This document shows, in pieces, positions 1 through 64,000 of a stretch of DNA of 64,000 nucleotides. The stretch covers positions 3,481-67,480 of the forward strand of contig CAVUND010000018.1 of assembly GCA_963742745.1 (NCBI GenBank). Reading direction: 5' to 3'. The stretch comes from an uncultured Actinomycetes bacterium. Its GTDB lineage: Bacteria > Actinomycetota > Thermoleophilia > Solirubrobacterales > Solirubrobacteraceae. Within the stretch, counting starts at the first letter, position 1. The number at the start of each line of letters is the position of its first letter. The notes beneath the pieces are model-generated. The model was given only the letters and a program-made list of their open reading frames with translations. It made no database searches and was not told the origin of the DNA. The translations under genes were made by a program, and so were the position numbers.

Positions 1-435
1 CCATGACCTTGCTGTGGCCGTACGGCGTGACCGGATGGAAAGCACTGTCCTCGGCGACCGGTGCGCTTCCCGCTGCGCCATAGAGCGAGCAGGAGGAGGA
101 GGAAAGGGGAGGGAAACGCCTCCCGCCTTCGCCGTCCGCCCCAGATGTACCGCGCCCTCGGCATTGATGGAATAGGTCGCTTGCGGATTCAGCGAGCCGA
201 TCGGGTCGTTCGATATCGCCGCCAGATGCACCACGGCGTCGAAACCGGCCAGATCCGATGCCCGCACATCCCGGATATCGGCTGCGATACCGGGGTCGGA
301 GATCGGTGGCGACCCGAAGTCGCAGCCTTCGTACCAGCCGGCATCGAGGCCGACGACGTCGTGACCGGCGAGCTGGAAGAACGGAACGAGCACGGCGCCG
401 ATATAGCCGCGGTGTCCGGTGACGAGAACACGCAT
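1..435 (-). pseudogene. NAD-dependent epimerase/dehydratase, 5' part (runs off the window), apparent frameshift
   Basis: The reverse complement of 433-435 is ATG. Translation is MRVLVTGHRGYIGAVLVPFFQLAGHDVVGLD (Rossmann GxxGxxG) ... AISNDPIG ... YSINAEGAVHL. Family-like sequence then continues in a different frame as SSSCSLYGAAGSAPVAEDSAFHPVTPYGHSKVM. The shift falls in the pyrimidine run complementary to about 101-112. Absent from the ORF track because no stop lies in the window. Confidence 0.7.
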
Positions 436-439
436 CAGA

Positions 440-927
440 CTTCCCCTTCGGTGGTGACGTCCACCGGAGCGGTGGCGGGCTGCGGAATGCGGCGAAGCCA
501 GATCTCTCGCCGTCCCTGGCGGCTTGCGCGATCCGCGGATCGGTGCGCTGAGTCGCGGCCTCCGGCGGCGGGGTCGGGGCCTGGGATTCCCAGGTCCGCA
601 AGGACCTGAATTGTGGATCCGCAGAAACTAATTGACCTAACGCAGTGGTCCCGGTCCGCGGTAGACCCAGGACGACAACCGGACCGTCGACGACCTCGTC
701 GGCGATCTCGGGATGCTGTTTGTAGTATCCACAATCTTCAGCCGCTGGATCAGAGCGTTGCTGATGGTCGCGTGCTGCATGACCCGGCCGAGATCGTTGA
801 GTTCGGCCTCGGTGTTCAAAGCGGCGACGGTCCGCATCAGACCTTCGCGGTAATAGGACGATCCGAAATCGTCCAGGCCTGTCGCGGCGCGCGCGCCGTC
901 TTCGAGTTCGTCAGCAGAGAAGCTCAC
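440..927 (-). pseudogene. Sulfotransferase-family gene fragment (N-terminal part only), frameshifted
   Basis: GTG at 927 forms a GTGA overlap with the upstream stop. Translation is VSFSADELEDGARAATGLDDFGSSYYREGLMRTVAALNTEAELNDLGRVMQHATISNALIQRLKIVD. After a one-base shift near 724-730 it continues YYKQHPEIADEVVDGPVVVLGLPRTGTTALGQLVSADPQFRSLRTWES, with the LPRTGTT PAPS-loop typical of actinobacterial sulfotransferases. Similarity fades well before a full-length gene would end. Confidence 0.55.
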
Positions 928-1270
928 CGGTAGAACCTTTCGTGTACAGCGCGTCGACGGGCTTCGATCACCGCGGCCCGCCTGTCGGGGTTGGTCATGG
1001 TGGTGCCGTCCGGCAACGACGGCAGAATTTCGTCGACCTTCACCACACGCGTGTCGGGTACCGGAGCCGTTTCGGTTCCACGCAGCGCAATAACATCGCG
1101 CCGTTACTGTGTCCCGCGGTGTCCAGCCAGTTCGCCACGCCGGGGTCCGTCTCACAGAACGGCGCGGAAGACCCGTCGTCATCGACGACCGCCTGGTGGC
1201 CGTTGAGACTGGACCAGTCCGCTCGAGGGTCACTCGGGCGCGCTGTGGTTCGGGACGAACACCTCGGTCA
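924..1270 (-). pseudogene. Remnant of an unidentified gene (C-terminal part), frameshifted
   Basis: Translation is DWSSLNGHQAVVDDDGSSAPFCETDPGVANWLDTAGHSNGAMLLRCVEP...PTRV. A frame change near 1041-1054 leads to VKVDEILPSLPDGTTMTNPDRRAAVIEARRRAVHERFYR and a stop at 924-926. I did not recognise the family. Confidence 0.3.
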
Positions 1271-1646
1271 TGGCTGACCTCGACCTGGGCGTGGTCACCA
1301 ACGGCGCATCGGTCGACGTCGTCACGGAGCGGGTCGAGGCAGACGTCATCTACGCCGACGTGATCCTGGAGCTGTCCCGGCTCAACACCCTGAACCTCTT
1401 CAACGTCGACACCGCGGATAGAGCGCCGGTGGTGCCCAGATCACCAACATCCTGGTCGGCACCGTCGATCCGCTTCGCCCCGACGGCTCGGCGATCGCCG
1501 CCGGATCGACGTCGGCGGTACGTCAGGCCTGGACAGCACCACGGTGTCGACGGAGTACCGCCGCCCTGAGCGGCGACCGGTTCTAGCTCGTAGATCGTGA
1601 TCTCCACCTGAGAGGACTCTGACGGGGTCCGATCAGGAGGCAGTTC

Positions 1647-2890
1647 ATGTCGATCTTGGACGTGGCTCTGGACCCCTCGACGGTGGTCGTCGCTGTGGAT
1701 CCAGGGAAGGTGATGAACAGGGTCTGGGTCAGCAATGGCCTGGGTCTGCTGGAAGATCCGGTCTCGTTGCCGGTCGCCAGGGCCGGGATCGAGCGGCTCG
1801 AGGCGATGCTGGCAGCGCATCCGAGCCCGGCTCGGGTGATCGCGATCGAGGCGACCGGGTGGCTGCACCGGGCGTGGGCTGCGGAGCTGGAGCTGCGTCA
1901 CCCGGGTGCGTTGCGGCTGTTCGCTCCCTCGGAGACCAAGGCCGCCCGCACCCAGCTGGGGTCGGGACGGTTCAAGACCGATGACCGGGACTGTGCGGCG
2001 TTGACCTACTTGGCCCGCCAGGGCGCCGGGCGCTGCCAGGGGAAGAAGCGACCGTCGAGTGGCTGCGGGCCGCGGTGCGGCACCGCCGCGGGCCTGGTGG
2101 GCGACCGTAAGGTCGCCCAGCAGCGGCTGCACGACCAGCTCAACGCGCTGTGCCCTGGTCTGTCGGCACCGGGCGGTCACGGCAGCTGGGCCGGGCGTGC
2201 CGATCGAGACCCCGACCGGGCAGGCGGTGCTCGCGTGCGCAGTCTGCGTTCGCCGGGCGCCCCCACTGTCCGGTCGCTGATCGCCCGGGCCCCGGGCAAG
2301 TTCACCAAGGCCACCGCGGAGTACTGGGTCACCCGGTGGCGGGGCTGCCTTCGGCCGCCGTCGGACGCCGAGCAACGCGCCGCCCGGCTGGGCCGGACCT
2401 GGCCCGCTACCGCACTCTGCAGATCGACATCGCCGCCGTGGAGCACGAGATCGAGGAACTGCTGGCCGGCAGCGACGGACAGGTGCTGACCAGTCTGCCC
2501 GGGGTTGCCGTGATCAGGGCGGCCGCGTTCGCCGCCCACAGCCTGCCCATCAGCAGGTTCCCCGACGCCGAGCACCTCTACTCCGCTACCGGACTGGCGC
2601 CGGCGATGTATGAGTCCGCGACGATCCGTAAGCGCGGCCGGATATCGCGGCAGGGCCTGGCCGAGCACCGCGACGCCTTGATGGGCATCGCCTGGGGACT
2701 GGCCACCTACTCGCCCGTCCTTCGCCGAGCGCGACACCGAGTACCGGTCCCGAGGAATGGCCCCGATCCAGGCCCGCGTCGCGATCGCCCGGCACGCCTG
2801 CCGGCTCACCTACCGGCTCCTGAGACCCAACAACCCTTCGACGAAGAGCGTATCGTCGAGGAAGGCTCAGCCGCGGACGGTGACGGCCAC
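1647..2890 (+). mobile_element. IS110-family transposase gene, multiply frameshifted (pseudogene)
   Basis: N-terminal DEDD-type region: VVVAVDPGKVMNRVWV ... VIAIEATGWLHRAWAAEL ... RFKTDDRDCAALTYLA. The C-terminal region is recoverable only by switching frames at least six times: PGEEATVEWLRAAVRHRRG / LVGDRKVAQQRLHDQLNALCPGL / VPIETPTGQAVLACAV / PTVRSLIARAPGKFTKATAEYW / DLARYRTLQIDIAAVEHEIEELLAGSDGQVLTSLPGVAVIRAAAFAAHSLPISRFPDAEHLYSATGLAPAMYESATIRKRGRISRQGLAEHRDALMGIAW / MAPIQARVAIARHACRLTYRLL / QQPFDEER. Confidence 0.75.
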
Positions 2891-2895
2891 GTTAG

Positions 2896-3126
2896 CTATG
2901 TCGTCGCAAGTACCTCGGCGGTGGCGGCAACGGTCGTGATGTTCTCAATCGAGTTGGCCTTGTCGGTCTTGACCGCGCCGAAGGCATCGGTGGAGGCCAT
3001 GCCAAGCAGCCCCATCGTCCCCAGCGCGCCGGCCGTCGTCTTGACGAGCGTACGTCGCGTGCTGGCCGACTCGCCGACATGCTGGCGGTCGATCGTGTCA
3101 AAAAGATGATTGGTGACCTCGGACAT
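2896..3126 (-). pseudogene. 5' fragment of a Tat-signal secreted protein gene, truncated next to the IS110 remnant
   Basis: ATG at 3126 is preceded by AAAGGAA. Translation is MSEVTNHLFDTIDRQHVGESASTRRTLVKTTAGALGTMGLLGMASTDAFGA (twin-arginine-like signal), then about 25 more residues and a stop at 2896, directly abutting the end of the IS110 remnant. Confidence 0.35.
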
Positions 3127-3494
3127 GCGCGGTTCCTTTCGGCGGACGGCCACACGACGGCGCGTGTAGAACAACGAGCCCCAAACGAGCCCCTTGGGGG
3201 TGAGAACGCGGAGCATCCGCCACCGGATCACTGACCTTCGGCTTCGCCCAACGAGATCAGCCCGCACATCAAGCACTTTGCGGGGCAGTGCGCGACGTAC
3301 TTCGGGGGCCAACTACCTTTCCGCGCGTGACCGGCGGGGCTCTTCTCGCGGGTGGCGGACTTCTCCTGGCGGTCGTCGGGCTCGTCTTGTTCGCGATGGC
3401 CGGAGGAGTCGAGACCGAAGGCGAGACGCTCGCCGGGCTCGGCGTGACTCTCATTGCGGGCGGCTTGCTCGTATTCGACTTCGGTTGGGCGCGT

Positions 3495-4006
3495 CTGGAT
3501 CTTGGCGGCGACCGCGTCGCGGACCTGCTCGGCCTTGTAGCCGTCGGGCAGGTGCAGCAGCATCGTGTAGCCCGTCGTGCGCTCGACCAAGGTGCCGATC
3601 GCCGTCAGGTTCTTCTTGCCGATGATCAGGTCGCCGTCCCGGTGACCGGGCACCGCGCGATCAGCCGCCTCGGCCGGGACGCTCGCTGATGTTGATCATG
3701 TTCGGGATGCGGTTAGATCGTCTCGGTCGACACCCGCATCTCCGCGTCGTCGGCAAGCTCACGGCGCAACCGCCCGGCGATCCTCTCGGGCGAGTAGCGC
3801 TTTTGCGGATCCTGCTCGACGATTGCGCGCAGGCGATCGCGCGGATCGTCTCGCCGCCGGCGCGGCACAGCGCAATCTCCTCACGCTCCGAGAACGACAG
3901 ACAGCGACCCTTCAGATCGCGGCATCGGTGAAAAACTCACCGGCCTGTAGCGCGGCCCAGAACGGCTGGATCGCCTCGGCGACCAGCGCATTAGAGAAAC
4001 GAACGG
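3495..4006 (-). mobile_element. IS30-family transposase remnant (frameshifts and internal deletions)
   Basis: Recognisable pieces, in different frames, are: GRCLSFSEREEIALCRAAGETIRAIA (HTH region); QDPQKRYSPERIAGRLRRELADDAEMRVSTETI; RIPNMINISERP; AEAADRAVPGHRDGDLIIGKKNLTAIGTLVERTTGYTMLLHLPDGYKAEQVRDAV. The catalytic C-terminal part is missing. What lies in 3228-3495 is unclear. Confidence 0.6.
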
Positions 4007-4708
4007 TCATCAACATCCGGTCTCCGGCCGACTTGGGGGTGACGCGCGCGGCGTGGTAGCCGCGTGAGCAGGGCTTTCGCTGTTGAGGATTCCTGCGGAG
4101 GTTGGGCAGAACGCGAAGGACACGCCGCTGTCCTCGATGCAGGCTGCTGGATGCTGAAGCTCTACGGCCCGAAGGAGGATCAGCGCGACGCCGGCGGAGA
4201 GTCCAGGCGCGCCGGCCGATGTTCCCCGTGCCGGCGCGCCCGAACCTCGCACCTCGTTAATCGGCTGGAAGCATGATCGGGATCACGCCCGGCGGTCTCG
4301 GAGCGAGACAAGCCGCAGCGTCCAGCGCTGCTTTCGGGGGATCGCCGAAGTGCCGGGCGGATCCCAAATCCCGCCTCCAGCGGGCGCTCGCTGACGAACC
4401 TCGCGAGCGGACGACGCAAGGGAACCTCAGCCGGGACACGGGCTTGACTGTCTGTTGGGTGTCAAGCCGGTTGATTACGCGACGAACGCGGACACCCTGA
4501 AGCAAACCTCGAGTCGACGACGATGCCGCGGGCGCCGCGACCGAGGCGTGGTCGCAGGAGGGTGAGTCGCGAGCGCTTCTGGTTTTGCACGGCGGCAGCG
4601 GTGGTCTCTCGCGCGGCCGTCGGTGAACTCTTCGCGAGAACGTGGCTGGGCGGACAGCGAGCGGATCGTCGCGGTGCCGGGCTTGGCGGGCGGGGTCGCG
4701 TTGCGCTG

Positions 4709-5284
4709 TTACGCGGTCAGGCCGGCGTCGCCGGCGACCTCGGCGGCCGCGCGACGTAGAACGCCGCCGCGCACGAGATCGACGCATGAGGCGTCGGCCA
4801 CTGTGTCAAGCGCCAGCCAGCACAGCGCTTCCAAACCGGACGGTGCCAACTCCGGAGCCGTCCGCGCGGCGAACGTCATCGTCACCGTCGTGCCATGCCC
4901 GCCCGGGCTGAGCGTGACGGCAAGCGCCTCGGCGAGCGCGCCCACGATCGCCAGTCCTTGGCCGAGCCCCGGCGAGTCGTCGCGCCATACGATCCCGACG
5001 CCGTCGTCGGTGACCTCGACGACGAGCCGCTCCTCGGCGACGTGGCAGCGCACCCGCACCTGGCCGGGCTCGGGTGCGGCGGCGTAGGCGTGAACGACCG
5101 CGTTGGTAACCGTCTCAGAAACGGCAAGTGCGACGTCGTCCAACAACTCGAAGGGCATCCCCGCCGCTTGGGCGAACGCGGTCACGCGGGTACGCAGCTG
5201 ACGCACCGTGCCCGGCACGGCGGGCAGCGTCCAGCAGGCTTGCTCATCGACCGCTCCGACCATCGCGTACGGGCAGCTTGCCAC
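4709..5284 (-). CDS. RsbW-like anti-sigma factor / serine-protein kinase (HATPase_c_2) with a C-terminal extension
   Basis: Motifs seen: LAVSETVTNAVVHAY ... VRVRCHVAEERLVVEVTDDGVGI ... GLGQGLAIVGALAEAL ... GHGTTVTMTF. The start codon is uncertain. Confidence 0.65.
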   Translation of the reverse strand: MASCPYAMVGAVDEQACWTLPAVPGTVRQLRTRVTAFAQAAGMPFELLDDVALAVSETVTNAVVHAYAAAPEPGQVRVRCHVAEERLVVEVTDDGVGIVWRDDSPGLGQGLAIVGALAEALAVTLSPGGHGTTVTMTFAARTAPELAPSGLEALCWLALDTVADASCVDLVRGGVLRRAAAEVAGDAGLTA

Positions 5285-5574
5285 GGCCGGCGCGTGACGC
5301 GCGCTTCCTCGGGTCAGCCGACGCAGCGGCTGATCGCGCGGCCTGCTGAGCGGCGTCTATCCACGGCGCCCGCGGGCGCCCGTGCGCCAGCCGGCGGTGC
5401 TACTCGCCGCGGGCGTCCTTTGGCAGTGCGGCGCAGACTCCGTGATCCCGGGTCATAGCGGACGGGGTGGCGGCGCCCGCCGCTGAGGCGATGGAGCAGA
5501 GTCGTGTCGCGCTGTGCGCAGCCGCGACCGTGCGCAACGGTCTTACACGCGGCTGGGAGAGCGGGTACCGGCGA

Positions 5575-6844
5575 TCAGCCAGGTTGTCGGCTGATCGCGA
5601 TGACGGCGACGTCGTCGCGTAGCGGCAGTTCGAGGCGCCCGAGGGTGTCGGTGACACGGGCGACGATCTGGTGTGCGGCGGTGTCCGATGCGCTGCAGAT
5701 GACGTCGGCAAGCCACTGCTCGTCAACTCGGGCGCCGCCGAGTTGGATGTCGAGCAGGCCGTCGCTGTAGAGAACGATGGCGTCGTCTCGGTTGCAGTTC
5801 AATCCGGCAGGTCTGAAAGGCGGCGTCGTTGAAGGCGCCGAGCATCGTGCCGCGGGTCTGGACGGGTTCGGCGGTGCCGCCCGCGCGCAGCACAAGCGGT
5901 GGGGGGTGCCCGCCGACCGCAAGGGTGATCGTCATCTCGCTGCCACTGGTGTCGATCTGGCCGAAGACGGCGGTGCACATATCGTCGGCGTCCTGTATGA
6001 GCAGTGCCGCGTTGAGGTCGCGCAGCACGTCAGCGGGGTCTTGATGGTGCATCGCGGCGGCGCGGAGGGTGTAGCGGGCGAGTGAGGTGAGGCTGGCGGC
6101 TTCGGGGCCCTTGCCGCAGACGTCGCCAAGAAAGAATCCCCAACGATCGGTTTGCAGCGCGAAGAGGTCATAGAAGTCGCCGCCGACCTCGGCCTGTGAG
6201 AACGGCTGGTAGTGCACCGCGATCTGCAGACCGGGCACATCGGGCAGAGTCGGCGGAGACAGGCTGCGCTGAAGCGTTCGTGCCAACTGCTCGGCGTGGC
6301 GCTGCTGCTCAAGCGCCTCGTGGCGCGCGTCACGTTCAAGGCGCAGTTCGCGCATCGCGGCGAGACGCAGTTCGAGCTCGTCCATGACGATCGCCGCCAG
6401 ATCGCGCAGCGTCTGCATCTCCGCCTCAGTCACCACACGCGCCTTGCCGTCGATGACGTTCACGGTGCCGAGCCGATGGCCGTCGGACGTCGTGATCGGC
6501 GCCGCCGCGTAGAAGCGCACCCCCATCTCGCCGTGGACGAGCTCGTTGCTCGCGACGCGTGGATCGGTCAGGGCATTGCTGATCACATAGGTGTCGTCTT
6601 GCATGATCGCCGACGCGCATAGGCCGGGCACGCGCGGGATCTGCACGACATCAAGGCCCGCGCAGGCCTTAAACCAGATGCGGTCCTCGTCGACGATCGT
6701 CACGGTCGCGATCGGCACGTCAAAGATCCGGGCCGCCAGCGCGCAGATGCGATCAAACGCACCGTCGGGAGGCGAGTCAAGGATGTCGTAGCGGCGCACC
6801 GCCGCGAGACGGGCGACTTCGGGCAAGGCGAGCGCAGCTTGCAT
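5575..6844 (-). CDS. GAF domain plus PP2C/SpoIIE serine phosphatase, with an apparent one-base frameshift near 5788-5800
   Basis: GAF region: RRYDILDSPPDGAFDRICALAARIFDVPIATVTIVDEDRIWFKA. PP2C region: EVGGDFYDLF ... FLGDVCGKGPEAASLTSLARYTLR. The track splits the gene. 5723-6844 ends in an Arg-rich tail, while 5575-5922 carries the expected continuation RDDAIVLYSDGLLD ... DDVAVIAISRQP. Total length is 1270 nt, which is 3n+1. Confidence 0.75.
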
Positions 6845-6946
6845 CAGATCAGATCACGCTACCGCAAGAGGTTGCGCAAACCGCCCCTCAGTTAATGAAC
6901 GTCCCCCCGCGCGACTTCCGGCCGCCGGCACAGCGGACGGTTTCCG

Positions 6947-7560
6947 GTGAACGATCCGGACCGCGAACAGCGTCTTCTCGTGCGCAGTGGCCGCCAGCGG
7001 GTAGCGAGCTCGGCCGAACGCGTCGATACGCACTCTCCTGGGTCCCAGCGCGTAGCGTCCGCGATCAGCCACGCGCGCGTGAAGACCGACAAGATCGACG
7101 CCAGGGTCCTTGCTGATCTGCTGGCCGCCGACCTGATCCCCAACGTGTGGATCGGCGACGACCGCACGCGCATGCTGCGTCGACTCGTGTCACGCCGGCG
7201 CGGGCTGGTCAAGCGGCGCACGCAGGTCAAGAACGAGATCTCGGCGGTGATGCATCGCAACCTCAAAGACGCCACGGCTTTATCTCTGTCGCCGAAGCCG
7301 CGCGCGGGCCTTCTGCGTGCCTCTCGCTTGAAGTGACCGCCCAAAGCGCGTGACGGCGCAGCGATAGACGCCGCGTGGCGGCTTCCGCTTTCCTGGAAGC
7401 CAGCTGCTCGGCGCACTCGAGCGGGCTCCAGCAGCCGGTCGACGACCGGTGACCGAACGTCGTCCACGCTCGCAAGTCCCACGCGGGAGCGTGTCGTCCC
7501 GATAGGCCCGTCCGAAAGGGAATCCCGCAAGGGCACGTCATCCGGCGCAATCCGGCATTG
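6947..7560 (+). mobile_element. Second, unrelated IS110-family transposase remnant, degraded
   Basis: Translation is ARVKTDKIDARVLADLLAADLIPNVWIGDDRTRMLRRLVSRRRGLVKRRTQVKNEISAVMHRNL. No intact N-terminal domain is present. The downstream part is only faintly recognisable across frames and runs up to the thrB stop. Confidence 0.6.
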
Positions 7561-7610
7561 CGCGCCGCGTCAAGTTGCGCGCTGATGGCGTCGAGCGGGA
7601 GAGGGCCGGC

Positions 7611-8468
7611 CTACAGCTCGCGCACGTCGGCGCCCTGCGGCTCGAACGGCGCGCGCAGCACGTCGGCCCAGCCCTCGGCCTCGCCGCGCAGGCGCCCGAC
7701 GACGGCGCCGGTCGCGTCGGCCTGCGTCCAGAACAGCACGGTCGGACCGGCGCCGGAGATCGTCGCCCCGATCGCCCCGAACTCGCGCGCGCGCTTGAGC
7801 AGTGCCATCGACTTGGGAAAGAGGTGCGCGCGGTAGGGCTGATGCAGCCGGTCATCCAGCCCGCGGCCGATGAGGCTGAAGTCGGCGGTCGCGAGGCCGA
7901 GCGTGAGCACCGAGGCGCGGGCGACGTTGGCGACGGCGTCGGCCATCGGCACCTGCTCGGGTAGCGCCTTGCGCGCCACCGCCGTGCGCACCGCCGCGCG
8001 CGGCACGACGATCACCGCCTCCAACCCGTCGGGCGGCTCGAAGCGCGCGACCTCGTGGCCGGTGACGATCACGAAGCCGCCCAGCAGTGCCGCCGCGGCG
8101 TTGTCGGGGTGACCCTCCAGCTCGGCGACGTGGCCGAGCAGGTCCTCCTGCAGCTCGAACATGTGCGAGGCGGCCAACACGCCGGCCGTGTACGCCGCGG
8201 CGCTCGAGCCCAGGCCGCCCGACAGGGGCACGTCGGAGCGGATGCGGAAGGTGAAGCGGTCGGGCGGGTGTAGCCGCGCGAAGCCGCGCACGCAGAGGTT
8301 GCGCCGGTCGCGCGCGATGTCGAGCTTCGTGTCCACGCCGAAACGGCCGGTCTCGACGACCTCGAGCTCGACGTGCAGCGCCAGCGCGGCCGCAAACGCG
8401 TCGAAGCCGGGACCGAGGTTCGCCGACGACGCCGGCACCCGGACGAGCCGGCGGCGCTTGACGGTCAC
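7611..8468 (-). CDS. thrB: Homoserine kinase
   Basis: GTG at 8468 is in a GTGA overlap with the thrC stop. Motifs: [21 protein letters not shown] ... [17 protein letters not shown] ... [13 protein letters not shown] ... [12 protein letters not shown]. The 443-aa track ORF is 5'-overextended. Confidence 0.9.
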
Positions 8469-9463
8469 CCGAGCACGGCCTCCTCGACGGCGGCGAGCGT
8501 CGGCTCGCACGGGATCACGCCGCCGGCCTGGTTGAGCGCCGTCTCGGGGTCCTTCAGCCCGTGGCCGGTGAGCACGCAGGCCACGCGCGCGCAGCCGTCG
8601 GCGCCGTAGCGCAGCAGCCCGGCGACCGACGCCGCGCTGGCCGGCTCGCAGAAGACGCCCTCGCGCTTGGCGAGCAGGTTGTAGGCGCCGAGGATCTCCG
8701 CGTCGGAGACCGCCCGCACCATGCCGCGCGAGGCGGTCATCGCCTCCATCGCCTCCTCCCAGCGCGCCGGGTTGCCGATCCGGATGGCGCTGGCGATCGT
8801 TTCCGGGCTGTCGACGCGTTTGCCGAGCACGAGCGGCGCGGCGCCCTCGGCCTGGAAGCCGAACAGCCGCGGCGTGACACCGTCCTCGACGAACCCCTTG
8901 TGGTAGGCGGTGATGTTGCCGGCGTTGCCGACCGGGATGCACAGCGCGTCGAGTCCACCAAGCTGCTCGACGATCTCGAAGGACGCCGTCTTCTGACCCT
9001 CCAGCCGGTACTGGTTGACGGAGTTGACGAGCGCGATCGGCTGGCGCTCGGTGAGGGCGCGCACGAGCGTCAGCGCCTGGTCGAAGTTGCCGCGCAGGGC
9101 GATCACGCGCGCGCCGTGCATGAGCGCCTGGGCGAGCTTGCCCTGGGCGATCTTGCCCTCGGGCACGATCACCGCGCAGGTCAGGCCGGCGCGGGCGGCG
9201 TAGGCGGCGGCGCTCGCGGCGGTGTTGCCGGTCGAGGCGCAGATCACGGCCTTGGCGCCCTCGCGCACCGCGGCGCTGACGGCGCAGGTCATCCCGCGGT
9301 CCTTGAAGGAGCCCGTCGGGTTCAGGCCCTCGAGCTTCAGCCAGACCTCGGCCTCGACGAGCTCGGAGATGTGCGGCGCGTGGACGAGCGGCGTCGTGCC
9401 CTCGCCGAGCGAGACGACGGGATCCTCGGCGGCGAAGGGCAGGCGCTCGCGGTAGCGCTCCAT
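8465..9463 (-). CDS. thrC: Threonine synthase
   Basis: Motifs: [10 protein letters not shown] ... [11 protein letters not shown] ... [15 protein letters not shown] (PLP lysine) ... [18 protein letters not shown] at 9463 has AGGA 3 nt upstream. An alternative GTG lies at 9475. Confidence 0.92.
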
Positions 9464-9488
9464 CAGTCCTGACACGACGGAGACCCTA

Positions 9489-9523
9489 CTCGTGGGCGCG
9501 GGCTCGTTGCCCGCGCCGACGAG
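9489..9523 (-). terminator. GC-rich hairpin between the lipoprotein gene and thrC (candidate U-tract-less terminator or insulator)
   Basis: On the minus strand the sequence is CTCGT-C-GGCGCGGGC aacga GCCCGCGCC-C-ACGAG. That gives a 9-bp perfect core plus 5 further bp across a C/C mismatch, with no U run following. Confidence 0.35.
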
Positions 9524-9542
9524 GGGCCCGTCGCGCTTCGCG

Positions 9543-10388
9543 TCAGGTGGTGACGAAGAACCCGAGGTTCTGCGCGAATCCGCAGCCCAGCGCCTTGGCC
9601 TTGGCGACGATGAGGTTGTTGGCGGTCATCGCATCCTTGATCTCCTGCGCGCTGCCGGCGGCGTCGAGCACGTCGCCGTTGTCGTTGAGCTGGCGGTTGA
9701 GCGCGCTGCAGCGCTTCTCCTTGATGAACGAGCGGCTCTCGGGCGGCGCGCTCGGGCTCTCCTTGACGCCCACGAGCCCCTGTTCCTCGGCGGTCAGCGG
9801 CGGGCTCGAGACGCCGGTCGTCGTCGCCTTGGACTTGCCGCCCGCCTCGTCGGAAGTCTGGATGCCCTTCAGCTCGAGCGTGTCGCTGACGACCCAGCCA
9901 CGCGTGACGCCCTTGACCCGCTCGCGGAAGTAGCCACCGACCTTCGTGGGTTCGAGCGCGAAATCGTCGCTGACGTCGCCGCTCTTGACGCTGGCGCTGG
10001 TCGGCGCGTCGCCCGACAGCGTCAGGTCGACCGTGCCGTCGCCCTTGACGGCCTTCAGCGTGGCGCTGTCGGCGCCGTCCTCGATCGTGCCCGAGAACGC
10101 CCGGCCCAGCGTCCTTCCGTCGCAGAGGTACGCCACGACGTCGCCATCGCCGGCGACCGTCACCGCGAGTCCGTAGTCCTTGCCTGCCTCGGTGTCGACG
10201 AAGCGCGCGAGATGCGCCGGGTACTCCTCGCCGAGCGTCGGGATCTGCGCGAGCAGGGCGCTGCCGGAGGCAGCCGCGGCGACCGGGGTGGGATTGTCCT
10301 CGCCGCCGCAGGCGGCCAGGCCGGTGCCCAGCGCAAGCGCGGCGATGACGACCGCGCGCGCGGGCCGGTGGATGACTGGGATGAGCAT
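9543..10388 (-). CDS. Lipoprotein of unknown family (paralog 1)
   Basis: ATG at 10388 is preceded by TAGGAGAACCC, so the SD overlaps the GMC stop. Signal with lipobox: [27 protein letters not shown]. About 65 percent identical by eye to the product of 14963-15805 over the first 210 or so residues. Confidence 0.75.
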
Positions 10389-10396
10389 GGGTTCTC

Positions 10397-11938
10397 CTAT
10401 GGGGTTGGGACAGGGACGACGGGGGTGACGCCTGAGCGCCCGGCCGCGGCGGCGCCGGCCAGAAGCTGCGCTGCGCGCTCGGCGACGAGGTGGACGGCGC
10501 ACTGGGGGTGCGCGCGTGGCAGCGTCGGCAGCACCGACGCGTCGACGACGCGCAGCCCGGCGAGGCCGTGGACGCGCAGCGCGGGGTCGACGACGGCAAG
10601 CGCGTCGGCGCCCATCCGGCAGGTGCCGACCGGGTGGTAGAGCGTCTGCGCGACCTGTCGCAACGCGGCGCCGATCTCCGCGTCGGTCTGCGCGCCGGCC
10701 GTCGGGCCCAGCTCGGCGACGTCGCCGAACGCCAGCAGCGCCGGATGGGCGGCGATCCTGCGGGCCAGCCCCAGCCCGTGGGCGAGAACGCGCACGTCGG
10801 CCGGGTCGGTGAGGTAGCCGGGACGGATCGCCGGCTCGACGTCGGCCTGCGGGGCGACGAGCGCGACCTGGCCGCGGCTACCCGGCGCCAGCGCGATGAG
10901 CCCGATGCTGAAGCCGTGCCGCGCCGGCGGCTCGCGCCCCTCGGCGGTCCAGGCGACCGGCGCGAACAACAGCTCGAGGTCCGGGCCGTCGAGCGCGCGG
11001 TGTGTGCGCTCGAACGCGACGGCCTCGGCGACGTTGGAGGTGAGCATCCCGCGGCGGGCGAGCACGAAGCGCGCCACCTCGCGCGGTGACTGCGCCGCCA
11101 TGAGCGACACGGGCGCGCGGCAGCCGAAGACGATCGGGCAGAGCGGATGGTCGACGAGGCCCTGACCGACGCCGGGCAGCGCATGGCGGACGCGCACGCC
11201 GTGGGCGCGGAGGTGCTCGGCGGGGCCGATCCCGCTGCGCTGCAGCAGGTGCGGCGTACCGATCGCCCCCGCGCTCACCACAACCTCGCGGCGCGCGCGC
11301 ACCTCGACGCGACGGCCGCCGTGGCGGTAGACGAGGCCGCCGACGCGCCGCTCGCCGGACCAGTGCAGGTCGAGGACGAGCGCGTCGCTGCGCACGACGA
11401 GGTTCGCGCGGCGCCGGGCGGGACGCAGGTAGGCATCGGCGGCGCTGAAGCGGCGCCCGCCGCGCTGGGTGACGTGCGCGAGGCCGGCCTCGGGCATCGC
11501 GCGCAGGAACGCCCGCGTCATCGGGTTGGGGTCACGCAACGGCGCGATCGCCAGCGTCGACTCGACGCGCGCGAGCAGCGGCGCCAGCGCGTCGGCGCCC
11601 CACTCCGGGCCCGCCTCGTCGGCCCACGCGGCGAAGTCCGACGGGTGCGGCCGCGTGTGGACCATCGCGTTCATCGAGGTGCAGCCGCCGAGCATCCGCC
11701 CGCGGGGAAAGAAGACGCGCCGGCCGCCGAGCCCTGCCTGCGGCGCCGTCTCGTAGGCCCAGTCGCGCGACGTGCCAAACAGCTTCGGGAACGCCGCGGG
11801 CAGGCGAATTTCGGGCCGGCGGTCGTGCGGGCCGGCCTCGAGCAGCAGCACCCGCACGGCCGGGTCCTCGCTCAGCCGGGCGGCCAGCGTGCAGCCGGCG
11901 GCGCCCGCGCCGACGATGATGAAGTCGAACTCGTCCAT
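10397..11938 (-). CDS. GMC-family FAD oxidoreductase (choline-dehydrogenase-like)
   Basis: ATG at 11938. Motifs: MDEFDFIIVGAGAAGCTLAARLSED (FAD GxGxxG) ... GRMLGGCTSMNAM ... VVVSAGAIGTPHLLQRSGIG ... LYHPVGTCRMG. The 713-aa track ORF is overextended. Confidence 0.88.
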   Translation of the reverse strand: MDEFDFIIVGAGAAGCTLAARLSEDPAVRVLLLEAGPHDRRPEIRLPAAFPKLFGTSRDWAYETAPQAGLGGRRVFFPRGRMLGGCTSMNAMVHTRPHPSDFAAWADEAGPEWGADALAPLLARVESTLAIAPLRDPNPMTRAFLRAMPEAGLAHVTQRGGRRFSAADAYLRPARRRANLVVRSDALVLDLHWSGERRVGGLVYRHGGRRVEVRARREVVVSAGAIGTPHLLQRSGIGPAEHLRAHGVRVRHALPGVGQGLVDHPLCPIVFGCRAPVSLMAAQSPREVARFVLARRGMLTSNVAEAVAFERTHRALDGPDLELLFAPVAWTAEGREPPARHGFSIGLIALAPGSRGQVALVAPQADVEPAIRPGYLTDPADVRVLAHGLGLARRIAAHPALLAFGDVAELGPTAGAQTDAEIGAALRQVAQTLYHPVGTCRMGADALAVVDPALRVHGLAGLRVVDASVLPTLPRAHPQCAVHLVAERAAQLLAGAAAAGRSGVTPVVPVPTP

Positions 11939-11973
11939 GGCGGCGATGCTCGCCTGCCGCGGACGGCGCGTCG

Positions 11974-14844
11974 CTAGGCGCCCCCTCCCAGGGTTTCGTC
12001 CTGGGATCCCGTCAGGCCGAGCGCGGCGGCGAGCTCCGTGCGCGCGGTCACGTCGAGCTTGCGGTAGATGTTGCGCAGGTGCCACTGCACCGCCTTGGGC
12101 GTCACGAACAGGCGCTGGGCGATCTCGCGGTTCGTCAGTCCCTCGGCCGCCAGCACCGCAACGCGGTCCTCGCCGGCGGTCAGCGCCTCGCGCCCGCTCA
12201 GCAGCCGGCGCTCGCGGCGTGGGCGCGCCCCCGCCGTGACGAGCTCGGCGTGGGCGCGGTCGGCCAGAGCGCTCGCCCCGGCCCGCGCCGTGAGATCCAG
12301 CGCGGCGCGCAGGACGTCGCGCGCCTCGCCGCGCCGGCCGTCGCGGCGCAGCGCCATGCCGAGCTCGAGCGTCGAGCGCGCGTGCTCCAGGCGCCCTTCG
12401 GCTCCCTCGAGCACGGCGATCGACTCGCGCAGCAACGCGGTCGCGTCGTCGTCGTCGTCGTCGCCGCCGCCGGAGACGGAGCCGAGCGTGCGCAGCGCGG
12501 CACCGATCGCGTCGGGCACGCCGAAGCGGTGCGCCCATTCGAGCTCCTGCTTCGCCAGATCGCGCGCCTCGTCGCGCCGGCCCAGCGCCGCCAGCGCGAG
12601 CGCGGCATCCGCGCGCCAGGCGCAGGCCATCGGGTTGTGGACGATCGCGCCGACGATTCGCCCGGCGTCGCGGGCGTCGGCGAGCGCCGTGACCGCGTCG
12701 CCCTGCGCCAGGCGCAGGCGGCTGCGTGCGCAGAGCAGGAGCGCCAGCGCGAACGAGGGCGGCGCGGCGTCATCGACGAGCCCGCGGCGCAGCAGCTCGT
12801 CGGCCTCGTCGAGCGCGCCGCGCAGGACCAGCGGGCCGACGAGGTGGGCCAGCGTCCAGGCGTACGCCGCCGGCCCGCTGCCCGACTCGACGAGCTCGAG
12901 GCCCAGCCGCGCCTCGGCCTCAGCCCGGCGCACGTCGCCCAGCCGCAGGGAGACGTCGGCGCGCATCACCAGCTGCCAGGAGAGGGTGAGGCGGCTTCCG
13001 CGTCGCGTGGCGGCGGCGAGCGCGTCGTCGTAGAAGCGCCCGGCGCGCACGAGCGCGCCGGCGAACAGCAGCGCGTTGCCGATGCAGCCGCCGACGATGC
13101 TGTTGGGCTCGTCGCCCTGCCACCCGGCGAGCGAGGCCCGCGCGAGGCCCAGCGCGTCCGCCGCCGGCGGCACGGCCGTGACCCGCGCCAGCGCGAGGCA
13201 GGCCAGCGTCGGCGGCTGCAGGCGCGCGCCGGCGGCGAGCTCGGCGAAGCGCCGCTCCCAGCGCGCCCGCGCCGGGGCCGCGACCGTGAAGTCGTTGAGC
13301 GCGATCGTCAGCAGCTCGGCCTCGAGCGCCACGGCGAGCGGCGACTCGAGATCGGCCTGCTCGCGCAGCGCGCCGTCGAGCACGTCGACCGCCGCAGCGA
13401 AGTCGCCGAACGCCGCGAGCGCCCGCCCGAGGTCCAGCGCTGCGGCGGCGCGCACGTCGGTCGTGCGGGTCGCGGCGATCGCGGCGCGCAGGTGCGCCTC
13501 GAAGCGGTCCCGGCGCCGGTCGGTCGCCTCGGCCAGCCCGAGCTCGTGTAGCACCCCGGCCAGATGCGCGGCGGCGGGCGGCTCCTGCAGCGCGCGGTCC
13601 AGGTAGCCGACGGCCGCCTCCGGCGCACCGCGCGCGGCGGCCCGGCGCGCGGCCGCGCGCAGGCGGGCGACGCGGGCGCCGTCGCCGGACGGGGTGACCC
13701 GCAGCAGGTGCGCGGCGACGCGCTCGTCGTCGGCGCCGCCGTCCGCCAACAGCGCGGCGGCCGCGGCGTGCAGCGCGACCCGTTCATGCGCCGCGATCGA
13801 GTCGTAGATCGACGCAGCGACGAGCGGATGCTCGAAGTCGAGCGTCTCCCCGGACGCCAACACGGCGACGGCGGCCAGCGCATCGGCCGCTGCGCCCGCC
13901 ACGTCCTCGCCCAGGCCGGCGAGCTGCGCGGCGTCGGTGAGGCGTGCCGCGGGACCGAGCACCGCAACCGCCCGTGCGAGGGCCGCCGCCTCCGGGCCGA
14001 GCGCGCGCAGCCGCCGGCGGACGGAGCGAGCGACGCGCTCGCTGCCGAAGGCGACCACCCGCTCGGCGTCGGCGTCGGTGCCGGCGGCGCCGTCGGACGA
14101 CAGCTCGCCGACGAGCTCCCCGAGCAGGAATGGGTTGCCGCCGGTGGCGCGATGACAGGCGGCGGTGAACGCGTCGGTGGCCGCGCCGAGCCGCGAGCGC
14201 ACGAGCTGCGCCGTCGCCTCGGCAGTGAGGGCGGGGAGCCGCAGGACGGTCGGCGCCGCCACCGCGAGCGCGTCGAGCAGCGCCTGATCGGCGCCGGGCT
14301 CGCGCGGGCGCATCGCCCCCACGAGCGCGAGCGGAAGCTCCTCGAGACGCTCCGCGAGCAGGACGAGAAAGCGCAAGGACGCGGCGTCGGCCCACTGCAG
14401 GTCGTCGGCGACGATCGCGAGGGGCCCGCGCGCCGCCAGATCCCCGACGAGCCACTCGAGCGCGCGCAAGGTCCCGAACCCCGCCGCGTCACCCGCCGCC
14501 GTCGTGGCCGCCTCGTCGAGCAGCACCGGCCGCGCGGCCTCGGCGCCGGCGCTCCACAGCCGCGGGTCCTCGGCGACCGCACGCGCCAGCAGCTGACGGA
14601 CGACCCCGAAGCCGAACGGCCGCTCGAGCTCCGAGCCGCGTCCGCGCAGGATCGTGAAGCCCGCCTCGCCGGCGCGTTGGGCGGCGAGCCGCAGCAGCCG
14701 TGTCTTGCCAACCCCTGCCTGCGCCTCGACCAACACCGTCGCGCCGCGACCGGTCTTCACGTCGCGCAGCAGCGCGTCTACGACCGCGAGCTCGCGCTCG
14801 CGCTCGAACAGCAGCCCGCTCGCAGGTTCGACGCCGGCCGGCAC
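11974..14844 (-). CDS. Large ATP-binding LuxR-family (LAL/MalT-like) transcriptional regulator, copy 1
   Basis: Start placed at GTG 14844 (GGGAGGG 7 nt upstream) by alignment with copy 2. Walker A is VEAQAGVGKTRLL. A long helical/TPR-like middle region follows. C-terminal LuxR HTH: LTAGEDRVAVLAAEGLTNREIAQRLFVTPKAVQWHLRNIYRKLDV. Confidence 0.85.
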   Translation of the reverse strand: MPAGVEPASGLLFERERELAVVDALLRDVKTGRGATVLVEAQAGVGKTRLLRLAAQRAGEAGFTILRGRGSELERPFGFGVVRQLLARAVAEDPRLWSAGAEAARPVLLDEAATTAAGDAAGFGTLRALEWLVGDLAARGPLAIVADDLQWADAASLRFLVLLAERLEELPLALVGAMRPREPGADQALLDALAVAAPTVLRLPALTAEATAQLVRSRLGAATDAFTAACHRATGGNPFLLGELVGELSSDGAAGTDADAERVVAFGSERVARSVRRRLRALGPEAAALARAVAVLGPAARLTDAAQLAGLGEDVAGAAADALAAVAVLASGETLDFEHPLVAASIYDSIAAHERVALHAAAAALLADGGADDERVAAHLLRVTPSGDGARVARLRAAARRAAARGAPEAAVGYLDRALQEPPAAAHLAGVLHELGLAEATDRRRDRFEAHLRAAIAATRTTDVRAAAALDLGRALAAFGDFAAAVDVLDGALREQADLESPLAVALEAELLTIALNDFTVAAPARARWERRFAELAAGARLQPPTLACLALARVTAVPPAADALGLARASLAGWQGDEPNSIVGGCIGNALLFAGALVRAGRFYDDALAAATRRGSRLTLSWQLVMRADVSLRLGDVRRAEAEARLGLELVESGSGPAAYAWTLAHLVGPLVLRGALDEADELLRRGLVDDAAPPSFALALLLCARSRLRLAQGDAVTALADARDAGRIVGAIVHNPMACAWRADAALALAALGRRDEARDLAKQELEWAHRFGVPDAIGAALRTLGSVSGGGDDDDDDATALLRESIAVLEGAEGRLEHARSTLELGMALRRDGRRGEARDVLRAALDLTARAGASALADRAHAELVTAGARPRRERRLLSGREALTAGEDRVAVLAAEGLTNREIAQRLFVTPKAVQWHLRNIYRKLDVTARTELAAALGLTGSQDETLGGGA
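12445..12462 (-). repeat. (GTC)6 microsatellite followed by (GCC)3, encoding the GGGDDDDDD linker in LAL copy 1
   Basis: Read directly from the sequence: gtcgtcgtcgtcgtcgtc gccgccgcc. Confidence 0.9.
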
Positions 14845-14962
14845 CCGGCAACCCTCCCACAGCGGAGTCTCCGCACGATCCGCACGAACGCGCTTGAGCC
14901 GTGATGCGAATCCTGCGGCGGGCGCGGCATCGCTGCCGCGCCCCCCGCCGTCGTGCTCGAGA

Positions 14963-15805
14963 TCAATCGATGACGAAGCTGTCTCTCCCGTCGTCGTTCG
15001 TCCAGCTGCACCCCAGCGATCGCCCCTTCGCCAGCGCGAGGTTGACCGCGTTGGCATCGGCGGTCGTCCCAGAGGGGGAGATCCAGCTGTCGAAGGAGCT
15101 GTCGTACTGGTTTCGGAGCGCGTTGCAGCGACGGTTCTTGAAGAACGCCTGAGTCTGCGGTGGAGCGTTCGGGTCCTCCTGCACGCCGACGAGCGCCTGG
15201 TCGGAGGGGCTCAGCGGCGGGCTGGACACACCGGTCGTCGTCGCCTTGGACTTGCCGCCCGCCTCGTCGGACGTCTGTACGCCCTTGAGCTCCAGCGCGT
15301 CGCTGACGACCCAGCCACGCGTGACGCCCTCGACCTGCTCACGGAAGTAGCCACCCACCTTCGTCGGTGCGAGCGCGAAGTCGTCGGTCACGGCGCCGGC
15401 CTTGACCGCGGCGCGGCGGGGCGTGTCGCCGGACAGCTCCAGGTCGACAGTGCCGGCGCCCTTGACGGCGTTTAGGGTGGCGCTGTCCGCGCCGTCCTCG
15501 ATCGAGCCCGCGAAGGCGCGGCCGAGCGTCTTGCCGTCGCAGAGGTAGGCGACGGCCTTACCGTCATCGGCGATCGTCACCGCGAGGCCGTAGTCCTTGC
15601 CCTCGTCGGTGTCGACGAAGCGGGCGAGCTGTGCCGGGTACTCCTCGCCGAGCGTGGGTATCTGCTCCAGCAGCGCGCTGCTGGCGGGGGCCGAGATCGG
15701 CGTTGCGTCGTCGTCGCCGCCACACGCGGACAGCACGGCGGCCGACAGCAGGACGACCATGGAGGCCGTGGCCAGCCCGAACATCGACTGCACGAACTTC
15801 AGCAT
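14963..15805 (-). CDS. Lipoprotein of unknown family (paralog 2)
   Basis: Signal with lipobox: MLKFVQSMFGLATASMVVLLSAAVLSAC. Shares with paralog 1 the stretches [103 protein letters not shown] and a C-terminal RC...LGC cysteine pair. Confidence 0.75.
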   Translation of the reverse strand: MLKFVQSMFGLATASMVVLLSAAVLSACGGDDDATPISAPASSALLEQIPTLGEEYPAQLARFVDTDEGKDYGLAVTIADDGKAVAYLCDGKTLGRAFAGSIEDGADSATLNAVKGAGTVDLELSGDTPRRAAVKAGAVTDDFALAPTKVGGYFREQVEGVTRGWVVSDALELKGVQTSDEAGGKSKATTTGVSSPPLSPSDQALVGVQEDPNAPPQTQAFFKNRRCNALRNQYDSSFDSWISPSGTTADANAVNLALAKGRSLGCSWTNDDGRDSFVID

Positions 15806-16248
15806 GACGACACCAGGTTGAAGCCGGCGCCGTCGGCGGGCTTGCCGTCGGGGTCGCGGACCACGACGCGGATGACCTTGTCGGCCGGCATGTACGTGGT
15901 GATGAAGCCGTAGAACTCGTTGTCGGCGGTGCCGCGCACGGTGGCCACACCCGCGCAGGGCTGCACGCTGCGGTTGAACGTCACGTGGAAGTCGCCGGGG
16001 CCGACGTGCTTGACGTTGGTCGCGTGGCGTCCGGCCAGCAGCGAGCCCGCGGCGTCGACCTTGGCGAACCAGGGCTTGAGCTGCTGGCGGTAGGTGACGT
16101 GCACGTCGGCTTCGCGAATCGTGCCGTCCTTGATCTGCGTGCTCGTGACGAGGCTTGCGGCGGTCGCGCTGCCGGCGCCGGCCACGAAGGCGACGACGCC
16201 GGCGATGACGACGGTCCGCAGCCGAGGGGTGAAGCGGTTGGGTCGCAT
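15799..16248 (-). CDS. Small secreted protein, unknown function
   Basis: ATG at 16248 is preceded by AGGAGCCCC. Signal peptide: MRPNRFTPRLRTVVIAGVVAFVAGAGSATAASL. Its stop overlaps the start of the paralog-2 lipoprotein gene by 7 nt (ATGCTGA). Confidence 0.6.
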   Translation of the reverse strand: MRPNRFTPRLRTVVIAGVVAFVAGAGSATAASLVTSTQIKDGTIREADVHVTYRQQLKPWFAKVDAAGSLLAGRHATNVKHVGPGDFHVTFNRSVQPCAGVATVRGTADNEFYGFITTYMPADKVIRVVVRDPDGKPADGAGFNLVSSC

Positions 16249-16405
16249 GGGGCTCCTGTCGGGGGGCGGTGGGCTGATGCGTTCGACCCTCCCTGGGGGC
16301 GCATGCGTTCGCGTCGGGGAACCTCCCTGAACCTCACCGGCGGCCTCCCCCCGGTTCGTGCGCATCACCCTTGCTCCGTGATGCCCGTCGCGGGTAGCGT
16401 GCGGC

Positions 16406-19264
16406 GTGGACTCATTCGCCGGTAGGGCCGGGAGCGATCTCCTGGAGCGCGAATCCGAGACGGCCGCGCTGACGGCCCTGCTCGATCTGGCCTGCGCCGG
16501 CACGGGCCGCGTCGCCCTCATCGAGGGCCCGCCCGGCATCGGAAAGAGCGCGTTGCTGGAGTGCACCAAGCGGCTCGCGCCTGAGCGCGGCATGCGTGTC
16601 CTCGCCGCCCGCGGCGGCGCGCTGGAGCGCGACTTCTCGTTCGGCGTGGTGCGCCAGCTCTTCGAGCCGTTCGTCACCGCCGACGCGCTCGTCGCGCGGG
16701 GCCGGCTGTTCGAGGGCGCCGCGGGGATCGCCGCGGAGTTGCTGGGCGCGCAGCCGCCGGCCGGCGCGCAGCCGCCGAGCGGCGAGCTGTTCGCCCTGTT
16801 GCACGGCCTGCACTGGCTGACCGCGGGGATCGCCGCCGACGGCCCGCTGCTCATCGCGCTCGACGACGCGCACTGGATCGACGTGCCGTCGCTGCGCTAC
16901 GCGCAGTACCTCGCCCGCCGACTCGACGAGCTGCCCGTGCTGCTCGTCCTGACCGCGCGATCGACCGAGCCCGACGCCCCGCTGGAGCTCATCGACGCGA
17001 TCGCCGGCGAGCCGGTGACGAGCACGATCCGTCCCGGGCCGCTCAGCCCCACCGCGGCCGGCGACGTCCTGCGCGAGCTGTTCGCCACGGAGCCCGACGC
17101 GGAGTTCGTACGCACCTCGCACGAGGCCAGCCGCGGCAACCCGTTCCTGCTCACCGAGCTCGCCCGCGCGCTCGCTGCCGACGGCGCGGCGCCCGACAGC
17201 GCGGCGTCGGCGAGCATCCGCAACGTCCGACCGGAGGCGATCACGCGCAAGGCGCTCGTCCGTCTCGGCCACCTGGCGGTCGCCGACCAGCGCGTGGCGC
17301 GCGCGGTCGCGACGCTCGGCGACGACACCGCCCTGCGCCACGTCGCCGCCCTCGCCGAGCTCTCCGAGGACGAATCCGCCGATGCGGTCGACCGCCTCGC
17401 CGCGGCGGGCTTCCTCAACCCCGGGCGGCCGCTGCGCTTCACCCATCCGCTCATGCGCGCGGTGATCTACGACGACCTCGGACCTGCCCAGCGCGCCCGT
17501 CTGCACGGCCGCGCGGCGACGATGCTCGCCGCCGAGCCGGCCCGCCCGGAGCGGGTCGCCGCGCACCTGCTCTGGACCGAGCCGGTCGCCGACCCCGAGG
17601 CCGTCGGCTGGCTGCGGCGGGCCGCCGCCGAGGCCCTGCGCCAGGGTGCCGCGGAGACGGCGGTCGGTTATCTGCGGCGCGCGCTGGCCGAGCCGCCGGC
17701 GGCCGCCGACCATGCGGCGATTCTGCTCGAGCTCGGCCGCGCGGAGTCGGCGGCCGCGCTGCCCGAAGCGGCTGACCATCTGCTGCAGGCGTTCGCGCTC
17801 GCCACCGACCCTGCGATGCGCGGCGACGTCGCCGAGGCCGCCGGGCCGTTTCTGCTCTCCGCCGGCCGCACCACCGAGACGCTCGAGCTGCTCGACACGG
17901 TCATCGGCGAGCTGGCGGGACAGGATCCCGAGCGCGCACTGCAGCTCGAGTCCCAGTATGTCGCCGCGGCCATGCTCGATCCGGCCGCGGTGCAGCACGC
18001 GGTCGTGCGCTTCGAGCGTGTCGGCGAGCAGCTCGCCGGCGACACGCGCGGCGAGCGGATGATGCTCTGCCAGCTCGCCTATCACCGGATGTGGCGCTCA
18101 GAGGACGCCGCCCAGGCCGCGGCCCTCGCTCTGCGCGCCCTCGCCGGCGGCCGGCTGATCGCCGATCGCGGCGTCGTGCCGTACGAGCTGACCGGGCCCG
18201 CGATGGCGCTCATCTGCGCCGACGAACACCACGACGCGGGCGCGATGCTCGACGAAGCGGCGACCGCCGCCCGCCGGCACGGCTCCGAGCACGCGTTCTC
18301 ATGGGTCTGCTCCGCGCGCGGGAAGCTCGCCCACCGCCGCGGCGCGATCGGCGAGGCGGTCAGCGAGATGCGAGTGGCGCTCGAGGTGACGCTGCGCTCG
18401 GGCTTGCTGCTCGGCAGCGCGTTCAACGGCGGCGTCCTCATCGCCGCGCTCCTGGAGACGGGTCAGCTCGACGAGGCGCAGACGTGCCTGGAACAGATCG
18501 GACTCGACCGTGCGCCGATCCCACCGCCGGCGCCGTTCACGATCCTGCTCGCCGCGCGCGGCCGGCTGCGCCTCGCGCAGGGCGACGTCGCCTCGGGGAT
18601 CGCCGATCTCGAGGAGTGCGGCCGGCGCACGGCCGTCTTCGGCGCGAGGAACCCCGTCCTGTTCCCGTGGCGCGGCGCGCTGATGTTGGCGCTGCGCGAG
18701 CGCGGCGAGCTCGCGGCGGCGCAGGCACTTGCCGCGGAGGAACTCGCCGCCGCGCGCTCGTGGGGGACCCCCGGGGCGCTCGGCGGGGCCGAGCGGCTCG
18801 TCGCGCTGCTCAGCGACGACAGCGACGCGATGATCGCCGGGCTCGGCCGGTCCGCCGAGCTGCTGGCGGCGTCGCCCGCGCGCCTGGAACACGCAGGGGC
18901 GCTCGCCGACCTCGGCGCGGCGCAGCGGCGCGCCAACCGCCGCAGCGAGGCGCGCGAAACGCTGCGCGAGGCACTCGACCTGGCGCAGCGCTGCGGCGCG
19001 ACCGTGCTCGCCGAGCAGGCACGCAACGACCTGCTGGCGACCGGCGCGCGCCCCCGCCGGCTACAGCTGCGCGGCGTCGACTCGCTCACCGCGAGCGAGC
19101 GGCGGATCGCCGACCTCGCCGCCGCGGGGTTGTCGAACCCCGAGATCGCGCAGTCGCTGTTCGTCACGCGAAAGACGGTCGAGACGCACCTCGGGCGGGC
19201 GTACTCCAAGCTCGACATCCGCTCGCGCAAGGAGCTCCCGGCGGCGCTCGCGGCGCAGGACTGA
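16406..19264 (+). CDS. Large ATP-binding LuxR-family (LAL/MalT-like) transcriptional regulator, copy 2
   Basis: Walker A is IEGPPGIGKSALL. Long helical middle region. C-terminal HTH: LTASERRIADLAAAGLSNPEIAQSLFVTRKTVETHLGRAYSKLDI. It lies divergent to the 16248 operon. Confidence 0.88.
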   Translation: MDSFAGRAGSDLLERESETAALTALLDLACAGTGRVALIEGPPGIGKSALLECTKRLAPERGMRVLAARGGALERDFSFGVVRQLFEPFVTADALVARGRLFEGAAGIAAELLGAQPPAGAQPPSGELFALLHGLHWLTAGIAADGPLLIALDDAHWIDVPSLRYAQYLARRLDELPVLLVLTARSTEPDAPLELIDAIAGEPVTSTIRPGPLSPTAAGDVLRELFATEPDAEFVRTSHEASRGNPFLLTELARALAADGAAPDSAASASIRNVRPEAITRKALVRLGHLAVADQRVARAVATLGDDTALRHVAALAELSEDESADAVDRLAAAGFLNPGRPLRFTHPLMRAVIYDDLGPAQRARLHGRAATMLAAEPARPERVAAHLLWTEPVADPEAVGWLRRAAAEALRQGAAETAVGYLRRALAEPPAAADHAAILLELGRAESAAALPEAADHLLQAFALATDPAMRGDVAEAAGPFLLSAGRTTETLELLDTVIGELAGQDPERALQLESQYVAAAMLDPAAVQHAVVRFERVGEQLAGDTRGERMMLCQLAYHRMWRSEDAAQAAALALRALAGGRLIADRGVVPYELTGPAMALICADEHHDAGAMLDEAATAARRHGSEHAFSWVCSARGKLAHRRGAIGEAVSEMRVALEVTLRSGLLLGSAFNGGVLIAALLETGQLDEAQTCLEQIGLDRAPIPPPAPFTILLAARGRLRLAQGDVASGIADLEECGRRTAVFGARNPVLFPWRGALMLALRERGELAAAQALAAEELAAARSWGTPGALGGAERLVALLSDDSDAMIAGLGRSAELLAASPARLEHAGALADLGAAQRRANRRSEARETLREALDLAQRCGATVLAEQARNDLLATGARPRRLQLRGVDSLTASERRIADLAAAGLSNPEIAQSLFVTRKTVETHLGRAYSKLDIRSRKELPAALAAQD

Positions 19265-19324
19265 GCCCAAAGTTCGGGGTGCCTCCCCGACGCGAGGCCG
19301 GGCCGGGGCGGACATGCTCCGTTC

Positions 19325-19516
19325 ATGCCCACCCGGCTGCAGATCACGATCGACCTCGAGCTGACCCGGCCTGTGAGCGGACGGCTGGCCGTCGCCGGCG
19401 AGCCGGCCGCGCACTTCAGCGGCTGGCTGGAGCTGCACTCCGCGCTCGAGCTGATCTGTGCGTGCGCCGAGGTGCCCCGCAACCCCCACGAAGAGGAGCC
19501 AGTTCGATGTCCGTAG
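19325..19516 (+). CDS. Small hypothetical protein (63 aa)
   Basis: Translation begins MPTRLQITIDLELTRPVSGRLAVAGEPAAHFSGWLELHSALELI... GC3 is high. The 3' end overlaps the next gene's start by 10 nt. No clear SD. Confidence 0.45.
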   Translation: MPTRLQITIDLELTRPVSGRLAVAGEPAAHFSGWLELHSALELICACAEVPRNPHEEEPVRCP

Positions 19517-20364
19517 CCACCGCCGTCCGCGCGGAGCCCGCCCCTGCTGCAGCCGTCAAGGAGATCCCGGCCGCGCAGCGCGTCTTCTTCGTGGTCATCG
19601 CCGTGGCCGCGCTGTTCGTGGCCTACCTCGGCCTCGTCACCCCGGCGAACATGGATCGCTCGTTCACGTGGGCGGTCCTGCCGCCGCTGCATGCCGGCTT
19701 CGTGGGGATGCTCTACCTCTTCGGCGGCGTCTTCATGGTCGGCTGCGTGCTGGCCCGGCGCCGGTCGCAGGTGTCCGGTGCGCTGCCGGCGATCGCGCTC
19801 TTCACGAGCCTGCTGCTGCTGGCCACCGTCCTGAACTCCGAGGCGTTTGACTTCGATCTGGCCCCCGTCTGGGTCTGGACGCTCTCGTACACGATCTACC
19901 CCGCCATCGCCGTGCTGCTGATCTGGCGGGCACGGGCCCACCGCCCCGCGGACGCCGGCGCCGGCGCCGGCGCGCTGCCGTCCTGGGCGCGCACGTTCCT
20001 GCAGGCGCAGGCCGTCGTCTTCGCGCTCGTCGGCCTGGCGTTGCTCATCGCGCCGTCCGCGATGGTCGACGCCTGGCCGTGGCCGATCTCGGCCGGCCTG
20101 GCCCAGTTCTATGGCGGCCCGTTCCTCGCCTACGCGGTATGCAGCCGGCACTACGCCGGCAAGCCGGCGTGGGCCGATCTGGCGGCGATCGTGCCGGCGA
20201 TGCTCGTCTTCACAAGCGGAACGATCGTCGTGTCGCTGCAGCACAGCGAGCTGTTCTCGAGTTCCGACCTCGCCGCCTGGGTCTGGTTCGGCGGCTTCGG
20301 AGCAGCGGCGGCCATGCTGCTCGTCACGACCGTCCGGGCGCTCAGACGAACTCCTCGTCGATGA
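19507..20364 (+). CDS. Polytopic membrane protein (about 8 TM), unknown function
   Basis: ATG at 19507 has GAGGAG 8 nt upstream. Repeated hydrophobic segments include FFVVIAVAALFVAYLGLV, FVGMLYLFGGVFMVGCVLA and ALPAIALFTSLLLLATVL. The 757-aa track ORF is overextended. Confidence 0.65.
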   Translation: MSVATAVRAEPAPAAAVKEIPAAQRVFFVVIAVAALFVAYLGLVTPANMDRSFTWAVLPPLHAGFVGMLYLFGGVFMVGCVLARRRSQVSGALPAIALFTSLLLLATVLNSEAFDFDLAPVWVWTLSYTIYPAIAVLLIWRARAHRPADAGAGAGALPSWARTFLQAQAVVFALVGLALLIAPSAMVDAWPWPISAGLAQFYGGPFLAYAVCSRHYAGKPAWADLAAIVPAMLVFTSGTIVVSLQHSELFSSSDLAAWVWFGGFGAAAAMLLVTTVRALRRTPRR

Positions 20365-21592
20365 CACGGATCGCCCGCGGCGGCGAGCGCAGGAAGTCCA
20401 GCCCGGCGATCTCGTCGACGGCGGCGAAGAACTGCGACTCGAGTACGGGATGCACGACCATCACGAGGCGTGCCTTCTCGCCCAGGCCCTTCTGCACGAC
20501 CGACTTGATCGAGGCGCCGTGCTCGCCGAGCACGAGCGCGACCTGCGCGAGCACGCCCGGCCGGTCGGCGACCTCCATGTGCAGGTAGAAGGAGCACTCG
20601 ACGTCATCGATGATCTCCAGCGCCTGTGTCGTCTCGGGCGTCGAGGCGGGCGGGATCATCGCGCTGACGACATCGCCGAGCACGGCGCTCGCCGTCTGCG
20701 GTCCGCCGGCGCCGGGTCCCGACATCGTGATCTCCGTGATCGCCGCGGACTCGACCGTGACCGCGTTGAACGGCCCGTGCACGCTGGCCAGCGGATGGCC
20801 GGAGTACAGAAACGCGGGATGAACGCGCACGGCGAGCTTGCCGTCGATCCGCTCGGCCGTCCCGATGAGCTTCAGGCCGAGGCGCAGCTCGTGGGCGTAC
20901 TCCATGTCGTCGGCGGTGATCTGCTCGATGCCCTCATAGGTGACCTGGTCGATGTGGACCGGGGTGTCGAAGGCCAGCCGCGCGATGATCGCCATCTTCG
21001 CGGCCGCGTCCTTGCCGTTGACGTCCTCGGTCGGGTCGGCCTCGGCGTAGCCCAGCCGCTGCGCGTCGGCGAGCGCGTCGCCGTAGGAGCAGCCGGTGCG
21101 GGCCATCTCGGAGAGGATGTAGTTCGTCGTGCCATTGACGATGCCGTGCACGCGGTCGACGTGGGCGCCCGCCAGCGACTCCTGCAGCACCCGGATGACC
21201 GGCACGACGCCGGCGACCGCGGCCTCGAAGCGCAGTTGCACGCCGTGCTCGCGCGCGGCGCCCCACAGCTCCTCGCCGTGCTGGCTGAGCAGCTGCTTGT
21301 TGGCCGTCACGACGTGGCGGCCCGCGCGCATCGCCCGCAGCACGTACTCGCGCGCCGGCTCGAGGCCGCCGATGAGTTCGACGACGAGGTCGCAGCCCGC
21401 GAGGATCTCGTCGAAGTCACCGCGCGAGCGCGTGAGGATGCCGCTGATCTGCGGCCGCAGGCCGGTGATCGCGGCGACGTGCTCGGCGCGCTGCTCCAGC
21501 AGGGTCTCGAATGCCGCGCCGACGGTGCCGTGGCCGAGCAGACCGATCGTGAAACTCGCGCCCGGGCGCGGCGGCTGCGGTTCAGTCGACAT
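20342..21592 (-). CDS. hom: Homoserine dehydrogenase with C-terminal ACT domain
   Basis: Motifs: IGLLGHGTVGAAF ... VVTANKQLL ... FEAAVAGVVPVI ... IVNGTTNYILSEM ... AQRLGYAEADPTEDVNGKDAAAKMAI. Confidence 0.93.
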   Translation of the reverse strand: MSTEPQPPRPGASFTIGLLGHGTVGAAFETLLEQRAEHVAAITGLRPQISGILTRSRGDFDEILAGCDLVVELIGGLEPAREYVLRAMRAGRHVVTANKQLLSQHGEELWGAAREHGVQLRFEAAVAGVVPVIRVLQESLAGAHVDRVHGIVNGTTNYILSEMARTGCSYGDALADAQRLGYAEADPTEDVNGKDAAAKMAIIARLAFDTPVHIDQVTYEGIEQITADDMEYAHELRLGLKLIGTAERIDGKLAVRVHPAFLYSGHPLASVHGPFNAVTVESAAITEITMSGPGAGGPQTASAVLGDVVSAMIPPASTPETTQALEIIDDVECSFYLHMEVADRPGVLAQVALVLGEHGASIKSVVQKGLGEKARLVMVVHPVLESQFFAAVDEIAGLDFLRSPPRAIRVIDEEFV

Positions 21593-22847
21593 CGCGCGTG
21601 AACAGGTCGTCGTAGGTCTCGCGCCGCACGACCACCCGCGCGTCGCCCTGGGAGACCATGATCACCGGCGGGCGCGGGACGCCGTTGTAGTTGTTGGCCA
21701 TCGCGTGGCCGTAGGCGCCGGTGGCCGGCGTGACGACGACGTCGCCCACGCGCGGGTCGTTGAGATGCGCCTCGCGCACGATCACGTCACCGGACTCGCA
21801 GTGCTTGCCGGTCAGCCGCGCGAGCGTGCCACCGCCGAAGCGGTCGGCGATCTGCGCCTCGTAGACCGACCCGTAGAGCATCGGTCGCAGGTTGTCGGAC
21901 ATGCCCCCGTCGACGGCGACCCACGTCGAGACGTTGCGCTTGACGCTCTGCACGGTGTACAGGGTGACCGTCGAGTTGGCGACGAGGGCGCGGCCGGGCT
22001 CGTCGAGGATCCGCTTGCCGGGGCCCAGCGCGCGGTTGACCGCGTCGACCTTCGCCGCGACGTAGTCGGCGATCCGCGGCGGCTCGTGCTCGGCCGTGTA
22101 GGCGACGCCGAGCCCGCCGCCGAGGTTGTACGTGCCGAAGTCGCCGAGGTCGGCGATCGCCTCGATCGCCAGCCGAAACGGCTCGAGCTCGAGGATCTGC
22201 GAGCCGATGTGCATGTGCAGGCCGACGAGGTCCAAGGTGGCGCTGTCCCGCACGCGTGCGATCGCCGCCGGAGCGTCGGCCATCGAGAAGCCGAACTTCG
22301 AGTCGGCCTGGCCGGTGGAGATCTTGTCGTTCGTGCGGCCGCGCACGTCGGGCGTGACGCGCAGCAGCACCGGCTGCGGCGGCCCCTCACCGACGACCGC
22401 CTCCAGCCGCTCGATCTCGTCGGCGTTGTCGATGACGATGTGGCCGACGCCCGACTCGCGCGCGAAGCGCAGCTCGTCGAGCGACTTGGCGTTGCCGTGC
22501 ATGTAGATCCGCGCCGGATCGAAGCCGCCACGCAGCGCCAGCGCCAGCTCGCCGCCGGAGGCGACGTCGCAGGCGATCCCCTCCTCGGCGAGCACGCGGT
22601 AGATCGCCGTGCAGGGAAACGCCTTGGAGGCGAAGAGGACGTCGAAGTCCTTCGTGCGGGCCTGAAACGCCTCGACGAAGGTCTGCGCACGTGCGCGCAG
22701 GTCGTCCTCGACGACGACGTAGGCCGGTGTGCCGAACTCGCGAGCGAGCTCGACGGCGTCGCAGCCGCCCAGCTGCAGGCGCCCGTCCTCGTCGACGCGG
22801 CTGCCGATCGGATAGGCCTGGGAGAGCTGGGTGCGGGTCGCGGGCAT
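21582..22847 (-). CDS. lysA: Diaminopimelate decarboxylase
   Basis: Motifs: FGTPAYVVVEDDL ... FASKAFPCTAI ... DVASGGELALAL ... HMHIGSQI ... YNLGGGLGVAY ... CESGD. Overlaps the hom start by 11 nt. Confidence 0.93.
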   Translation of the reverse strand: MPATRTQLSQAYPIGSRVDEDGRLQLGGCDAVELAREFGTPAYVVVEDDLRARAQTFVEAFQARTKDFDVLFASKAFPCTAIYRVLAEEGIACDVASGGELALALRGGFDPARIYMHGNAKSLDELRFARESGVGHIVIDNADEIERLEAVVGEGPPQPVLLRVTPDVRGRTNDKISTGQADSKFGFSMADAPAAIARVRDSATLDLVGLHMHIGSQILELEPFRLAIEAIADLGDFGTYNLGGGLGVAYTAEHEPPRIADYVAAKVDAVNRALGPGKRILDEPGRALVANSTVTLYTVQSVKRNVSTWVAVDGGMSDNLRPMLYGSVYEAQIADRFGGGTLARLTGKHCESGDVIVREAHLNDPRVGDVVVTPATGAYGHAMANNYNGVPRPPVIMVSQGDARVVVRRETYDDLFTRDVD

Positions 22848-22911
22848 GCGGCTCGCAGAGTATGCAAGTCAGGTTTTCGAGGCCCGCCGCGGTCGCGGGT
22901 GCGGGTGCGGC

Positions 22912-23349
22912 TCAGGCGTCGGGCAGCGTCTTGCCGTCGCCCATCGCAGCCTCGCGCCGGCCGTCGCCGTCGTTGGGGTTCATGAGGAAGATCTCCACTG
23001 CGACGTCCGGTTCGTGCAGGTTGTCGCTGAGAAACGCCTCCACGGTGCGGCCGGTCAGGCGTTCGATCGCGGCGACGAGGTCGTCGCGCATCGTGTCCTG
23101 AAACGCGCGTCGCATCGCCAGGACCTCGATCGACTGGCCGCGATCGGCCAGCGTGCGCTCCGCCTTGGTGAGGCTGTCGCGCAGGGTCACGACGATCGTG
23201 TCGGCGCCGATCGTCGTCCGCGCCCGCGTGGGACCGCGGCCGGTGTAGTCGTGCAGCAACCCGACGACGGCGTTGGAGATCGCGGCCGAGAGCGTGCCTG
23301 TGGACGACCGGACTTCGGGTGCTGCTGGTGCTGCGAGGCTGTCGGGCAT
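22912..23349 (-). CDS. DUF2294-family protein
   Basis: Pattern typical of the family: AISNAVVGLLHDYTGRGPTRARTTIGADTIVVTLRDSLTKAERTL ... TGRTVEAFLSDNLHEPDVAVEIFLM. Confidence 0.7.
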   Translation of the reverse strand: MPDSLAAPAAPEVRSSTGTLSAAISNAVVGLLHDYTGRGPTRARTTIGADTIVVTLRDSLTKAERTLADRGQSIEVLAMRRAFQDTMRDDLVAAIERLTGRTVEAFLSDNLHEPDVAVEIFLMNPNDGDGRREAAMGDGKTLPDA

Positions 23350-23497
23350 GGCGCCCGCTCCGATCTCACCCCCGAGGGAAATGGCGCCGCACGCGAGAAA
23401 CGGGATGAGAGACTAATCGCGCGCCGGAAGCGCAGCTTCTCGTCCAGCGTAGCGCGATTCCGGCCACCTTCGAGTTAAGCCCGCAGGCCCCGTAAGT

Positions 23498-23510
23498 GAG
23501 AACTGTTTTC
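23498..23510. promoter_or_regulatory. Candidate metalloregulator operator (imperfect palindrome)
   Basis: GAGAAC-T-GTTTTC, with 10 of 12 positions palindromic, in a locally AT-rich patch 15 nt upstream of the permease GTG. It resembles Fur/Zur-type GAAAA/TTTTC half sites only loosely. Confidence 0.25.
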
Positions 23511-23524
23511 GATAAGCTCGCCTC

Positions 23525-24346
23525 GTGCGTTGGCTGACCGACCCGCTCGCGACTCCCTTCATGCAGCGCGCGCTGCTCGCCACGCTCCTGCTGGCGGTGG
23601 CGGCCGGCCTGCTCGGCACCTGGATCGTCCTGCGGCGGCTGGCGTTCTTCGCCCACGCGGCCGGCACCGCCACCTTCCCCGGCCTCGTCGTGGCGGGCCC
23701 GTGGGGCATCGCCGCGCCCGTTGCCGCGCTCGGCGCCGGACTCGGGTTCGCCGGCCTGCTGGCGCGCATGACGCGCCGTGGCGCGACGAGCGCCGACGCC
23801 GCGACCGGGCTGCTGCTGACGGCGGCGCTCGCCCTGGGCACGATCCTCGCCAGCGACGTCTACGAGTCCGGCGCCGCCGTCGACCGCCTGCTCTTCGGCA
23901 CCCTGCTGGGCCTCGGCGACGGCGACATCGCGCTCGCCGCCGCCGCCGCGCTCGCGGCGCTGCTCGCCACGGCCGCGCTCGGCCGCACGTGGATCGCCAC
24001 GGGCTTCGACCCCGCGGGCGCGCCCGCGCTGGGCGTGCGTGCGGCCCGCGGCGACCGCCTGCTGCTCGCGCTGCTGGCGCTGACCGTGGTCGCGATCCTG
24101 CCGGCGGTCGGCGCGCTGCTCGTCTCCACGTTGCTCGTCGTCCCCGCGGCGACCGCCCGGCTGCTGACCGGCTCGCTCGCCGGGCTGCTCGCCGTCGCCG
24201 TCGCGCTGGCCGCCGCCGAGGGCGCGGGCGGCCTGCTGCTGGCCTACCACCTCGACCTGCCGCCCGGCCCGGCGATCGCGGTCATCGGCGGCGGGGTGTT
24301 CGCGCTCGCCGCGCTCGCGGGCGCCATGCGGGGGGCGCCGCGATGA
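23525..24346 (+). CDS. ABC-3 family metal (Mn/Zn/Fe chelate type) transporter permease
   Basis: Motifs: FMQRALLATLLLAVAAGLLGTWIVLRRLAFFAHAAGTATFPG ... LLVVPAATARLL. ATGA overlap with the ATPase gene. Confidence 0.85.
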   Translation: MRWLTDPLATPFMQRALLATLLLAVAAGLLGTWIVLRRLAFFAHAAGTATFPGLVVAGPWGIAAPVAALGAGLGFAGLLARMTRRGATSADAATGLLLTAALALGTILASDVYESGAAVDRLLFGTLLGLGDGDIALAAAAALAALLATAALGRTWIATGFDPAGAPALGVRAARGDRLLLALLALTVVAILPAVGALLVSTLLVVPAATARLLTGSLAGLLAVAVALAAAEGAGGLLLAYHLDLPPGPAIAVIGGGVFALAALAGAMRGAPR

Positions 24347-25113
24347 GCGCGGTCGCGACCGCCGCCGCGACGGCAACCGTCGAGGTCAACGGCCTGTCCG
24401 CCTCCTACGACGGCGCCGCCGTCGCGCTGCGCGACGTGACCTTCGCGGCGACCGCCGGCCAGGCCGTCGCCGTCCTGGGACCCAACGGCGGCGGCAAGAC
24501 GACGCTCTTTCGCGCCCTGCTGGGCGAGCTGCCCGCGCTGACGGGCACGGCGACGGTGCACGGCACGATCGCCTACGTCCCGCAGACCGAGCGCTCGCGG
24601 CTTGACTTTCCCGTGAGCGCGCTCGACGTCGCGCTGATGGGCGCCTACGCGCGCACCCCCTGGTATCGCCGGATCGGCGCCCGCGACCGCGCCGCCGCGC
24701 GCGACGCGCTGGAGCGCGTCGGGCTAGCCGATCGCGCGGCGACCCGCTTCGGCGCGCTGTCGGGCGGCCAGCGCCAGCGCGTCCTCATCGCCCGCGCGCT
24801 CGTGCAGGACGCGCGGGTGCTGCTGCTCGACGAGCCGTTCGCCGGCGTCGACCGCACGAGCGAGGAGGCGATCATGGGCATCCTCGACGAGCTGCGCGCG
24901 GAGGGCCGGGTGCTGCTGATCGCCACCCACGACGTCGAGCAGGCCCGCGGCTGGGATCGCGTCCTGTGCCTCGCCGGCGCCCAGATCGCCTACGGCCCGC
25001 CGGCCGAGACGCTGACGAACGCCGTCCTCGAGGGAACGTACGGCGAGGAGATCGTGATGCTCGACTGCGGCCACCGCGCGGTCGCCATCCAGCACCACTC
25101 GCACACGCACTAG
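24343..25113 (+). CDS. Metal ABC transporter ATP-binding protein
   Basis: Walker A GPNGGGKTT, signature LSGGQRQR, Walker B LLLDEP, and a His-rich tail QHHSHTH. Confidence 0.9.
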   Translation: MSAVATAAATATVEVNGLSASYDGAAVALRDVTFAATAGQAVAVLGPNGGGKTTLFRALLGELPALTGTATVHGTIAYVPQTERSRLDFPVSALDVALMGAYARTPWYRRIGARDRAAARDALERVGLADRAATRFGALSGGQRQRVLIARALVQDARVLLLDEPFAGVDRTSEEAIMGILDELRAEGRVLLIATHDVEQARGWDRVLCLAGAQIAYGPPAETLTNAVLEGTYGEEIVMLDCGHRAVAIQHHSHTH

Positions 25114-25117
25114 CGCC

Positions 25118-25960
25118 ATGGAGATCCTTCGCTCAGGCCTGCTGCAGCGCGCGCTCCTGGAGGTGGTGATCCTCGGCGCGACGTGCGGGGCGCTCGGCGT
25201 CTGGCTGCTGCACCTGCGCCACACCTACGCGGCCGAGTCGCTGGCGCACGCGATGCTGCCGGGGCTCGTCGTCGCCGCGCTCGTCGGCGCGCCGTTGCTG
25301 CTCGGCGCCGCCGGCGGCGTGCTCGTCGCCGCGGCGCTCATCGCGCTCGCTGCGCGCGACACGCGCGTGGGCGCCGAGGTCGCCGTCGGCGTGACGGTGA
25401 CGACGGCGTTCGGCCTCGGCGCCGTCCTGGCGCTCGCCCCCGACGTCCCGGCGCGGCTGGGCGAGCTGCTGTTCGGCGACCTGCTCGGCACGAGCACGAC
25501 GGACCTCGTCGCCGCCTGCACGCTGGGCGCGGGCGTCGGCCTCGCGCTCTGCGCCGGGCACCGCTCGCTGGCGGCGGCCGTGTTCGACCCGCTCGCGGCG
25601 CCCTCGCTCGGCGTGCGCCCCGGCCGCGTCGAGCTGGCCCTGCTGGCCCTGCTCGGGCTCGCCGTCGTCGCCGCCGTGCAGGGGCTCGGCAACCTGCTCG
25701 TGCTGGCGCTCATCGTCGCGCCGGCGGCGGCCGCGATCCGCGTCGGGCGGACGCTCGGCGCGCAGATCGCCCTCGCCGCCGGACTCGGCGCGCTGGCGGG
25801 CCTGCTCGGCCTCGTCGCCAGCGCCGAGCTCGACGTCGCCGCCGGCGCGTCGGTCGCGCTCGCCGCGATCGGGCTGTGGCTGCTCGCCGCGCTGCTCGCG
25901 CCGGGGGCGCCGCGCGCGGCCGGGCCGCGGCGCTCGCTCGTCGAGACCCTAGGCGGTTGA
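25118..25960 (+). CDS. ABC-3 family metal transporter permease (second subunit)
   Basis: Motifs: LLQRALLEVVILGATCGALGVWLLHLRHTYAAESLAHAMLPG ... LALIVAPAAAAIRV. Confidence 0.85.
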   Translation: MEILRSGLLQRALLEVVILGATCGALGVWLLHLRHTYAAESLAHAMLPGLVVAALVGAPLLLGAAGGVLVAAALIALAARDTRVGAEVAVGVTVTTAFGLGAVLALAPDVPARLGELLFGDLLGTSTTDLVAACTLGAGVGLALCAGHRSLAAAVFDPLAAPSLGVRPGRVELALLALLGLAVVAAVQGLGNLLVLALIVAPAAAAIRVGRTLGAQIALAAGLGALAGLLGLVASAELDVAAGASVALAAIGLWLLAALLAPGAPRAAGPRRSLVETLGG

Positions 25961-26749
25961 GGGCGCGGCGGCCGGCGCCGGCTCGCCCGGCTCGTCGGGC
26001 GCGCGGCGGATCCCGCCGGACTGTGCTGCGCGCCGCAGCCACACCCCGCCGGCGACGATCATCACCAGGCTCAGCAGCTGCGCCTCGGTGAGCCCGGCGA
26101 CGACCGCGTCGTTGCGGCGCACGAACTCGACGAGGAAGCGCTCGGTGCCGGCCCCGACGAGATAGCACGCGAACAGCAGGCCGGGGCGCAGCGCGTGGCG
26201 CGCGCGCCACAGCCCCCACGCGAGCAGGCACATCGCGAGCGTCTCGTAGATCGGCGTCGGGTGCACGGCCTCGAGCGTCGGCACGACACCGTCGGGATAG
26301 GCCATGCCCCAGGGCAGGTCGGTCGGGCCGCCGTAGTCGCCGTCGCCGGAGAGCTGGCAGCCGATGCGGCCGACCGCGTAGCCGATCGCGAGCGCGGGCG
26401 CGCAGGCGTCCAGCAGCGTGACGTTGAACATGCCGCGCCGGCGCGCCCACAGCAGGACGCCCGCCGCGCCGCCCAGCAGGCCGCCGAACCAGACGAGGCC
26501 CGAGCCGCCGAAGATGCCGCCGATGACGTCGTCGCCGACCTCGTCGAGGTTGCCGAGGATCCAGTACAGCCGCGCGCCGATGAGCCCGCCGACGAGCGCC
26601 GCGAAGACCATCTCATAGGCCCAGTCCGGCGGCTTGCCGAGCTCGACGAGGCGCCGGCCGACGACCGCGCCCGAGACGACGAACGCCAGGCCGAAGCACA
26701 TGCCGAACGTCTTCAGGGACAGGCCGAGGATCTCGATCTCGGGCTGCAT
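25949..26749 (-). CDS. lgt: Prolipoprotein diacylglyceryl transferase
   Basis: Motifs: GYAVGRIGCQLSGDGDYG ... HPTPIYETL ... GAGTERFLVEFVR. Confidence 0.9.
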   Translation of the reverse strand: MQPEIEILGLSLKTFGMCFGLAFVVSGAVVGRRLVELGKPPDWAYEMVFAALVGGLIGARLYWILGNLDEVGDDVIGGIFGGSGLVWFGGLLGGAAGVLLWARRRGMFNVTLLDACAPALAIGYAVGRIGCQLSGDGDYGGPTDLPWGMAYPDGVVPTLEAVHPTPIYETLAMCLLAWGLWRARHALRPGLLFACYLVGAGTERFLVEFVRRNDAVVAGLTEAQLLSLVMIVAGGVWLRRAAQSGGIRRAPDEPGEPAPAAAPSTA

Positions 26750-26795
26750 GCGGCGGGAGGTTAGCCGCCGCCGGCGCGCCGGGGTGTCGCTGGAG

Positions 26796-28002
26796 CTACA
26801 GGTAGCCCATCGGGTTCACCGGCGAGCCGCCGACGCGCACCTCGAAATGCAGGTGCGCCCCGAACGAGTGGCCGGTGTTGCCGACGTAGCCGATGACCTG
26901 GCCCTGGCTGACGCTCGCCCCCACGCTCGTGCCGAAGCGCGACTGGTGTGCGTAGCACGTCGACATGCTGGCGCGTGTGCTGGACGCAGGTGTAGTTGCC
27001 GTACCCGCCGGAGGCCCCGGTGCCCTGCATGAGCACGACGCGGCCGGAGTCGGCGGCGTGGATCGGCGTCCCCTCACCGGCACTGATGTCGATCCCGGCG
27101 TGCAGGCGGCCCCAGCGCTGGCCGAACGGCGAGCTCATCGTGCCGTTGACCGGCCAGATCATGCTGCCGTTGCCGCGCCGGATCGGCAGGTCGCCGGCAT
27201 ACCGGCCCTGGGCGGCCGCCAGCTGGTTGGCGATCTTCTGCGACGCGGCCTCGAGCCCGTCGACGTGCTCCTCGAGGTGCTGGCGATCCGCGCGCACATT
27301 GCTCAGCGCGGCGGCCTTGCCGTCCTTCGTGCGCGTGTAGCCGACCCGCGTGCCGACCAGCTGCATCCTGACCTCGGAGATCTCGTCGCGGCGCTTCTGG
27401 ACGATCGCGGTGACGACCCGCTGGCGGCGCTCGAGCTTGGCCAGGCGCTTTTCGGTCGAGATCGCGTCGGTCTTGGCGTCGCGCACCGTCGTCACGATCC
27501 GCTTGTCCTGATCGGAGATGCGCTTGATGAACTCGCCGCGCTCCAGCAGGTCGGTGAAGCCATCGGAGTTCAGGACGACCGTGACCATGTCCGGCGGCTC
27601 GGCCTTGTAGATCTCGACGAGGCGCTCGCGCAGCTGGGTGCGCGTCACGTCCAGCCGCTTGCGCAGACGCACGAGCCGGGCGCGCTCGCTGCGCAGGTCG
27701 GTGCGCAGGCCTTCGAGCTCGGTGCGCTTGGCGTCGAGGTCGGTCTGCACGCGCTGCTGGCGCGTCTGCAGCGTCGCGATCTTTCCCTGCAGCCGGCGGA
27801 TGCGGCGGTCGTAGCCCTCGATCTGCTGGCGCAGCGCACGCTCGGTGCCCTTCTTGCGGCCGATCTTCTCGCGGGCGCTGTTGATCTTCGACTGCAGCTC
27901 GCTGAGCTCCTGCTGCTTGGACTTGCCCGAGGACGGCATCGGCAGCACGGCCCACAGCAGAAGCGGCAGCGCGATGGCTGTCAGGAGAAGGCGGACGCGC
28001 AT
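26796..28002 (-). CDS. M23 peptidoglycan DD-metalloendopeptidase with N-terminal coiled coil (EnvC-like); apparent one-base insertion near 26967-26975
   Basis: Signal: [21 protein letters not shown]. Long Q/R/E/L-rich coiled coil. M23 core: [41 protein letters not shown] ... [12 protein letters not shown], continuing in the next frame as [56 protein letters not shown]. Length is 1207 nt, which is 3n+1. Confidence 0.8.
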
Positions 28003-28196
28003 GCGAACGCCGAGTCTAGGTTTGCGCTGCACAGCCAACCAAGCCGGCACCTCGGGTTATGGAGCCTTGCGAGCGACCTTGCGAATGATGGGACCGGCGC
28101 TCGCGTTCCCCGCGCCCTTGCAGGGAGATCGGTGACCGACCCTAGCAATGCGCCAAACCGGGCAAGCCGGTCGGCGCGCTCTGCCAGAATGGATGC

Positions 28197-29105
28197 ATGG
28201 CTGCCACGAAGACGACGTTCACACGCGACGCGGGACTGCAGTCGCGAATGCTGCTCACGATGTTCCTGCTCGGCGCGCTGTACGTCGCGTTCGTCGGCGT
28301 GCTGTTCGCGGCCGGCGTCCAGGGCTTCATGATCCTGCTCATCGCCGGCGGCTTCGCGGCGGTGCAGTTCTTCGCCTCCGACAAGCTCGCGCTGCACTCG
28401 ATGGGCGCGCGCGAGGTTTCGCCGCAGGAGGCGCCGGAGCTGCACGCGATGATCGAGCGCCTGTGCATCCAGGCCGACCTGCCCAAGCCGAAGATCGCCG
28501 TCGCCTACACCGAGATGCCCAACGCCTTCGCGATCGGCAAGTCGCAGAAGAGCGCGACGGTCTGCGCGACGACGGGGATCATGAAGCTGCTCTCCCCCGC
28601 CGAGCTCGAGGGCGTCATGGCGCACGAGCTCGCGCACGTCAAGAACCGCGACGTGATGATCATGACGATCGCCTCGTTCTTCGCCTCGATCGCCGCGATG
28701 ATCGTGCAGTTCGGCTTTCTCTTCGGCGGGGGCGGCCACTCCGACGACGACGACGGCCCCGGCTTCCTCGTGATCCTGCTCGCCTCGGTCGTCGTCTACG
28801 TCCTCTCCTTCCTGCTGATGATGGCCCTGTCGCGCTACCGCGAGTTCAGCGCCGACCGCGGCGCCGCCCTCACCACCGGGCGCCCGAGCGCGCTGGCCTC
28901 GGCGCTGCGCAAGATCTCCTCCGGGATGGACCGCCTGCCCCAGCAGGACCTGCGCGTCGCCAACGAGATGAGCGCGTTCTTCATCGCCTCGCCGAAGAAG
29001 ATCCTCGGCGGCCTGTTCTCCACGCACCCGCCGATGGAGGATCGCATCGAGCAGCTCATGCGGCTCGAGGGCGAGCTGCAGACCGGCACGCTGGCCGCGG
29101 CGTAA
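28197..29105 (+). CDS. htpX: HtpX-family M48 zinc metalloprotease
   Basis: Motifs: MPNAFAIG ... GVMAHELAHVKNRD (HExxH) ... REFSADRGAA ... STHPPMEDRI. Confidence 0.9.
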   Translation: MAATKTTFTRDAGLQSRMLLTMFLLGALYVAFVGVLFAAGVQGFMILLIAGGFAAVQFFASDKLALHSMGAREVSPQEAPELHAMIERLCIQADLPKPKIAVAYTEMPNAFAIGKSQKSATVCATTGIMKLLSPAELEGVMAHELAHVKNRDVMIMTIASFFASIAAMIVQFGFLFGGGGHSDDDDGPGFLVILLASVVVYVLSFLLMMALSRYREFSADRGAALTTGRPSALASALRKISSGMDRLPQQDLRVANEMSAFFIASPKKILGGLFSTHPPMEDRIEQLMRLEGELQTGTLAAA

Positions 29106-29115
29106 GCCCCGCTCG

Positions 29116-29694
29116 ATGGGCTTTCTCGACGCGATCCTCGGCGGCAAGAAGAAGCTCAAGGCGCCGCCCGCGGCCGACAAGCTGTTCGCCATGTCGACGG
29201 CGTACGTGACGCTGTCGACGGGTCACGGCATCGACACGAAGGGCGTCGCCGCGATCGTCTTCCAGCCGCTGGCGACCGCCGACTTCGAGACGATCGTCGC
29301 CGAGATGGAGGAGCTGCTCGCCGGGACCGGCGCCGACACCGGGACGACGATCTCGTCGAGCGAGGACTCGCACGGCTACCGCTGGATCGAGCTGCGCGAC
29401 GACGACATCGAGGACCTCGTCGTCGGCGTCAACGCCGTCAGCGACGCGCTCATGGTCGGCGGCTACGGCGACCGCGTGCTGGCCGCCGTCTTCGCCTTCA
29501 AGGACGCCAAGGGCAAGCGCGTGTACTTCATCTACAACTACAAGCGCGGCCACTGGTATCCGTTCGTGCCGGCCCCCGGGCAGCAGGCGCGCGACGGCGA
29601 GCGCGAGCTGCAGATCAAGGCGATGATCGGCAGCGAGCTGCCGATCGAGCCCGAGCTCGAGCGCTGGTTTCCGCTCTGGGGGATCCCGATCTAA
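29116..29694 (+). CDS. PspA-associated protein, PspAB-like
   Basis: Translation: YRWIELRDDDIEDLVVGVNAVSDALMVGGYGDRVLAAVFAF ... VYFIYNYKRGHWYPFVP ... ERELQIKAMIGSELPIEPELERWFPLWGIP. This matches my recollection of the actinobacterial PspAB family. It begins 10 nt after htpX. Confidence 0.6.
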   Translation: MGFLDAILGGKKKLKAPPAADKLFAMSTAYVTLSTGHGIDTKGVAAIVFQPLATADFETIVAEMEELLAGTGADTGTTISSSEDSHGYRWIELRDDDIEDLVVGVNAVSDALMVGGYGDRVLAAVFAFKDAKGKRVYFIYNYKRGHWYPFVPAPGQQARDGERELQIKAMIGSELPIEPELERWFPLWGIPI

Positions 29695-30283
29695 TGTCGT
29701 CGTGGCCGTGGTCGTGGCCGTCGCCGGCCCCGCCCGTCCGCGTCCGCTCGCGAAAGCCGCGCACCTTCGCGCGGTTGCCGCAGACGCGCATGTCGCACCA
29801 CACCGCCGAGCGGTTGCGCGACGCGTCGTAGAACGCCCACTGGCACGTGTCGTCCGGGCAGACCTTCAGGCGCGGCCAGGTGCCGTCCTCGATCGCCCGC
29901 GCGACGATCGCGAGCAGGCGCCCGAGCGCGCCGTCGACGCCACCCACCTCCGGCTCGAGGGTCGTCTCGTCCGCGCCGGTGAAGCGCACGGTCAGGCGAG
30001 CGCGGCGGGACGCCGCGTCGAGCGTCTGCGCCGCGCCGTCGGGCGGCGGCTGGTCGTGATGGGCCAGCAGGTGCGCGCGCAGCGCCTCGCGCAGCTCGAT
30101 CGCCCGGCGCAGGTCGGCGGCGGTGGCGCGCAGCTTCTGCGCCCCTTCGCCGGCGAGGTCCTGCTCGGTGAGCCAGGCCGCCAGCTCGGCCGGTCCGGCC
30201 AGCGAGTCGATGCCGTCGTCGATGTCGAGCGTGTTGACGAACGAGCGGACGGTCTCGAGGGGGCCGGGAGCGGGATTGGACAC
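29615..30283 (-). CDS. CGNR zinc-finger (ABATE domain) putative regulator
   Basis: GTG at 30283. Motifs: ETVRSFVNTLDIDDGIDSL ... WPRLKVCPDDTCQWAFYDASRNRSAVWCDMRVCGNRAKVRGFRER. The 3' tail overlaps the convergent PspAB-like gene by about 80 nt, so the true stop is uncertain. Confidence 0.75.
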   Translation of the reverse strand: MSNPAPGPLETVRSFVNTLDIDDGIDSLAGPAELAAWLTEQDLAGEGAQKLRATAADLRRAIELREALRAHLLAHHDQPPPDGAAQTLDAASRRARLTVRFTGADETTLEPEVGGVDGALGRLLAIVARAIEDGTWPRLKVCPDDTCQWAFYDASRNRSAVWCDMRVCGNRAKVRGFRERTRTGGAGDGHDHGHDDIRSGSPRAETSARARARSAARCRSSP

Positions 30284-30300
30284 GACACCAGTGTAGCGGT

Positions 30301-30329
30301 TTGACAGGTTAGCTAACCGGCTATACTAT
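30301..30329 (+). promoter_or_regulatory. Near-consensus sigma-70-type promoter TTGACA-N17-TACTAT
   Basis: TTGACA at 30301-30306, a 17-nt spacer, and TACTAT at 30324-30329. It sits in an AT-rich patch 48 nt upstream of the 30377 ATG. Confidence 0.5.
30307..30318. promoter_or_regulatory. Perfect 12-bp palindrome GGTTAGCTAACC in the promoter spacer (candidate operator)
   Basis: Read directly from the sequence. It lies between the -35 and -10 of the plus-strand promoter and about 25-35 nt upstream of the divergent CGNR gene start. Confidence 0.5.
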
Positions 30330-30376
30330 GTAGATAGTTACGAAGCAGGTTCCGCCACCGACCCCAGGGGGCTCTC

Positions 30377-30694
30377 ATGTTCCATCCATCCACGTTCGCC
30401 GACCGCGGCGGGCATCCCTACGCCCGCCGCGTCACACGGCGTCACTTCACCGGCGATCCGGACGCCGCACTGCTCATCCGGCCCGCCTCGCCCGACGACG
30501 AGCCGGCGATCGCGCGCCTCAGCGCGCTCGACGAGCACGTCCTGCCTCGCGGCGAGCGCCTGATCGGCGAGCTCGGCGGGCGCATCGTCGCCGCGCTGGA
30601 CGTGCGCAGCGGCGACGCCGTCGCCGACCCGTTCGTCCCGACGACGGGGATCGTCGAGCTGCTCGGGCTGCGCGCCGCGCAGGTGCGGCGATGA
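30377..30694 (+). CDS. Small conserved hypothetical protein (105 aa)
   Basis: AGGGGG lies 7 nt upstream. Translation: LLIRPASPDDEPAIARLSALDEHVLPRGERLIGELGGRIVAALDVRSGDAVADPFVPTTGIVELLGLRAAQV. ATGA overlap with the next gene. Confidence 0.5.
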   Translation: MFHPSTFADRGGHPYARRVTRRHFTGDPDAALLIRPASPDDEPAIARLSALDEHVLPRGERLIGELGGRIVAALDVRSGDAVADPFVPTTGIVELLGLRAAQVRR

Positions 30695-31086
30695 TCGTCG
30701 CGCTCGACGAGATCCCGCGCGCGTCGGATCCCTGCGACCCGTCGCTGGACTGGCGCCCGGTCCGCGACCACCTCGGCATCCGTGGCTTCGGCGTCAACGC
30801 GTTCCTCGGCGCGCAGCCGGGCGACCGCGTCGTCGAACGCCACACCGAGGAGGGCGGCCACGAGGAGCTCTACGCCGTCGTGCGCGGAGCGGCGCGCTTC
30901 GTGATCGACGGTGCCGAGCACGAGGTGCCGCTGGGCAGCGTCGTCCACGTCGCGGCCGGCACGCTGCGCGAGGCCTTCGCCACCGAGCCGGACACGGCGG
31001 TGCTCGCCATCGGCGCCCCGCCGGACAAGCAGTTCGAGGTCTCGGAGTGGGAGCTGCGCCAGCTGAAGGCCAGCGGGCGCGGCTGA
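30691..31086 (+). CDS. Cupin-domain protein
   Basis: Cupin-like pattern: GDRVVERHTEEGGHEELYAVVRGAARFVIDGAEHEVPLGSVVHVAAGTLR. Confidence 0.65.
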   Translation: MIVALDEIPRASDPCDPSLDWRPVRDHLGIRGFGVNAFLGAQPGDRVVERHTEEGGHEELYAVVRGAARFVIDGAEHEVPLGSVVHVAAGTLREAFATEPDTAVLAIGAPPDKQFEVSEWELRQLKASGRG

Positions 31087-31160
31087 TCAGACTCGATGGG
31101 GTGTGGCGAATGGTTCGCGCGGGCCGCGAGCCATTCGCCACACCCCACCGTGTCTCAACG

Positions 31161-31439
31161 CTAGTCGGGGATCAACCCGTCGCCGGTGAACTCGGCGGCC
31201 GCCTCGGCGAACGAGGTGTCGGCCGGCGGGACGATGACGTCGGAGGTCTCGATCTCGTCGTCGCCGAGGTGCTCGCCCTCGCTGCGGATCACGTCGAGCA
31301 TCTCCTCGAACGACTCGTGGAAGGCGTCCTCGTCTTCGGCATCGACCGCCGCCACCACGGTGTTGTCGAGCTCGTTGACGCGCTCGAGCACGTCCTGGGA
31401 CAGGCGGTACTGGCCCTCCCCCATGATCCGGATGATCAT
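31161..31439 (-). CDS. PspA-associated protein, PspAA-like
   Basis: Translation: MIIRIMGEGQYRLSQDVLERVNELDNTVVAAVDAEDEDAF ... SDVIVPPADTSFAEAAAEFTGDGLIPD. ATGA overlap with the pspA stop. Confidence 0.6.
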   Translation of the reverse strand: MIIRIMGEGQYRLSQDVLERVNELDNTVVAAVDAEDEDAFHESFEEMLDVIRSEGEHLGDDEIETSDVIVPPADTSFAEAAAEFTGDGLIPD

Positions 31440-32197
31440 GCCTTGCCCTCGCCGGACTCGAGCTCGGCCGGCGGCGGCGCGGTGCTGCCCTGGCCCAGCT
31501 CGGCCTTCATCTTCGCCAGCTCGTCGTCGACCATTCCGCCCGTGCCGAGCGCCGCGAGCTCGCGGTCGATGTCGTCCGAGCCGGAGCCCAGCTGGGTGAG
31601 ATCCTCGAAGGTCCCCGCCGCCTCGAGCTCCTCGACCGCCGACGCGCGCGCCTTCATGTCCTCGGTCTTGTCGACCGCGCGCTGCATCGCCAGCCCGACG
31701 TCGGCCATCTCCTCGCCCACGCCGGTCGCCGCCTCGGAGATGCGCACCTGCGCCTCGGCGGCCGAGTACTGGGCCTTGATGACCTCCTTCTTGGTCCGGA
31801 ACGCCTCGATCTTCGTGCGCAGGCGCTTCTCGGACTCCGTCAGCTTGTCCTGCTGGGACTGCAGCTCGGCAACCTGCTGGTCGAGCGACTGCAGCTCGGT
31901 CTGGGCCAGCGTCTTGCGCTCCAGGGCCGTCCGGGCCAGCGGCTCGTTGCCCTGCGCCAGCGCCTGGCGGGCCTGTGTGTCGAGCTTGACGACGGACTGC
32001 TCGAGCTTCTGGGCCTGCATGCCCAGTCGCTTCTTCGCCGTGACGACGTCGGCGATGCCCTTCTTGACCTGCTGCAGCGACTCGAGTTGCTTCGTGTAGC
32101 TGTAGTCGAGCGTCTCGCCCGGATCCTCCGCTCGGTCCAGCAGCTTGGAGATCTTCGCCTTGATGACGGTGGACATCCGTCCGGACATGCCGGCCAT
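31436..32197 (-). CDS. pspA: PspA/IM30-family phage-shock protein
   Basis: ATG at 32197 has AGGAGG 4 nt upstream. Translation: MSTVIKAKISKLLDRAEDPGETLDYSYTKQLESLQQVKKGIADVVTAKKRL ..., with coiled coil throughout. Confidence 0.88.
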   Translation of the reverse strand: MAGMSGRMSTVIKAKISKLLDRAEDPGETLDYSYTKQLESLQQVKKGIADVVTAKKRLGMQAQKLEQSVVKLDTQARQALAQGNEPLARTALERKTLAQTELQSLDQQVAELQSQQDKLTESEKRLRTKIEAFRTKKEVIKAQYSAAEAQVRISEAATGVGEEMADVGLAMQRAVDKTEDMKARASAVEELEAAGTFEDLTQLGSGSDDIDRELAALGTGGMVDDELAKMKAELGQGSTAPPPAELESGEGKA

Positions 32198-32234
32198 CGT
32201 GCCTCCTGGGGGGTGGTGGGTCTGGTTCTTTCTA

Positions 32235-32474
32235 TCAGGCGCGGGATGCCCGCCTGCGCAGGATCGCACCGATCGACAGCGCAGCGAGCACCCCGGCGCC
32301 CGCGAACGCCCACCACGAATAGCCCGGCGGACCCGCCGCGCAGGGTCGCGCGCCCGCGTGAAACGCCGCCGGCATGCGCCAACGGCCGTCCTGCTGAAAG
32401 CGCGGCCCGAGCGGGTTGGACTGCTCGGCCAGCACGAGGATCGCCTTCAGGACGGCGAGGCGTCGGCGTGTCAC
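32235..32474 (-). CDS. Possible small C-tail-anchored membrane protein (79 aa)
   Basis: GTG at 32474. High GC3. C-terminal segment YSWWAFAGAGVLAALSIGAILRRR. No recognisable family. Confidence 0.35.
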   Translation of the reverse strand: MTRRRLAVLKAILVLAEQSNPLGPRFQQDGRWRMPAAFHAGARPCAAGPPGYSWWAFAGAGVLAALSIGAILRRRASRA

Positions 32475-32578
32475 GGTCGTCCGTACCCCGCTCACCGGCG
32501 CCGGTGACCCACGCGCCCGCGGGTCGCGGGGTGCCGCGGTGGGGTTTTCTCGCGCCACCGCCCGCTAATGTGCCGCCG

Positions 32579-33781
32579 ATGCTCCGCCCCGCCGGCCTCC
32601 CGGGTCGCGTCGCTCTCGTCCTGCTCGCTGCGCTCGTCGTGGCCGGCTGCGGCCGTGAGGTGCGCTCCGACGATCCCTCCCAGCCGGCCCTCCTGGCGCC
32701 GCCCAGCCAGGCGAAGGAGAACCTCGGCTTCCCCGAGACGTCGACGAAGAACACGACCCGCGTCCCGGGCACCGACCCGACGCAGACGGCGGCGGCGATC
32801 GCGCGCGCGGTCTTTCCCGACCCCGCCCGCAAGCCCGGCGCCGTGACGCTCGTCGACTCCACCGACTGGCGCGTGGCGGTGGCCGCCTCGGCGCTCATGG
32901 CGGCGCCGTTCCGCGCGCCGATCCTCTTCACCGACGGCACGAGCCTGCCGCGCGCGTCGAAGACCGCGCTGGACGTGCTCACCCCGACGGGCTCCAAGGC
33001 CGCCGGCAACGCGCAGATCATCCGCGTCGGCAACGTCGCCAAGCCCGCCGGCTACACGTCCACCGACGTCCAGGGCGCGACCCCGCTGGCCCTGACGCGC
33101 TCGATCGCCGCGCTCATCCGCACCGCGCGCCCGGGGGTCGCGTCGAAGATCGTGATCGCCAGCTCCGACGACCCGTCGTTCGCGATGCCCGCGGCCGGCT
33201 ATGCCGCCAAGACCGGCGATCCGATCCTCTTCGTGACGAAGGACGACATCCCGGCCGAGACGCGCGCCGCGCTCGCCGCGCTGCGCGGGCTGGCCAAGCC
33301 GCGGATCTTCGTCCTCGGACCGTCCAAGCTCATCTCGCCCGCCGTCACCAAGCAGCTCAAGCGCTTCGGCACCGTCAAGCGGATGGGCGGCCAGGACCCG
33401 GTCACGAACGCGATCGAGTTCGCGCGCTATCGCGACGGCACCTTCGGCTGGGGCGTCGTCAACCCCGGCCACGGGATGGTCTTCCTGCGCACCGGGCGCC
33501 CGCTCTACGCGGCGGCCGCCGCGCCGCTGTCGGGCGCCGGCAGCTACGGGCCGCTGTTCCTGCTCGACGACGGCGCACGCCTGCCGGCCGCGCTGCAGAG
33601 CCAGCTGCTCGACACGCAGCCCGCCTACCGCACCGATCCGGTCGCCGGCGTCTACAACCACGGCTGGATCATCGGCACGACCGACACGATCTCCGTGACC
33701 GCGCAGGCGCGCATCGACGCGCTGCTGGAGATCGTCCAGGAGCAGCTTCCGGGTAATCTCGACGCCGCCGGGCCCAACTGA
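32579..33781 (+). CDS. Lipoprotein with putative cell-wall-binding repeats
   Basis: ATG at 32579. Lipobox signal: MLRPAGLPGRVALVLLAALVVAGC. Three similar modules each carry TQTAAAIARAVFP / PLALTRSIAALI / PVTNAIEFARY, followed by L(F/V)(T/L).. and D..PA motifs. Confidence 0.65.
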   Translation: MLRPAGLPGRVALVLLAALVVAGCGREVRSDDPSQPALLAPPSQAKENLGFPETSTKNTTRVPGTDPTQTAAAIARAVFPDPARKPGAVTLVDSTDWRVAVAASALMAAPFRAPILFTDGTSLPRASKTALDVLTPTGSKAAGNAQIIRVGNVAKPAGYTSTDVQGATPLALTRSIAALIRTARPGVASKIVIASSDDPSFAMPAAGYAAKTGDPILFVTKDDIPAETRAALAALRGLAKPRIFVLGPSKLISPAVTKQLKRFGTVKRMGGQDPVTNAIEFARYRDGTFGWGVVNPGHGMVFLRTGRPLYAAAAAPLSGAGSYGPLFLLDDGARLPAALQSQLLDTQPAYRTDPVAGVYNHGWIIGTTDTISVTAQARIDALLEIVQEQLPGNLDAAGPN

Positions 33782-33785
33782 TCGC

Positions 33786-34088
33786 ATGAGCCAAGCCGAG
33801 CACCCCGATCGCCAGCGCCCCGACCACGAGGTCACGCTGGGCGACGTGCGCCAGCTCATGGGCGCCTCGACACCGCACTTCGCGCTGCAGCTGCGCAACC
33901 GGATCGCCAAGCTCATCCGCGGCCTGCCGGCCGATCACCCGGCGCGGATCGAGGGCGAGCGCGAGATCGCGCGCCTGACGCGCCTGGGCTTCGACGGCGA
34001 GGTCCGCGGCCTCGTGGCCGAGCCCGGCATGGCGACGCTCGCGTCGGTCACCGGCGGCGCCGGCGACGACGCCCCCGCCGCGCACTAG
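33786..34088 (+). CDS. Small hypothetical protein (100 aa)
   Basis: High GC3. Translation: TLGDVRQLMGASTPHFALQLRNRIAKLIRGLPADHPARIEGEREIARL. Begins 4 nt after the previous stop. Confidence 0.5.
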   Translation: MSQAEHPDRQRPDHEVTLGDVRQLMGASTPHFALQLRNRIAKLIRGLPADHPARIEGEREIARLTRLGFDGEVRGLVAEPGMATLASVTGGAGDDAPAAH

Positions 34089-35272
34089 CTCTCCCACAGC
34101 ACGCGCAGCTCAGGCGGCTTGCGGAACACGAGCCCGCGCGGCGCGGTCGGACGAGCCGGGTCGAGGCGCAGGCCGGGCAGGCGCGCGCGCAGCCGCTCGA
34201 CGGCGGTGCTCGTCTCCAGCCGCGCGAGGTGCATCGCGATGCACGCGTGCGGCCCGTGCGCGAAGGCGAGATGGCGGCGCGCGTTGTCACGCAGCACGTC
34301 GAAGCGGCCGGGGTCGGCGAACACCGCGGGATCGCGGTTGGCGCCGGCGATCGAGACGCGCACGAGCTCGCCGCGCGCGATCGTGGCGCCGGCGATCTCG
34401 ACGTCGGTCGTCGCGTAGCGGTCGACGATCGCCGCGGCGGGCTCGAGGCGCAGCGACTCCTCGATCGCGTTTGCCAGCAAACCGGGGCTCGCGTCGATGC
34501 GGGCGAGCTGCTGCGGATGGGAGAGCAGGTGCCAGACGGCGTTGGCGATCATGCCCTCGGTCGTCTCGATGCCGCCGAAGAGCAGGACCGCTGCGTTGGA
34601 GACGACGCGCTCGCGCTCCAGGCCGCCGGCCTCGTGGGCGGCGGCGGCGAGCAGCGACGCGTCGGGCTCGCGGTCCAGCGCGGGGCCGATCGCGGCCGAC
34701 AGCGCCGCGTAGGCGGCGCTCCCGCCGTCCGACGGCCGGCCGGCCGTGATGTCGGTGACCGCTCCCACGATCTGCTCGTACCAGCCGAGCACCGCGGCGG
34801 CGTCCGCGTCCTGGATCCCGAGCGCGCGCGTGACCACGGCGACCGCCAGCGGCCCCGCCAGGCCGCGCCGCAGCTCGGCGTGGCCGGCGGGCCGCAGCTC
34901 GTCGATCAGCCGCTCGGTCTCCTGCTCTACGAGCTGCGCGAAGCGAGCGTGCACCGCCCCGTGGCGAAACGGCGCGGCGAACGGCGCACGGTGGCGGCGG
35001 TGCTCCTCGCCGTCGCGCGTGAGCATGCTCGCGCCGACGACCTGCCCGGTCGAGAAGCGCGGGTCGTCGACCGTGAACGTCTCCGGGTCGCGCATGACCG
35101 CCATGGCGAGGTCATGGCGGGTGACGAGCCAGCCGCCGAGCGCCGGCAGCCAGGAGACGGGCTCGTGCGCGCGCAGGCGGGCGAGCAGCGCGTGGGGGTC
35201 GGCCTCGAGCTCCTGGAGCGTGGCGCCGGCGCCGAGTGCGAATCGCTGCGCCCCCGGGCTCCCCGCATCCAT
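34085..35272 (-). CDS. Cytochrome P450
   Basis: I-helix-like LLFGGIETTEGM, ExxR in EESLRLEP, and the heme-thiolate loop HLAFAHGPHACIAMHLAR. Confidence 0.9.
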   Translation of the reverse strand: MDAGSPGAQRFALGAGATLQELEADPHALLARLRAHEPVSWLPALGGWLVTRHDLAMAVMRDPETFTVDDPRFSTGQVVGASMLTRDGEEHRRHRAPFAAPFRHGAVHARFAQLVEQETERLIDELRPAGHAELRRGLAGPLAVAVVTRALGIQDADAAAVLGWYEQIVGAVTDITAGRPSDGGSAAYAALSAAIGPALDREPDASLLAAAAHEAGGLERERVVSNAAVLLFGGIETTEGMIANAVWHLLSHPQQLARIDASPGLLANAIEESLRLEPAAAIVDRYATTDVEIAGATIARGELVRVSIAGANRDPAVFADPGRFDVLRDNARRHLAFAHGPHACIAMHLARLETSTAVERLRARLPGLRLDPARPTAPRGLVFRKPPELRVLWES

Positions 35273-35321
35273 CGCACGACCTTAGGCGGCGGCCGACGCG
35301 AAACCTAGACTGAAGCGCACG

Positions 35322-36641
35322 ATGGCCGAGCCGCAGACGCGCCCCGCGGGAATCGACGGCAGCACCCTGCCCGGGCCCTACGGGGTGGGCGCGTACGCCG
35401 CGAAGCTGCGCGACTTCCTGCGCGAGCGCCCGCGCGTGCAGCTCTTCGGCGAGGTCTGGAACCTGCGCGTGAGCCGGGCGAAGGTCTACCTCGAGCTGCG
35501 CGACAGCCATGGGGCGATGGCCTGCTCGATGTGGCGCGACGACTTCGACGCGCTGCGCCTCGGCGAGCACGCCCTCGCCGACGGCGCGCAGGTCGTCGTC
35601 GCCGGTGGCCTGGACTACTACGCGGGCAGCCGTACGTCGTCGCCGTCCTTCACGTTCGCCATCACCGCGCTGCGCGTCGCCGGCGCGGGCGACCTGCTCG
35701 CCCAGCTCGACCGGCTGCGCAAGACGCTCGACGCCGAGGGCCTCTTGGCGCCGCAGAAGCGCCTCCTGCGCCCGGCGCTGCCGCGCACGATCGGCGTCGT
35801 CACCGGCGAGGGCGGCAAGGCCCGCGACGACGTCCTCGCCGGGCTGCAGCGCCGTGGCTGGAAGGGGCGCCTCGTGTGGGCGTTCGCGCCGGTGCAGGAC
35901 CGCCATGCCGCGCCGCGCATCACCGCCGCACTGCAGGATCTCGCGGCGACGGGCGCGGTCGACGTCATCGTCGTCGCCCGCGGCGGCGGCTCGCTCGCCG
36001 ACCTCTTCTGCTTCTGCGACGAGACCCTGTGTCGCACGATCGCGTTGCTCGGCGTGCCGGTGATCGCCTCGGTCGGCCATCACACCGACCGCACGCTGAT
36101 CGACGACGTCGCCGCGCTGTCGTGCTCGACGCCGACCCACGCCGCCGAGTCGGCCGTGCCGGTGCACTGCCGTGAGGCGCGTGCCGAGGTGCTCGCCGTC
36201 GCGCGGCGCCTGGACGTCCACGCGCGACGTGCGCTGCTGCATCGCGCGCAGACGCTCGCCCGCCTCTCCCGCGCCCCGGGCGAGCACCTCGCCGGTGAGC
36301 GCCGCCGCCTGCACCAGCGCATGCGCGAGATCCGCGCCGCCGGCCGGCGGCGCGTGATGTCCGAGCGCGCGCGCACCGCACGCAAGGCGCTCGTGCTCGA
36401 CCGCAAGGCCCACGCCGGCACGCTCGACGCCCGCGGCGCGACGCAGATCAGCGCGTTCGCCGCCGCGCTGGCCGCCCACGATCCCGAGCGCACGCTCGAG
36501 CGCGGCTATGCGCTGGTGACCGATCGCGACGGCGAGGTCGTCACCAGCGCGGCGTCCGCGCGGCGCGCCGGCGACGTACGGCTGCGCTTCGGCGACGCCG
36601 CGGTGGATGCGACGATCACCAGCGTCGATGACCGAGCCTGA
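35322..36641 (+). CDS. xseA: Exodeoxyribonuclease VII large subunit
   Basis: Motifs: VQLFGEVWNLRVSRAKVYLELRDSHGAMACSMW ... IGVVTGEGGKARDDV ... VIVVARGGGSLADL ... PVIASVGHHTD. Confidence 0.9.
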   Translation: MAEPQTRPAGIDGSTLPGPYGVGAYAAKLRDFLRERPRVQLFGEVWNLRVSRAKVYLELRDSHGAMACSMWRDDFDALRLGEHALADGAQVVVAGGLDYYAGSRTSSPSFTFAITALRVAGAGDLLAQLDRLRKTLDAEGLLAPQKRLLRPALPRTIGVVTGEGGKARDDVLAGLQRRGWKGRLVWAFAPVQDRHAAPRITAALQDLAATGAVDVIVVARGGGSLADLFCFCDETLCRTIALLGVPVIASVGHHTDRTLIDDVAALSCSTPTHAAESAVPVHCREARAEVLAVARRLDVHARRALLHRAQTLARLSRAPGEHLAGERRRLHQRMREIRAAGRRRVMSERARTARKALVLDRKAHAGTLDARGATQISAFAAALAAHDPERTLERGYALVTDRDGEVVTSAASARRAGDVRLRFGDAAVDATITSVDDRA

Positions 36642-36888
36642 CCCGATCCCCCTGACCGCCGAGCCGCTGACCTACGAGGCGGCGACGGCGCGCCTGGAGG
36701 AGATCATCAAGCGCCTGGACTCCGGCGAGGCCGGCCTGCGCGAGACGCTCGAGCTCTGCCGCGAGGGTCGCACGCTCGTCGAGCGGTGCGCTGCCGAGCT
36801 CGAGGCCGTCGGCCAGGGCCTCGAGGAGCTGCAGCTCGGCGAGCTCGTCGCGCGGCTGGAGGCGGGGGCCGGCGCGGCGGGCGCCTGA
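36628..36888 (+). CDS. xseB: Exodeoxyribonuclease VII small subunit
   Basis: Translation: LTYEAATARLEEIIKRLDSGEAGLRETLELCREGRTLVERCAAEL. ATG at 36628 overlaps the xseA end by 14 nt. Confidence 0.8.
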   Translation: MTEPDPIPLTAEPLTYEAATARLEEIIKRLDSGEAGLRETLELCREGRTLVERCAAELEAVGQGLEELQLGELVARLEAGAGAAGA

Positions 36889-36915
36889 GCCGAGCCGACG
36901 CGTCGTCGCGGCTCG

Positions 36916-37842
36916 CTACTGCTCCAGGCCGGCGCGCAGCGCCTCGTAGCCCGGCCGCGGCGTGCCGTCGGGGCCGATGAGGCCGGAGTCGAAGCGGTCG
37001 GTCGGCCGGGCGCCGGTCCAGTTGTAGAGGTAGACCCGCTCGACGCGCTCGTTGTCGCGGGCGAGCTCGAGCGCGTAGGTGACCGAGCGCGCCGCGCGCC
37101 GTTCGTCGCGCGGGAAGTTGCGCCCGAACTTCACGATGCCGCCGGTCTCGGTCAGCCAGATCTCGCCCTTGACGGTGCGCAGCAGGTCGCGCAGGCCGCT
37201 CGTGCGAAAGCGGTTCGTGTCGGCGTAGTTGTGCAGGCCCCAGATCGCCGGCTCGCCGTCGAGGTGGCGCTGGTACTGGCGGACGTAGCGCGTCATCCCG
37301 GCCTGGTCGAGCACGTCGCCGGCCAGCACCGTGCAGTCCGCGCACTCCTGCTTGACGACGTTGTAGTACTCCGCCGCCCGGCGCGGCGAGCGCGCGGTCG
37401 GCTGGCTGACGTGGTTGATCTCGTTCCAGGGCGCGTAGAGCTTCACCTCGGGGTGGCGCTCGTGGAAGGCGCGAAACGCGGCGCGAAACGCCTCCGCGCT
37501 CGGCAGCCTCTCCGGGACCGCGCGCGAGTGGCCGAACGTGATGAACGGCTCGACCCCGGCGCGCGCGGCCTCGTTGAGCCACGCGTCCGAGAGATCGCGC
37601 TCGACCGGCCGCGCGACGGCGTCGTAGGGCACCACGAGCCGCGCATGCTTGATGCCGAGGTCGCGGAAGCGCTTGTCGGCGAACATGGCGGCGCCCTGCT
37701 CGCCGATGCCGATCTCGAAGCCGCGCTCGGGCGCTGCGCCGCTGTCGTCGCCGCCGTCGCTGTCGTCGCCGCCCCCGCAACCGGCGAGCACGAGCACGAG
37801 GCCACAGAGCAGGCCGGCAAGCCCGCGCAGGGTGGATGTCAT
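36916..37842 (-). CDS. Lipoprotein, clan GH-A-like glycoside hydrolase fold (tentative)
   Basis: Lipobox signal: MTSTLRGLAGLLCGLVLVLAGC. YAPWNEINH is acid/base NE-like and IWLTETG is nucleophile-like. ATGA overlap with the antiporter stop. Confidence 0.6.
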   Translation of the reverse strand: MTSTLRGLAGLLCGLVLVLAGCGGGDDSDGGDDSGAAPERGFEIGIGEQGAAMFADKRFRDLGIKHARLVVPYDAVARPVERDLSDAWLNEAARAGVEPFITFGHSRAVPERLPSAEAFRAAFRAFHERHPEVKLYAPWNEINHVSQPTARSPRRAAEYYNVVKQECADCTVLAGDVLDQAGMTRYVRQYQRHLDGEPAIWGLHNYADTNRFRTSGLRDLLRTVKGEIWLTETGGIVKFGRNFPRDERRAARSVTYALELARDNERVERVYLYNWTGARPTDRFDSGLIGPDGTPRPGYEALRAGLEQ

Positions 37843-39134
37843 CGGGAGGAGGGGGATCCTTCCGCCAGCAGGCGGCGGCTCAGCGAGGTGGCGGTCACGC
37901 CATGCAGGATGACGGATGCGACGATGCAACCGGCGACGGTCCAGAACAGCGTGCGTGCCTCTTCGGGCGAGAGGATGCCCATTCCGAGCGCCACGGCGAC
38001 GTAGTACAGCGATCCGATGCCGCGCACGCCGAACCAGGCGATGAACAAGCGCTCGCGCGGCGGCGTGCTCGAGCGCACGAACGCGAGCAGCGTGGCGACC
38101 GGGCGGATCACGAGCAGCAGGACGGCGATCAGCAGCCAGCCGCCGGCGCCGACCTCGCCGACGCCGCCCAGCGTCACGAGCGAGCCGAGCAGGAGGATCA
38201 GCCCGAGCTCGCAGAACTTCTCGACCACCTCGGCGCCGTCGTGCACGCGGCGGTTCATCTCGTGGCCGTGCTCGAAGCGCCGGAACGCGACGCCGGCGGC
38301 GAAGACGGCGAGAAAGCCGTAGGCGCCGGCGATTTCCGCGACCCCGTACACGAGCAGCACCGCCCCGACGGCGACCCAGCCGTCGAGCGCGGGGATGAAC
38401 AACCGCCGGTCGCGCAGATGCAGGATCGCCGCCGCGACGCCGTAGCCGCCGGCGGCGCCGAGCGCGACGCCGGCCAGCACCGCGTAGAGGACGTCGGCGA
38501 GCAGCCACTCGCCGATCCAGCCCGTCCAGTCCGACCCCTCCCCCGCCACGACGAAGGCGCCCAGGAAGACGAACGGAAAGGCCAGGCCGTCGTTGAGGCC
38601 GGCCTCCGCGGTCAGCGCGAAGTTCGGCTCATGCTCGTCCTCCTCGCCGGGCGGCCCGACGCCGACGTCGCCGGCGAGGACCGGGTCGGTCGGCGCGAGC
38701 GCGGCGCCGAGGATGATCGCCGCGCCCAGCGACAGCCCCATGACCGTCGTCCCGAAGAGGGTCACGGCGCCGATCGTCAGCGGCATCACGACGGCGAGCA
38801 GGCGGGTGACCGATCCCCACGTGCGCGGGTCGAGCGCCCGTTCGAGCTTCAGCCCGGTGCCGAAGAGCGCGACGATGACCGCGAACTCGGCGAGGCGCTC
38901 GACGACCGCCGCATCCTCGAAGGGGTCGATCCAGCGCACGTCGAGCAGGTCGATCATCGTCGCCGCGGCGAGGCCGAAGACGAGGTAGACGAGGCTCGCC
39001 GAGAACGCCCGCTCGCGCTGGTGGGAGAGCGCGCCGATCGCCGCGAAGACGGCGACGCCCGCGAAGGCGAGCGCGATCGCGTACGGATCGGCGAACGCGA
39101 AGCCGCGCTCGGCCGCGACGGGGATGACGGGCAC
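37839..39134 (-). CDS. Cation:proton antiporter (CPA1/NhaP-like)
   Basis: Motifs: GAALAPTDPVLAGDV ... ALTAEAGLNDGLAFPFVFL. Roughly 11-12 hydrophobic segments. Confidence 0.88.
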   Translation of the reverse strand: MPVIPVAAERGFAFADPYAIALAFAGVAVFAAIGALSHQRERAFSASLVYLVFGLAAATMIDLLDVRWIDPFEDAAVVERLAEFAVIVALFGTGLKLERALDPRTWGSVTRLLAVVMPLTIGAVTLFGTTVMGLSLGAAIILGAALAPTDPVLAGDVGVGPPGEEDEHEPNFALTAEAGLNDGLAFPFVFLGAFVVAGEGSDWTGWIGEWLLADVLYAVLAGVALGAAGGYGVAAAILHLRDRRLFIPALDGWVAVGAVLLVYGVAEIAGAYGFLAVFAAGVAFRRFEHGHEMNRRVHDGAEVVEKFCELGLILLLGSLVTLGGVGEVGAGGWLLIAVLLLVIRPVATLLAFVRSSTPPRERLFIAWFGVRGIGSLYYVAVALGMGILSPEEARTLFWTVAGCIVASVILHGVTATSLSRRLLAEGSPSSR

Positions 39135-39213
39135 CCGCCAAGGCTAGTGTCGTGACGCTAGATGCCTGCTCGGCCGCCGCGGGCGCGCGCCGGCGCTCGA
39201 TACTGTCGAGCGC

Positions 39214-40263
39214 ATGAGCACCTACGACCTCGTCGCCGATCTGCCGTTTCACATCGACGGGTACGAGCTCGAGGGGCTCGTGCAGAACGTCTCCAGCGAC
39301 TTCGAGCGCAAGACGACGATCATCCACCTGCACGGTGGCGGCGAGGAGGGGCTCGGCGAGGACGTCGTCTACGACCCCGTCGACCACGAGATCGCCCAGA
39401 AGGCCGGCCCCACGCTGGCGCTCGCGGGCGACTGGACGATCCGCTCGTTCTCCGACCATCTCGCCACGCTCGAGCTGTTTGCCGAGAAGCCCCAGCGCGA
39501 GGTCTCGCCGCTGTATCGCACGTGGGCCTACGAGTCGGCCGCGCTGGACCTCGCCCTGCGCCAGGCCGGCCGCTCCCTGCACGAGGTCCTCGGCCGCGAC
39601 CCCCGGCCGCTGACGTTCGTCGTCTCCCTGCGCCTCGGGGAGCCACCGTCGCTGGAGCCCGTCACGAGCCGGCTGGAGCACTATCCCACGCTGCGCTTCA
39701 AGCTCGACCCGACGCCCTCCTGGGACGCCGAGCTGATCGCCGGCCTCATCGCGACGGGCACGGTGGACTCCGTCGACTTCAAGGGCCTCTACGAGGGCAC
39801 CCCCGTCGACAACCCCGCCGACCCCGACTTCTACCTGCGGATCGTCGAGGCGTTCCCCGACGCGTGGATCGAGGATCCGAAGCTCACCGATGAGATCGAT
39901 GCGGCGCTGAAGCCCCATCGCGACCGCATCACCTGGGACGCGAACATCCATTCGATCAGCGACATCGAGGGGCTCCCGTTCGCGCCGCGGATGGTCAACC
40001 TCAAGCCCTCGCGCCTGGGCGGCATCAAGGCGCTCTTCGACGCCTACGACTACACCGCCGAGCGCGGGATCGGCGCCTACGGCGGCGGCCAGTTCGAGCT
40101 CGGCGTCGGTCGTGAGCACATCCAGTACCTGGCGTCGATCTTCCATCCCGACACGCCGAACGACACCTCGCCGGCGGGCTTTCACGTCATGGAGCCGCCG
40201 CCCGGCCTACCGTCCAGCCCGATCGATCCGATGCCCTCGGCGACCGGCTTTCGCTGGGGCTGA
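39214..40263 (+). CDS. Conserved hypothetical protein, possibly enolase-superfamily-like barrel
   Basis: Clean 349-aa ORF with high GC3. Motifs: TLRFKLDPTPSWD ... VDFKGLYEGT ... AWIEDP ... MVNLKPSRLGG. The functional call is weak. Confidence 0.6.
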   Translation: MSTYDLVADLPFHIDGYELEGLVQNVSSDFERKTTIIHLHGGGEEGLGEDVVYDPVDHEIAQKAGPTLALAGDWTIRSFSDHLATLELFAEKPQREVSPLYRTWAYESAALDLALRQAGRSLHEVLGRDPRPLTFVVSLRLGEPPSLEPVTSRLEHYPTLRFKLDPTPSWDAELIAGLIATGTVDSVDFKGLYEGTPVDNPADPDFYLRIVEAFPDAWIEDPKLTDEIDAALKPHRDRITWDANIHSISDIEGLPFAPRMVNLKPSRLGGIKALFDAYDYTAERGIGAYGGGQFELGVGREHIQYLASIFHPDTPNDTSPAGFHVMEPPPGLPSSPIDPMPSATGFRWG

Positions 40264-40364
40264 CCGGCGGGCGCGGCGGTCCGCAACGCACGAAGCCCGG
40301 CGCGGTGGCCGGGCTTCGGGTGCTTGGAGGGCCGGCTCGCAGCGAGCCCCGCGGGGAGGTGCGG

Positions 40365-40556
40365 CTAGAGGCCGCGACGGCGGAAGCCGCCACCGCCGCC
40401 GCCGAAGCGACCCCCGTAGCCGTAGCCGCCGGTGCCGACGCCGCTGAGCAGGACGAGCACGGCGGCGATGACGGCGACGATGAAGGGCAGGCCGATCGCG
40501 AGGCACACCCAGTAGGCGAGTGCGGCAAGCAGGATGGCAATCAGGATTCCGATCAT
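40365..40556 (-). CDS. Small hydrophobic, Gly-rich-tailed protein (63 aa)
   Basis: GAGGAG lies 9 nt upstream of ATG 40556. Translation: MIGILIAILLAALAYWVCLAIGLPFIVAVIAAVLVLLSGVGTGGYGYGGRFGGGGGGFRRRGL. Confidence 0.5.
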   Translation of the reverse strand: MIGILIAILLAALAYWVCLAIGLPFIVAVIAAVLVLLSGVGTGGYGYGGRFGGGGGGFRRRGL

Positions 40557-40702
40557 GTGGCGACTCTCCTCGGACGGCGTGGGCACGGTCAGGTGTCCTT
40601 GAGATACCCGCCCGGATTGGCGCGCAAGCTCCACGCCGGCCGCTCTCACAGCAACCTCATACATGCGTCCACGTTCCGGGGCGGCGGCGCCGGGCGGGCC
40701 GG

Positions 40703-41098
40703 TCAGGGCGCGGGCGCCACCGGCAGGCCGGCGTCGCGCCAGGCCTGAAAGCCGCCGACGAGATCGGTCGCGGCGGCGAAGCCGAGCTGCTGCAGCGTGG
40801 CCGCGGCGAGGCTCGACTGGTAGCCCCCGTCGCACATCAGGATGATGCGGCGCTCGAGGCCGCCGACGCGCTCGTCGTACGCCTCGCAGCTGGGGTCGCA
40901 GCGCCACTCGAGCACGTTGCGGGCAAACCAGATCGTGCCCACCACGATCCCGTCGGCGGCCCGTTGGGACTCCGACCGGATGTCGATCATGAGCGCGCCG
41001 TCGCCGATCGCGTCGCGCGCCTCCTGCGGCCCGACGCGGACGAGCCTCTCGCGCGCCTGCGCGAGCAGCTCGTCGATCGTCGTGCGATTCACCGTCAT
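40703..41098 (-). CDS. Single-domain rhodanese (sulfur/selenium transferase-like)
   Basis: ATG at 41098 is preceded by GGAGGTTGGGAGG. Active-site loop ILMCDGGYQSS. Other motifs: IDIRSESQ and GGFQAWRDAGLPV. Confidence 0.8.
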   Translation of the reverse strand: MTVNRTTIDELLAQARERLVRVGPQEARDAIGDGALMIDIRSESQRAADGIVVGTIWFARNVLEWRCDPSCEAYDERVGGLERRIILMCDGGYQSSLAAATLQQLGFAAATDLVGGFQAWRDAGLPVAPAP

Positions 41099-41151
41099 CC
41101 TCCCAACCTCCAAACGTCGCCGGCCGGCCGGCGGAGGCTGAACCCGGCGGG

Positions 41152-41610
41152 CTACGGCTTCTGTTCGCGCATGCCCTTCACCGCCGCCGAGATGACCTCG
41201 GCGTCGAGCACGTCGGCCATGACGCCGATCTGTTCCTCCCAGACGTCGTCGTCGATCTGGCTGCGGAACTCTTCCTCGAGTACGTGATACACGGAGAGAC
41301 CCAACTGGGTCTCGGCCAATGCACCTGCATAGGTCGGATCGCCGAGCACAAGGGTCTCGGCGGCGATCTCCGCGCTCTCGTCGTCCGGAGCTCCGAGGAT
41401 GACGAGCAATTGCTCGGCCCCGTGCTCGTCGGCAAGGCGCTTGATCACTTCCTGGCTATTGAGGTCCATGGCCCCTGAGGCCGTTCAGACGAAGCACTCC
41501 GTCGACGTGTACTCGACCTTGCCGCCGGCGCTCTTCACGCAGGCCGCGATCGCGGGGCCCGCGACGCCGTCTCGCTCGCCGAGCACGATCACCATCTTGT
41601 TGTCGAACAT
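41152..41610 (-). CDS. grdA: Glycine/sarcosine/betaine reductase complex selenoprotein A, with in-frame TGA (Sec) at 41485-41487
   Basis: Translation from ATG 41610: MFDNKMVIVLGERDGVAGPAIAACVKSAGGKVEYTSTECFV-TGA-TASGAMDLNSQEVIKRLADEHGAEQLLVILGAPD ... GDPTYAGALAETQLGLSVYHVLE. This carries the canonical CxxU motif and GrdA-like sequence on both sides of the TGA. The track shows only the C-terminal 105 aa. Confidence 0.9.
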
Positions 41611-41616
41611 CGGGTG

Positions 41617-41958
41617 CTAACTCACCTCCTCTGTGTTCTCGTCGAGGCTCTTGTCAAGCCAGTCATTGAGCTGCGCGGGGCTGATCGTCGACTCCGACAA
41701 CCGCGCCACCTCTTCGCCGTCGCGCAGCAGCAGGAACGTGGGAAGCCCGTGGACCTTGAGGCGGATGCACACCCGCCGCGCCTTCGGCGCCTCGAGCATG
41801 ACGACGTTGATGTCGTCGCGTGCCTCGGCCAGCTTCTCGACGTGCGGCTTGAGCGCCAGGCACGGCCGGCAATCCGGTCCCCATACGTCGACGAGCGTGG
41901 TGCCGCTCTCGACGAGCTCGTCGAAGTTCTCGCGTGTCGCCTCGGCTACAGCACCCAT
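41617..41958 (-). CDS. Thioredoxin-fold protein with an atypical DCRPC redox motif
   Basis: Translation: MGAVAEATRENFDELVESGTTLVDVWGPDCRPCLALKPHVEKLA ... GLPTFLLLRDGEEV. It lies 5 nt after grdC and 6 nt before grdA. Confidence 0.85.
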   Translation of the reverse strand: MGAVAEATRENFDELVESGTTLVDVWGPDCRPCLALKPHVEKLAEARDDINVVMLEAPKARRVCIRLKVHGLPTFLLLRDGEEVARLSESTISPAQLNDWLDKSLDENTEEVS

Positions 41959-41963
41959 TTCGC

Positions 41964-43397
41964 TCACCCTTCCGCTTCGTTGGACTCGAGCAGCACGCTC
42001 ATGCCGTCGGACTGCTCGGACATGCGTCCCAGGAACAGACTGCCCTTTGCGATCAGCTGTACCCGATGTGCGCTCCCATCCATCAACCGGGCACGTGCAT
42101 GCGGGACGTAGCATAGGGCCGAGGCGATGTGACCCTGGGTCGGGGCGTAGCCGGGCATGCCCCGCTGCGCGACGAAGTCGCCCATGTCCTCGCGGCCGAT
42201 CTCGCCGCGGCGCAGCGCCAGAGCGGCGAGCGTCTTGTAGTTGCGCGCCGGGACGTCGCCCGAGCCCTGCGGCTCGGTGATCTCGGGGTTGTGCAGCTCG
42301 GTGGCGTAGTCGTCGACGTCGAGCGATCCCAGGCCGAGGCGCTCGAGGGGCGAGAACGCCAGGGCCTCCATGATCTTCGGGTTCGAGGACCCGGCGGCGA
42401 CGGTGTGGCGGCCGACGGAGTCCAGCCGCACGCGCGGCGAGCGTCCGTCGTCGGCCTCGACGAGCACGGCGCTCGCGCCGAGGACGTCCTCCAGCACCGG
42501 CAGATCGTGCTTGAGGTGCCCTTGGAACTTCATGCCCACCTTCGGAAGCGAGCCGCCCGCGACGACGACGACGCGCCCGAACACCCCGGAAGCGACGAGG
42601 CTGCTGGCGATGACCAGCGCGGGGATCGGGGCGGCACAGAAGTTCTTGACGTCGCAGCCCGAGGCGTTGCTGCAGCCCGCCGCCGCCGCCACGGACTTTG
42701 CGAGGTTGCCGCCGCCGCGCTGGTAGCGGTCGCCGATCGCCTCCTCGCCGGCGCCGATGACGTAGTCGATCGAGTCGGGGTCGATGTCGTTGTCGGCGAG
42801 CAGGCGCAGGAGGCCCAGCGTGGCGCTCGCCTTTCCGCAGAGGTTCTCGAAGAACACGTCGGCGGTCAGGGCGGCATCGCTCTCGTGGGCGCGCCGCACG
42901 GCCGCGGCGAGCTGATCGGCGCCGAGGTGCAGCTTCAGCGCGCCCGGCTCGGCCGCCACCGCTTCTGCGTCGCCGGCCGCGGCCGCCACCTTCTCGAGGT
43001 CGAGACGCTCGGCCAGCGGATGGCTCTGCAGCTTCTCCGCGATCGCGCCGGCGTGTGCCGCGTCGAGCCGCACGAGGCCGAAGTCGTCGACCGCCGCCAG
43101 CAGGCCGAGGAACTCGTCCTCGGGCATGAGCTCGCCGACGCCCGCGAAGCGGCCCTCGCCGTTGGCGGCCGCGCCGACCCACGGTCGCTCCGGCAGGTCC
43201 CGCGGATGGATCGCCCCGAGGTAGGCCTGATGCGGCGCGTAGGCGACCGCCTGCTCGAACGTGCGCAGCGAGCTCAGGAACTGCGCCTCGACGTCCGGGT
43301 TCTTGTGCAGCTCGCGCGACGGCTTGGAGCCGTGGCGGCACAGGCCGGGCACATGGACGAGCGCCGCGCTCGTGGCGCTGATGACAGGGACGGGCAT
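41964..43397 (-). CDS. grdC: Glycine reductase complex protein C, beta subunit-like (GrdC)
   Basis: Translation from ATG 43397: MPVPVISATSAALVHVPGLCRHGSKPS ... LRTFEQAVAYAPHQAYLG ... FAGVGELMPEDEFLGLL ... QRGGGNLAKSVAAAAGCSNASGCDVKNFCAAP ... VVVAGGSLPKVGM ... LEDVLGASAVLVE ... GMPGYAPTQGHI ... KGSLFLGRMS. This is colinear with clostridial GrdC as I recall it. Confidence 0.85.
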   Translation of the reverse strand: MPVPVISATSAALVHVPGLCRHGSKPSRELHKNPDVEAQFLSSLRTFEQAVAYAPHQAYLGAIHPRDLPERPWVGAAANGEGRFAGVGELMPEDEFLGLLAAVDDFGLVRLDAAHAGAIAEKLQSHPLAERLDLEKVAAAAGDAEAVAAEPGALKLHLGADQLAAAVRRAHESDAALTADVFFENLCGKASATLGLLRLLADNDIDPDSIDYVIGAGEEAIGDRYQRGGGNLAKSVAAAAGCSNASGCDVKNFCAAPIPALVIASSLVASGVFGRVVVVAGGSLPKVGMKFQGHLKHDLPVLEDVLGASAVLVEADDGRSPRVRLDSVGRHTVAAGSSNPKIMEALAFSPLERLGLGSLDVDDYATELHNPEITEPQGSGDVPARNYKTLAALALRRGEIGREDMGDFVAQRGMPGYAPTQGHIASALCYVPHARARLMDGSAHRVQLIAKGSLFLGRMSEQSDGMSVLLESNEAEG

Positions 43398-43404
43398 GCG
43401 CCCT

Positions 43405-44703
43405 CTATTGAACCGGATCGCCGTCGAAGACCGTCGGCTCGCTGACCTGCGTGCCGACGGCGACGAGCGCCCGTTCAAGCAGTTGCCGGCGCCAGGCGTG
43501 CTCCGCCGCGGGCCCGAGCTCGGGATCTCCCGCCGGGAACGGGATGCCGCGCGTGGGCACGATGCGCGGCGCGCCGACGCGCTTGGCGATCGAGACGAGG
43601 TTGCACAGCAGCGCGGTGGGGATCCCGGCGCGCTCCAGTTCCTTCGTGAGCGTTGACCCGCAACGCGTGCCGGTTCCTCAGGTGGCGGTGAGAATGACCG
43701 CCTGGATGTTCGCCTGGCGCAGCTCGGCCGCCCATTCCATCCCGAAGCGGCGCGCGTCGGCGACCGTCGTGCCGTTGCCGGTCGTCCCCAGGTACTCGCC
43801 GTGCAGGCGTCCGATCGCGCCCTCGCGCTCCATCTCGCGGGCGACGTCAAGCGGCAGGATGCGGTTGGGATCGGCGTTGGCCCAGACGGTGGAGAACCCG
43901 CCGTGCACGGACTCGAACTCGCCCTCTTCGACGGAGTCCAGGCCGTCGAGCGAGTGGCGCACCCACTTCGTGGCGCGCGCGGACTCCAGGCGGTCGGGGT
44001 TGCCGGCGGGCACGAAGCCGCCCTCGGTGACGAGCGCGAACAGCGCGTCGGTGACGTCGGCGACGGGCGCGGCCGGCGTGACGCTGTCGAAGTCGGGGAG
44101 CGGGATCTCGGTGGCGTCCTTGTCGCCGGCCAGGCGGGTCAGCACGAGCGCGACGGCGCGCTCGGCCGCGCTGTGTTCGGCCATGCGGTTGGTGCGGGCG
44201 ACCGGGCCGATGCGCCCGTCCTGCGCGGTGAGCTCGTCGCCTGCGGCGATGATTCGTGCTGCCGCGGCGAAGCGCTCGAGCGACTCCTTCATCTTTCGCG
44301 CCGTCTGGCCGCTCTCGACGACGGCCGTGCCGGCGGCCTCGCCCAGGCCGGGATTCTCGGGGTGCATCGACGCCAGCGCGGGCAACCCCGCCTCGCTGGC
44401 CGCCGCCGCGATCCGCGCGCACGCCATCCCGTAGCGCCCGCTCGTGAACGAGGGGCCGGCGATGATCATCTCGGCGCCGCGCTCCCTGGCCTGCGTGACG
44501 AGCTCGGCGGCGAAGTCGGCGTGCGAGGCCGCGTAGTCGTCGCCGCAGATGGCGGTGGCGACGATCTCGTGCTCGTCGCCGAGCAGCGAAGCCAGCTTGC
44601 GGCCGGGCCCGACGGCCCCGTCGCGCAGCTCGGGACCGGTGCCCGCGGAGTCCTCGCCGCCCATGCCGGCGAAGAACTGGTTGACGTAGTGGACGATCTT
44701 CAT
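43405..44703 (-). CDS. grdB: Selenoprotein B (GrdB/GrdF/GrdH family) with in-frame TGA (Sec) at 43678-43680
   Basis: Translation: [34 protein letters not shown] ... IIAGPSFTSGRYGMAC ... LVTEGGFVPAGNPDRLES ... VHGGFS ... LPLDVAREMEREGAIG ... GTTGNGTTVA ... AVILTAT-TGA-GTGTRCGSTLTKELERAGIPTALLCNLVSIAKRVGAPRIVP ... and stop TAG at 43405-43407. The track ORF ends at the TGA. Confidence 0.9.
43650..43666 (-). other. Candidate SECIS stem-loop of the grdB-like gene
   Basis: On the mRNA, UGA is followed by 11 nt, then GCGUUG-CGGGU-CAACGC (6-bp stem, 5-nt loop containing GGU). Confidence 0.4.
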
Positions 44704-46019
44704 GACGCGATCTCGGCCTCGGCACAGGTGAGTCTGCCCCAGCCCAGCGTGCTCTGCGCGCAGTAGACGGCGGCCACCGGCAGCTCGACCTCGTTGGTGG
44801 ACGCCTGGTCGAGCAGGGCGATCTTGTCACGGCCGAGCGCGCGGTCCACGGCGGGCAGCGTCATCCGCTCGTCGTAGTTGCCCGTGCTGACGAGCGCGGT
44901 CGCCTTCGTCGGCGGGACCACGAGCGGCGGCCCGGTCCCGTCGCGCCCCGCCATCTCGGCGAGGATGCCGATCGCCGCGATCCCCTCCTCCTCGAGGCGG
45001 TCCATCTTCAGCGAGACGTCGGCGTCGGCGTTGCCGCCGCCCTCCTTCGTCGCGATCGCGGCATCGAGGTGCAGTTGCTTGCACAGCCGCGCGGCGTGGG
45101 CGGAGACGAGCTCCTTGTCGGCCTGGTTGACGGGCTCGGGGCAGAGGATGAGCGCCGCCAGCTCGAGCTCGTCCGAGCGGGCGCGCAGGGCCGCGACCAC
45201 CGGATGGGTCTGGTGCAGATAGGTGGGGTTCTTCAGCGCGGGATGGCCGAACTGGCCGCTGACCACCGCGCCGTCGTCGAGCTCGCTGGGCGAGATGACG
45301 GTCGGCAGGCCACCCGACAGGCTGCGCCCGTAGACGAAGACGTCCTTGAACTTGCCCTGCGTCTGCAGGTTGAGGATGACGCCGACCCGCGGCTTGCCGT
45401 TGGCGGGTGCTTCTCCGGGCTCGGAGAGCTCTTCGACCGCGTCGGGCTCGGCGTCGAGCGCGGCCTCGGCGAGGTGGGCGGCGACCGTGACGAGCCCGCG
45501 CCGCAGCGCCGCGTCGACGTCGCCCCAGTCCGCGTCCTCGGCGGGCGTCCACTCGACGACGAGGTTATGCGTCGCGGCGAGCGGCGACAGCGGCGCCGCC
45601 GGCCCCGACATGTCGATGACCGCCTCCTGCGCGCGGGGCAGGTAGCCGGCGGCCAGCACGGCGGCGCCGCGCAGGACGTGCGTCTCACCGCGCCCCACGG
45701 GCATCGCCGGGCCGAGCAGCCCGGGGAACACGCCGCCCCCGCCGGGGCCTTTCGAGCAGGGCTGGACGGCGTCCAGCACGCCGACGATCCGCACGGAGTC
45801 GCCGGGCGAGGCGACGCCCAGCCGGACCTCGGCGAACGCGGGGTCGCGCAGGAGGTCGAGCACGGTCTCCTCGCCGACGGTGAGGCGCCCGTCGGAATAG
45901 CCCGTGCTCTCGCCGAGATCGAGCTCGCGCACCTCGTGGATCACCCGGGTCAGCCCGGTCTGCGCGTTCACGTTCTGAATGCTGCCAGATGTCGGCCAGG
46001 CGGGGTGATCCCCGGCCAC
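44700..46019 (-). CDS. GrdE/GrdI-family substrate-binding component B subunit (no proprotein-cleavage cysteine seen)
   Basis: Motifs: [18 protein letters not shown] ... VIDMSGPAA ... [22 protein letters not shown] ... [13 protein letters not shown] ... [16 protein letters not shown] overlap with the grdB start. The start codon is uncertain, with in-frame GTG alternatives downstream of 46019. Confidence 0.8.
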
Positions 46020-46122
46020 GCCGGATGCGCGATCGGCGGCGACGGCCCGCCGCAGGGCGCGTTTGGCGCGCGCGCGCCAGGGTATGGCCCGACGATCCTG
46101 AGGGTGACGTGAGGGGAGTCAG

Positions 46123-48231
<2,109 letters not shown>

Positions 48232-48319
48232 CCGCGCCGACGCGACGGCGGGCGGTGAGCGCGCCGGCGCCGGCGCCGGCGCTCGCGGGCCGGCGTGAGC
48301 CAGCCCTTACGCTTACGCC

Positions 48320-49353
48320 GTGAGCGATTCGCAGGCAGCGGCACCCGTCCCGCTGACGTCCCTCGCCCACGGCGCGGGCTGCGGCTGCAAGCTGCCGGCG
48401 GCGTCCCTGCTGCCGATCGTCCGTGGCCTGCCGGCCGTCGCCGACCCGCGGCTGCTCGTGGGCTCCAACACCGCCGACGACGCCGCGGTGTTCAAGTTGA
48501 CCGACGAGATCGCGCTCGTGATGACGATCGACTTCTTCACGCCGATCGTCGACGACCCCTACGACTTCGGGCGGATCGCGGCGGCGAACGCGCTGTCGGA
48601 CGTCTACGCGATGGGCGGGGTGCCGTTGGCGGCGATGAACGTCGTGGCGTTTCCGCTCGAGCGGCTCGGCGGCGACGTGCTGCGCGAGATCCTGCGCGGT
48701 GGCGCGGACATCGCCACCGAGGCCGGCATCGCCGTCGTCGGCGGGCACTCGATCGACGATGCCGAGCCGAAGTACGGGATGTCGGTCACCGGCACGGTGC
48801 ATCCCGACGAGCTCATCTCCAACGCCGGCGCGTGCGTGGGTGACGTGCTGGTCCTCACCAAGCCGCTCGGCGTCGGCGCGATCACGACGTCTCGCAAGCG
48901 CGGCAACCGCGACGACGAGCTCTTGGCGCGCGGCGTGGCGACGATGACCGCGCTCAACGACACGGCCTCCGCCGCGGCGCGCGCGGCCGGCGCCCACGCG
49001 ATGACCGACGTCACCGGCTTCGGGCTGCTCGGCCACCTGCACTCGCTCGGGCGCGCGAGCGCCGTCGCCGCGGAGATCGACGCGGCGTCCGTGCCGGCGA
49101 TCGACGGCGTGCTCGCGCTGCTCGAGGGCGACGACGCCGTCTCGGGCGGCAGCCGCCGCAACCGCGAGTACGCCGAGACGTTCACGGTCTTCGCGACGCC
49201 GATGTCGCGGAGGCGCGGCGGCGGCTGGTCTGCGACGCCACGACGTCCGGCGGGCTGCTCGTCGCGGTCGCGCCCGAAGCCGCCGCGTCGCTGCCGGGCC
49301 CGATCATCGGCGCGATCGTCGCCGGCGAGCCCGGCGCCATCGCGGTGCGATGA
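48320..49353 (+). CDS. selD: Selenide, water dikinase (Cys form), with an apparent one-base deletion near 49190-49198
   Basis: Motifs: LTSLAHGAGCGCKLP ... DDAAVF ... TIDFFTPIVDDPYDFGRIAAANALSDVYAMGG ... VVGGHSIDD ... MTDVTGFGLLGH ... GGSRRNREYAETF. The sequence then continues in the next frame as DADVAEARRRLVCDATTSGGLLVAVAPEAA ... IAVR, with a stop at 49351-49353. Length is 1034 nt, which is 3n-1. Confidence 0.88.
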
Positions 49354-49379
49354 TCGCCGTGCACGGGCACCACCTGCCT

Positions 49380-49470
49380 GGAGCGGCCCGGGCCCGGTGG
49401 CCCATCCGGTCTTCAAAACCGGCGGGGCGCGGCACACCGCGCTGGAAGGTTCGACTCCTTCGCCGTTCCG
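49380..49470 (+). tRNA. selC: tRNA-Sec (anticodon TCA)
   Basis: Structure read from the sequence: 8-bp acceptor GGAGCGGC/GCCGTTCC with one G-U pair; D stem GGGCC/GGCCC with a 4-nt loop; anticodon stem CCGGT/ACCGG with loop CT-TCA-AA; long variable arm GCGCGG-CACA-CCGCGC; T arm GAAGG-TTCGACT-CCTTC; discriminator G. No CCA is encoded. Confidence 0.93.
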
Positions 49471-49471
49471 T

Positions 49472-50779
49472 ATGAGCGACCACGACCGGCTGCGCGCGCT
49501 TCCCTCCGTCGACAAGCTGGCGACGATGGTCGCCCGCGCCGAGCTGCAGGCGCGGCGGGCGGATCTGCTCGACGGCGGCGCCGCGGCGGCCGACGACGAA
49601 CAGGTCGACCTCGTCGCCCGGGCACGGGCCCGCCTCAGACCGCACCTGCGGCGCGTGCTCAACGCGACGGGCGTCGTCGTCCACACGAACCTCGGCCGCG
49701 CCCCGCTCGCCGTCGAGGCGCAGGCCGCGGTGGCGGCGGTCGCCGGCGGCTACAGCAACCTCGAGCTCGACCTCGCCAGCGGCGAGCGCGGCTCGCGTCA
49801 TGCCCACGTCGAGGAGCTCCTGAAAGAGCTCACCGGCGCGGAGGCGGCGATGGCGGTCAACAACTGCGCCGCGGCGGTGCTGCTGGCCTGCGCCGCGCTC
49901 GCCGCAGGCCGCGACACCGTCGTCTCGCGCGGGCAGCTGATCGAGATCGGCGGCGGCTTCCGCATCCCCGAGGTGCTCGCCGCCGCCGGCACGCGGCTCG
50001 TCGAGGTGGGCACGACGAACCGCACCCGCCGCGCCGACTACGAGAGGGCGCTCGCTGCCGGAGGCGAGAGCGTCGGCGCGATCCTGCGGGCACATCCCTC
50101 CAACTTCCGCACGCTGGGCTTCGTCGAGGAGGTCGAGATCGAGGCGCTCTGCGAGCTCGGCGTGCCCATCATCGACGACGTCGGCTCGGGCGTGCTGACC
50201 GAGGACCTCGAGTTGCTCGCCGGCGAGCCGCCGGTGCGCCGGTCGGTCCGCGCCGGCGCGGCGCTCACGGCGTTCTCGGGCGACAAGCTGCTCGGCGGCC
50301 CGCAGGCGGGGCTGCTCGTCGGCACGCGCGCCGCGATCGAGGCCTGCCGCCGCCATCCGCTCGCGCGGGCCGTGCGGATCGACAAGCTCTCGCTCGCCGC
50401 GCTCGAGGCGACGCTCGCCCTGCATCGCGACCCGGCGGCGGCGCGGCGCGCGTTGCCGGTGCTCGCGATGCTCGAGGCCGACGCCGGGACGCTGACCCGG
50501 CGCGCGGAGGAGCTGGCCACCGCGACCGGCGGCACGCTCGTCGCTTCGACCGCGCGCGTCGGCGGCGGCGCGCTGCCGCTGCTCGAGCTGCCGGGGCCGG
50601 CGGTCGCGATCGACCCCGGCCCCGCCGGCGCCGACGCGCTCGCCGCAGCCCTGCGGGCCGGCGATCCCGCCGTCGTGGGCCGCATTCACGACGGCCGCCT
50701 CCTGCTCGACCCGCGCACGCTGACCGACAACGAGGCGCGTGAGGTGGCGCGCGCGGTGCGCGCCGTCCTCGCGCCGTGA
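49472..50779 (+). CDS. selA: L-seryl-tRNA(Sec) selenium transferase
   Basis: Motifs: [17 protein letters not shown] ... [20 protein letters not shown] ... [16 protein letters not shown] ... [10 protein letters not shown] ... [19 protein letters not shown] ... [14 protein letters not shown] (PLP lysine) ... [14 protein letters not shown]. Confidence 0.92.
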
Positions 50780-52290
50780 GCGAGGAGCACGCGGCGGCCC
50801 TGACGCTCGGGACCGCCGGCCACATCGACCACGGCAAGACCGCGCTCGTGCGCGCGCTCACCGGCGTGGACACCGATCGCCTGCCCCAGGAGCAGGCGCG
50901 CGGTATGTCGATCGAGCTCGGGTTCGCGCCGTTGCTGCTGCCCGGGGGCCGGCGCGTCTCGGTCGTCGACGTGCCGGGCCACGAGCGCTTCGTACGCACG
51001 ATGGTGGCCGGGGCGACCGGGATCGACTTCCACCTCATGGTCGTCGCCGCCGACGACGGCGTGATGCCGCAGACCCTCGAGCACGCGGAGGTGCTCGCGG
51101 CGCTGGGGATCGATCAGGGCGTCGTCGCGATCACGAAGTGCGACCGCGCGTCCCCCGAGCGCGCCGCCGCGGAGGCCGCCGAGCTGTTTGCCGATGCCGA
51201 GATCGTGGCGTGCTCGGCGCGCACCGGCCACGGCGTGGCGGACGTCGCGGCGGCGCTGGAGCGCGCCGCGGCGCGGGTCACGTCGCAGGCCGAGCGCCAC
51301 CGCGACGGCCCGGCCGTGCTGCACATCGACCGCGCGTTCACGATCCACGGGGCCGGCACGGTCGTCACCGGGACGCTGTGGTCCGGCAGCCTGGCGGTGG
51401 GCGACACGCCGACCCTGCTGCCCGCGCAGCGGCCCGTCCGCGTCCGGTCGCTGCAGGTGCACGACGAGCCGGCCGAGCGGGCGCACGCGGGCCAGCGCGT
51501 GGCCGTCAACCTCGCCGGGATCGCGCGGCGCGACGTCGCTCGCGGCGACGCGCTCGCCGACCCGATGGCGGGGGTCGTGCCGACGCAGGTCGTCGACGCG
51601 GTGCTCGACCTGCGCGGCGAGCTGCGCGCCCGGCGGGTCATGGCCCACCACGGCACGCGAGCGGTGCCGGCGCGGCTGGTGGCGCTCGGCGACGCCCTGT
51701 GGCAGCTGCGCCTGGAGGCGCCGCTGCTCGCCGCCGCGGGCGATCGGCTCGTCGTGCGCTCGGTCGCGCCGCCCGACACGCTCGGCGGCGGCACTGTGAT
51801 CGATCCGGGCGCCCGCCGCCACGGTCGCCGCCCGGACGTGGTGGCGCGCCTGCAGCGGCTGCGGCGCGGTGAACCGGAGCCGGAGCCCGCTGCCGACGCT
51901 GCCCGCGCGGCGCCGGCGGCGGCCCCGCCGGGCCCCCCGCTGGAACCCGAGGCGATCGAGCTCGCCGGGCGGCTGCTCGCGGCCGGCCACGAGCCGCCCT
52001 CGCGCGCGGACCTGGGCGCCGCGGCAGCGCACCTGCCCAAGCTCGTCCAGGCGGGCCTCGCCGTGCGCATCGGCCGCGACCTCTACGCGCACCGCGACGC
52101 CATCGCGGCCGTCAAGGATCGCGTCGGCGCGATCATCGCCGACGAGGACGCGATCACGCTCGCGCGGCTGCGCGACGAGCTCGGCACATCGCGCAAGTAC
52201 GCCGAGGCGCTGCTCGAGCACCTCGACCAGGCACGCTTCACCAAGCGCCTGCCCGACGACCGGCGAGTGCTGCGCCGCCGCGCGGGCTGA
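50776..52290 (+). CDS. selB: Selenocysteine-specific translation elongation factor
   Basis: GTG is in a GTGA overlap with the selA stop. Motifs: [14 protein letters not shown] ... DVPGHERF ... AITKCD. C-terminal winged-helix region: [25 protein letters not shown]. Confidence 0.92.
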
Positions 52291-52360
52291 GCTCGCAATC
52301 CCGGGCGGGACCTCGCACGTAGTACGTGTGACGGCATCGTTGCGCTCGAGGGCGTCGACC

Positions 52361-52941
52361 ATGAAGCTTCGCGTGGCTGTTGGTGCGTGTCTCGCCTTCG
52401 CGGTATTCGCCGGCGCATTGCCGGCGGCTGCGGCGTCGCGTCCCAGGCAACCCGACAAGACGGCGCCGACGGTGCCGACGAACCTGCGGATCACTGCGGC
52501 GACCGAGGACTCGATGAGCGTCGCGTGGACTGCGTCGACGGACAACTCGGGCGCCATCCACCACTACGTGACCTGCTACTCGGGCTGGTTGATCCCGTCC
52601 CCCGGCTACTGCATCTGGGGCTCGCCCGTACCGCCCGCGAAGACCGTCACCGGTCTGGTGCCGGGCAAGGAGTTCGCCTTCCGCGTCAAGGCCGTCGACG
52701 CGGCCGGCAACGAGTCGGCGCTGAGCAGCCCGGTGACCGGGAGCACCGCGGCGGACGTGACGGCGCCGACGGCGCCTCCGGGTTTCGAGAGCCGCGTGCT
52801 CGACGCGCTGGTGCCGGCTCCTCCCCTGCCCCCCGCCGCCGCCGGCGGCTGGTCGCGGCGCTCGCCGCCACCGCTGTGCTGGAACGAGCCGGCGGCCGGT
52901 ACCTCTCCCCCGCGGAGCTGCGCGCGCAGCTGCGGCGCTGA
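52361..52941 (+). CDS. Secreted fibronectin type III domain protein; 3' end uncertain
   Basis: Signal: MKLRVAVGACLAFAVFAGALPAAAA. FN3-like region: PTNLRITAATEDSMSVAWTASTDNSGAIHHY ... LVPGKEFAFRVKAVDAAGNES. After about 52790 the frame becomes Pro/Arg-rich and would run 170 nt into the next gene. Another frame stops at 52941. Confidence 0.55.
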
Positions 52942-53003
52942 GCACGCGTCCCTACGCGCGGGCACGCTGGACGTGCGTTGGCCGGCGTGGCACGCTGGCG
53001 CGA

Positions 53004-53384
53004 ATGGCCCACCCGATCGTCAGCACGCCCCGGCTCGAAGCCGCGATGGAGCACATCCGCCCGGTCGCCCTCGCGCTTCCGGGCGTGGTCGAGCGCCTGT
53101 CGCACGGCTCCCCGACGTTCTTCACCGCGGCGGGTCCCAAGGGCCGCACGTTCGCCTCCGTGCACGACGAGCGTGAGTGGCGCGAGGGACGGCTGTGCCT
53201 GTGGGCGGCCGGCCCGCGAGAGCTGCAGGAGGCGCTGGTCAGCGGGGCGCCTGAGCGCTTCTTCGTGCCGCCGTACGTCGGGCACCGCGGCTGGGTCGGC
53301 CTGCGCCTGGACCTCCCCCCGGTGGACTGGGACGAGGTCGCGGGCGTCATCGAGGACGCCCACGCCTACGTCGTGGACCGCTGA
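53004..53384 (+). CDS. MmcQ/YjbR-family protein
   Basis: Translation: IRPVALALPGVVERLSHGSPTFFTAAGPKGRTFASV ... FFVPPYVGHRGWVGLRLD. Confidence 0.7.
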   Translation: MAHPIVSTPRLEAAMEHIRPVALALPGVVERLSHGSPTFFTAAGPKGRTFASVHDEREWREGRLCLWAAGPRELQEALVSGAPERFFVPPYVGHRGWVGLRLDLPPVDWDEVAGVIEDAHAYVVDR

Positions 53385-53418
53385 GCGGCGGGGTCGCCCC
53401 GGCGCCGCGACGCGAATC

Positions 53419-54591
53419 CTAGATGCGCTGGATGAGCGTCCCGGTCCCCAGCCCGCCGCCGCAGCACATCGTCACGAGGCCGGTCTCCTTGTCGGAGCGC
53501 TCGAGCTCGTGCAGCAGCGTCGTCAGCAGCCGCGCGCCGGTCGAGCCGAGCGGGTGGCCGAGCGCCATCGCGCCGCCGTTGACGTTGACGCGCTCCGAGT
53601 CGGGTGCAAGCTCGCGCTGCCAGGCAGCGACGACCGACGCGAACGCCTCGTTGATCTCGATGAGGTCGATGTCGCCGATCGTCATCCCGTTGCGCTCGAG
53701 CAGCTTGCGCGTCGCCGGGATCGGGCCGGTCAGCATCGTCACCGGATCGACGCCGACCGTCGTCTGGTCGACGATCCGCGCGCGCGGCGTGAGGCCGAGC
53801 GCGTCGGCCTTCTCGCGTGACATCAGCAGCACGGCCGCGGCGCCGTCGGAGATCTGCGACGAAGTCGCCGCCGTGATTCGGCCGTCGGGCTTGAAGGCCG
53901 GCTTGAGCTGGGCGATCGTCTCGAGGTTCGTGTCGGGCCGGATGCCCTGGTCGGTGTAGCGCGTGTCGCCGTTGGTCTGGAAGGGGACGATCTCGCGCTC
54001 GAAGCGGCCCTCCTCGGTCGCCTGGTGGGCGAGCCGGTGCGAGCGCACGGCGAGCTCGTCGAGCTCGGAGCGCGGGATCTCCCACTGCTCGGCGATCATC
54101 TCGGCGCCCAGCCCCTGCGGGACGAGGTTGTGCTTCTCCATCAGCGCGGGCGGCCACGGCGTGCCGACCTGCTCCATGAACTGAAAGCCGACGCCCATCG
54201 GGATGCGGCCGAGGTGCTCGACGCCCGACCCGATCACGACGTCGTGCACGCCGGCGGCGATCAGCGCGGCACCGAAGTTCACGGCCTGCTGCGCGGAGCC
54301 GCACTGGCGGTCGACCGTCGTGGCGGCGGCCTCGATCGGCAGCCCGGCCTGCAGCCAGGCGTTGCGCGCGACGTTCCAGGACTGCTCGCCGATCTGCTGC
54401 ACGCACCCGGCGATGACGTCCTCGACCTCGGCGGGGTCGATGCCGGCGCGCTGGATGACCTCGGTGAAGCAGGTCCCCAACAGCTCGTTGGGGTGCGTGT
54501 CCCTGTAGTAGCCCTTCTCAGGATGTCCGCGGCCGATCGGCGTCCGGACGGCTTCGACGATGACGACCTCGCGGCCTTGCTGTGCGCTCAT
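53419..54591 (-). CDS. Acetyl-CoA C-acyltransferase (thiolase)
   Basis: Motifs: VVIVEAVRTPIGRG ... VDRQCGSAQQAV ... NEAFASV ... NVNGGAMALGHPLGSTGARL ... MCCGGGLGTG. ATG at 54591 is preferred over the TTG at 54630. Confidence 0.92.
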   Translation of the reverse strand: MSAQQGREVVIVEAVRTPIGRGHPEKGYYRDTHPNELLGTCFTEVIQRAGIDPAEVEDVIAGCVQQIGEQSWNVARNAWLQAGLPIEAAATTVDRQCGSAQQAVNFGAALIAAGVHDVVIGSGVEHLGRIPMGVGFQFMEQVGTPWPPALMEKHNLVPQGLGAEMIAEQWEIPRSELDELAVRSHRLAHQATEEGRFEREIVPFQTNGDTRYTDQGIRPDTNLETIAQLKPAFKPDGRITAATSSQISDGAAAVLLMSREKADALGLTPRARIVDQTTVGVDPVTMLTGPIPATRKLLERNGMTIGDIDLIEINEAFASVVAAWQRELAPDSERVNVNGGAMALGHPLGSTGARLLTTLLHELERSDKETGLVTMCCGGGLGTGTLIQRI

Positions 54592-54662
54592 CCCAACAAG
54601 GCTAAGGTACGCGACCGACTGGCGAGTCAATCGTGCTCAGACGAGCACTAGGGGAGGATGAC

Positions 54663-55472
54663 GTGGGAGAGAAGCTGGGAATCGCCGGCAGCGGCGCGAT
54701 CGCGAGCGGCGTGGCCGCCTGCGCGGCTATGAGTCCGGGCCATCTGCTGTGGGCGCGATCCGACGCGTCGGCGGCGCGCGCGACGAAGGCGATCGCCAAG
54801 GCCTGCGAGCGCCTGGGCGAGGACTACGACGCGGGCAACGTCACCGTGACGACCGACTTCGACGCGCTGGGGAACGCGACGTTCCTCGTCGAGGCGATCT
54901 CCGAGGACATGGCGGCCAAGAGCGAGCTGCTGGGGCGCCTCGGCGCGCTCGCAGGCGACGACGCGGTGCTGAGCACGACGACCTCCTCGCTATCGGTCTC
55001 CGAGCTGGCGGCCGCGTCGGGGATCGCCGAGCGGTTCGTCGGCCTGCACGTGTTCAACCCGGTCCCGCGGATGAAGCTCGTCGAGCTGGCCTATCCCGAC
55101 GCGGCGACGCAGGCCACGCGCGAGCGCGCCGTGGCGCTCTGCGAGGCGCTCGGCAAGGAGCCGGTCGACGTGCCCGACCTCGCGGGCTTCGTCGTCAACC
55201 GGCTGCTGTTTCCCTACCTCTTCAGCGCGGTCGACTTCATGGAGGCGACGGGCCTGCCGCCGGCGTCGGTCGACACGTGCATGCAGCTCGGCGCCGCGCA
55301 CCCGATGGGGCCGATCGCACTGCTGGACTACATCGGGCTCGACGTCTCGGTGGCGATCGGCGACGCGATCGGCGCCGACGTGCCACAGTCGCTGCGCGAT
55401 CTCTGCGCGGAGGGCGCGCTCGGCCGCAAGGCCGGCCGCGGTCTGTATCCGCCGGAGTTCTACGCTCGCTGA
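54663..55472 (+). CDS. 3-hydroxyacyl-CoA dehydrogenase
   Basis: GTG at 54663 follows GGGGAGGA. Motifs: LGIAGSGAIASG ... TSSLSV ... GLHVFNPVPRMKLVE ... GFVVNRLLFPYL ... HPMGPIALLDYIGLD. Confidence 0.88.
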   Translation: MGEKLGIAGSGAIASGVAACAAMSPGHLLWARSDASAARATKAIAKACERLGEDYDAGNVTVTTDFDALGNATFLVEAISEDMAAKSELLGRLGALAGDDAVLSTTTSSLSVSELAAASGIAERFVGLHVFNPVPRMKLVELAYPDAATQATRERAVALCEALGKEPVDVPDLAGFVVNRLLFPYLFSAVDFMEATGLPPASVDTCMQLGAAHPMGPIALLDYIGLDVSVAIGDAIGADVPQSLRDLCAEGALGRKAGRGLYPPEFYAR

Positions 55473-55503
55473 CGCACCGCCGTGCGCACATCCGCCCGAA
55501 AGC

Positions 55504-55541
55504 ACACGACGGGCCCGCGGTGAGCGGGCCCGTCGTGTTTT
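55504..55541 (+). terminator. Rho-independent terminator
   Basis: Perfect 15-bp stem ACACGACGGGCCCGC / GCGGGCCCGTCGTGT, with loop GGTGA, followed by TTTG. It starts 32 nt after the dehydrogenase stop. Confidence 0.8.
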
Positions 55542-55686
55542 GTGGCTTCGGCGGACCCACCCCGGCCCACCTTGCCGGGCCACCGCCTTCCCACGGGCGG
55601 GGCGTACAGCACATAACGCAGCGGCGCCGCGGAACTTGCGCCAACACGGCGCGCGGCACGACGTTGTTCGCCTGCACGACCGCAGA

Positions 55687-56307
55687 TCAGTTTCCGGTCG
55701 CCTGAGCGGCGGCGTCGTGCGTGCTGTCGTAGTGCGTGCTCAGCACCGAGTCCAGCAGCACCCCGCGCTCGATCGTCGCGCGCAGGCGTGAGACGAACTC
55801 CGGCTTGACGAAGCCCGCCAGCGGCTGGGCGACGCGGTCGTGCTCGAAGAGCGCCGCGAGCGCGATCGCGTCCCATCGTTCGGCGTAGCGCAGGACGTCG
55901 CCGGGCAAGGCCTGGGTGCGATCGGTGTCCTCCTCGGGCACGCAATCAAACGGCGCATCGAGGTTCAGCGACCCGTAGTCGTCGGTGAGTTGTTCGCCCG
56001 GCGCGATGTCGCGGCCGGCGATCTCCAGATCCCACGCCGTCGAGATGCACGACGGGTGGAAGCTGTGGTTGACGAAGCGCCCCAGGTCCCAGCAGAGCAC
56101 GTAGTCGCCGCGCTGATCGCGAAACGCGTACTCGAGCACCTGCGCCCGGCGGAGGTCGTCGAGCGCGGCGACCCGCTGCCTCGACAGGACGATGTCGAGG
56201 TCGTCCTGGACCCAGACGATCGTGCCGCGCGGGATCGGTCGTGTGGCAAAGACCCCGAGGCCGATCTCGGGGCTGACGGGGCGCAGTTCGGTATCAGGGT
56301 GGATCAC
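55687..56307 (-). CDS. SET-domain protein (putative lysine methyltransferase)
   Basis: Motifs: GLGVFATRPIPRGTIV ... RFVNHSFHPSC ... GEQLTDDYG. Confidence 0.7.
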   Translation of the reverse strand: MIHPDTELRPVSPEIGLGVFATRPIPRGTIVWVQDDLDIVLSRQRVAALDDLRRAQVLEYAFRDQRGDYVLCWDLGRFVNHSFHPSCISTAWDLEIAGRDIAPGEQLTDDYGSLNLDAPFDCVPEEDTDRTQALPGDVLRYAERWDAIALAALFEHDRVAQPLAGFVKPEFVSRLRATIERGVLLDSVLSTHYDSTHDAAAQATGN

Positions 56308-56338
56308 GGCTCGCTCCAGGCGGTCGGCACGGGATTAG

Positions 56339-57934
<1,596 letters not shown>

Positions 57935-58002
57935 CGAGGGATGTCACGCTCGAGGCCGTTCCCGGTGGATCGGCCACGCTGACACCATGACGTCGAGGTG
58001 GG

Positions 58003-59328
58003 CTACTCGTCCTCCTCCGCCGCGATCGCCGCCGCGTGCGCGCGGCGCTCGCGGATGCGCACCGCCTCGATGCGGTTCTCGCGGACGGACTCGACGCGGA
58101 TCGAGTAGCCGTTGGCGGTGACCGTGTCGCCGCGCTTGGGCAGGCGCCCGAGCCGGGCGAACACGAAGCCGCCGATCGAGTTGTAGGCGTCGCTGTCGAC
58201 GGGCAGGCCGAGGCCGTAGTCGGCGAGGTCGGTGATCGCGACGTGGCCGCGCACGTACCAGTCGCCGTTGGCGAGCTGGCGCACGTCGCCGCCGGCGGGG
58301 TCGGTCTCGTCGTCGATCTCGCCGACGATCTCCTCGATGATGTCCTCGACGGTGACGATCCCGGCGACGCGGCCGTACTCGTCGATGACGACGGCCATCG
58401 TCGAGCGGTTGCGCTGCAGGTCGGCGAGCAGGTCGTCCAGCGGCTTGGTCTCCGGCACGATCGTGGCCGGCTTGATCGCGGGCTCGATCGAGGCGTCGGT
58501 GCCCTCGGCCATGAGGATCCGCGCGAGCGAGTTGGAGTGCACGACGCCCTTGACGCGGTCGGGGTTGTGGTCCTCGGTGACGGGCAGTCGCGTGTGCCCG
58601 GTCGAGATGCAGCGCCGCAGCGCCGTGCCGACGTCCTCGGAGATGTCGACGGTGACGACGGCGGGGATCGGCGTCATGACCTGGCGCGCCTGCTGCTCGT
58701 GGAGGTGGAAGACGCCGCTGAGCATTCCGGCCTCGCCCGGGTCGAGGTGGCCGCCCGCCCGCGCCTGCGCGATGATCGCGCGGACCTCCTCGGGGCTGGC
58801 GCCCTCCTCGAAGTCCGCGTCGCCCTTGATGCCAAGCGGGCGCAGCAGCGCGCTCGAGGCCTTGTTGAGCAGGTGGATGAACGGCCGCATGACCTTGTTG
58901 AAGAGGTCCAGCGGCCGGGCGCACCAGCGCGCCACGCGTTCGGCGTTGACGATCGCGTAGATCTTCGGCACCTGCTCGCCGGCGGTGATGTGGCCGGCGG
59001 TCACGAGGACATAGGCGATCGCGATCGCGACCGGCGCCGCGACGGCGTGCGAGAGCCCGCCGAGCGCCGGCTCGACGAGGTCGGCGATCGCCGGCTCACC
59101 GAGGAAGCCGATACCCAGCGAGGCGAGCGTGATGCCGAACTGGCAGGCCGACAGGTACTCGCTGATGTCGTCGAGCTGCTTGACGACGATCCTGGCCGCG
59201 CGGTCGCCCTCGCCGGCCAGCTCCTCGATCTTGGCGCGTTTGGCGCGCACGAGCGCGAACTCCGCCGCGACGAAGAACCCGTTGAGGAAGATCAGCACGA
59301 TGACCGCGCTGAGCAGGAGCGCGATCAA
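58003..59328 (-). CDS. CNNM/HlyC-CorC family transporter (DUF21-CBS pair-CorC)
   Basis: Motifs: LLSAVIVLIFLNGFFVAAEFALV ... ARQVMTPI ... HTRLPV ... VIDEYGRVAGIVTVEDIIEEIVGEI ... GDTVTANGYSIRVESV. TTG start. Confidence 0.88.
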   Translation of the reverse strand: MIALLLSAVIVLIFLNGFFVAAEFALVRAKRAKIEELAGEGDRAARIVVKQLDDISEYLSACQFGITLASLGIGFLGEPAIADLVEPALGGLSHAVAAPVAIAIAYVLVTAGHITAGEQVPKIYAIVNAERVARWCARPLDLFNKVMRPFIHLLNKASSALLRPLGIKGDADFEEGASPEEVRAIIAQARAGGHLDPGEAGMLSGVFHLHEQQARQVMTPIPAVVTVDISEDVGTALRRCISTGHTRLPVTEDHNPDRVKGVVHSNSLARILMAEGTDASIEPAIKPATIVPETKPLDDLLADLQRNRSTMAVVIDEYGRVAGIVTVEDIIEEIVGEIDDETDPAGGDVRQLANGDWYVRGHVAITDLADYGLGLPVDSDAYNSIGGFVFARLGRLPKRGDTVTANGYSIRVESVRENRIEAVRIRERRAHAAAIAAEEDE

Positions 59329-59456
59329 GAGGGGTGGTTGCGGCCGGGCCTAGGGTGCGGGCCGCGACTTCGAGGTCGTTCGTCGTTCATTGACGCTGCG
59401 TGGGCGAGAGTAGCAGCCGTCCGGGCGAACTCCGCGCGGCTGTGCGCGCTCGGCGC

Positions 59457-59735
59457 TCAGATGAGCCCGTCGATGGTCTGCGCGAGCGCGAAGTCGTTGT
59501 CGGTGATCCCGCCCTCGGAGTGCGTCGACAGGGTCAGGCGCACGTGCTTGTAGTCGTGGACGAGGATGTCGGGATGGTGGTTGGCCTCGTTCGCGGCGTC
59601 GGCGACGGAGTTGGCGAGCGCCATGGCGCCCTTGAAGCCGTCGCACTCGATGTCACGCACGATGCTGTCGCCGTCACGCAGCCACTGGCCGCCGGCCAGG
59701 CGCTCGTCGATGGCTTCGTCGCTGAGTCGTGCCAT
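59457..59735 (-). CDS. 4a-hydroxytetrahydrobiopterin dehydratase (PCD)
   Basis: Motifs: ERLAGGQW ... FKGAMALANSVADAANEANHHPDILVHDYKHVRLTLSTH. Confidence 0.88.
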   Translation of the reverse strand: MARLSDEAIDERLAGGQWLRDGDSIVRDIECDGFKGAMALANSVADAANEANHHPDILVHDYKHVRLTLSTHSEGGITDNDFALAQTIDGLI

Positions 59736-60649
59736 ACGCTCTCCCTGTCTTGAGGATCGTGAGCCTTGTGCCCCACGCTACCGAGCTGCTCTTCGCGCTC
59801 GGCCTCGGCGACGACGTCGTCGGCGTCACGCACGAATGTGACTACCCCGAAGCGGCCCTGGACCTGCCGCAGGTCACCCGCGACGTGCTCGAGCCGGGCC
59901 TGTCGCCGGCCGACATCGACGCCGCGGTGCGCGAGCGCACGGCGGCGGGGGACTCGATCTACGAGCTCGACGAGGAGCTCGTGCGCGAGCTCGAGCCCGA
60001 CCTGATCGTCACGCAGGCGCTCTGCCACGTCTGCGCGGTATCGGTCGACGAGGTGCGCGCGCTCGCTCAGGCGCTGCCGGGCCCGCCCCGCGTCATCGCC
60101 CTGGATCCCACGACCTACGGCGAGACCGTCGGCGACGTGCGCACGATCGCCCAGGCGACCGAAGCCAAGGACGCGGCGCTGGACCTCATCGCGCGCACCG
60201 CGCGGCGCGCCGACGTCGTGCGGCTGGCGGTGCGCGGGGCGCCGCGACCGCGCGTCGCGGCGCTGGAGTGGATGGACCCGGTCTTCGTGGCGGGCCACTG
60301 GACGCCGCAGCTCATCGAGATGGCGGGCGGCGAGGACGTCCTCGGCTTCGCCGGCGAGCCGTCGCGCCAGGCGACGTGGGAGGAGGTCGCCGCGGCGCAG
60401 CCGGAGATCGTGATCGTCATGCCCTGCGGCTACGACGCGGCGCGTGCGCTCGTCGAGGCCGAGGAGTTCGCCGAGCGACTGCGCGCGCTGGACGCCGACC
60501 AGGTCGTGGCGGTGAACGCGTCGGCGTACTTCTCGCGTCCCGGGCCGCGGCTCATCGACGGCCTGGAGCTGCTCGCCCACATCCTGCATCCCGACCGGGT
60601 CCCGCAGGCGCCGGGCGAGGCGCTCGTGGTGGAGCTGGAGCCGACCTGA
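59729..60649 (+). CDS. Periplasmic-binding-protein fold (cobalamin/siderophore-type) protein without an obvious signal peptide
   Basis: Motifs: RIVSLVPHATELLFALGLGDDVVGVTHECDYP ... EPDLIVTQ ... VFVAGHWTPQLIEMAGG ... VVAVNASAYFSRPGPRLIDG. The start is uncertain (ATG 59729 or TTG 59750). Confidence 0.7.
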   Translation: MPYALPVLRIVSLVPHATELLFALGLGDDVVGVTHECDYPEAALDLPQVTRDVLEPGLSPADIDAAVRERTAAGDSIYELDEELVRELEPDLIVTQALCHVCAVSVDEVRALAQALPGPPRVIALDPTTYGETVGDVRTIAQATEAKDAALDLIARTARRADVVRLAVRGAPRPRVAALEWMDPVFVAGHWTPQLIEMAGGEDVLGFAGEPSRQATWEEVAAAQPEIVIVMPCGYDAARALVEAEEFAERLRALDADQVVAVNASAYFSRPGPRLIDGLELLAHILHPDRVPQAPGEALVVELEPT

Positions 60650-60669
60650 GCGACGGGCCCCGCACCGTC

Positions 60670-61848
60670 GTGTACCTGCACTCGTCGGCGGGGCGCTATG
60701 GCGCCGACCGCCAGCTCGCGCTGCTGGCCGGCGGGCTGGACCCGGCGCGCTACTGCCCCCTCGTCGTCCTCGCGATGGACGGCGAACTGCGCGAGGACCT
60801 CGTCGCCGCGGGGGTCGAGGTCGTCGTGCGGCCGCTGGCGGTCATGCGGCGCGCCGCGATGTCGCCCGCGGGCCTGGCGCGGATCGGCGGCGCCGTCGCA
60901 CGCGACGCGGGCGGGCTGGCGCGCCTGTGCCGCGCGCGCGGGGCGGCGCTCGTCCACACGAACACGTCGGTGACGCTCGGGGGCAGCGTCGCCGGCCGCG
61001 TGGCACGGATCCCCCACGTGTGGCACCTGCGCGAGATCTACACGGGCTTCGAGCGCTACTGGCCGGCGTACCGGCGGATGCTGCTGAGCGCCGACGCGCT
61101 GCCGTGCGTCTCACAGGCGACGCGCGACCAGCTCGGTGCGACGGCGAAGGCGAGCGTCCTGCACGACGGGCTGCCGCTCGTCCCGTCGCGCAGCGAGCGC
61201 GGCGCCGCGCGCGCGGCGCTGGACCTGCCGCCCGACGCGTTCGTCGTCGCCATCCTCGGGCGCATCTCGTCGTGGAAGGGCCAGGACGTCCTGATCCGCG
61301 CGCTCGCGGCGATGGACGACGGGGCCGGTGAGGCGATCGCGCTCGTCGCGGGCGACCCGTGGCAGGGCGAGGAGCAGCGTCTGCGCGACCTCCGCGACCT
61401 GGCCGCGCAGCTCGGCGTCGCCGACCGCGTGCGCTTCGCCGGCTTTCGCTCCGACGTGGAGAACGTCTACGGCGCCGCCGACGTCGTGGCCGTCCCCTCG
61501 ACGCAGCCCGACCCGTTTCCCAACGCCGCGCTCGAGGCCGCCGCGGCCGGCTGCTGCGTCGTCGCCGCGAACCACGGTGGGTTGCCCGAGATGATCCGAG
61601 ACGGGATCACGGGACGGCTCGTGACCCCCGCCGACCCGGCGGCGCTGGCCGCTGCGCTCGCGCAGCTGCGCGCCGGCCCCGCCGCGCGCGAGCGCCTCGG
61701 CTCCGCGGCGGCCGCCGACACCCGCGCGCGCTTCGCCCCCGCGCGCCTACTCGAGCGAACGCAGGCGCTCTACGACGGGCTGCTGGCGGCGCGCGCGGCT
61801 AGTCCGCGTCGCGGCGGTACGTCGCCGCGAGGTTCTCGACGGCGGTGA
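60670..61848 (+). CDS. GT4-family glycosyltransferase
   Basis: Motifs: YLHSSAGRYGADRQL ... ILGRISSWKGQDVLI ... STQPDPFPNAALEAAAAGCCVVAANHGGLPEMIRDGITGRLV (EX7E). The start is uncertain (GTG 60670). The 3' end overlaps the convergent gene by about 50 nt. Confidence 0.8.
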   Translation: MYLHSSAGRYGADRQLALLAGGLDPARYCPLVVLAMDGELREDLVAAGVEVVVRPLAVMRRAAMSPAGLARIGGAVARDAGGLARLCRARGAALVHTNTSVTLGGSVAGRVARIPHVWHLREIYTGFERYWPAYRRMLLSADALPCVSQATRDQLGATAKASVLHDGLPLVPSRSERGAARAALDLPPDAFVVAILGRISSWKGQDVLIRALAAMDDGAGEAIALVAGDPWQGEEQRLRDLRDLAAQLGVADRVRFAGFRSDVENVYGAADVVAVPSTQPDPFPNAALEAAAAGCCVVAANHGGLPEMIRDGITGRLVTPADPAALAAALAQLRAGPAARERLGSAAAADTRARFAPARLLERTQALYDGLLAARAASPRRGGTSPRGSRRR

Positions 61849-63004
61849 CGTAGGCGTCCGAGCGGTTGTACGTGCGCAGCGCGGCGCGCCAGTCCTGCGG
61901 AGCGCCGGAGGCGCGCAGGTAGCTCGCCATCGCGGCGATCGCGTCGGACGGATCATGCGGGTCGCGCGTGCCGTCGCCGTCGCCGTCGACGCCGAAGCGC
62001 TCCCACGTGCCGGCGAGGAACTGGGCCGGCCCGCTCGCGCCGCGGCGGTTGGCGCCCGACGACACGCCGGCCTCGGCCGACTGGCCGTGGCGCGACTCGA
62101 TCGCCCCGATCGCCGCCAGGCGGGTCCAGTCCAGCCCGTAGCGCGCGCCGGCCTGGCGGTAGAGGACGAGATAGGAGCTGGGGATCTGCAGGCGCTCGGC
62201 GAGCGCATCGAAGACCACGGGCGTCCGCAGGCCGGCAGCGGCCGGCTGGCTCGCCGCGACGTCGCTCACGCCGCGGTTGGCGGCGTCGCCCCCGGGCCAG
62301 ACGAGCGTGCCGCAGACGAGCGCCGCCGAGCCGACGGTGCACGCCGCCAGCACGGCGCGACGCGGGCGCCGGAGCGGCGGGCGTGCGGCGGACGAGCCGG
62401 GCGGCACGGCCGCCGCCAGGGCCTCGGCGCGGGCCGTCGCGTCGTGCGCCGCGGCCTCGGCGCGGGCCGTCACGTCGTGCGCCGCGGCCTCGGCGCGGGC
62501 GGCGGCCCGGCGCGCGCTGTCGCGCTCGGCCTCCAGCCGCGCGGCGGTGGCGCGCAGCTCCTCCAGGCGCGCGCGCATCGGGTGCGCCTCGGGGTCCAGC
62601 GGCGCCCGCGGCGCGGCGGGGGCGGGCGCGCCGCCGGCGGGCGCTGCGAGCGCAGCCGCCGCGGACGATCGCACGACCGGCACGGGCAGCTCGAGCCGCT
62701 GTCCGCCGAGCTCGAGCCCCAGGATCTGTGCGCGGCCGGTGACGGCGAAGCCGAGCGTCATCGTCGCGCCGGTGTCCGCGCGCGCGTCGGCGCTGGCGGG
62801 CAGGGCTCGCTGGCGGCGCTCGCGCGTCCCGTCGATGAGGACGACGAGCTCGGCGTCAGCCGCCGGCTGCGGACCGGCGTCGCCGAGCTCGACGGTGACG
62901 CGCACCAGCGCAGACCGCGCGCTGACCTCGACGCGCTCGCAGCCGATCACGCGGCCGGCGGGGCTGGTGCGAGACCGTTCGGCCTCTCGTGGCAGCGCGC
63001 ACAT
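61799..63004 (-). CDS. Membrane-anchored lytic transglycosylase (SLT/MltB-like C-terminal domain) with a repeat-containing coiled-coil N-terminal region
   Basis: C-terminal region: RLAAIGAIESRHGQS ... GPAQFLAGTWERFGVDGDGDGTRDPHDPSDAIAAMASYL. TM segment AVLAACTVGSAALVCGTLVW. The N-terminal part is of unknown function. Confidence 0.75.
   Translation of the reverse strand: MCALPREAERSRTSPAGRVIGCERVEVSARSALVRVTVELGDAGPQPAADAELVVLIDGTRERRQRALPASADARADTGATMTLGFAVTGRAQILGLELGGQRLELPVPVVRSSAAAALAAPAGGAPAPAAPRAPLDPEAHPMRARLEELRATAARLEAERDSARRAAARAEAAAHDVTARAEAAAHDATARAEALAAAVPPGSSAARPPLRRPRRAVLAACTVGSAALVCGTLVWPGGDAANRGVSDVAASQPAAAGLRTPVVFDALAERLQIPSSYLVLYRQAGARYGLDWTRLAAIGAIESRHGQSAEAGVSSGANRRGASGPAQFLAGTWERFGVDGDGDGTRDPHDPSDAIAAMASYLRASGAPQDWRAALRTYNRSDAYVTAVENLAATYRRDAD
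62420..62500 (-). repeat. 33-bp in-frame tandem repeat, about 2.4 copies
   Basis: Units at 62420-62452 and 62453-62485 differ at one base, and a partial third copy follows. They encode AAAHD(V/A)TARAE repeats. Confidence 0.9.
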
Positions 63005-63040
63005 GAAAGAGCGCGTTTGTACTGCAAATCGCGAATTTCT

Positions 63041-63070
63041 CCTGCATCTGCAAGGCGCCGTGCAGATGCA
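63041..63070. repeat. Perfect 11-bp inverted repeat CTGCATCTGCA-N8-TGCAGATGCAG next to an AT-rich patch
   Basis: Read directly. It lies between the rhomboid stop (63310) and the transglycosylase start (63004). It could be a terminator or an operator. Confidence 0.6.
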
Positions 63071-63309
63071 GGTGCCCGAGCCCGCCGCCGACGACGTCAG
63101 GGCGAGGGGCCCGATTCGCGGTGCGCGCCGAGCCGGGGCCGGCAGTCCGTGGACGGGGTGTGTCGAATACCTCGCGCCCCGCGCGACCTATTCGACACAC
63201 CCCGGCGAGACCCACCCTCAGCGATGCCGTTCGCCGGCGGCCAGGCCAACGCACCGCGACAGCGCACCGACCCCGCTCCCCACCGCCGGACGTGGCGGGC
63301 GGGCGCGCG

Positions 63310-64000
63310 TCAGACGGCAGTCGCGCTCGACGCGATCGTGACGCAGGCGATCGCCAGCGCGACGCCGAGCGCGACGCAGACGCCCAGCACGGGCGTCATC
63401 GCCATGCGCCGGCGTTCGGCGACCTCGAACATGAAGTAGCCGACGATCCCGCCCGCGACGAGGCCGCCGATGTGGCCGCCGATCGAGATGTTCGGGATCA
63501 GGAACGTGATGCCGAGGTTCAGCAGCAGCGTGATGCCGAGGCCCGACTGCATCGGGTCGATGCCGCGCGCGCGCAACGCGAGGATCGCAGCGCCCATGGC
63601 CCCGAAGACCGCGCCCGACGCGCCGACGGTCACGGCGTCCGGTGAGATCAGCAGCGCGCCGAACGACCCGCCGAGCAGCGAGACGAAGTAGATCGCCGCG
63701 AAGCGCAGCTTGCCGATCTCGGGCTCGAGCAGGGTCCCGAGGAAGTACAGGAAGTACATGTTGAAGGCGAGGTGCAGGATCCCCGCGTGCAGGAAGCCGG
63801 CGCTGATGATCCGCCACCACTCGCCGTCGGCGACGAGCGGCCCGAACAGCGCGCCGTTGTTGTAGACCGAGCCGCCGCGGCCGTCGAAGCCGCCCCCGCC
63901 CGCCTGCATCGCGATGAACGCGATGACGTTGATCGCGATCAGCGTGTAGGTCAGCTGCGGGTCGCGGCGGATCGTCGCGGCGGTGCGGACCTTCGTCTTC
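63310..64000 (-). CDS. Rhomboid-family intramembrane serine protease (5' end beyond the window)
   Basis: Motifs: WWRIISAGFLHAGILHLAFNMYFLYFLG ... VGASGAVFG ... GGHIGGLVAG. The reading frame stays open upstream of the track's ATG to the window edge (TLIAINVIAFIA). Confidence 0.85.
   Translation of the reverse strand, partial: KTKVRTAATIRRDPQLTYTLIAINVIAFIAMQAGGGGFDGRGGSVYNNGALFGPLVADGEWWRIISAGFLHAGILHLAFNMYFLYFLGTLLEPEIGKLRFAAIYFVSLLGGSFGALLISPDAVTVGASGAVFGAMGAAILALRARGIDPMQSGLGITLLLNLGITFLIPNISIGGHIGGLVAGGIVGYFMFEVAERRRMAMTPVLGVCVALGVALAIACVTIASSATAV

Follow-up and report, generated by a model that had tools for sequence, protein, structure and literature searches.

Gene content of the hom–thrC interval

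The DNA stretch analysed here (the window, 64,000 nucleotides) comes from the genome of an uncultured soil Solirubrobacteraceae bacterium, and the island it contains is a set of accessory genes between two genes of the threonine pathway. Gene calls based on third-position GC frame analysis and HMM searches agree with a preliminary description of this DNA in which lysA–hom is parted from thrC–thrB by 10.9 kb (9476–20341). The locus comprises the following features.

7611–8468, minus strand: thrB, homoserine kinase (TIGR00191, 181 bits, cut-off 168)
8465–9475, minus strand: thrC, threonine synthase, 336 aa (PALP, 4e-72), right border of the island
9476–9532, minus strand: lipoprotein 1–thrC spacer, with a strong hairpin and then TAGGGT (9483–9488)
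9543–10388, minus strand: lipoprotein 1, 281 aa, divergent paralogue, lipobox LAAC
10397–11938, minus strand: GMC-family FAD oxidoreductase, 513 aa, without a signal peptide
11974–14844, minus strand: LAL regulator 1 (LAL1), 956 aa (Pfam AAA_16 3e-19, GerE 3e-12)
14915–14948, minus strand: GC-rich hairpin after lipoprotein 2, terminator-like, without a U tail (−36.3 kcal/mol, z −3.65)
14963–15805, minus strand: lipoprotein 2, 280 aa, lipobox LSAC
15799–16248, minus strand: 149-aa secreted protein, with a signal peptide whose ATA-AS site was identified by eye
16309–16332, minus strand: box 1, GTTCAGGGAGGTTCCCCGACGCGA, upstream of the 149-aa gene
16406–19264, plus strand: LAL regulator 2 (LAL2), 952 aa (Pfam AAA_16 6e-19, GerE 6e-13)
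19272–19295, plus strand: box 2, GTTCGGGGTGCCTCCCCGACGCGA, containing a 17-bp palindrome, upstream of the 63-aa ORF
19325–19516, plus strand: 63-aa ORF, conserved small protein
19507–20364, plus strand: 8-TM membrane protein, 285 aa (from hydropathy)
20342–21592, minus strand: hom, homoserine dehydrogenase (Homoserine_dh, NAD_binding_3 and ACT), left border of the island
21582–22847, minus strand: lysA, diaminopimelate decarboxylase (TIGR01048, 420 bits, cut-off 298)

Eight genes, not the nine first reported, lie between hom and thrC; the earlier list itself totals eight, and the spacers within the island (35–157 nt) are too small for a ninth. At the left border hom and the convergent 8-TM gene share 23 nt at their 3′ ends, and at the right border thrC begins with GTG, as it does in relatives. 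The tiny gaps and overlaps described among the genes running in the direction of thrC are borne out: the TAG stop codon of the GMC gene lies inside an AGGAG Shine–Dalgarno sequence, lipoprotein 1 starts 8 nt after the GMC gene, and the start of lipoprotein 2 overlaps the 149-aa gene by 7 nt (ATGCTGA). On the other strand, the stop of the 63-aa ORF overlaps the 8-TM start by 10 nt.

Profile, tRNA and repeat searches likewise agree with the earlier statement that no integrase, tRNA or flanking repeat marks the borders. Pfam and NCBIfam searches of the window proteins gave no integrase domain, and the sole tRNA in the window is a tRNA-Sec at 49380, outside the island; Rfam, run on both the window and the island, returned nothing else. 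A repeat search found no border repeats; the only long repeats in the window are the lipoprotein-gene pair (300 nt, 82%) and the LAL-gene pair, both due to paralogy. GC3 is about equal inside and outside, at 0.88–0.94 in the island genes and 0.94–0.97 in the flanks. The sequence is 73% GC, and a generic sigma-70 and terminator scan is uninformative there; a search for transcript coverage returned only soil DNA metagenomes (5–9% of words shared) and no RNA.

The hom–thrC junction across Solirubrobacterales

Eighty species-representative loci of Solirubrobacterales were fetched around hom, 78 of which contain both hom and thrC. The two genes are separated by ≤100 nt in 50 of these 78 loci and by >400 nt in 25. 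The junction inserts in 25 of the 78 loci belong to unrelated families; they include SDR and Zn-ADH proteins (the latter in 10 loci), a peptidoglycan-binding protein, a PQQ propeller, GSDH, MpaB/Lcp, a SHOCT protein and membrane proteins. An insertion sequence (HTH_38 and rve) lies at the junction in locus L003, and a PIN toxin–antitoxin pair in L086. The hom–thrC junction is a recurrent insertion site in Solirubrobacterales.

The island had been described as splitting an otherwise contiguous lysA–hom–thrC–thrB block, and the short gaps in 50 of the 78 loci support this. A five-gene core of the island, defined below, was found at the junction in none of the 80 species-representative loci, searched within 10 kb of hom; these include loci with hom 90–94% identical to that of the window (L004–L006, L010 and L016). 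The synteny comparison proposed with the preliminary description thus did not find the same genes throughout the order.

Two layers of gene gain

The island is not a single unit, as had been supposed, since five of its genes are common to L001, L002, L003 and L086, and three were seen only in the window. The five form a core in which LAL2, the 63-aa ORF and the 8-TM gene stand on one side and face the 149-aa gene and lipoprotein 2. The same five genes occur in the same order and at the same site in L001, L002 and L003, with hom and thrC 91–93% and 93–96% identical, respectively, to those of the window. In L086 the core copy at the junction has decayed, with the LAL gene truncated, the 149-aa gene lost and the lipoprotein deprived of its signal peptide. 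The remaining genes, LAL1, the GMC gene and lipoprotein 1, form an add-on adjoining thrC.

In a phylogenetic tree, the core bearers fall within one shallow subclade. Their strict monophyly was recovered in 24 of 100 bootstrap replicates, and L005, which is without the module, nests among the bearers, reflecting either loss of the module or poor tree resolution. Together, these comparisons show that the core was acquired within a shallow subclade, that the copy of one member is already in decay, and that the add-on, as a second layer, entered the lineage of the window only. The island is a real, lineage-specific, two-layer insertion without mobility genes or repeats.

LAL1 possesses Walker A (AQAGVGKT) and Walker B (AIVADD) motifs, a TPR region and a GerE HTH. 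No orthologue of it was found in any compared locus, where the only matches, at 40%, fall on LAL2 orthologues. The GMC protein matches PF00732 (GMC_oxred_N, 2.6e-39) and PF05199 (GMC_oxred_C, 3.3e-35) in full and has an N-terminal GxGxxG FAD motif. Its best PDB match is an alcohol oxidase (8rpg, 5e-104), and it scores below the equivalog cut-offs of both BetA (353 versus 732 bits) and MftG (244 versus 387). The compared loci hold no orthologue of the GMC protein or of lipoprotein 1, and a metagenome scan for close GMC relatives yielded only 29–40% identity and no LAL–GMC–lipoprotein unit elsewhere. In a gene tree, lipoprotein 1 falls outside the clade that unites all hom–thrC-linked lipoproteins, and sliding-window identity of the lipoprotein genes to their orthologues gave no clear recombination crossover. 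The notion of a duplicated unit of LAL regulator plus lipoprotein is therefore overstated: the two LALs are 40% identical and the two lipoproteins 67%, their arrangements differ, and lipoprotein 1 stands outside the orthologous clade. A palindrome upstream of LAL1, GCGGAGTCTCCGC, was considered as a second operator but is given here for the record only, a 13-mer at ≤1 mismatch being expected 2.8 times by chance.

A palindromic box at the predicted promoters of the core

Both outward-reading gene pairs of the core are preceded by a 24-nt box. Box 1 lies 17 nt upstream of a −10-like GAGGGT (16286–16291); a 37-nt leader containing an AGGAG Shine–Dalgarno sequence then leads to the 149-aa gene. 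Box 2 lies 17 nt upstream of a −10-like CATGCT (19313–19318), which ends 6 nt before the ATG of the 63-aa ORF. The window contains exactly 2 matches to the box, against 0.01 expected, and none falls in the add-on. The box is conserved in relatives: each of the 11 matches in 1.79 Mb of compared sequence precedes a gene of the 149-aa or ORF63/8-TM family and has an ANNNT hexamer 17–18 nt downstream. The 8-1-8 palindrome is perfect in L089 and matches at 7/8 and 6/8 in the window. RNA folding of the box regions is unremarkable (box 2, z −0.26).

A LAL gene adjoins the box in the window, in L001–L003 and, truncated, in L086. At a different chromosomal site, L089 has two boxes in a divergent 149-aa/8-TM promoter region, flanked by a two-component system and a LysR gene. 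The two boxes of the window suggest one regulon, probably under LAL2, with the box as candidate operator. The assignment of LAL2 as binder is less secure because L089 has boxes but no LAL gene within 10 kb of them.

LAL regulators are large ATP-binding members of the LuxR family, ~900–1000 aa long, with a Walker A/B NTPase and a LuxR/GerE HTH (PMC9942304); LAL1 and LAL2 both have the length, the Walker A/B domain and the C-terminal HTH. LAL2 consists of an N-terminal AAA_16 NTPase, a helical middle and a C-terminal LuxR/GerE HTH, and its Walker A (GPPGIGKS) and Walker B (LIALDD) motifs, read from the translation, are intact. Its orthologues in L001–L003 are 88–89% identical. The LAL HTH (GerE, residues ~887–944) matches the DNA-binding domains of the NarL, VraR and GerE structures.

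Membrane and exported products

The 63-aa protein has no Pfam match even at E 10; its sequence is conserved in L001, L002, L003 and L086, and by eye many of the nucleotide changes in its ORF fall at third codon positions. The 8-TM protein has seven clear hydrophobic segments and one weak one. Among its ~100 homologues, none has a Pfam domain, and a PDB sequence search with the family profile gave no match. Sub-threshold matches to DoxX_2 occur in 12 of 39 family members (best E 2e-4); the protein of the window itself matches neither DoxX nor DoxX_2, below threshold included. Elsewhere, an 8-TM homologue is paired with a LAL gene and no box in L090, and the 8-TM gene stands by itself in L104.

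The 149-aa protein has at least 70 homologues, none with a Pfam domain, and Cys98 and the C-terminal Cys149 are invariant in the family. AlphaFold2 models it with a beta-sandwich domain (mean pLDDT 77; 87–96 in blocks from residue 61 onward), and the best Foldseek match of this model to the PDB (E 0.011, TM 0.41) is not significant. Lipoprotein 2 is the orthologue of the single lipoprotein of the relatives, being 70–75% identical to those of L001–L003. Its AlphaFold2 model (pLDDT 79) comprises a beta domain at residues ~60–178 and a C-terminal helical hairpin, with a best Foldseek match to the PDB at E 0.012 and TM 0.16. Neither lipoprotein belongs to a Pfam or NCBIfam family, and matches of the lipoprotein family to APT are sub-threshold only (7 of 54 members). 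Apart from such sub-threshold matches, Pfam, NCBIfam and PADLOC gave no result for the lipoproteins or for the 149-aa, 63-aa and 8-TM proteins, including searches at E 10 and scans of all family members. A lipobox, L-[AS]-[GA]-C, is present in both and, by eye, conserved across the family alignment; a search of 5.8 billion proteins yielded just 17 close relatives of the family. The structure prediction and fold search recommended earlier for lipoprotein 2 and the 149-aa protein thus gave no significant PDB fold, and by the Pfam and NCBIfam searches the lipoproteins match no well-characterized family.

The hairpin after lipoprotein 2 also follows the lipoprotein gene in an alignment with L001. 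In L084 and L085, lipoprotein and 149-aa genes are again neighbours, though in reversed order, and have an alpha/beta hydrolase and another LuxR-type regulator next to them. Stable partnerships of this kind, of the lipoprotein with the 149-aa protein and of the latter with the 8-TM protein through a common promoter box, had escaped the preliminary description.

A predicted promoter of thrC

The spacer between lipoprotein 1 and thrC contains a hairpin of −44.1 kcal/mol (z −4.15), and its TAGGGT ends 7 nt before the GTG of thrC. The same hexamer precedes the thrC start by 6–8 nt in the window and in 16 compared loci, namely 15 close relatives with a hom–thrC spacer and the distant L071, and is missing wherever hom and thrC abut. 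In mycobacteria, a −10 box of the form ANNNT/TANNNT lies at −13 to −6 and leaderless mRNAs are frequent (PMC6448022).

In this clade, thrC probably has its own TAGGGT −10 box and does not depend on hom. Read-through from the island is probably not how thrC is expressed, because the strong hairpin and the conserved TAGGGT −10 box lie directly upstream; since the hairpin precedes TAGGGT in the window, threonine synthesis should not need such read-through. The position of TAGGGT would give a leaderless mRNA, with thrC–thrB as a separate transcription unit, and the junction may tolerate insertions because thrC–thrB forms a unit of its own.

Interpretation and alternative explanations

Taken as a whole, the locus is on balance probably best explained as a two-layer accessory set whose core is one regulon with products at the envelope. 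The presence of the box at the predicted promoters of both 149-aa/lipoprotein and 63-aa/8-TM would make the core a single regulon. The box extends into the −35 region, as class II activator sites typically do, and the likeliest binder would be a dimer of the LuxR-type HTH of LAL2, which, as a predicted STAND-type ATPase, would switch on upon sensing a small ligand. The products may act at the cell envelope, which is the weakest step of the scheme. There, the lipoprotein would be paired extracytoplasmically with the secreted beta-sandwich protein, the 8-TM protein, possibly DoxX-like, would be their membrane partner, and the add-on would couple a second lipoprotein to a cytoplasmic FAD oxidoreductase of the alcohol/choline type under a LAL regulator of its own.

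Lipoboxes, a signal peptide, conserved cysteines and the adjacency of lipoprotein and 149-aa genes in L084 and L085 point toward an envelope role; the DoxX_2 and APT matches are all sub-threshold. On this reading the island would be an inducible cell-envelope module. The partnerships are not universal, as the LAL-free boxes of L089, the boxless LAL and 8-TM genes of L090 and the solitary 8-TM gene of L104 indicate. A bolder proposal, which we think unlikely, is that the box, LAL2, lipoprotein, 149-aa and 8-TM proteins constitute an undescribed ligand-responsive envelope module of Solirubrobacterales, in which the exported pair (lipoprotein and 149-aa protein) would be a portable extracytoplasmic unit repeatedly joined to a LuxR-type sensor-regulator and an interchangeable enzyme (GMC here, an alpha/beta hydrolase in L084).

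Several other histories of the locus were weighed against a two-layer gain. It is highly improbable that the genes are old residents of the order, lost in other lineages: five of the eight do occupy this site in four related contigs and the decay in L086 shows that losses occur, but 50 of 78 loci from across the order have hom next to thrC, no core lies at the junction in the 80 loci, those with hom 90–94% identical included, and the lipoprotein family is small (17 close members). A classical mobile genomic island, or the remnant of an integrative element, would account for the lineage-specific distribution at a junction that draws mobile DNA elsewhere (the insertion sequence of L003 and the PIN toxin–antitoxin pair of L086). 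We consider it quite unlikely: the cargo, regulators and envelope proteins, lacks genes for mobility or transfer, the left border is a convergent overlap with hom, GC3 is as in the flanks, and no integrase, transposase, tRNA or flanking repeat is present. Slightly more doubtful still would be a recent tandem duplication of a LAL plus lipoprotein unit, as the presence of two of each, and the alignment of both lipoprotein genes with the single one of L002, might lead one to expect; against it stand the identities of the pairs (40% for the LALs, 67% for the lipoproteins), the divergent orientation of LAL2 relative to its operon where LAL1 is co-directional with a GMC gene between, the absence of a box from the add-on, and the position of lipoprotein 1 as sister to the whole orthologous clade rather than to lipoprotein 2. 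An assembly artefact, with the add-on a chimera created at the repeated lipoprotein gene, has very little to commend it. The source is apparently a 78-kb metagenome-type contig and no add-on orthologue was found in the compared loci or the metagenome GMC scan, but at 82% identity over 300 nt the two lipoprotein genes are too different to be collapsed or mis-joined by an assembler, GC3 is uniform, and both junctions look native, with the hairpin after lipoprotein 2 matched in L001 and the lipoprotein 1–thrC spacer in L002 and L086.

Other readings concern function. The box might instead be part of a promoter read by an alternative sigma factor, such as one of the ECF type, or be bound by an unlinked regulator, with LAL2 controlling something else. 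This is possible if doubtful: L089 carries two boxes beside a two-component system and LysR gene with no LAL nearby, and the box comes within 17 nt of a −10-like hexamer, covering the −35 position, whereas an 8-1-8 palindrome points away from a sigma factor and toward a dimeric HTH protein, and a LAL gene adjoins the box in the window and four related contigs. It would be surprising if the island were a STAND-NTPase anti-phage defence system or if its LALs were cluster-situated regulators of a biosynthetic gene cluster. AAA_16/STAND ATPases do occur in defence systems, and LALs are best known from polyketide clusters, some with a cholesterol-oxidase gene (PMC9942304). PADLOC, on the other hand, matches only the LAL HTH segment (a CARF-HTH model) and none of the other six proteins, the neighbourhood is without effector domain, PKS, NRPS or tailoring genes, and the flanks are primary metabolism.

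The locus offers a concrete case of a conserved amino-acid biosynthesis array into which genes can be inserted time and again. The hom–thrC joint acts like an operon boundary with a predicted leaderless-type promoter, and 25 of 78 genomes keep unrelated cargo there. Three annotation-free protein families are defined (the lipoprotein, the 149-aa secreted beta-sandwich protein and the 8-TM protein), linked through a 24-nt promoter box and a neighbouring LAL, a candidate regulator–operator pair from Thermoleophilia, a class almost without experimental genetics. Nothing here points to a new biochemical principle, and the value of the locus lies mainly in annotation and hypothesis generation.

Comparison with known systems

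The window has the same genes, in the same order and on the same strand, as the actinobacterial lysA–hom–thrC–thrB array, which corresponds to Rv1293–Rv1296 (with hom as thrA) in Mycobacterium tuberculosis and exists also in Streptomyces. It differs in that hom and thrC stand 10.9 kb apart and in that thrC of this clade has a predicted leaderless-type promoter even where the gap is ~30 nt. Like DoxX proteins, the 8-TM protein is a multi-pass membrane protein, and 12 of 39 relatives match DoxX_2 weakly; it has eight helices instead of four and no conserved partner enzymes. GMC_oxred_N, GMC_oxred_C and the FAD motif are common to the GMC protein and to BetA, alcohol oxidase and MftG, but the gene has no bet or mycofactocin genes nearby and sits 8 nt upstream of a lipoprotein gene. 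MalT-type boxes are asymmetric, whereas the putative LAL2 target is a 17-bp palindrome, and the similarity of the LALs to MalT is confined to the HTH. Although the LAL pair of the window lies outside any secondary-metabolite cluster, it resembles known LAL regulators in size (~950 aa), in its succession of AAA_16, helical/TPR middle and GerE HTH, and in adjoining its presumed targets.

Gene content of the island

Since the window has a GC content of 72.7%, genes were called by third-position GC periodicity, and the calls were checked with profile searches. Eight genes lie between hom and thrC, one fewer than the nine counted in the preliminary description, whose own list also sums to eight. 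The island spacers, at 35-157 nt, are too short for any further gene.

Genes of the island and its flanks, in window coordinates
21582-22847, minus strand, lysA (flank)
20342-21592, minus strand, hom (flank)
19507-20364, plus strand, 8-TM protein (between hom and thrC)
19325-19516, plus strand, 63-aa ORF (between hom and thrC)
16406-19264, plus strand, LAL2, a large ATP-binding LuxR-family regulator (between hom and thrC)
15799-16248, minus strand, 149-aa secreted protein (between hom and thrC)
14963-15805, minus strand, lipoprotein 2 (between hom and thrC)
11974-14844, minus strand, LAL1 (between hom and thrC)
10397-11938, minus strand, GMC oxidoreductase (between hom and thrC)
9543-10388, minus strand, lipoprotein 1 (between hom and thrC)
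8465-9475, minus strand, thrC (flank; GTG start, 336 aa as in relatives)
7611-8468, minus strand, thrB (flank)

The tight coupling described earlier is evident in a 7-nt overlap (ATGCTGA) between the 149-aa gene and lipoprotein 2, and in the lipoprotein 1 Shine-Dalgarno sequence AGGAG, which contains the GMC stop codon TAG. The convergent hom and 8-TM genes overlap by 23 nt (20342-20364; 45 nt in the related contig L001), and therefore have no terminator between them. GC3 is 0.88-0.94 in the island versus 0.94-0.97 in the flanks. In agreement with the preliminary description, the island contains no integrase or tRNA and is bordered by no repeats; long repeats are confined to two paralogous pairs, the LAL genes and the lipoprotein genes (82% over 300 nt for the latter). 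The sole tRNA of the window is a tRNA-Sec at 49380-49470 on the plus strand (anticodon TCA; ARAGORN; Rfam RF01852, 66.7 bits), which implies that the organism can be expected to make selenoproteins.

The hom-thrC junction across the order

With a hom profile, GTDB genomes (one for each species) yielded 80 loci. All belong either to Solirubrobacterales or to unclassified Actinomycetota MAGs, a result that assigns the window to the Solirubrobacteraceae. Window proteins were mapped onto these and three metagenome loci, and 78 loci contain both hom and thrC. The gap between the two genes is at most 100 nt in 50 of the 78, 100-400 nt in 3 and more than 400 nt in 25, while island genes occur at the junction in none of the 80 species representatives. 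Loci L004-L006, L010 and L016, with hom 90-94% identical to that of the window, have a junction free of island genes. An uninterrupted array is therefore the usual state, and the island is specific to its lineage. Synteny across the 78 loci thus bears out the claim of a real insertion, correctly located, that splits lysA-hom-thrC-thrB, and the opposing possibility of an ancestral arrangement, with the same genes throughout the order, does not hold (0/80).

Elsewhere, the cargo at this junction is unrelated both to the window island and from one insert to another, comprising an SDR, a Zn-dependent alcohol dehydrogenase (10 loci), a peptidoglycan-binding protein, a PQQ propeller, a GSDH-type dehydrogenase, an MpaB/Lcp oxygenase, a SHOCT protein and membrane proteins. 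The hom-thrC joint is therefore a recurrent insertion site in Solirubrobacterales. The alcohol dehydrogenase (~330 aa) lies just downstream of hom in ten more distant Solirubrobacterales (L049, L062, L064, L067, L070, L072-L074, L076 and L077). In addition, thrC and thrB are 2.6-5 kb apart in L044, L056 and L061, and both are absent within 10 kb of hom in L019, so the array is held together less strictly in this order than it is in Mycobacterium.

A conserved core and a second layer

A search of 5.8 billion proteins gave just 17 close relatives of the lipoprotein. In three related metagenome contigs that encode such relatives (L001, L002 and L003) the order is lysA-hom, then the 8-TM gene, small ORF and LAL, then the 149-aa and lipoprotein genes, then thrC-thrB. 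Window DNA aligns collinearly with these contigs (~87% identity) between lysA and the 3' end of lipoprotein 2, and collinearity resumes at thrC. A fourth contig (L086, 4412-8401) carries a decayed core, with only 430 aa of the LAL left, the 149-aa gene gone, a lipoprotein without signal peptide, and a PIN toxin with an 86-aa partner inserted beside hom. These comparisons establish an insertion in two layers, with decay of the core at L086.

In a concatenated LysA-Hom-ThrC-ThrB tree, all module bearers fall in one shallow subclade, among which the module-free L005 nests (strict-monophyly bootstrap 24/100); the simplest reading of the core's history would be a single gain with later loss. Gene calling in L002 (6546-9403) splits the LAL2 orthologue into two ORFs of 821 and 137 aa, reflecting either a frameshift or pseudogene or a sequencing error. 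An IS-type transposase (HTH_38 + rve) lies between the lipoprotein gene and thrC in L003 (10847-12010), at the position that LAL1-GMC-lipoprotein 1 occupies in the window.

Among the compared loci, only the window has LAL1, GMC and lipoprotein 1; in the metagenome scan, no relative of the GMC gene exceeded 40% identity. The preliminary description saw a duplicated LAL and lipoprotein unit. The relatives' lipoprotein has its orthologue in lipoprotein 2, at 70-75% identity, and the hairpin that follows this gene also follows its counterpart in L001. Lipoprotein 1, at 67% identity to lipoprotein 2, branches outside the entire orthologous clade, and the two LALs share only 40%; these values and this branching argue strongly against a recent tandem duplication, and the arrangement is composite instead. 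The GMC enzyme may be coupled to lipoprotein 1.

A shared promoter box

Aligning non-coding spacers across relatives identified stretches conserved in all aligned loci. The resulting 24-nt pattern, GTTCRGGGNGNNTCCCCGACGCGA, has exactly two matches in the 64-kb window versus 0.01 expected, and contains a 17-bp palindrome, TCGGGGAG-N-CTCCCCGA.

Box matches in the window
16309-16332, minus strand, Box 1, upstream of the 149-aa gene
19272-19295, plus strand, Box 2, upstream of the 63-aa ORF

A -10-like hexamer follows each box at a distance of 17 nt. For Box 1 it is GAGGGT, after which comes a 37-nt leader containing a Shine-Dalgarno sequence; for Box 2 it is CATGCT, 6 nt before the ATG of the 63-aa ORF. 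At up to 3 mismatches, the box has 11 matches in 1.79 Mb (window and compared loci), all upstream of a 149-aa-family or ORF63/8-TM-family gene and all with an ANNNT hexamer 17-18 nt downstream; that of L086 has 2 mismatches. The box is absent from the add-on genes. As RNA, the box regions show no unusual folding (z -0.26 and +1.6), which favours a role at the DNA level. The pattern suggests that the core forms a single regulon whose activator site is of the class II type.

GerE-type HTH domains are dimeric DNA-binding domains. LAL2 is the most likely binder, given its intact Walker motifs, GerE-type HTH and adjacency to the box, and would activate its target promoters through it. A LAL adjoins the box in the window, L001-L003 and L086 (truncated in the last). 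The main objection comes from L089, where two of the 11 boxes lie in a divergent 149-aa/8-TM promoter region at another chromosomal site, with no LAL within 10 kb and no 63-aa ORF or lipoprotein beside the pair. This pair (5772-7318) adjoins a two-component system and a LysR gene. Separately, a perfect 6-1-6 palindrome, GCGGAGTCTCCGC, lies at 14862-14874, 18 nt upstream of the LAL1 start, with half-sites that match the core of the box associated with LAL2 at all but one base; given its shortness it carries no significance by itself (2.8 expected at up to 1 mismatch).

Probable insulation of thrC-thrB

A TAGGGT hexamer lies 6-8 nt 5' of the thrC start in the window and 16 other loci, namely 15 close relatives with any spacer, even ~30 nt, and the distant L071. 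It is absent where hom and thrC abut or overlap. Several alcohol dehydrogenase-insert loci have CATGCT 7-8 nt before the thrC ATG in its place. In mycobacteria, leaderless mRNAs are common and 79% of promoters have an ANNNT/TANNNT -10 element at -13 to -6 (PMC6448022); this placement points to a predicted leaderless promoter of thrC's own. In the window, a strong hairpin (-44 kcal/mol, z -4.15) lies 5' of the hexamer (9483-9488), and together they suggest that thrC-thrB is probably insulated from the island and self-sufficient. Such an independent promoter would allow the site to tolerate insertions.

Protein families and their partnerships

Both LALs show the sequence features that define the family (PMC9942304), being ~950 aa long with Walker A and B motifs and, at the C terminus, a LuxR HTH. 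The GMC protein has no signal peptide and is a complete GMC oxidoreductase, below the BetA and MftG cut-offs, whose closest solved relative is an alcohol oxidase. The lipoproteins match no well-characterised family: there is no Pfam or NCBIfam model match, and the AlphaFold model (pLDDT 79), in which a disordered linker joins an 11-strand beta domain to a helical hairpin, has no significant PDB neighbour. Some 50 remote relatives, of roughly 210-300 aa and at 20-28% identity, emerged from a full-library profile search; they share AYLCDG and GWVV motifs and a C-terminal cysteine pair. The 149-aa protein has a family of at least 70 small secreted members, in which two cysteines are invariant. 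Its model, a beta sandwich, likewise has no significant PDB neighbour. The 8-TM protein has ~100 homologues in Solirubrobacterales and other Actinomycetota, in varied contexts (beside a LAL in L090, alone in L104), and only sub-threshold DoxX_2 signals. The 63-aa ORF shows conservation of its protein sequence and matches no family. PADLOC found no defence system among the island proteins.

The lipoprotein and 149-aa genes are adjacent in every intact context examined. In L084 and L085 their order is reversed, beside an alpha/beta hydrolase and another LuxR-type regulator, in which GerE is fused to an alpha/beta-hydrolase fold. One database protein (P0016), from an 86-kb contig, fuses the 149-aa C-terminal part to the lipoprotein, consistent with a frameshift or miscall at the 7-nt overlap. 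The constant theme is thus a LuxR-type regulator with an exported pair, the enzyme or membrane partner being variable. The products may act at the cell envelope, and our best guess is an inducible module handling an extracellular small molecule there. Accessory genes inserted at a permissive operon boundary and governed by LAL/LuxR regulators are a familiar kind of arrangement; this variant carries three protein families that lack annotation, along with a regulator-operator hypothesis that can be tested.

Follow-up and report, generated by a model that had tools for sequence, protein, structure and literature searches.

A conserved two-selenoprotein operon of Thermoleophilia and relatives probably encodes a variant Grd-type reductase without linked GrdD

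Grd-type reductases are textbook enzymes of strict anaerobes fermenting amino acids, and the energy yield of the canonical system depends on the acetyl phosphate made by GrdD. What kind of reductase, then, is encoded by a compact Grd-type operon found in an uncultured member of the Solirubrobacteraceae? The operon lies at positions 40703-46019 of a 64-kb stretch of contig CAVUND010000018.1 (hereafter the window; 72% GC) and comprises six minus-strand genes, for a GrdE/GrdI-like subunit, a GrdB-like protein, GrdC, a Grd-type thioredoxin, GrdA and a rhodanese, every one of which can be assigned with Pfam and NCBIfam models (Table 1). The GrdB and GrdA genes each contain one in-frame TGA. The tight packing described in the initial annotation, with gaps of -4 to 53 nt, was reproduced for all genes and all gaps (-4, 7, 5, 6, and 53 nt). 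Its mention of a non-canonical composition does not hold for the bases, whose composition is native (GC3 of 0.86-0.95 in the operon for a window median of 0.94). The longest open reading frame of the GrdE/I-like gene extends over 46019..44700; relatives, in which the start reads ATG AAC GCG and is preceded by GGAAGGA, favor the GTG at 45971 as start codon, giving a protein of 423 aa.

Table 1. Grd-type operon, associated RNA elements and selenocysteine genes, in coordinates of the window
Feature	Position	Strand	Evidence
GrdE/GrdI-like component B subunit, predicted non-pyruvoyl type	44700..45971	-	PF09338 323 bits
GrdB-like selenoprotein B	43405..44703	-	PF07355 381 bits; Sec TGA 43678-43680
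SECIS-type hairpin in GrdB gene	43650..43666	-	starts 11 nt 3' of UGA
GrdC, component C beta subunit, shortened type	41964..43397	-	NF040746 565 vs cut-off 450
Grd-type thioredoxin	41617..41958	-	PF00085 58 bits
GrdA selenoprotein A	41152..41610	-	NF040748 206 vs 130; Sec TGA 41485-41487
Hairpin 3' of grdA, GC palindrome at apex	41104..41140	-	fold -25.7 kcal/mol
Single-domain rhodanese, accessory neighbour	40703..41098	-	PF00581 39.7 bits
selD	48320-49350	+	tblastn; frameshift in window
tRNA-Sec	49380-49470	+	ARAGORN tRNA-SeC; Rfam RF01852 66.7 bits vs gathering score 47
selA	49472-50779	+	tblastn
selB	50776-52290	+	tblastn

The first five genes can be found, as a core, well beyond this contig. 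Their order is kept in nearly all of the best 80 related genome loci, a synteny that spans at least two phyla with GrdC identities of 63-93%, while about nine distant loci have four genes only, the thioredoxin gene present in most loci being missing. All carriers are MAGs, belonging to Solirubrobacterales, Thermoleophilaceae, Gaiellales, Acidimicrobiales, Pseudonocardia, and Dormibacterota, and the conserved machinery extends to 258 or more genomes at species level and to over 1,400 clusters of metagenomic proteins. TGA occupies the same codon in 76 of 76 GrdB and 77 of 77 GrdA orthologues, and the reading frame downstream of it is conserved. Substitutions per site amount to 0.25-0.32 at third codon positions vs. 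0.06-0.13 at positions 1 and 2, an excess that points to purifying selection; together with the universal retention of TGA, this bias argues that the in-frame TGAs are a product of neither chance nor decay. Within the PF09338 family, members of the GrdE-like clade are at least 54% identical to each other, the next representatives reach 46% and all others 40% or less, so that on sequence comparison the clade stands isolated. The related loci share no conserved neighboring gene for a transporter, a regulator or a catabolic enzyme.

The sixth gene has a different status. The initial annotation proposed to look for the six-gene arrangement in relatives; the five-gene core recurs there but the full set does not, the rhodanese (loop C-D-G-G-Y-Q-S) directly following grdA in 7 of 71 loci and lying beyond selB in four others. 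Its place after a 53-nt gap was correctly described, but it is no core gene of the operon. The 14-nt GC palindrome reported in that gap does exist, although it is 16 nt long (CGCCGGCCGGCCGGCG, 41118-41133), but it is not exceptional: the window contains 42 palindromes of 14 nt or more, where Markov simulations give 26 +/- 6, and its fold is no better than those of shuffled sequences (z = +0.75). In relatives, the region after grdA shares the arm CAGCC[T/A]CC, and a hairpin with z < -2 directly after the grdA stop is present in 30% of them vs. 2.7% of coding controls. The GC palindrome forms the tip of a weaker form of the terminator-like hairpin predicted after grdA in relatives, and such a hairpin argues against the rhodanese as a core member of the operon. 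The rhodanese is best regarded as an occasional neighbor in sel/grd superclusters, which may, speculatively, have a role in selenium or sulfur trafficking.

Regarding the insertion of selenocysteine, the GrdB gene has an invariant SECIS hairpin, GCGUUG-CGGGU-CAACGC, made up of 6 bp and a G-rich loop, in which RNAalifold finds six invariant pairs. Over 76 sequences, codons +4 to +9 (ACG CGT TGC GGG TCA ACG) show a codon-level identity of 99-100%, even with CGT and TCA, both rare codons here, among them. In GrdA, where the selenocysteine belongs to a C-x-x-U motif (E-C-F-V-U), a weak candidate SECIS stem (CCU...AGG) with a 3-bp consensus can be found 3' of the UGA. The sel genes of the window were located by tblastn with the Pfam-annotated products of locus L001. 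Among related loci, 26 have selD, 22 have selA, and 18 have selB no more than 10 kb away from the operon. The selD gene of the window carries a 1-nt deletion that, if real, would disable selenocysteine synthesis in the source strain.

The two component B proteins depart from the canonical ones at their catalytic sites. At the position where canonical GrdE is cleaved (DGAIVSGN/CVSACDKN), the GrdE-like protein reads SGQF-GHPA, and the motif SGQ[Y/F/L]GHP is present in 63 of 63 relatives. Because Q-F/Y-G-H-P-A replaces N-C-V-S-A-C, the pyruvoyl-forming Cys is missing from the cleavage site in all 63 aligned orthologues. The GrdB-like protein largely exceeds the cut-off of the generic family model TIGR01918 (431 vs. 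65), but neither component B protein reaches a substrate-specific NCBIfam cut-off (GrdB, GrdF, GrdH, GrdG, and FarE models). The selenocysteine motif of the GrdB-like protein is ILTAT-U-GTGTRCG, of which the TGA and the following GTGTRCG are invariant in 76 of 76 loci; U-G-T-G-T-R-C stands where the canonical protein has U-G-T-C-T-R-C, and U-x-x-C-x-x-C is absent from all 76 orthologues. Sarcosine reductase (GrdF/GrdG) was considered and rejected, both scores being under their cut-offs (NF040794, 437 vs. 800; NF040793, 213 vs. 780).

At this locus, component C is represented by GrdC only, with the Pfam domains DUF5940 and ACP_syn_III. In comparison with 61 canonical GrdC adjoining GrdD, the 80 GrdC of the clade have neither the C-x4-C pair nor the His after FCAAP and are shorter by about 34 residues at the C terminus, whereas Cys254 is kept and Cys429 gained. 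The role of Cys254 is suggested by a weak alignment with FabH (E = 1.1 to 8vdb) and by the Pfam ACP_syn_III match (E = 1.5e-5). The alpha subunit GrdD (PF02504, catalytic Cys in ESGMGCTGP) and TrxB had been reported as missing from the window, and this stands: tblastn (E<=1e-3) finds homologues of neither in the 64 kb, a GrdD HMM built from 76 sequences finds none in the six-frame translations, and neither protein was found in any of 81 loci inspected over +/-10 kb per genome. In at least 120 canonical GrdD loci from metagenomes, one of them with 71% GC, GrdD comes directly after a GrdC of canonical type wherever upstream sequence was captured; among the best 120 matches to a high-GC GrdD, none is named Actinomycetota. 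The thioredoxin has the active site W-G-P-D-C-R-P-C (WGPTCEPC in canonical grd-linked TrxA), and among NCBIfam models it matches that of clostridial TrxA best (74 bits vs. a cut-off of 140); a housekeeping thioredoxin reductase can presumably serve it. No unassigned open reading frame at which grdX could sit exists inside the operon, and the canonical loci that were fetched likewise lack one at the grdX position. The missing trxB and grdX, taken in the initial annotation as signs of a variant, thus carry little weight.

Several readings of these data can be weighed. A decaying remnant, non-functional in aerobic Actinomycetota and with TGAs acting as true stops, would fit with gene callers ending GrdB at 341 aa and splitting GrdA, and with the frameshifted selD, but is extremely improbable in view of the fixed TGA and conserved frame beyond it, a GrdB SECIS frozen at synonymous sites, the purifying-selection pattern, and the tRNA-Sec, selA, and selB adjoining the operon. 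The glycine reductases of Clostridium sticklandii and Eubacterium acidaminophilum, for which L082 and L084 were used as reference loci, share the families PF09338, PF07355, PF04723, and GrdC (DUF5940 + ACP_syn_III), two selenoproteins, the C-x-x-U of GrdA, a thioredoxin of their own with WGPxCxPC and, in the GrdB gene here, a SECIS 3' of the UGA. Our locus might be an ordinary Stickland enzyme converting glycine to acetyl phosphate, with grdD and trxB elsewhere in the genome: GrdA and GrdC exceed their NCBIfam equivalog cut-offs, many orthologues are named "glycine reductase" by JGI, and a grdD located further than 10 kb away would have escaped the view taken of each genome. The gene order differs from the canonical one, as initially claimed (E-B-C-Trx-A vs. 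trxB-trxA-E-A-B-C-D), identities are only 35% for GrdE, 45% for GrdB, 42% for GrdC, and 49% for GrdA, and the hosts are high-GC soil Actinomycetota. An ordinary enzyme with a split locus is very improbable: the pyruvoyl cleavage-site Cys is absent, U-x-x-G-x-x-C is found in GrdB, which scores 393 on TIGR01917 for a cut-off of 602 (the GrdB of L082 scoring 747), GrdC is devoid of the C-x4-C pair and tail conserved in GrdD-linked GrdC, and adjacency to GrdD, the rule in canonical loci with captured upstream sequence, is observed in 0 of 81 loci.

Betaine reductase (GrdH/GrdI), which would release trimethylamine and an acetyl unit from glycine betaine, comes nearer. In its substrate-binding subunit, the cleavage Cys is also absent (SGSFMP in the GrdI references L108 and L178), so neither that subunit nor the GrdE-like one would be a proprotein or use a Schiff base; many orthologues are named "betaine reductase" by JGI, and betaine is an abundant osmolyte in soil and plants. 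By these sequence criteria, betaine reductase is the closest mechanistic analogue but not an orthologue, and an orthologous enzyme at this locus is unlikely: the GrdB-like protein scores 388 on the GrdH model NF040795 (cut-off 775), whereas the true GrdH of L178 scores 798 and keeps U-G-T-C-T-R-C (U-x-x-C-x-x-C instead of U-x-x-G-x-x-C), identity is 38% to a GrdH passing its cut-off vs. 45% to GrdB, and 31-33% to GrdI vs. 35% to GrdE, the GrdH/GrdI loci recovered adjoin TrxB, GrdA, GrdC, and GrdD, and neither a BCCT nor an OpuD transporter gene accompanies the operon. D-proline reductase (PrdA/PrdB) belongs to the same superfamily, the C-terminal regions of PrdB and GrdB and the domains of PrdA and GrdE being related, but its models match weakly and partially (PrdB, 73 bits vs. 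300; PrdA, 47 vs. 700), and it functions without GrdA or GrdC. A precedent for a protein B variant without the cleavage cysteines and the Cys near Sec is provided by the fluoroacetate reductase FarB/FarE of Cloacibacillus porcorum MFA1, where the CxxC residues and cleavage cysteines are lost with a substrate carrying its own leaving group, the canonical GrdA, GrdC, and GrdD on which it depends being encoded at other sites (PMC10838667). A dehalogenating or detoxifying enzyme of this kind, acting on haloacetates, would account for the parallel changes here and for FarE ranking second among the NCBIfam matches; it is rendered decidedly improbable by a FarE score of 126 for a cut-off of 675 (NF053623), by the absence nearby of a farA-type MFS transporter and a farC radical-SAM gene, and by the dependence of Far on its host's canonical GrdC and GrdD. 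Phylum and ecology differ as well.

The reading that we consider probable is that of a distinct, functional Grd variant, unlinked to GrdD and non-pyruvoyl. The initial proposal of a variant reductase rather than a textbook Stickland glycine reductase is upheld for the five-gene core, where conserved differences affect every catalytic component, although several of the points brought in its support are not. The operon would be functional and vertically maintained in a two-selenoprotein Grd-type clade centered on Thermoleophilia (Solirubrobacterales and Gaiellales), and extending to the Acidimicrobiales, Pseudonocardia, and Dormibacterota MAGs. The following steps are drawn by analogy with the glycine, betaine and fluoroacetate reductases, each being less certain than the overall claim. 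Since the GrdE-like subunit would make no pyruvoyl group, the substrate would not be held as a Schiff base, and is probably of the form X-CH2-COO- with X already a good leaving group, as in a betaine-type onium compound or a haloacetate. The selenocysteine of the GrdB-like protein would displace X and the carboxymethyl group would pass to the selenocysteine of GrdA, where the Cys of C-x-x-U would resolve the intermediate and leave a Se-S bond. This bond would be re-reduced by the dedicated thioredoxin, itself reduced by a reductase encoded elsewhere, while the two-carbon unit would be caught as an acetyl thioester on Cys254 of GrdC, at the FabH-type nucleophile position. With no GrdD linked, the acetyl group would probably leave as acetate or acetyl-CoA, or via an unlinked enzyme, and not as GrdD-made acetyl phosphate.

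With regards to its wider meaning, the five-gene system is, by the GrdA, GrdB, and PF09338 sequence criteria, a generic member of the Grd family, with coordinated changes in three catalytic proteins. If active, it would represent a concrete annotation target, because databases mix the labels "glycine reductase" and "betaine reductase" and truncate both selenoproteins. The carriers are among the most abundant uncultured soil Actinomycetota, and selenocysteine genes often adjoin the operon. More tentatively, and with somewhat less than even confidence, it can be proposed that abundant, presumably aerobic soil Thermoleophilia and related bacteria retain a selenocysteine machinery mainly for this GrdD-independent, non-pyruvoyl, two-selenoprotein reductase, which would act on an unrecognised X-CH2-COO- substrate, with GrdC alone delivering the acetyl group, as acetyl-CoA or acetate and not as acetyl phosphate; candidate substrates in that case are onium compounds of the betaine type, such as glycine betaine, dimethylsulfonioacetate or arsenobetaine, and natural haloacetates. 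If active, the system would extend the Grd family to a new class of substrates, to a new product, or to both, and would imply a selenium need in dominant soil bacteria. An acetyl output through GrdC only, if true, would add a new kind of output to the chemistry of the family, and the enzyme would contribute a new selenium-dependent step to the turnover of carbon and nitrogen in soil.

The six co-oriented minus-strand open reading frames that the initial annotation placed at 40703-46019 are present, separated by intergenic gaps of -4, 7, 5, 6, and 53 nt (within the range it gave), and their glycine/betaine-reductase-like identities are upheld by both Pfam and NCBIfam; the operon finding is real. 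For the GrdE-like gene, the start given in the table below is the most likely one, relatives showing ATG AAC GCG behind a GGAAGGA ribosome-binding site. A single in-frame TGA is found past codon 341 in the GrdB-like gene (context ILTAT-U-GTGTRCG) and past codon 41 in grdA (ECFV-U-TASG). In a window of about 72% GC, GC3 ranges from 0.86 to 0.95 in the six genes. Their base composition is native, and horizontal transfer of the operon can be ruled out because this GC3 matches the window median (0.94). A scan for promoter and terminator consensus sequences gave no match above chance.

Features of the reductase operon and of the adjoining genes
Feature	Coordinates	Strand	Support and remarks
GrdE-type subunit	start most likely GTG 45971, not 46019	-	PF09338
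GrdB-like selenoprotein B	44703..43405	-	TIGR01918 family
GrdC		-	NF040746, 565 bits (cut-off 450)
Thioredoxin		-	Pfam/NCBIfam
GrdA	41610..41152	-	NF040748, 206 bits (cut-off 130)
Rhodanese, single-domain		-	Pfam/NCBIfam
Large-subunit catalase	46123-48231	opposite to operon	upstream of operon
selD	48320-49350	opposite to operon	
tRNA-Sec	49380-49470	opposite to operon	ARAGORN; Rfam 66.7 bits
selA	49472-50779	opposite to operon	
selB	50776-52290	opposite to operon	

The system departs from the known reductases in both subunits of its protein B. Two loci, L082 and L084, both ordered trxB-trxA-grdE-grdA-grdB-grdC-grdD, served as canonical references, and identity between the window and L082 is 35% for GrdE, 45% for GrdB, 42% for GrdC, 49% for GrdA, and 39% for the thioredoxin. 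While canonical GrdE carries DGAIVSGN↓CVSACDKN, the GrdE-like protein of the window lacks both autoprocessing cysteines, and the U-G-T-C-T-R-C motif of canonical GrdB is replaced by U-G-T-G-T-R-C. GrdB from L082 passes TIGR01917 (747 bits, cut-off 602). Every substrate-specific NCBIfam cut-off lies far above the scores of the window (score/cut-off: GrdB 393/602, GrdF 437/800, GrdH 388/775, GrdG 213/780, FarE 126/675). Regarding betaine reductase, a bona fide GrdH in locus L178 (798 bits, cut-off 775) retains U-x-x-C-x-x-C, and the accompanying GrdI likewise has no cleavage cysteine (SGSFMP); the window proteins are 38% identical to GrdH and 31-33% to GrdI.

An exhaustive search of 50%-identity representatives shows the GrdE-like clade to be isolated within PF09338, its own members being at least 54% identical, two representatives reaching 46%, and all others 40% or less. 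Among 122 full-length representatives (P0253-P0390), the cleavage motif SGNC occurs in only a handful, so that non-pyruvoyl GrdE-like proteins dominate the sequence diversity of the family; since most representatives have Y, F, or H at this position, loss of the cysteine is common in this poorly explored family. No match to the GrdE-like protein was found in a PDB sequence search at E≤0.01. An unclassified protein B pair adjoins canonical TrxB, GrdA, GrdC, and GrdD in locus L168 (510-3159), combining a GrdB-like protein with U-G-T-S-T-R-C and a GrdE-like protein without the cleavage cysteine (GWNALKAID), every specific NCBIfam score being under its cut-off.

The second departure concerns component C. 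As the initial annotation had noted, grdD and a thioredoxin reductase gene are missing from the window: neither tblastn with canonical GrdD nor an HMM built from 76 GrdD sequences gave a match across the 64 kb, where no TrxB homologue was found anywhere either, and the two GrdD searches were equally negative for 81 loci of relatives (about 1.3 Mb in total). Scanning metagenomes for ESGMGCTGP, the catalytic motif of GrdD, in GC-rich codons gave at least 120 loci, all those listed being true GrdD, which lies directly behind a canonical-type GrdC wherever upstream sequence exists; these GrdC proteins are 54-73% identical to that of L082 vs. 38-50% to that of the window. Because GrdD follows GrdC in these loci and none occurs in the 81 loci, grdC-grdD linkage is near-universal in canonical systems and absent in the clade. 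One motif-scan locus (L148, Ga0209467_1001289) has 71% GC; its canonical TrxB-GrdA-GrdC-GrdD cluster, in which GrdD has no database match above 57% identity, demonstrates that high-GC organisms, too, have canonical GrdCD systems. The best 120 matches of a protein search with this GrdD comprised only Firmicutes and Desulfomonile-type proteins. With regard to a GrdD encoded elsewhere in Actinomycetota, only canonical GrdC-GrdD pairs of other phyla were found among the matches listed by the motif scan and this search, which does not prove that the carrier genomes have none.

Unlike 61 GrdD-linked GrdC proteins, GrdC of the clade lacks a conserved C-x4-C pair (ECSEEAC becoming GAGEEAI) and the His after FCAAP, and is about 34 C-terminal residues shorter, whereas a conserved Cys429 is gained and Cys254 is retained. 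The latter aligns with the FabH nucleophile (Pfam ACP_syn_III, E = 1.5e-5; weak alignment to 8vdb); a PDB sequence search with GrdC gave no match at E≤0.01 and only the weak FabH match at E≤10.

The five-gene core is not peculiar to the window. More than 1,400 protein clusters were matched by the GrdB-like query; the best 120 of them are all 341 aa long, i.e., cut at the UGA, and their named sources are Solirubrobacteraceae MAGs. A GrdC search with one genome per GTDB species gave 258 relatives, of which the best 80 (63-93% identity, all MAGs) are hosted by Solirubrobacterales, Thermoleophilaceae, Gaiellales, Acidimicrobiales, Pseudonocardia(ceae), and Dormibacterota. By tblastn, the order GrdE-like, GrdB-like, GrdC, thioredoxin, GrdA is kept in nearly all loci containing the region, although the thioredoxin lies downstream of GrdA in L062 and is lacking in about nine distant loci. 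TGA occupies the Sec position in 76/76 GrdB-like and 77/77 grdA genes, U-GTGTRCG (GrdB-like) and SGQ[Y/F/L]GHP[A/S]LKNPT (GrdE-like) are invariant among orthologues, and the thioredoxin site W-G-P-[D/E]-C-x-P-C is found in most loci. Orthologues differ mainly at third codon positions (0.25-0.32 substitutions per site vs. 0.06-0.13 at positions 1 and 2); the operon genes are under selection and not pseudogenes, and appear to be expressed. Between grdB and grdC, the window has a gap of only 7 nt but L002, L003, L019, and L026 have one of about 450-700 nt; that of L003 (9320-10000) yielded no convincing ORF, and an inserted repeat or mobile element could account for such gaps. In L002/L003 and in L010/L034, two contigs of one and the same MAG both have a full five-gene operon, either paralogous copies or strain/haplotype duplicates in the bin.

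There is also evidence of selection at the RNA level. Codons +4 to +9 after the GrdB UGA (ACG CGT TGC GGG TCA ACG) show 99-100% codon-level identity across 76 distinct sequences, even though CGT and TCA are seldom used in these genomes and the synonymous sites on either side vary freely. Together they make up a SECIS-type hairpin of 6 bp, GCGUUG-CGGGU-CAACGC, which begins 11 nt past the UGA. No covariation is seen in it across the 76 sequences, because nothing varies; the evidence of RNA-level selection on this hairpin lies in the frozen synonymous sites. For grdA, only a weak stem (CCU...AGG) is shared as a candidate SECIS. In an Rfam scan of 40-53 kb, tRNA-Sec was the only match, with no riboswitch and no SECIS family.

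As regards the neighborhood, sel genes lie within 10 kb of the operon in a number of loci (selD 26, selA 22, selB 18), and the catalase adjoins it in only 3. Conserved neighbors were ruled out as substrate clues, only the sel genes being recurrent; the remaining neighbor clusters are unrelated housekeeping genes or spurious antisense ORFs. A 16-nt palindrome, TGGCGCGCGCGCGCCA, at 46064-46079 in the divergent intergenic region of roughly 100-150 nt between the catalase gene and the operon could be an operator. The tRNA-Sec gene separates selD from selA, its end lying 2 nt ahead of the selA ATG; ORF callers run selA upstream across it (N-terminal peptide AHPVFKTGGARHTALEGSTPSPF), an artefact also seen in relatives. 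L001, a 339-kb ENA soil-metagenome contig whose GrdC protein is identical, is nevertheless not the same sequence as the window, with 99.5% identity in the grd region and 96.5% in the sel genes. Relative to the window, its GrdE-like gene carries one inserted nucleotide in the N-terminal part, giving a gene call of 387 aa, and a further gene of 228 aa, between its selD and catalase genes, has no counterpart in the window (differences at L001 7490-7497 and 4418-5163). The window selD has a 1-nt deletion within 49185-49215, TTCG-CGACGCC vs. TTCGCCGACGCC in the near-identical L001, by which its last ~45 codons are out of frame and the ORF joins selA in frame (819 aa, 48320-50779); either the assembly is wrong here or selenophosphate synthetase is truly inactivated in the strain. 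Farther away, two divergent ORFs of about 1,000 aa each (11974-15057, minus strand; 16406-19264, plus strand), both with an N-terminal AAA/NTPase-like region and a C-terminal LuxR-type helix-turn-helix, look like LAL/MalT-like regulators.

The initial annotation had read the locus as a variant reductase system, which is essentially right for the five-gene core; its arguments from the rhodanese, from the palindrome, and from the lack of trxB and grdX do not hold. The six-gene arrangement recurs in relatives only as the five-gene core, the rhodanese being found directly after grdA in only 7 of the 71 loci with enough downstream sequence and beyond selB in four others. It is an accessory neighbor of the sel/grd region and might conceivably take part in selenium or sulfur trafficking. 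The GC palindrome of the gap does exist (CGCCGGCCGGCCGGCG, 41118-41133) but is not distinctive, since the window has 42 such palindromes and the local fold is no better than shuffles; its frequency and fold z-score rule it out as a special regulatory site. In many relatives, a strong hairpin directly follows the grdA stop (z below -2 in 30% of relatives vs. 2.7% of coding controls), and the arm CAGCC[T/A]CC is common to these hairpins and the window element. The palindrome can be reinterpreted as the apex of a weakened form of this hairpin, and the element is most economically read as marking where the core operon ends, as a terminator hairpin of actinobacterial type that is weakened and has no U-tract.

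A mechanism can be proposed from parallels in the Grd literature and in fluoroacetate reductase, where the lack of CxxC residues in FarB and of cleavage cysteines in FarE is explained by a substrate that carries its own leaving group (PMC10838667). An X-CH2-COO- substrate would be attacked directly by the GrdB-like Sec, the carboxymethyl group would move to the GrdA Sec, the Cys of the GrdA C-x-x-U motif would resolve the intermediate, the dedicated thioredoxin would re-reduce the protein, and the acetyl unit would be captured on GrdC Cys254. If no GrdD takes part, the acetyl unit would more plausibly leave as acetate or acetyl-CoA than as acetyl phosphate, and its release might also fall to an unlinked enzyme.

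Public annotation of the operon is inconsistent, as seen in the GrdB-like clusters, and, with the exception of a 2006 selenoproteome survey, no paper was found tying glycine reductase or Grd to Solirubrobacterales, Thermoleophilia, or other Actinomycetota. The five-gene system is widespread and conserved and apparently undescribed in the searchable literature, and further uncharacterised substrate classes exist in the Grd family.

Follow-up and report, generated by a model that had tools for sequence, protein, structure and literature searches.

A GrdE-like subunit without the cleavage cysteine

In textbooks, Grd-type reductases belong to strict anaerobes that ferment amino acids. The presence of a gene for a GrdE-like subunit of component B in a 64-kb stretch of DNA (the window) from an uncultured member of the Solirubrobacteraceae raised the question of whether this protein could be processed to carry a pyruvoyl group, as GrdE is, and, if not, what kind of substrate the enzyme would serve. 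The gene occupies 44700..46019 on the minus strand and, read from a GTG start, encodes 439 residues with a calculated mass of 45.4 kDa. An alternative GTG at 45974, preceded by an RBS-like GGAGGA in a comparison of upstream regions across related loci, would give 424 residues and 43.9 kDa. We assigned the protein using Pfam, NCBIfam and an alignment with labelled references. It was matched almost end to end by Pfam PF09338 (Gly_reductase; 323 bits, cut-off 22.2, residues 29–432), and it fell below the NCBIfam cut-offs for GrdG (NF040793; 213 against 780 bits), FarE (NF053623; 126.5 against 675) and PrdA (TIGR04480; 46.8 against 700, over residues 236–352 only). Identity with PrdA also failed on the partners, as the operon holds genes for GrdA and GrdC. 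A PDB search with the single sequence and with a profile returned no solved structure for any member of the family.

The initial annotation had proposed, from the sequence of this gene, that Phe stands where GrdE has the cysteine used for self-cleavage, and had named a mis-registered alignment as what would overturn the claim. We examined the region [22 protein letters not shown] (residues 248–269; 45213..45278, minus strand) against GrdE, GrdG, GrdI and GrdH references taken from annotated PLSDB records, and found the register to be correct: Phe257 (ttc codon, 45249-45251) lies in the exact column of the cleavage and pyruvoyl-precursor Cys of GrdE and GrdG. At this site Acetoanaerobium noterae GrdE reads DGAILSGN-C-VSACDKNPTY, both copies of Peptoclostridium acidaminophilum GrdG read SGN-C-VAPCDKVTTF, and Enterococcus gilvus GrdI reads ISGS-F-MPCSSKWSTY. 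The protein thus departs from GrdE in having Phe257 for the cleavage Cys of SGN|C, and shares with GrdI both the missing Cys and the Phe in its place. The 15 residues before and the 15 after Phe257 contain no Cys, in line with the initial remark that none lies nearby.

We then gathered related loci, using a six-sequence clade alignment as the profile. The cleavage column held Phe or Tyr in all 82 loci, within a motif G[QA][FY]GHP in which GHP was invariant and Gln was present in all but two; none of the 82 had a Cys in the site region, and no Cys was invariant anywhere along the protein. Across the wider family, an alignment of 122 sequences (121 representatives plus the query, a sample biased towards the query) showed Tyr 64 times and Phe 16 times in this column, against only eight Cys, seven of which lay in an SGNC context. 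Every labelled glycine or sarcosine enzyme that we recovered retained SGN-C. The view that betaine-specific GrdI is the only unprocessed homologue did not hold, because aromatic residues fill this column in about 66% of the retrieved family representatives and the fluoroacetate reductase subunit FarE is another unprocessed E-type protein (PMC10838667).

In Clostridioides difficile GrdE, the residue that bears the pyruvoyl group originates from Cys242 (PMC9908766), and in the homologous PrdA neither the C421A nor the C421S variant is processed (PMC11229817). With Phe or Tyr replacing this Cys, cysteinolytic cleavage and pyruvoyl formation are impossible at that site. Taken together with a conserved operon and adjoining selenocysteine genes (below), the absence of Cys from the column makes it well supported that the subunit is an unprocessed, non-pyruvoyl part of component B, as initially annotated, with a predicted single chain of approximately 44–45 kDa; judged from sequence, the enzyme almost certainly works without a pyruvoyl cofactor.

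A conserved five-gene operon with its own selenocysteine machinery

The GrdE-like gene is the first of five, followed on the minus strand by genes for selenoprotein B, GrdC, thioredoxin and selenoprotein A, and this order was kept in all loci whose length allowed it to be seen, in both Thermoleophilia and Acidimicrobiia. The selenoprotein B homologue (43405..44703; 432 residues; PF07355, 383 bits) overlaps the stop codon of the GrdE-like gene in an ATGA, and the five genes are apparently co-transcribed, with putative translational coupling. An in-frame UGA at 43678-43680 lies in the motif LTAT-U-GTGTRCG, and both the TGA and the motif were retained in 71 of 71 loci. The partner thus carries U-x-x-G-x-x-C in place of UxxCxxC, having lost the first Cys, which is thought to protect or assist the selenocysteine (PMC10838667), and the reaction may depart from the textbook mechanism. 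At full length the partner passed only the subfamily model TIGR01918. It scored below the cut-offs for GrdF (NF040794; 437 against 800), GrdB (TIGR01917; 393 against 602) and GrdH (NF040795; 388 against 775), while E. gilvus GrdH, serving as a control, passed the GrdH model (798 against 775).

Eleven nucleotides past this UGA begins a SECIS-like hairpin, GCGUUG-CGGGU-CAACGC (43650..43666, minus strand). Single-sequence folding after both UGA codons gave energies no better than those of shuffled controls, and the case for the hairpin comes from conservation and from the consensus fold: its nucleotides are near-invariant across approximately 70 loci, synonymous sites included, and the consensus forms six pairs, in which one change is compensatory and two are G-U changes on a single side.

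GrdC, the component C beta subunit (41964..43397, minus strand; 477 residues), scored 564 bits against a cut-off of 450 for NF040746 and matched PF19364 and ACP_syn_III. The thioredoxin (41617..41958, minus strand; 113 residues; PF00085) has the active site WGPDCRPC, and 61 of the 63 loci scored had CxPC there, the other two having C-R-S-C and C-T-R-C. Selenoprotein A, or GrdA (41152..41610, minus strand; 152 residues; PF04723, NF040748), is canonical, with a UGA at 41485-41487 in the motif ECFV-U-TASG and the TGA retained in 65 of 65 loci. Reading frames run on past the UGA codons of both selenoproteins. Just downstream of grdA, a gene for a rhodanese-domain protein (40703..41113, minus strand; PF00581) was observed; it is loosely tied to the operon, occurring in about ten loci either downstream of grdA or upstream beside the sel genes.

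Genes for decoding selenocysteine lie nearby on the plus strand (48320..52290). These are selD (48320-49350; Pfam AIRS), with an apparent 1-nt frameshift near 49193, tRNA-Sec (49380-49470; ARAGORN, Rfam RF01852), selA (about 49472-50779; Pfam SelA) and selB (50776-52290; Pfam SelB domains). Most loci with an identity of 80% or more have these genes beside the operon, and in the closest group the module is accompanied by selD, tRNA-Sec, selA and selB of its own. With selenocysteine UGA codons in both the A and B subunits and decoding genes adjacent, the locus has the makings of a Grd-type system, and we regard the operon as a variant of a known enzyme family and not as a new kind of system.

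Relationship to characterised reductases and alternative readings

On this evidence, we favour the reading that the GrdE-like protein is the non-selenium subunit of a substrate-specific protein B in a Grd-type system, pyruvoyl-free and acting on a substrate whose leaving group departs without a Schiff base; we consider this reasonably probable from sequence. Its clade, found in metagenome-assembled genomes of Solirubrobacterales, Thermoleophilaceae, Gaiellales and Acidimicrobiales, is marked by the site motif G-x-[FY][12 protein letters not shown], a UxxGxxC partner and the lack of a nearby grdD. The protein is 32% identical to GrdI and 33–34% to GrdE and GrdG, whereas GrdE, GrdG and GrdI are 39–63% identical to one another. 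By these sequence comparisons, the clade is a separate deep branch and not an orthologue of GrdE, GrdG, GrdI or FarE. A homologue search with a broad profile recovered further actinobacterial relatives only, with no labelled GrdI or GrdH, and our literature searches turned up no account of grd genes in Thermoleophilia or Acidimicrobiia.

Soil bacteria commonly use glycine betaine as a compatible solute, and the system could conceivably be a strict betaine reductase with GrdI/GrdH function, converting betaine to trimethylamine and an acetyl unit, for example for osmolyte disposal in soil Actinomycetota. The betaine reductases of Eubacterium/Peptoclostridium acidaminophilum and of E. gilvus (pCR1A, annotated by PGAP) resemble it in several respects: GrdI is a PF09338 protein whose Phe in place of the cleavage Cys leaves it unprocessed, it pairs with a selenocysteine-containing PF07355 subunit, and the pair works with GrdA, GrdC and thioredoxin; moreover, betaine is the classical case of a substrate that reacts without a Schiff base (PMC10838667). 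Against this, the protein is no closer to GrdI than to GrdE or GrdG, and in a neighbour-joining tree (no bootstrap) it lay far from the GrdI-like representatives P0248 and P0259. It has GHP and KEGGGNAD where GrdI has MPC and EEGYGNPD, and lacks a C-terminal insertion of about 17 residues. GrdH carries UGTCTRC where the partner has U-GTG-TRC, and of the three subunit models that the partner failed, its score was lowest on GrdH, which a genuine GrdH passes. No BCCT or other betaine transporter accompanied the operon in any of 80 loci, unlike the grdI-grdH-BCCT arrangement of E. gilvus, and the operon of the window also differs from betaine clusters in holding neither grdD nor trxB. GrdI orthology was accordingly rejected (32% identity, the partner's GrdH score, no BCCT transporter), and we think betaine reductase function improbable, though it is the best placed of the alternatives.

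Slightly less probable still is that the enzyme remains a glycine or sarcosine reductase, with the carbonyl group located elsewhere, as on the B selenoprotein in Andreesen's model, or not needed at all. Carbonyl labelling of both GrdE and GrdB was reported earlier, and the GrdE pyruvoyl group has been proposed to serve only in keeping GrdB active (both summarised in PMC9908766). The highest NCBIfam scores of the two B subunits were to the sarcosine models GrdG and GrdF, and the system shares with GrdE/GrdB and GrdG/GrdF a two-subunit protein B, GrdA and GrdC downstream, and the 33–34% identity over the whole length. Those scores are nevertheless about half of the cut-offs or less; GrdE and GrdG are proproteins cut at SGN|C to form the pyruvoyl group, and SGN-C is kept in all labelled glycine and sarcosine enzymes recovered here; and the GrdB carbonyl was not found in C. 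difficile (PMC9908766). GrdB and GrdF also carry TST-U-GTCTRCG, and GrdE and GrdG clusters hold grdD and usually grdX and trxB. Here we found no GrdX/PrdH-type maturation gene conserved in the operon, and Rfam searches upstream of it, in the window and in eight diverse loci, revealed no riboswitch (the glycine riboswitch included) or other RNA. Public databases label the operon "glycine reductase" or "sarcosine reductase", a label that is probably wrong. The initial annotation had predicted that the substrate is not glycine but a quaternary amine or something else. The exclusion of glycine is likely but short of proven, because one published model places the glycine-binding carbonyl on GrdB (discussed in PMC9908766); a quaternary amine is possible, and we found no positive evidence for it.

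Processing at another residue, or by a maturase, to give a pyruvoyl or other carbonyl group appears very unlikely: the clade never varies at Ser254 or Thr266, close to the site, and most pyruvoyl enzymes use Ser (PMC11229817), but GrdE and GrdG, which have the Cys, show no variation at these two residues either, so that they are not substitutes for Cys, PrdA C421S is unprocessed, and the conserved genes of the operon include none resembling a maturase. We give equally little credence to a decaying, non-functional grd remnant in an aerobic lineage, an idea to which the selD frameshift, the missing grdD and the rarity of selenoproteins in aerobes (PMC13188914) lend something, since the five genes, both UGA codons, the hairpin and the clade motifs are kept across 80 species-level genomes at 58–90% protein identity while synonymous sites vary freely, and selD is unbroken in relatives such as L001.

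Two further relatives bear on the favoured reading of a pyruvoyl-free protein B. FarE/FarB of Cloacibacillus porcorum (Synergistota) reportedly likewise combines an E-type subunit without processing cysteines and a B-type subunit with an altered CxxC region (PMC10838667), and provides a precedent for a non-amine leaving group. FarE comes from another phylum and habitat and was compared here through its NCBIfam score (126 versus 675) and published description; in the B-type partner described here, the loss is confined to the first of the two Cys that follow the selenocysteine. The nearest relative outside the clade, P0133 (locus L083), represents a sister clade at 38% identity, with Tyr in the Cys column, a U-GTGTRCG partner and the C-terminal insertion also missing. 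Its locus differs in having a full trxB-trx-grdA-grdC-grdD set, a DASS-type anion symporter, a LysR regulator, low G+C and another gene order.

Proposed chemistry and genes absent from the neighbourhood

GrdC above its equivalog cut-off and a canonical GrdA point to carboxymethyl chemistry and not to a Prd-type reaction, and the presence of both suggests a carboxymethyl-X substrate from which X leaves without Schiff-base activation. In such a scheme, the selenocysteine of the B subunit would attack the alpha-carbon of X-CH2-COO-, and X would depart without a prior Schiff base, comparable to trimethylamine in betaine reductase and fluoride in fluoroacetate reductase. The resulting carboxymethyl-selenoether would be handed to Sec42 of GrdA, whose CxxU cysteine would free an acetyl thioester onto GrdC, after which thioredoxin would reduce GrdA again.

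No grdD was present in the window or in the 80 loci with their 8-kb flanks, which leaves the pathway as drawn incomplete. In the classical enzyme, GrdD reportedly carries the thiol that forms acetyl phosphate, as Kohlstock et al. are said to have described in 2001. Its absence suggests that the gene for the acetyl-phosphate step lies in another part of the genome, or that another acetyl acceptor is used. When neighbouring genes in the 80 loci were clustered, neither a transporter nor a regulator proved to be conserved, nor did grdD or grdX, and trxB lay near the operon only in L059 and L060; apart from the RBS-like GGAGGA, the upstream regions failed to align across loci. Since no transporter is linked to the operon, the enzyme might act on a carboxymethyl compound present inside the cell.

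Implications

To our knowledge, only four specificities of these reductases have been tied to sequences, namely glycine, sarcosine, betaine and fluoroacetate. Our findings, from a retrieved sample biased towards the query, indicate that pyruvoyl-forming members make up the smaller part of sequence space. We tentatively suggest that abundant, nominally aerobic soil Actinomycetota keep a compact five-gene, GrdD-less module with a pyruvoyl-free protein B, a specificity not described before and a release of the acetyl group unlike that of the clostridial GrdC/GrdD route. Hundreds of genomes of soil actinobacteria contain members of this well-defined clade, which seems to be a main cause of their retention of selenocysteine decoding. 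Knowledge of its substrate would bring a further reaction into the turnover of carbon and nitrogen (or sulfur or halogen) in soil, would test whether GrdD is dispensable, and would account for the selenium requirement in these lineages.

Cleavage-Site Residue of the GrdE-Like Subunit

The GrdE-like component B subunit is encoded at 44700–46019 on the minus strand by an ORF of 439 aa that matches PF09338 end to end (323 bits). Its start codon is uncertain (45974–46019): a GTG at 45974 provides an alternative start, homologues are 418–427 aa long, and in several relatives a GGAGGA motif precedes the equivalent GTG. The G+C content of the window is 66–79%, and its nearest relatives are Solirubrobacteraceae MAGs from soil (83–91% protein identity).

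The initial annotation had proposed that Phe replaces the Cys at which GrdE is cleaved, given as lying in an SGNC context, and had called for an alignment against curated homologues. We drew labelled references from annotated PLSDB records: two grdG-grdF pairs from Peptoclostridium acidaminophilum DSM 3953, which served to define the Grd enzymes, a GrdE from Acetoanaerobium noterae, and the Enterococcus gilvus pCR1A cluster, ordered trxB-trx-grdA-grdC-grdD-[component B]-grdH-BCCT. The E. gilvus GrdH exceeds the cut-off of the NCBIfam betaine model (798 vs 775 bits), which identifies the adjoining PF09338 gene as a GrdI. When aligned with MAFFT, GrdE reads GAILSGN-C-VSACDKNPTY, GrdG reads GAITSGN-C-VAPCDKVTTF and GrdI reads GAMISGS-F-MPCSSKWSTY. 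The 18 aligned residues of the window protein place Phe257 (codon ttc, 45249–45251, minus strand) in the cleavage-Cys column, within the peptide originally quoted (residues 248–269 of the translated ORF), so that both the register and the proposed SGNC context were correct. Published work is consistent with this position: the pyruvoyl peptide of Clostridioides difficile GrdE begins at Cys242 (PMC9908766), and the C421A and C421S variants of PrdA remain unprocessed (PMC11229817).

Conservation of the Cys Loss

With each GTDB species represented by a single genome, a scan for the clade motifs FKD[VT][FY]VYG and TKEGGGNA identified 329 genomes encoding a relative. The best 80 of these were all Actinomycetota MAGs (58–90% identity), from Solirubrobacterales, Thermoleophilaceae, Gaiellales and Acidimicrobiales. 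The cleavage-Cys column held Phe or Tyr in 82/82 loci, within a G[QA][FY]GHP motif whose Gln is present in all except two, and the site region lacked Cys in every locus. Loss of the Cys is therefore ancient, fixed and under selection in this clade. Across the loci compared, no Cys was invariant anywhere in the GrdE-like protein.

We also aligned 122 family sequences (the query and, of the 150 best family representatives, the 121 that were full-length), a sample biased towards the query, in which the column held mostly aromatic residues (64 Tyr, 16 Phe) against 8 Cys; the SGNC context was found in only seven of the eight, and these seven form one clade. Even with this bias, the sample shows pyruvoyl-forming proproteins to be one branch of a far larger, mostly uncharacterised family. 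GrdI had been named as the only known unprocessed homologue, which did not hold: FarE, like GrdI, is a published Cys-less subunit (PMC10838667), and a Cys-less subunit is not unusual. Sequence and the literature on homologues together give good support to the central prediction, namely that the window protein is a component B subunit that is neither processed nor pyruvoyl-bearing.

Relation to Known Component B Proteins

The window protein shares 32% identity with GrdI, 33% with GrdE and 33–34% with GrdG, whereas these three share 39–63% with one another. On the GrdG model (cut-off 780) it reaches 213 bits, below the 345 bits that a true GrdI attains there, and on FarE (cut-off 675) it reaches 126. 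Its selenoprotein partner, scored full-length with U changed to C, fell below the cut-offs of GrdF (437/800), GrdB (393/602) and GrdH (388/775), passing only the subfamily model TIGR01918. The proposed analogy to GrdI extends to an unprocessed, Cys-less subunit and to nothing else. In a neighbour-joining tree of representatives clustered at 50% identity, which carries no bootstrap and is indicative only, the query grouped with P0121, P0127 and P0128, all four sharing the GHP motif, adjoined the clade around P0133, and stood far from the SGNC clade as well as from the GrdI-like representatives.

One hallmark of the clade is GHP after the aromatic residue. Two more set it apart from the labelled references: it reads TKEGGGNAD rather than EEG[YF]GNPD and, in the alignment, has lost a C-terminal insertion of ~17 residues. 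As a further hallmark, the clade partner reads T-U-GTGTRCG, compared with TST-U-GTCTRCG in GrdF and GrdH, such that the first Cys of UxxCxxC is Gly; FarB has likewise been reported to deviate in the CxxC region (PMC10838667). P0133, the nearest non-clade relative, has Tyr in the Cys column and a partner with the clade-like U-GTGTRCG. Its locus (L083, 3065–11892) is a complete cluster of LysR, a DASS symporter, E, B, trxB, trx, grdA, grdC and grdD. The symporter is a DASS anion symporter and not a BCCT transporter, a hint that the substrate of this sister clade may be anionic and not betaine. On a soil metagenome contig (L093, 2855–5251), a clade member and the selenoprotein B homologue form one continuous reading frame, 798 aa long as far as the Sec codon, with no grdC, trx or grdA downstream of the fusion.

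Operon Organization and Sec Decoding

The GrdE-like stop codon overlaps the start (ATGA) of the selenoprotein B homologue (43405–44703), whose in-frame TGA (43678–43680) is followed by 90 more conserved codons. GrdC (41964–43397; NF040746, 564 bits vs a 450 cut-off), a thioredoxin (41617–41958; active site WGPDCRPC) and GrdA (41152–41610; TGA 41485–41487, motif ECFV-U-TASG) follow, all on the minus strand. The order E-B-C-trx-A is retained in every locus of sufficient length, and the TGA is kept in 71/71 B-subunit and 65/65 GrdA loci. The operon thioredoxins carry WGP[DE]C[RK]PC, as opposed to the usual WCGPC, which we take to resemble the CxPC thioredoxins of clostridial grd clusters.

Eleven nt after the B-subunit UGA lies a hairpin, GCGUUG-CGGGU-CAACGC (43650–43666, minus strand), with six base pairs and a CGGGU loop, presumably a bacterial SECIS element. 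Across ~70 loci its bases are near-invariant, synonymous positions included, in contrast to the variable third positions on either side. In one distant sequence a G-C pair is replaced by U-A, a compensatory change, although the folding energy of a single sequence does not stand out. The hairpin also fixes the amino-acid motif TRCG.

The opposite strand carries, in order, a large catalase, selD, tRNA-Sec (49380–49470), selA and selB, and in most loci with at least 80% identity the sel genes are likewise next to the operon. The selenoprotein system looks functional, and in these genomes it appears to be one of the main users of Sec decoding. There is an apparent 1-nt deletion in selD (plus strand, 49185–49216): the SelD of an intact relative matches frame 2 up to 49216 and frame 1 from 49204, and ttcgcgacgcc reads as missing a G (expected ttcgGcgac). 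The deletion may have arisen in assembly or be genuine, and the 819-aa "selD-selA" ORF is an artefact of it.

The large-subunit (HPII-type) catalase gene (46123–48231, plus strand) is divergent and ~100 bp from the operon. Just a few close relatives (L031, L057) share this adjacency, which is therefore probably incidental; at another locus (L043) a catalase lies ~2 kb downstream of the operon and is not divergent. A rhodanese-domain gene (40703–41113, minus strand) lies directly downstream of grdA, and a copy occurs within the flanks of ~10 of the closest loci, in some downstream of grdA and in others upstream beside sel genes; it may have a role in the handling of selenium or sulfur. A well-supported 349-aa ORF (39214–40263, plus strand; GC3 0.93) had no Pfam match at E ≤ 1e-4.

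Candidate Substrates

The operon encodes canonical GrdA and GrdC, both lacking from Prd-type systems. By the established Grd mechanism, this pair would imply capture of a carboxymethyl group on selenium and its conversion to an acetyl thioester, and the substrate should thus be X-CH2-COO-, where X is the leaving group. As the subunit would lack a pyruvoyl group, X would have to depart without imine formation, for which trimethylamine (from betaine) and fluoride (from fluoroacetate) are precedents.

The substrate had been predicted to be a quaternary amine or another compound, not glycine. Glycine or sarcosine is an unlikely substrate, since every labelled glycine or sarcosine enzyme found here keeps the Cys, although in an older model it is GrdB that carries the substrate carbonyl (PMC9908766). 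The neighbourhoods of related loci contained no conserved transporter, regulator, riboswitch or maturation gene pointing to X, and the sister locus has DASS instead of BCCT, so that betaine is only one candidate and, in the strict sense, an improbable one.

A Variant Grd-Type System

The component C alpha subunit gene grdD, which usually follows grdC (as in the L083 and E. gilvus clusters), was found neither in the 64-kb window nor in 80 loci with 8-kb flanks (L003–L082); trxB follows grdA in only two of these (L059, L060). Actinobacterial GrdC retains the universally conserved NF-C-AAP cysteine. Three Cys that four reference GrdC proteins have in common are missing from it, and it has acquired a Cys particular to the clade (SAL-C-YVP). 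If grdD is truly missing genome-wide, the acetyl-releasing step would differ from the clostridial scheme. Our search found no literature on this actinobacterial clade. The system is best placed among the Grd-type selenoprotein reductases, as a new variant that is widespread in actinobacteria; the labels "glycine reductase" or "sarcosine reductase" given to its members in public databases are probably wrong.

Follow-up and report, generated by a model that had tools for sequence, protein, structure and literature searches.

How is selA translated when the gene for tRNA-Sec ends a single nucleotide before its start codon and no Shine-Dalgarno sequence precedes it? The question arises in a 64 kb window (the whole stretch of DNA that was analysed), where the list of open reading frames, ARAGORN and Pfam place selD, selC, selA and selB in this order and all on the + strand. 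The tRNA gene probably lies within a selD-selC-selA-selB operon whose co-transcription we infer, and a 4-nt overlap of stop and start is found at every cistron junction of the sel operon.

The sel genes and the start of selA

The locus comprises the following features:

48308..48313, + strand: -10-like box TACGCT, 6 nt 5' of the selD GTG
48320..49353, + strand: selD, selenophosphate synthetase of the Cys type (GAGCGCK), frameshifted in the window
49350..49475, + strand: open reading frame of 41 codons (the bridge ORF), its ATG on the selD stop (cgATGAtc) and its TGA on the selA ATG (tATGAgc)
49354..49379, + strand: selD-selC spacer and tRNA 5' leader, 26 nt
49380..49470, + strand: tRNA-Sec (selC), anticodon UCA, 8/5 fold, discriminator G49470
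49471..49471, + strand: single spacer base U, candidate determinant for an RNase Z-type 3' cut
49472..50779, + strand: selA, selenocysteine synthase, ATG start, codon 2 AGC
50776..52290, + strand: selB, Sec-specific elongation factor, GTG start

The window also holds putative clients of the Sec machinery, a grdA and a grdB candidate, both on the - strand, whose motifs we take to be those of GrdA and GrdB:

41152..41610, - strand: candidate grdA selenoprotein gene, in-frame TGA (Sec) at 41485-41487, motif CFV-U-TASGAMD
43405..44703, - strand: candidate grdB selenoprotein gene, in-frame TGA (Sec) at 43678-43680, motif ILTAT-U-GTGTRCG

The tRNA-Sec is the only tRNA in the window (ARAGORN: tRNA-SeC, anticodon tca, 49380..49470, + strand) and matches Rfam RF01852 over the full length of the model (positions 1-91; 66.7 bits against a gathering threshold of 47, E 1.8e-12). 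Its minimum free energy structure is the bacterial 8/5 cloverleaf at -50.5 kcal/mol, with 8 acceptor pairs, 5 T-stem pairs and a long variable arm of 7 bp; stop triplets are absent from it in all frames, and its 5' end starts with GGAG. The downstream frame encodes SelA (Pfam PF03841 at 392 bits versus a cut-off of 22.8; Aquifex SelA, 3W1H, at E 5.4e-94, query residues 19-432 aligned with chain residues 29-449), and its stop overlaps the selB start in the GTGA at 50776-50779.

An earlier, sequence-only reading of this DNA had stated that the tRNA ends one nucleotide before the selA ATG without an encoded CCA, that there is no Shine-Dalgarno sequence, the tRNA 3' half included, and that the next in-frame Met lies 18 codons downstream. 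All of this was borne out. The tRNA ends with the discriminator G49470, which is directly followed by T49471 and the ATG at 49472-49474. The best duplex between the 20 nt 5' of this ATG and the 16S tail comes to +0.4 kcal/mol, an energy on which a Shine-Dalgarno sequence within the tRNA 3' half was rejected, and Met19 is the sole alternative in-frame start within 50 codons.

The TGA in the selD frame at 49351-49353, which the same reading took as the selD stop 26 nt 5' of tRNA-Sec, is in place, although selD as read from its own start misses it because of a 2-nt insertion near 49193-49202. The insertion is lacking in 17 relatives, and the conserved SelD C-terminus resumes in the +1 frame and continues up to this TGA. 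Upstream of its ATG, the selA frame stays open across the tRNA and, in the window, is continuous with the frameshifted selD, which would allow selA to start elsewhere: at GTG 49397 in the D-loop of the tRNA, at Met19, or as part of a SelD'-linker-SelA fusion (48320..50779, 819 aa). We consider any of these very improbable. In-frame selA starts inside the tRNA are absent from three relatives (L004, L087 and L180), relatives have Ala in place of Met19 and four close ones offer no alternative start downstream, while the frameshift needed for the fusion is missing from the 17 relatives. The N-terminal LPSVD region, furthermore, aligns from about residue 10, as it does in other SelA proteins.

If selA starts at 49472, the simplest explanation would involve no special mechanism: low-level, Shine-Dalgarno-independent internal initiation on the precursor, with the tight spacing a product of genome compaction. 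Initiation might occur before the tRNA folds, or the GGAG that is indeed present at the tRNA 5' end might serve as a distant Shine-Dalgarno sequence, as has been suggested for mycobacteria. Many leadered actinobacterial genes do without a Shine-Dalgarno sequence. Mycobacterial selC lies 11-75 nt 5' of a co-transcribed selAB that has low transcript levels and in some species no Shine-Dalgarno sequence (PMC13449736). At the present locus, however, the folded tRNA ends 2 nt 5' of the AUG and leaves the 30S subunit no single-stranded landing site, and the GGAG lies 91 nt upstream along the chain. Internal initiation is hence an improbable answer, also in view of the sequence features at the two ends of the bridge ORF discussed below.

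Possible excision of the tRNA to give a leaderless selA message

The tRNA 3' half has no TANNNT box, and 49440-49470 contains not even a TA dinucleotide; a primary leaderless selA RNA from a promoter inside the tRNA was rejected on this ground; a leaderless selA RNA, if any, must therefore arise by processing. Across 47800-52800, a sigma-70 scan returned no promoter-like sites, and no terminator-like sites were found either. In the window as a whole, 17 TANNNT boxes sit 5-10 nt 5' of a long ORF with high GC3, selD included. The geometry of the TACGCT box suggests that the primary operon transcript is leaderless at selD, and the source organism looks, from its promoter boxes, rich in leaderless genes, so that its ribosomes should accept 5'-terminal start codons.

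The sequence-only reading had proposed that tRNA 3' processing makes selA leaderless. In its full form, RNase P and an RNase Z-type enzyme would excise the tRNA and leave a 5'-phosphorylated (U)AUG-selA-selB message that is translated as a leaderless mRNA, the bridge ORF being incidental. As the main route this is possible but doubtful in our estimation, while a leaderless selA message produced by excision counts as one of two routes that we find plausible. Among 127 related tRNA-Sec contexts, the base after the discriminator is always a pyrimidine (T in 105, C in 22), 126 have a U no more than 2 nt from the discriminator against a background T frequency of 13%, and CCA is encoded in none. In B. 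subtilis, a U after the discriminator raises RNase Z activity about 200-fold (PMC10100781), and the nearby U together with the missing CCA matches this determinant. The signals for an endonucleolytic cut at the discriminator are thus present, and an AUG one nucleotide past the predicted cut, with no Shine-Dalgarno sequence, is what would be looked for in a processed leaderless mRNA. RNase Z products carry a 5' phosphate, and leaderless translation in E. coli reportedly requires one, according to work by Giliberti in 2012. Streptomyces coelicolor possesses tRNase Z, and CCA is absent from 53 of its 65 tRNA genes (PMC4681348).

The spacing itself is conserved. All 18 distinct Solirubrobacteraceae-like sequences, drawn from genomes and metagenomes and with SelA proteins that are 75-89% identical, share the one-base spacer, and because the T-ATG junction is identical in all of them it is not due to chance. 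In more distant relatives the tRNA and the downstream gene are 3-100 nt apart; the 0-2 nt spacing whose conservation the earlier reading had suggested checking consequently holds for the close sequences (1 nt) and not for the distant ones. Short spacers do recur in independent lineages (3-nt CTC, 4-nt TGAG, and 4-nt TCCC before selB), all followed by ATG, which fits excision as well.

Several observations weigh against excision as the main route. It covers spacers of up to 4 nt only, and the relatives with spacers of 10-100 nt and no Shine-Dalgarno sequence bear the signatures of a bridge ORF. In Caulobacter, leaderless translation drops to about half with one extra 5' base (PMC8459731), and this is the leader that the (U)AUG message would have. 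The cuts mapped in Streptomyces lie a few nucleotides 3' of tRNAs without CCA (PMC4681348), and a cut of that kind would here remove the selA AUG. Finally, Mukai predicted that processed leaderless RNA of this type is repressed (PMC8124441). As to RNA structure, pairing of leader and trailer that would hide the AUG (49354-49362 with 49470-49479) is predicted, but its fold does not improve on shuffles (z -0.4) and the leader is unconserved; the 5' end of the processed selA RNA showed no structure beyond that of shuffles.

An open reading frame across the tRNA

The ORF at 49350..49475, which the sequence-only reading overlooked, contains the whole of tRNA-Sec on the same strand. It overlaps the selD stop by ATGA and the selA start by ATGA (49472-49475), and it is a free-standing frame of 41 codons between selD and selA, neither selB nor a C-terminal extension of SelB. 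Since this short frame runs through the tRNA and overlaps both neighbours, it probably allows ribosomes to be handed across. The claim that selA is translatable only as a leaderless RNA is weakened accordingly: anatomy, missing CCA, nearby U and lack of an internal -10 box in the tRNA continue to speak for the processed message, only not as the sole route. At 73% G+C long open frames are expected by chance, and as no frame of the tRNA has a stop triplet, openness alone is weak evidence.

The bridge ATG requires that the last selD codon end in A, and this codon is CGA, in a genomic context where A makes up 1.8% of third positions in the sampled window genes and CGA 4 of 145 Arg codons. At the other end, the AGC at codon 2 of selA supplies the TGA of the bridge ORF; a codon-2 Ser is AGC or AGT in all 29 of 29 cases among the related loci, while within gene bodies AGC accounts for 14 of 56 Ser codons. 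Over all related loci, an A follows the downstream start codon (NTGA) in 50 of 61 distinct starts, compared with 4 of 17 other leaderless-type starts of the window. Excision explains neither why an ATG that requires a rare codon is conserved on the selD stop nor why an A follows the downstream start, and internal initiation fails to explain the selected A bases at the two overlaps and the conservation of phase.

Within the clade that has the one-base spacer and selD upstream, 17 of 18 sequences have a start on the selD stop (ATG in 13, GTG in 3, TGATG in 1) and a frame that ends on the selA ATGA. The frame is kept although the selD-selC spacer varies in sequence and measures 26, 23, 10, 19 or 68 nt, and whether the tRNA has 91 or 92 nt; L087, with a spacer of 12 nt, is the exception. 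Among 43 distinct arrangements, the downstream start lies at a distance of 1 modulo 3 from the selD stop in 24, of 0 in 12 and of 2 in 7, a bias which is modest when distinct lengths are counted (16 of 31 in the favoured class), and the relatedness of the sequences means that such counts overstate the independent events. The elements of a ribosome relay are complete in 21 of 55 arrangements, partial in 16 and lacking in 18; the arrangements with a relay include downstream spacers of 40-97 nt, and one clade has kept another phase and has no start on the selD stop. Two loci are independent cases. In L113, where no selD is upstream, a TAGGGT box is followed after 8 nt by an ATG that lies 15 nt 5' of the tRNA in the same frame, and in L119 a 20-nt duplication has given rise, at the former start, to a 7-codon ORF whose TGA overlaps the displaced selA ATG. 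By these counts, a bridge frame across the tRNA is mostly conserved among relatives, though not universally, and it accounts for those whose spacers measure 10-100 nt and which have no Shine-Dalgarno sequence, as the leaderless idea cannot do.

The reading we prefer, to which we would give an even chance, is that ribosomes are relayed across the unprocessed tRNA, while a transcript whose tRNA has folded is processed to tRNA-Sec instead. The operon would be transcribed, probably from the leaderless-type promoter at selD. Searches of sequencing runs found only soil metagenomes and metatranscriptomes, in the form of assembled contigs, with at most 24% of the sequence words. Logan contigs from soil metatranscriptomes span the selD 3' end, the tRNA and selA at a depth of 2-4, where DNA carry-over is possible, and tRNA-only contigs reach a depth of 20-85; the junction-spanning contigs point weakly to co-transcription. 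On translated transcripts, ribosomes that end selD at the UGA 49351-53 would restart on the overlapping AUG 49350, translate the 41 codons through the unfolded tRNA-Sec sequence, stop at the UGA 49473-75, restart on the overlapping selA AUG 49472 and eventually reach selB via the GUGA. In this manner selA would receive ribosomes without a Shine-Dalgarno sequence. The relay assumes restart at AUGA in the absence of a Shine-Dalgarno sequence as well as the passage of ribosomes through a tRNA fold of -50 kcal/mol, and by itself it leaves the exact one-base spacer unexplained. In the window, furthermore, the selD frameshift means that ribosomes would cross the tRNA in the selA frame and bypass the relay.

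Where the tRNA folds first, RNase P and an RNase Z-type cut guided by U49471 would release tRNA-Sec, and the residual selAB RNA, beginning with (U)AUG, may also be translated as a leaderless message along the route first proposed. Production of the tRNA and translation across it would thus compete on each transcript. The 'stoichiometric coupling' of selA expression to tRNA-Sec put forward earlier was overstated, in that co-transcription amounts to 1:1 synthesis and not to a 1:1 steady state. More tentatively, both fates may be functional: the relay would keep the tRNA unfolded and make SelA and SelB, excision at U+1 would yield tRNA-Sec and a translatable (U)AUG-selAB, and the ratio of tRNA-Sec to its dedicated enzymes would depend on how translation and folding are balanced, in a design conserved in many soil Actinomycetota before selA or selB. 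To our knowledge, E. coli is the only bacterium in which the balance between tRNA-Sec and SelA/SelB is understood in detail. SelA is a decamer that binds ten tRNAs, and excess SelB sequesters Sec-tRNA (PMC8124441).

If both fates exist, the locus would join translational coupling to a bacterial equivalent of tRNA punctuation. A genuine relay would mean that tRNA genes can lie in translated frames beyond Alphaproteobacteria and that ribosome traffic can gate tRNA maturation, and a genuine processing route would provide a bacterial example of an mRNA rendered leaderless by tRNA excision. The locus offers a simple and testable design, one RNA that is both tRNA precursor and translated message, in which the bridge start and the bridge stop can be mutated, and a bridge-frame stop introduced into the spacer, while the tRNA and the SelA protein are left intact. 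There is a consequence for annotation, too: gene callers would miss the 41-codon ORF or stretch selA into the tRNA.

Comparison with known systems

Literature searches found no described bacterial mRNA that is made leaderless by tRNA 3' processing; what they yielded was mitochondrial work, the MazF model and Mukai's hypothesis. Ojala, Montoya and Attardi are said to have described mitochondrial tRNA punctuation in 1981. In mitochondria, tRNAs abut coding sequences, and once RNase P and RNase Z have cut them out the mRNAs begin no more than 3 nt from the AUG. The sel locus likewise has a tRNA abutting a coding sequence in what is presumably a polycistronic precursor, whereas the mitochondrial system is organellar and its excision is the demonstrated route; here excision is a predicted step with which a ribosome relay would compete. 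The MazF model has, according to a review, not been reproduced by other laboratories (PMC9031893).

Among bacterial selenocysteine systems, E. coli selAB is stated to be autoregulated by a SECIS-like element in its 5' UTR (PMC13449736). On that account both have a Sec-linked structured RNA directly 5' of selA that could gate translation, the E. coli element being a SelB-bound hairpin beside a normal Shine-Dalgarno sequence, with selC elsewhere in the genome. In the selCAB locus of a termite-gut symbiont, tRNA-Sec ends at -2 of the selA start (a single remark in PMC8124441, citing Mukai 2016), the same one-base spacing as here; the lineage is another one, selD is not upstream, and the remark, our only source on this locus, goes into neither conservation nor processing signals nor a bridging frame. 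In mycobacteria, which are also Actinomycetota, selC lies just 5' of selA-selB on the same strand, and paired-end RNA-seq has shown selC-selAB to be co-transcribed, with a role of the tRNA in selAB regulation proposed (Behra et al. 2026, PMC13449736). Both systems lack a Shine-Dalgarno sequence, in mycobacteria in some species. The mycobacterial spacer is 11-75 nt and CCA is encoded, in contrast to 1 nt and no CCA here, and an ORF through the tRNA has not been described there; mycobacterial selD is on the opposite strand instead of the strand of selC-selAB, so that no relay from selD is possible.

The closest parallel comes from Alphaproteobacteria, where tRNA-Sec is nested in the selB ORF and the stop of this ORF overlaps the next start (Mukai 2021, PMC8124441). 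There as here, a whole sense-strand tRNA-Sec lies within an ORF, the frame is kept across the tRNA, the stop of the ORF overlaps the start of the following one, and alternative fates are proposed, in which the tRNA is either translated through or folds and is processed, leaving a leaderless RNA; the evidence is bioinformatic in both cases. The differences concern the host frame and its surroundings. In place of a C-terminal SelB extension, the present locus has a separate bridge of 41 codons between selD and selA (selB in relatives) that overlaps both neighbours, its tRNA is without CCA, the downstream genes are the Sec machinery itself, and the lineage is Solirubrobacterales together with other Actinomycetota. 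The arrangement is a different one, though it would work like the nesting described by Mukai.

The selD-selC-selA-selB junctions and the start of selA

The sole tRNA that ARAGORN finds in the window is tRNA-SeC (selC, anticodon UCA) at 49380-49470 on the forward strand, which matches the Rfam tRNA-Sec model over its full length (66.7 bits, gathering score 47) and adopts the bacterial 8/5 cloverleaf with a long variable arm. Its discriminator, G49470, is followed by T49471 and directly by the ATG at 49472-49474, so no CCA is encoded. This ATG opens selA (49472-50779; Pfam PF03841, 392 bits), whose product aligns with Aquifex SelA (3W1H) at E 5e-94, query residue 19 pairing with chain residue 29. 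The GTG of selB (50776-52290) overlaps the selA stop (GTGA), and the stop of the selD frame, TGA 49351-49353, lies 26 nt 5' of the tRNA. The 20 nt before the selA ATG show no Shine-Dalgarno pairing with the 16S tail (duplex energy +0.4 kcal/mol). Every point that the sequence-only reading had described here is borne out by the sequence, ARAGORN and Rfam, namely the one-nucleotide distance to selA, the missing CCA, the lack of room for a Shine-Dalgarno and the position of the selD stop.

Two nearby genes, which we take to be grdA and grdB (selenoproteins A and B of glycine/sarcosine/betaine reductase), named by motif alone, each have a TGA in frame where the Sec codon is known to lie, so the selenocysteine machinery has clients 4-8 kb away. 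A grd cluster in a soil Solirubrobacteraceae genome is unexpected.

Putative selenoprotein genes and their neighbours
41152-41610, reverse strand: grdA, in-frame TGA 41485-87, motif CFV-U-TASGAMD
~41617-41960: thioredoxin-like gene (CRPC), grd neighbour
41964-43400: GrdC-like ORF, grd neighbour, named by motif only
43405-44703, reverse strand: grdB, in-frame TGA 43678-80, motif ILTAT-U-GTGTRCG
44700-46019: GrdE-like ORF, grd neighbour, named by motif only

The best relatives of SelA come from soil MAGs (85-87% identity), and their comparison indicates that the ATG at 49472, one base after the tRNA, is the true selA start. Four of them (L001, L003, L007, L009) contain no further in-frame ATG, GTG or TTG within 50 codons downstream of the selA ATG and have Ala in place of Met19, which argues against initiation at a downstream codon, the outcome that the sequence-only reading had named as fatal to its model. 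In a fifth, L004, the tRNA holds no in-frame start codon, and the conserved LPSVD(R/K)L motif opens 6-13 codons past the start in relatives with or without an upstream tRNA. The SelA of L150 (reverse-complement strand, 1-90 nt past the discriminator) has an extended N-terminus (MSAKHGQDRPEGG...), with ~25 extra in-frame codons between the ATG, still 1 nt after tRNA-Sec, and the conserved N-terminus.

Metagenome contigs were scanned with the tRNA-Sec 3' end (GGTTCGACTCCTTCGCCGYTCCG) regardless of what follows, which together with the genome loci gave 127 distinct tRNA-Sec contexts. Whether a 0-2 nt selC-selA spacing is kept, a point raised by the sequence-only reading, depends on the lineage: selA lies exactly one base downstream, always as T-ATG, in 18 distinct sequences with SelA 75-89% identical to that of the window and variable N-termini (MSDRD, MTDEAIHARV, MTEQTSP, MSGRN, MSDESIRARA), whereas selA follows after 3 nt (CTC), 4 nt (TGAG) or 7-54 nt in other lineages and selB after 4 nt (TCCC) or 8-100 nt in further ones. 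Strong Shine-Dalgarno pairing (-5 to -9 kcal/mol) is restricted to some long spacers. Many other Solirubrobacterales have no tRNA before or near selA, but instead a gene with a MoaE-like C-terminus (...EIIDEIKARVPIWKREEGEW) directly 5' of selA, often overlapping it (L010, L015, L019-L022, L025, L027-L029, L032, L034, L036). In Coriobacteriia-like loci selC lies ~2 kb downstream, beyond selB. L002 (1250-1376) encodes a SelA 87% identical to that of the window, yet has no tRNA upstream, where a short piece resembles internal selD (AVFKLTDKIA), which may reflect rearrangement or misassembly.

An open frame through tRNA-Sec

The ORF list of the window holds a 41-codon frame overlooked by the sequence-only reading, the bridge ORF, which spans the 26-nt spacer and the entire tRNA.

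49350-49475: bridge ORF; ATG overlapping the selD stop (cgATGAtc), TGA overlapping the selA ATG (tATGAgc)

Together with the selA/selB GTGA, all operon junctions are thus 4-nt overlaps, a pattern typical of translational coupling. All frames of the tRNA are free of stop triplets, and at 73% G+C an open frame of 41 codons is not surprising; since openness is expected from composition, the tests turned to features that chance would not predict.

In the clade with selA one base after the tRNA, a start codon in the bridge frame sits on the selD stop in 17 of the 18 members that have selD upstream (ATG 13, GTG 3, TGATG 1). The selD-tRNA spacer measures 26, 23, 10, 19 or 68 nt and the tRNA is 91 or 92 nt long, with the sum divisible by three throughout these 17; only L087 departs from this, its frame opening at a GTGA and ending 8 nt into selA. 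An ATG on the selD stop requires the A-ending last codon CGA, while third-position A amounts to 1.8% in sampled window genes and CGA to 4 of 145 Arg codons. The same ATGA recurs where selB follows (L114, L153, L164, L174, L185). Across the downstream starts of all related loci, codon 2, when Ser, is AGC or AGT in 29/29, against only 14 AGC among 56 Ser codons in gene bodies.

The counts above and those that follow overstate independent events because the sequences are related. The base after the downstream start is A, making TGA, in 50 of 61 distinct starts (4/17 for the window's other starts of leaderless type). When homology is used to place the selD stop, 24 of 43 distinct arrangements have a distance of 1 mod 3 between it and the downstream start, 12 a distance of 0 and 7 a distance of 2. 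In all, 55 arrangements divide into 21 complete, 16 partial and 18 without a chain of overlaps, the complete ones including downstream spacers of 40, 52 and 97 nt. The favoured phase comprises sixteen different lengths, by which measure the bias is modest.

Individual loci vary the theme. A 20-nt tandem duplication of TATGACCGATGAC... just after tRNA-Sec in L119 (10904-10945) has shifted selA 20 nt downstream, and the old start begins a 7-codon ORF (MTDDGAV), the TGA of which shares bases with the relocated selA ATG. L113, with a divergent gene in place of selD, has a TAGGGT box followed after 8 nt by an ATG; this ATG lies in the bridge frame, 15 nt 5' of the tRNA, and the whole resembles the bridge ORF in leaderless form. 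In one clade the selD stop is a TAG 9 nt 5' of the tRNA; its members keep a different phase, and candidate starts lie inside the selD 3' end. NTGA and bridge frame are both absent from L092, L104, L105, L111 and L118, which seem to start selA by another way; this clade shares a conserved spacer, TCAGTCAGCGAGAATCTCGCG, 21-24 nt after tRNA-Sec and before the selA ATG (MANN...).

The window itself carries a 2-nt insertion in selD near 49193-49202, absent from 17 relatives, which moves the 50 conserved C-terminal residues into the +1 frame; ribosomes that began at the selD start then read in the frame of selA, which is open through the tRNA, giving an 819-aa ORF (48320-50779). Either a sequencing error or a recent mutation could account for the insertion; should it be genuine, the bridge ORF would be bypassed in this genome.

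Proposed processing and leaderless translation of selA

The sequence-only reading had proposed that tRNA 3' processing leaves a leaderless (U)AUG selA mRNA. The TANNNT box is absent from the tRNA 3' half in the window, so such an RNA could arise only through processing. A CCA is encoded in 0/127 contexts, the discriminator is followed by T in 105, by C in 22 and never by a purine, and a U lies within two bases of the discriminator in 126/127 (13% T in downstream sequence); the few other tRNAs within the fetched loci look the same 3' of the discriminator. For CCA-less precursors in B. subtilis, a U no more than 2 nt from the discriminator raises RNase Z activity ~200-fold (PMC10100781).

The window contains fewer TANNNT boxes than shuffled sequence (62 sites, both strands combined, against ~127), and 17 of them precede the start of a long high-GC3 ORF by 5-10 nt, the arrangement typical of leaderless genes; selD is one such gene (TACGCT 48308-13, 6 nt, GTG 48320).

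TANNNT boxes before ORF starts (examples)
16395, 23513, 32566, 39201, 48308, 56336: forward strand
54604, 39146, 35284, 9488: reverse strand

Because 17 of 62 such rare sites have this geometry, leaderless translation is probably routine in this organism, and the sites suggest that a quarter to a third of the genes in the window are leaderless. However, leaderless translation in Caulobacter drops to about half when a single base is added at the 5' end (PMC8459731), processing sites in Streptomyces map a few nt 3' of CCA-less tRNAs (PMC4681348), and the model is silent on relatives whose spacers span 10-100 nt and lack a Shine-Dalgarno. We regard processing as the main route to selA as possible but less likely than not.

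In a predicted precursor fold the tRNA leader (49354-49362) pairs with the trailer (49470-49479), including the selA AUG, and extends the acceptor stem; the pairing is no better than in shuffles and the leader is unconserved. Runs with related sequence were soil metatranscriptomes only, kept as assembled contigs; those spanning the junction have a depth of 2-4 and tRNA-only ones 20-85, compatible with co-transcription and a stable tRNA, nothing beyond. A contig of depth 23 in run X34 begins at 49361, 19 nt 5' of tRNA-Sec, and GATGAT (49348-53) has A2/T6 of a -10 box; 49348-49361 may be a second selC promoter inside the selD end or a mere assembly-graph break.

A proposed ribosome relay and its relation to known systems

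The start and stop signatures speak for a frame that is translated from the selD stop to the selA (or selB) start, in which case ribosomes would be relayed over the tRNA sequence on unprocessed RNA. Such a relay would feed selA with ribosomes without a Shine-Dalgarno, whatever the spacer length, assuming restart at the stop/start overlap and passage through the tRNA fold. Maturation of tRNA-Sec would still be required, and the U after the discriminator fits an RNase Z-type cut; it is thus probable that relay and processing compete for each transcript. Excision would leave the one-base clade with a (U)AUG-selAB RNA, which may still be translated in this leaderless-rich organism. We give this relay with alternative fates about an even chance, and the weight left beside it and the processing route falls to unassisted initiation or a different selA start. 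A frame constraint admits only stop-free insertions in multiples of three, so an invariant spacer is to be expected; its exact length of one base is unexplained by the relay alone.

Mitochondrial tRNA punctuation is the closest analogue of the processing route. In mycobacteria selC is co-transcribed with selAB across spacers of 11-75 nt, with an encoded CCA and a divergent selD, and regulation of selAB by the tRNA has been suggested (Behra et al. 2026, PMC13449736). The tRNA-Sec of a termite-gut lineage extends to position -2 relative to the selA start, and in Alphaproteobacteria an entire tRNA-Sec is nested in the selB ORF, its stop overlapping the next start and its frame conserved, with translation and tRNA processing proposed as alternatives (Mukai 2021, PMC8124441). 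No account of a free-standing bridge ORF through tRNA-Sec from selD to selA or selB was found in the literature searched. Unlike the nested case, the frame described here is free-standing, leads from selD to selA or selB and runs through a CCA-less tRNA-Sec in Actinomycetota, and it is in these respects that the arrangement is new as a variant.
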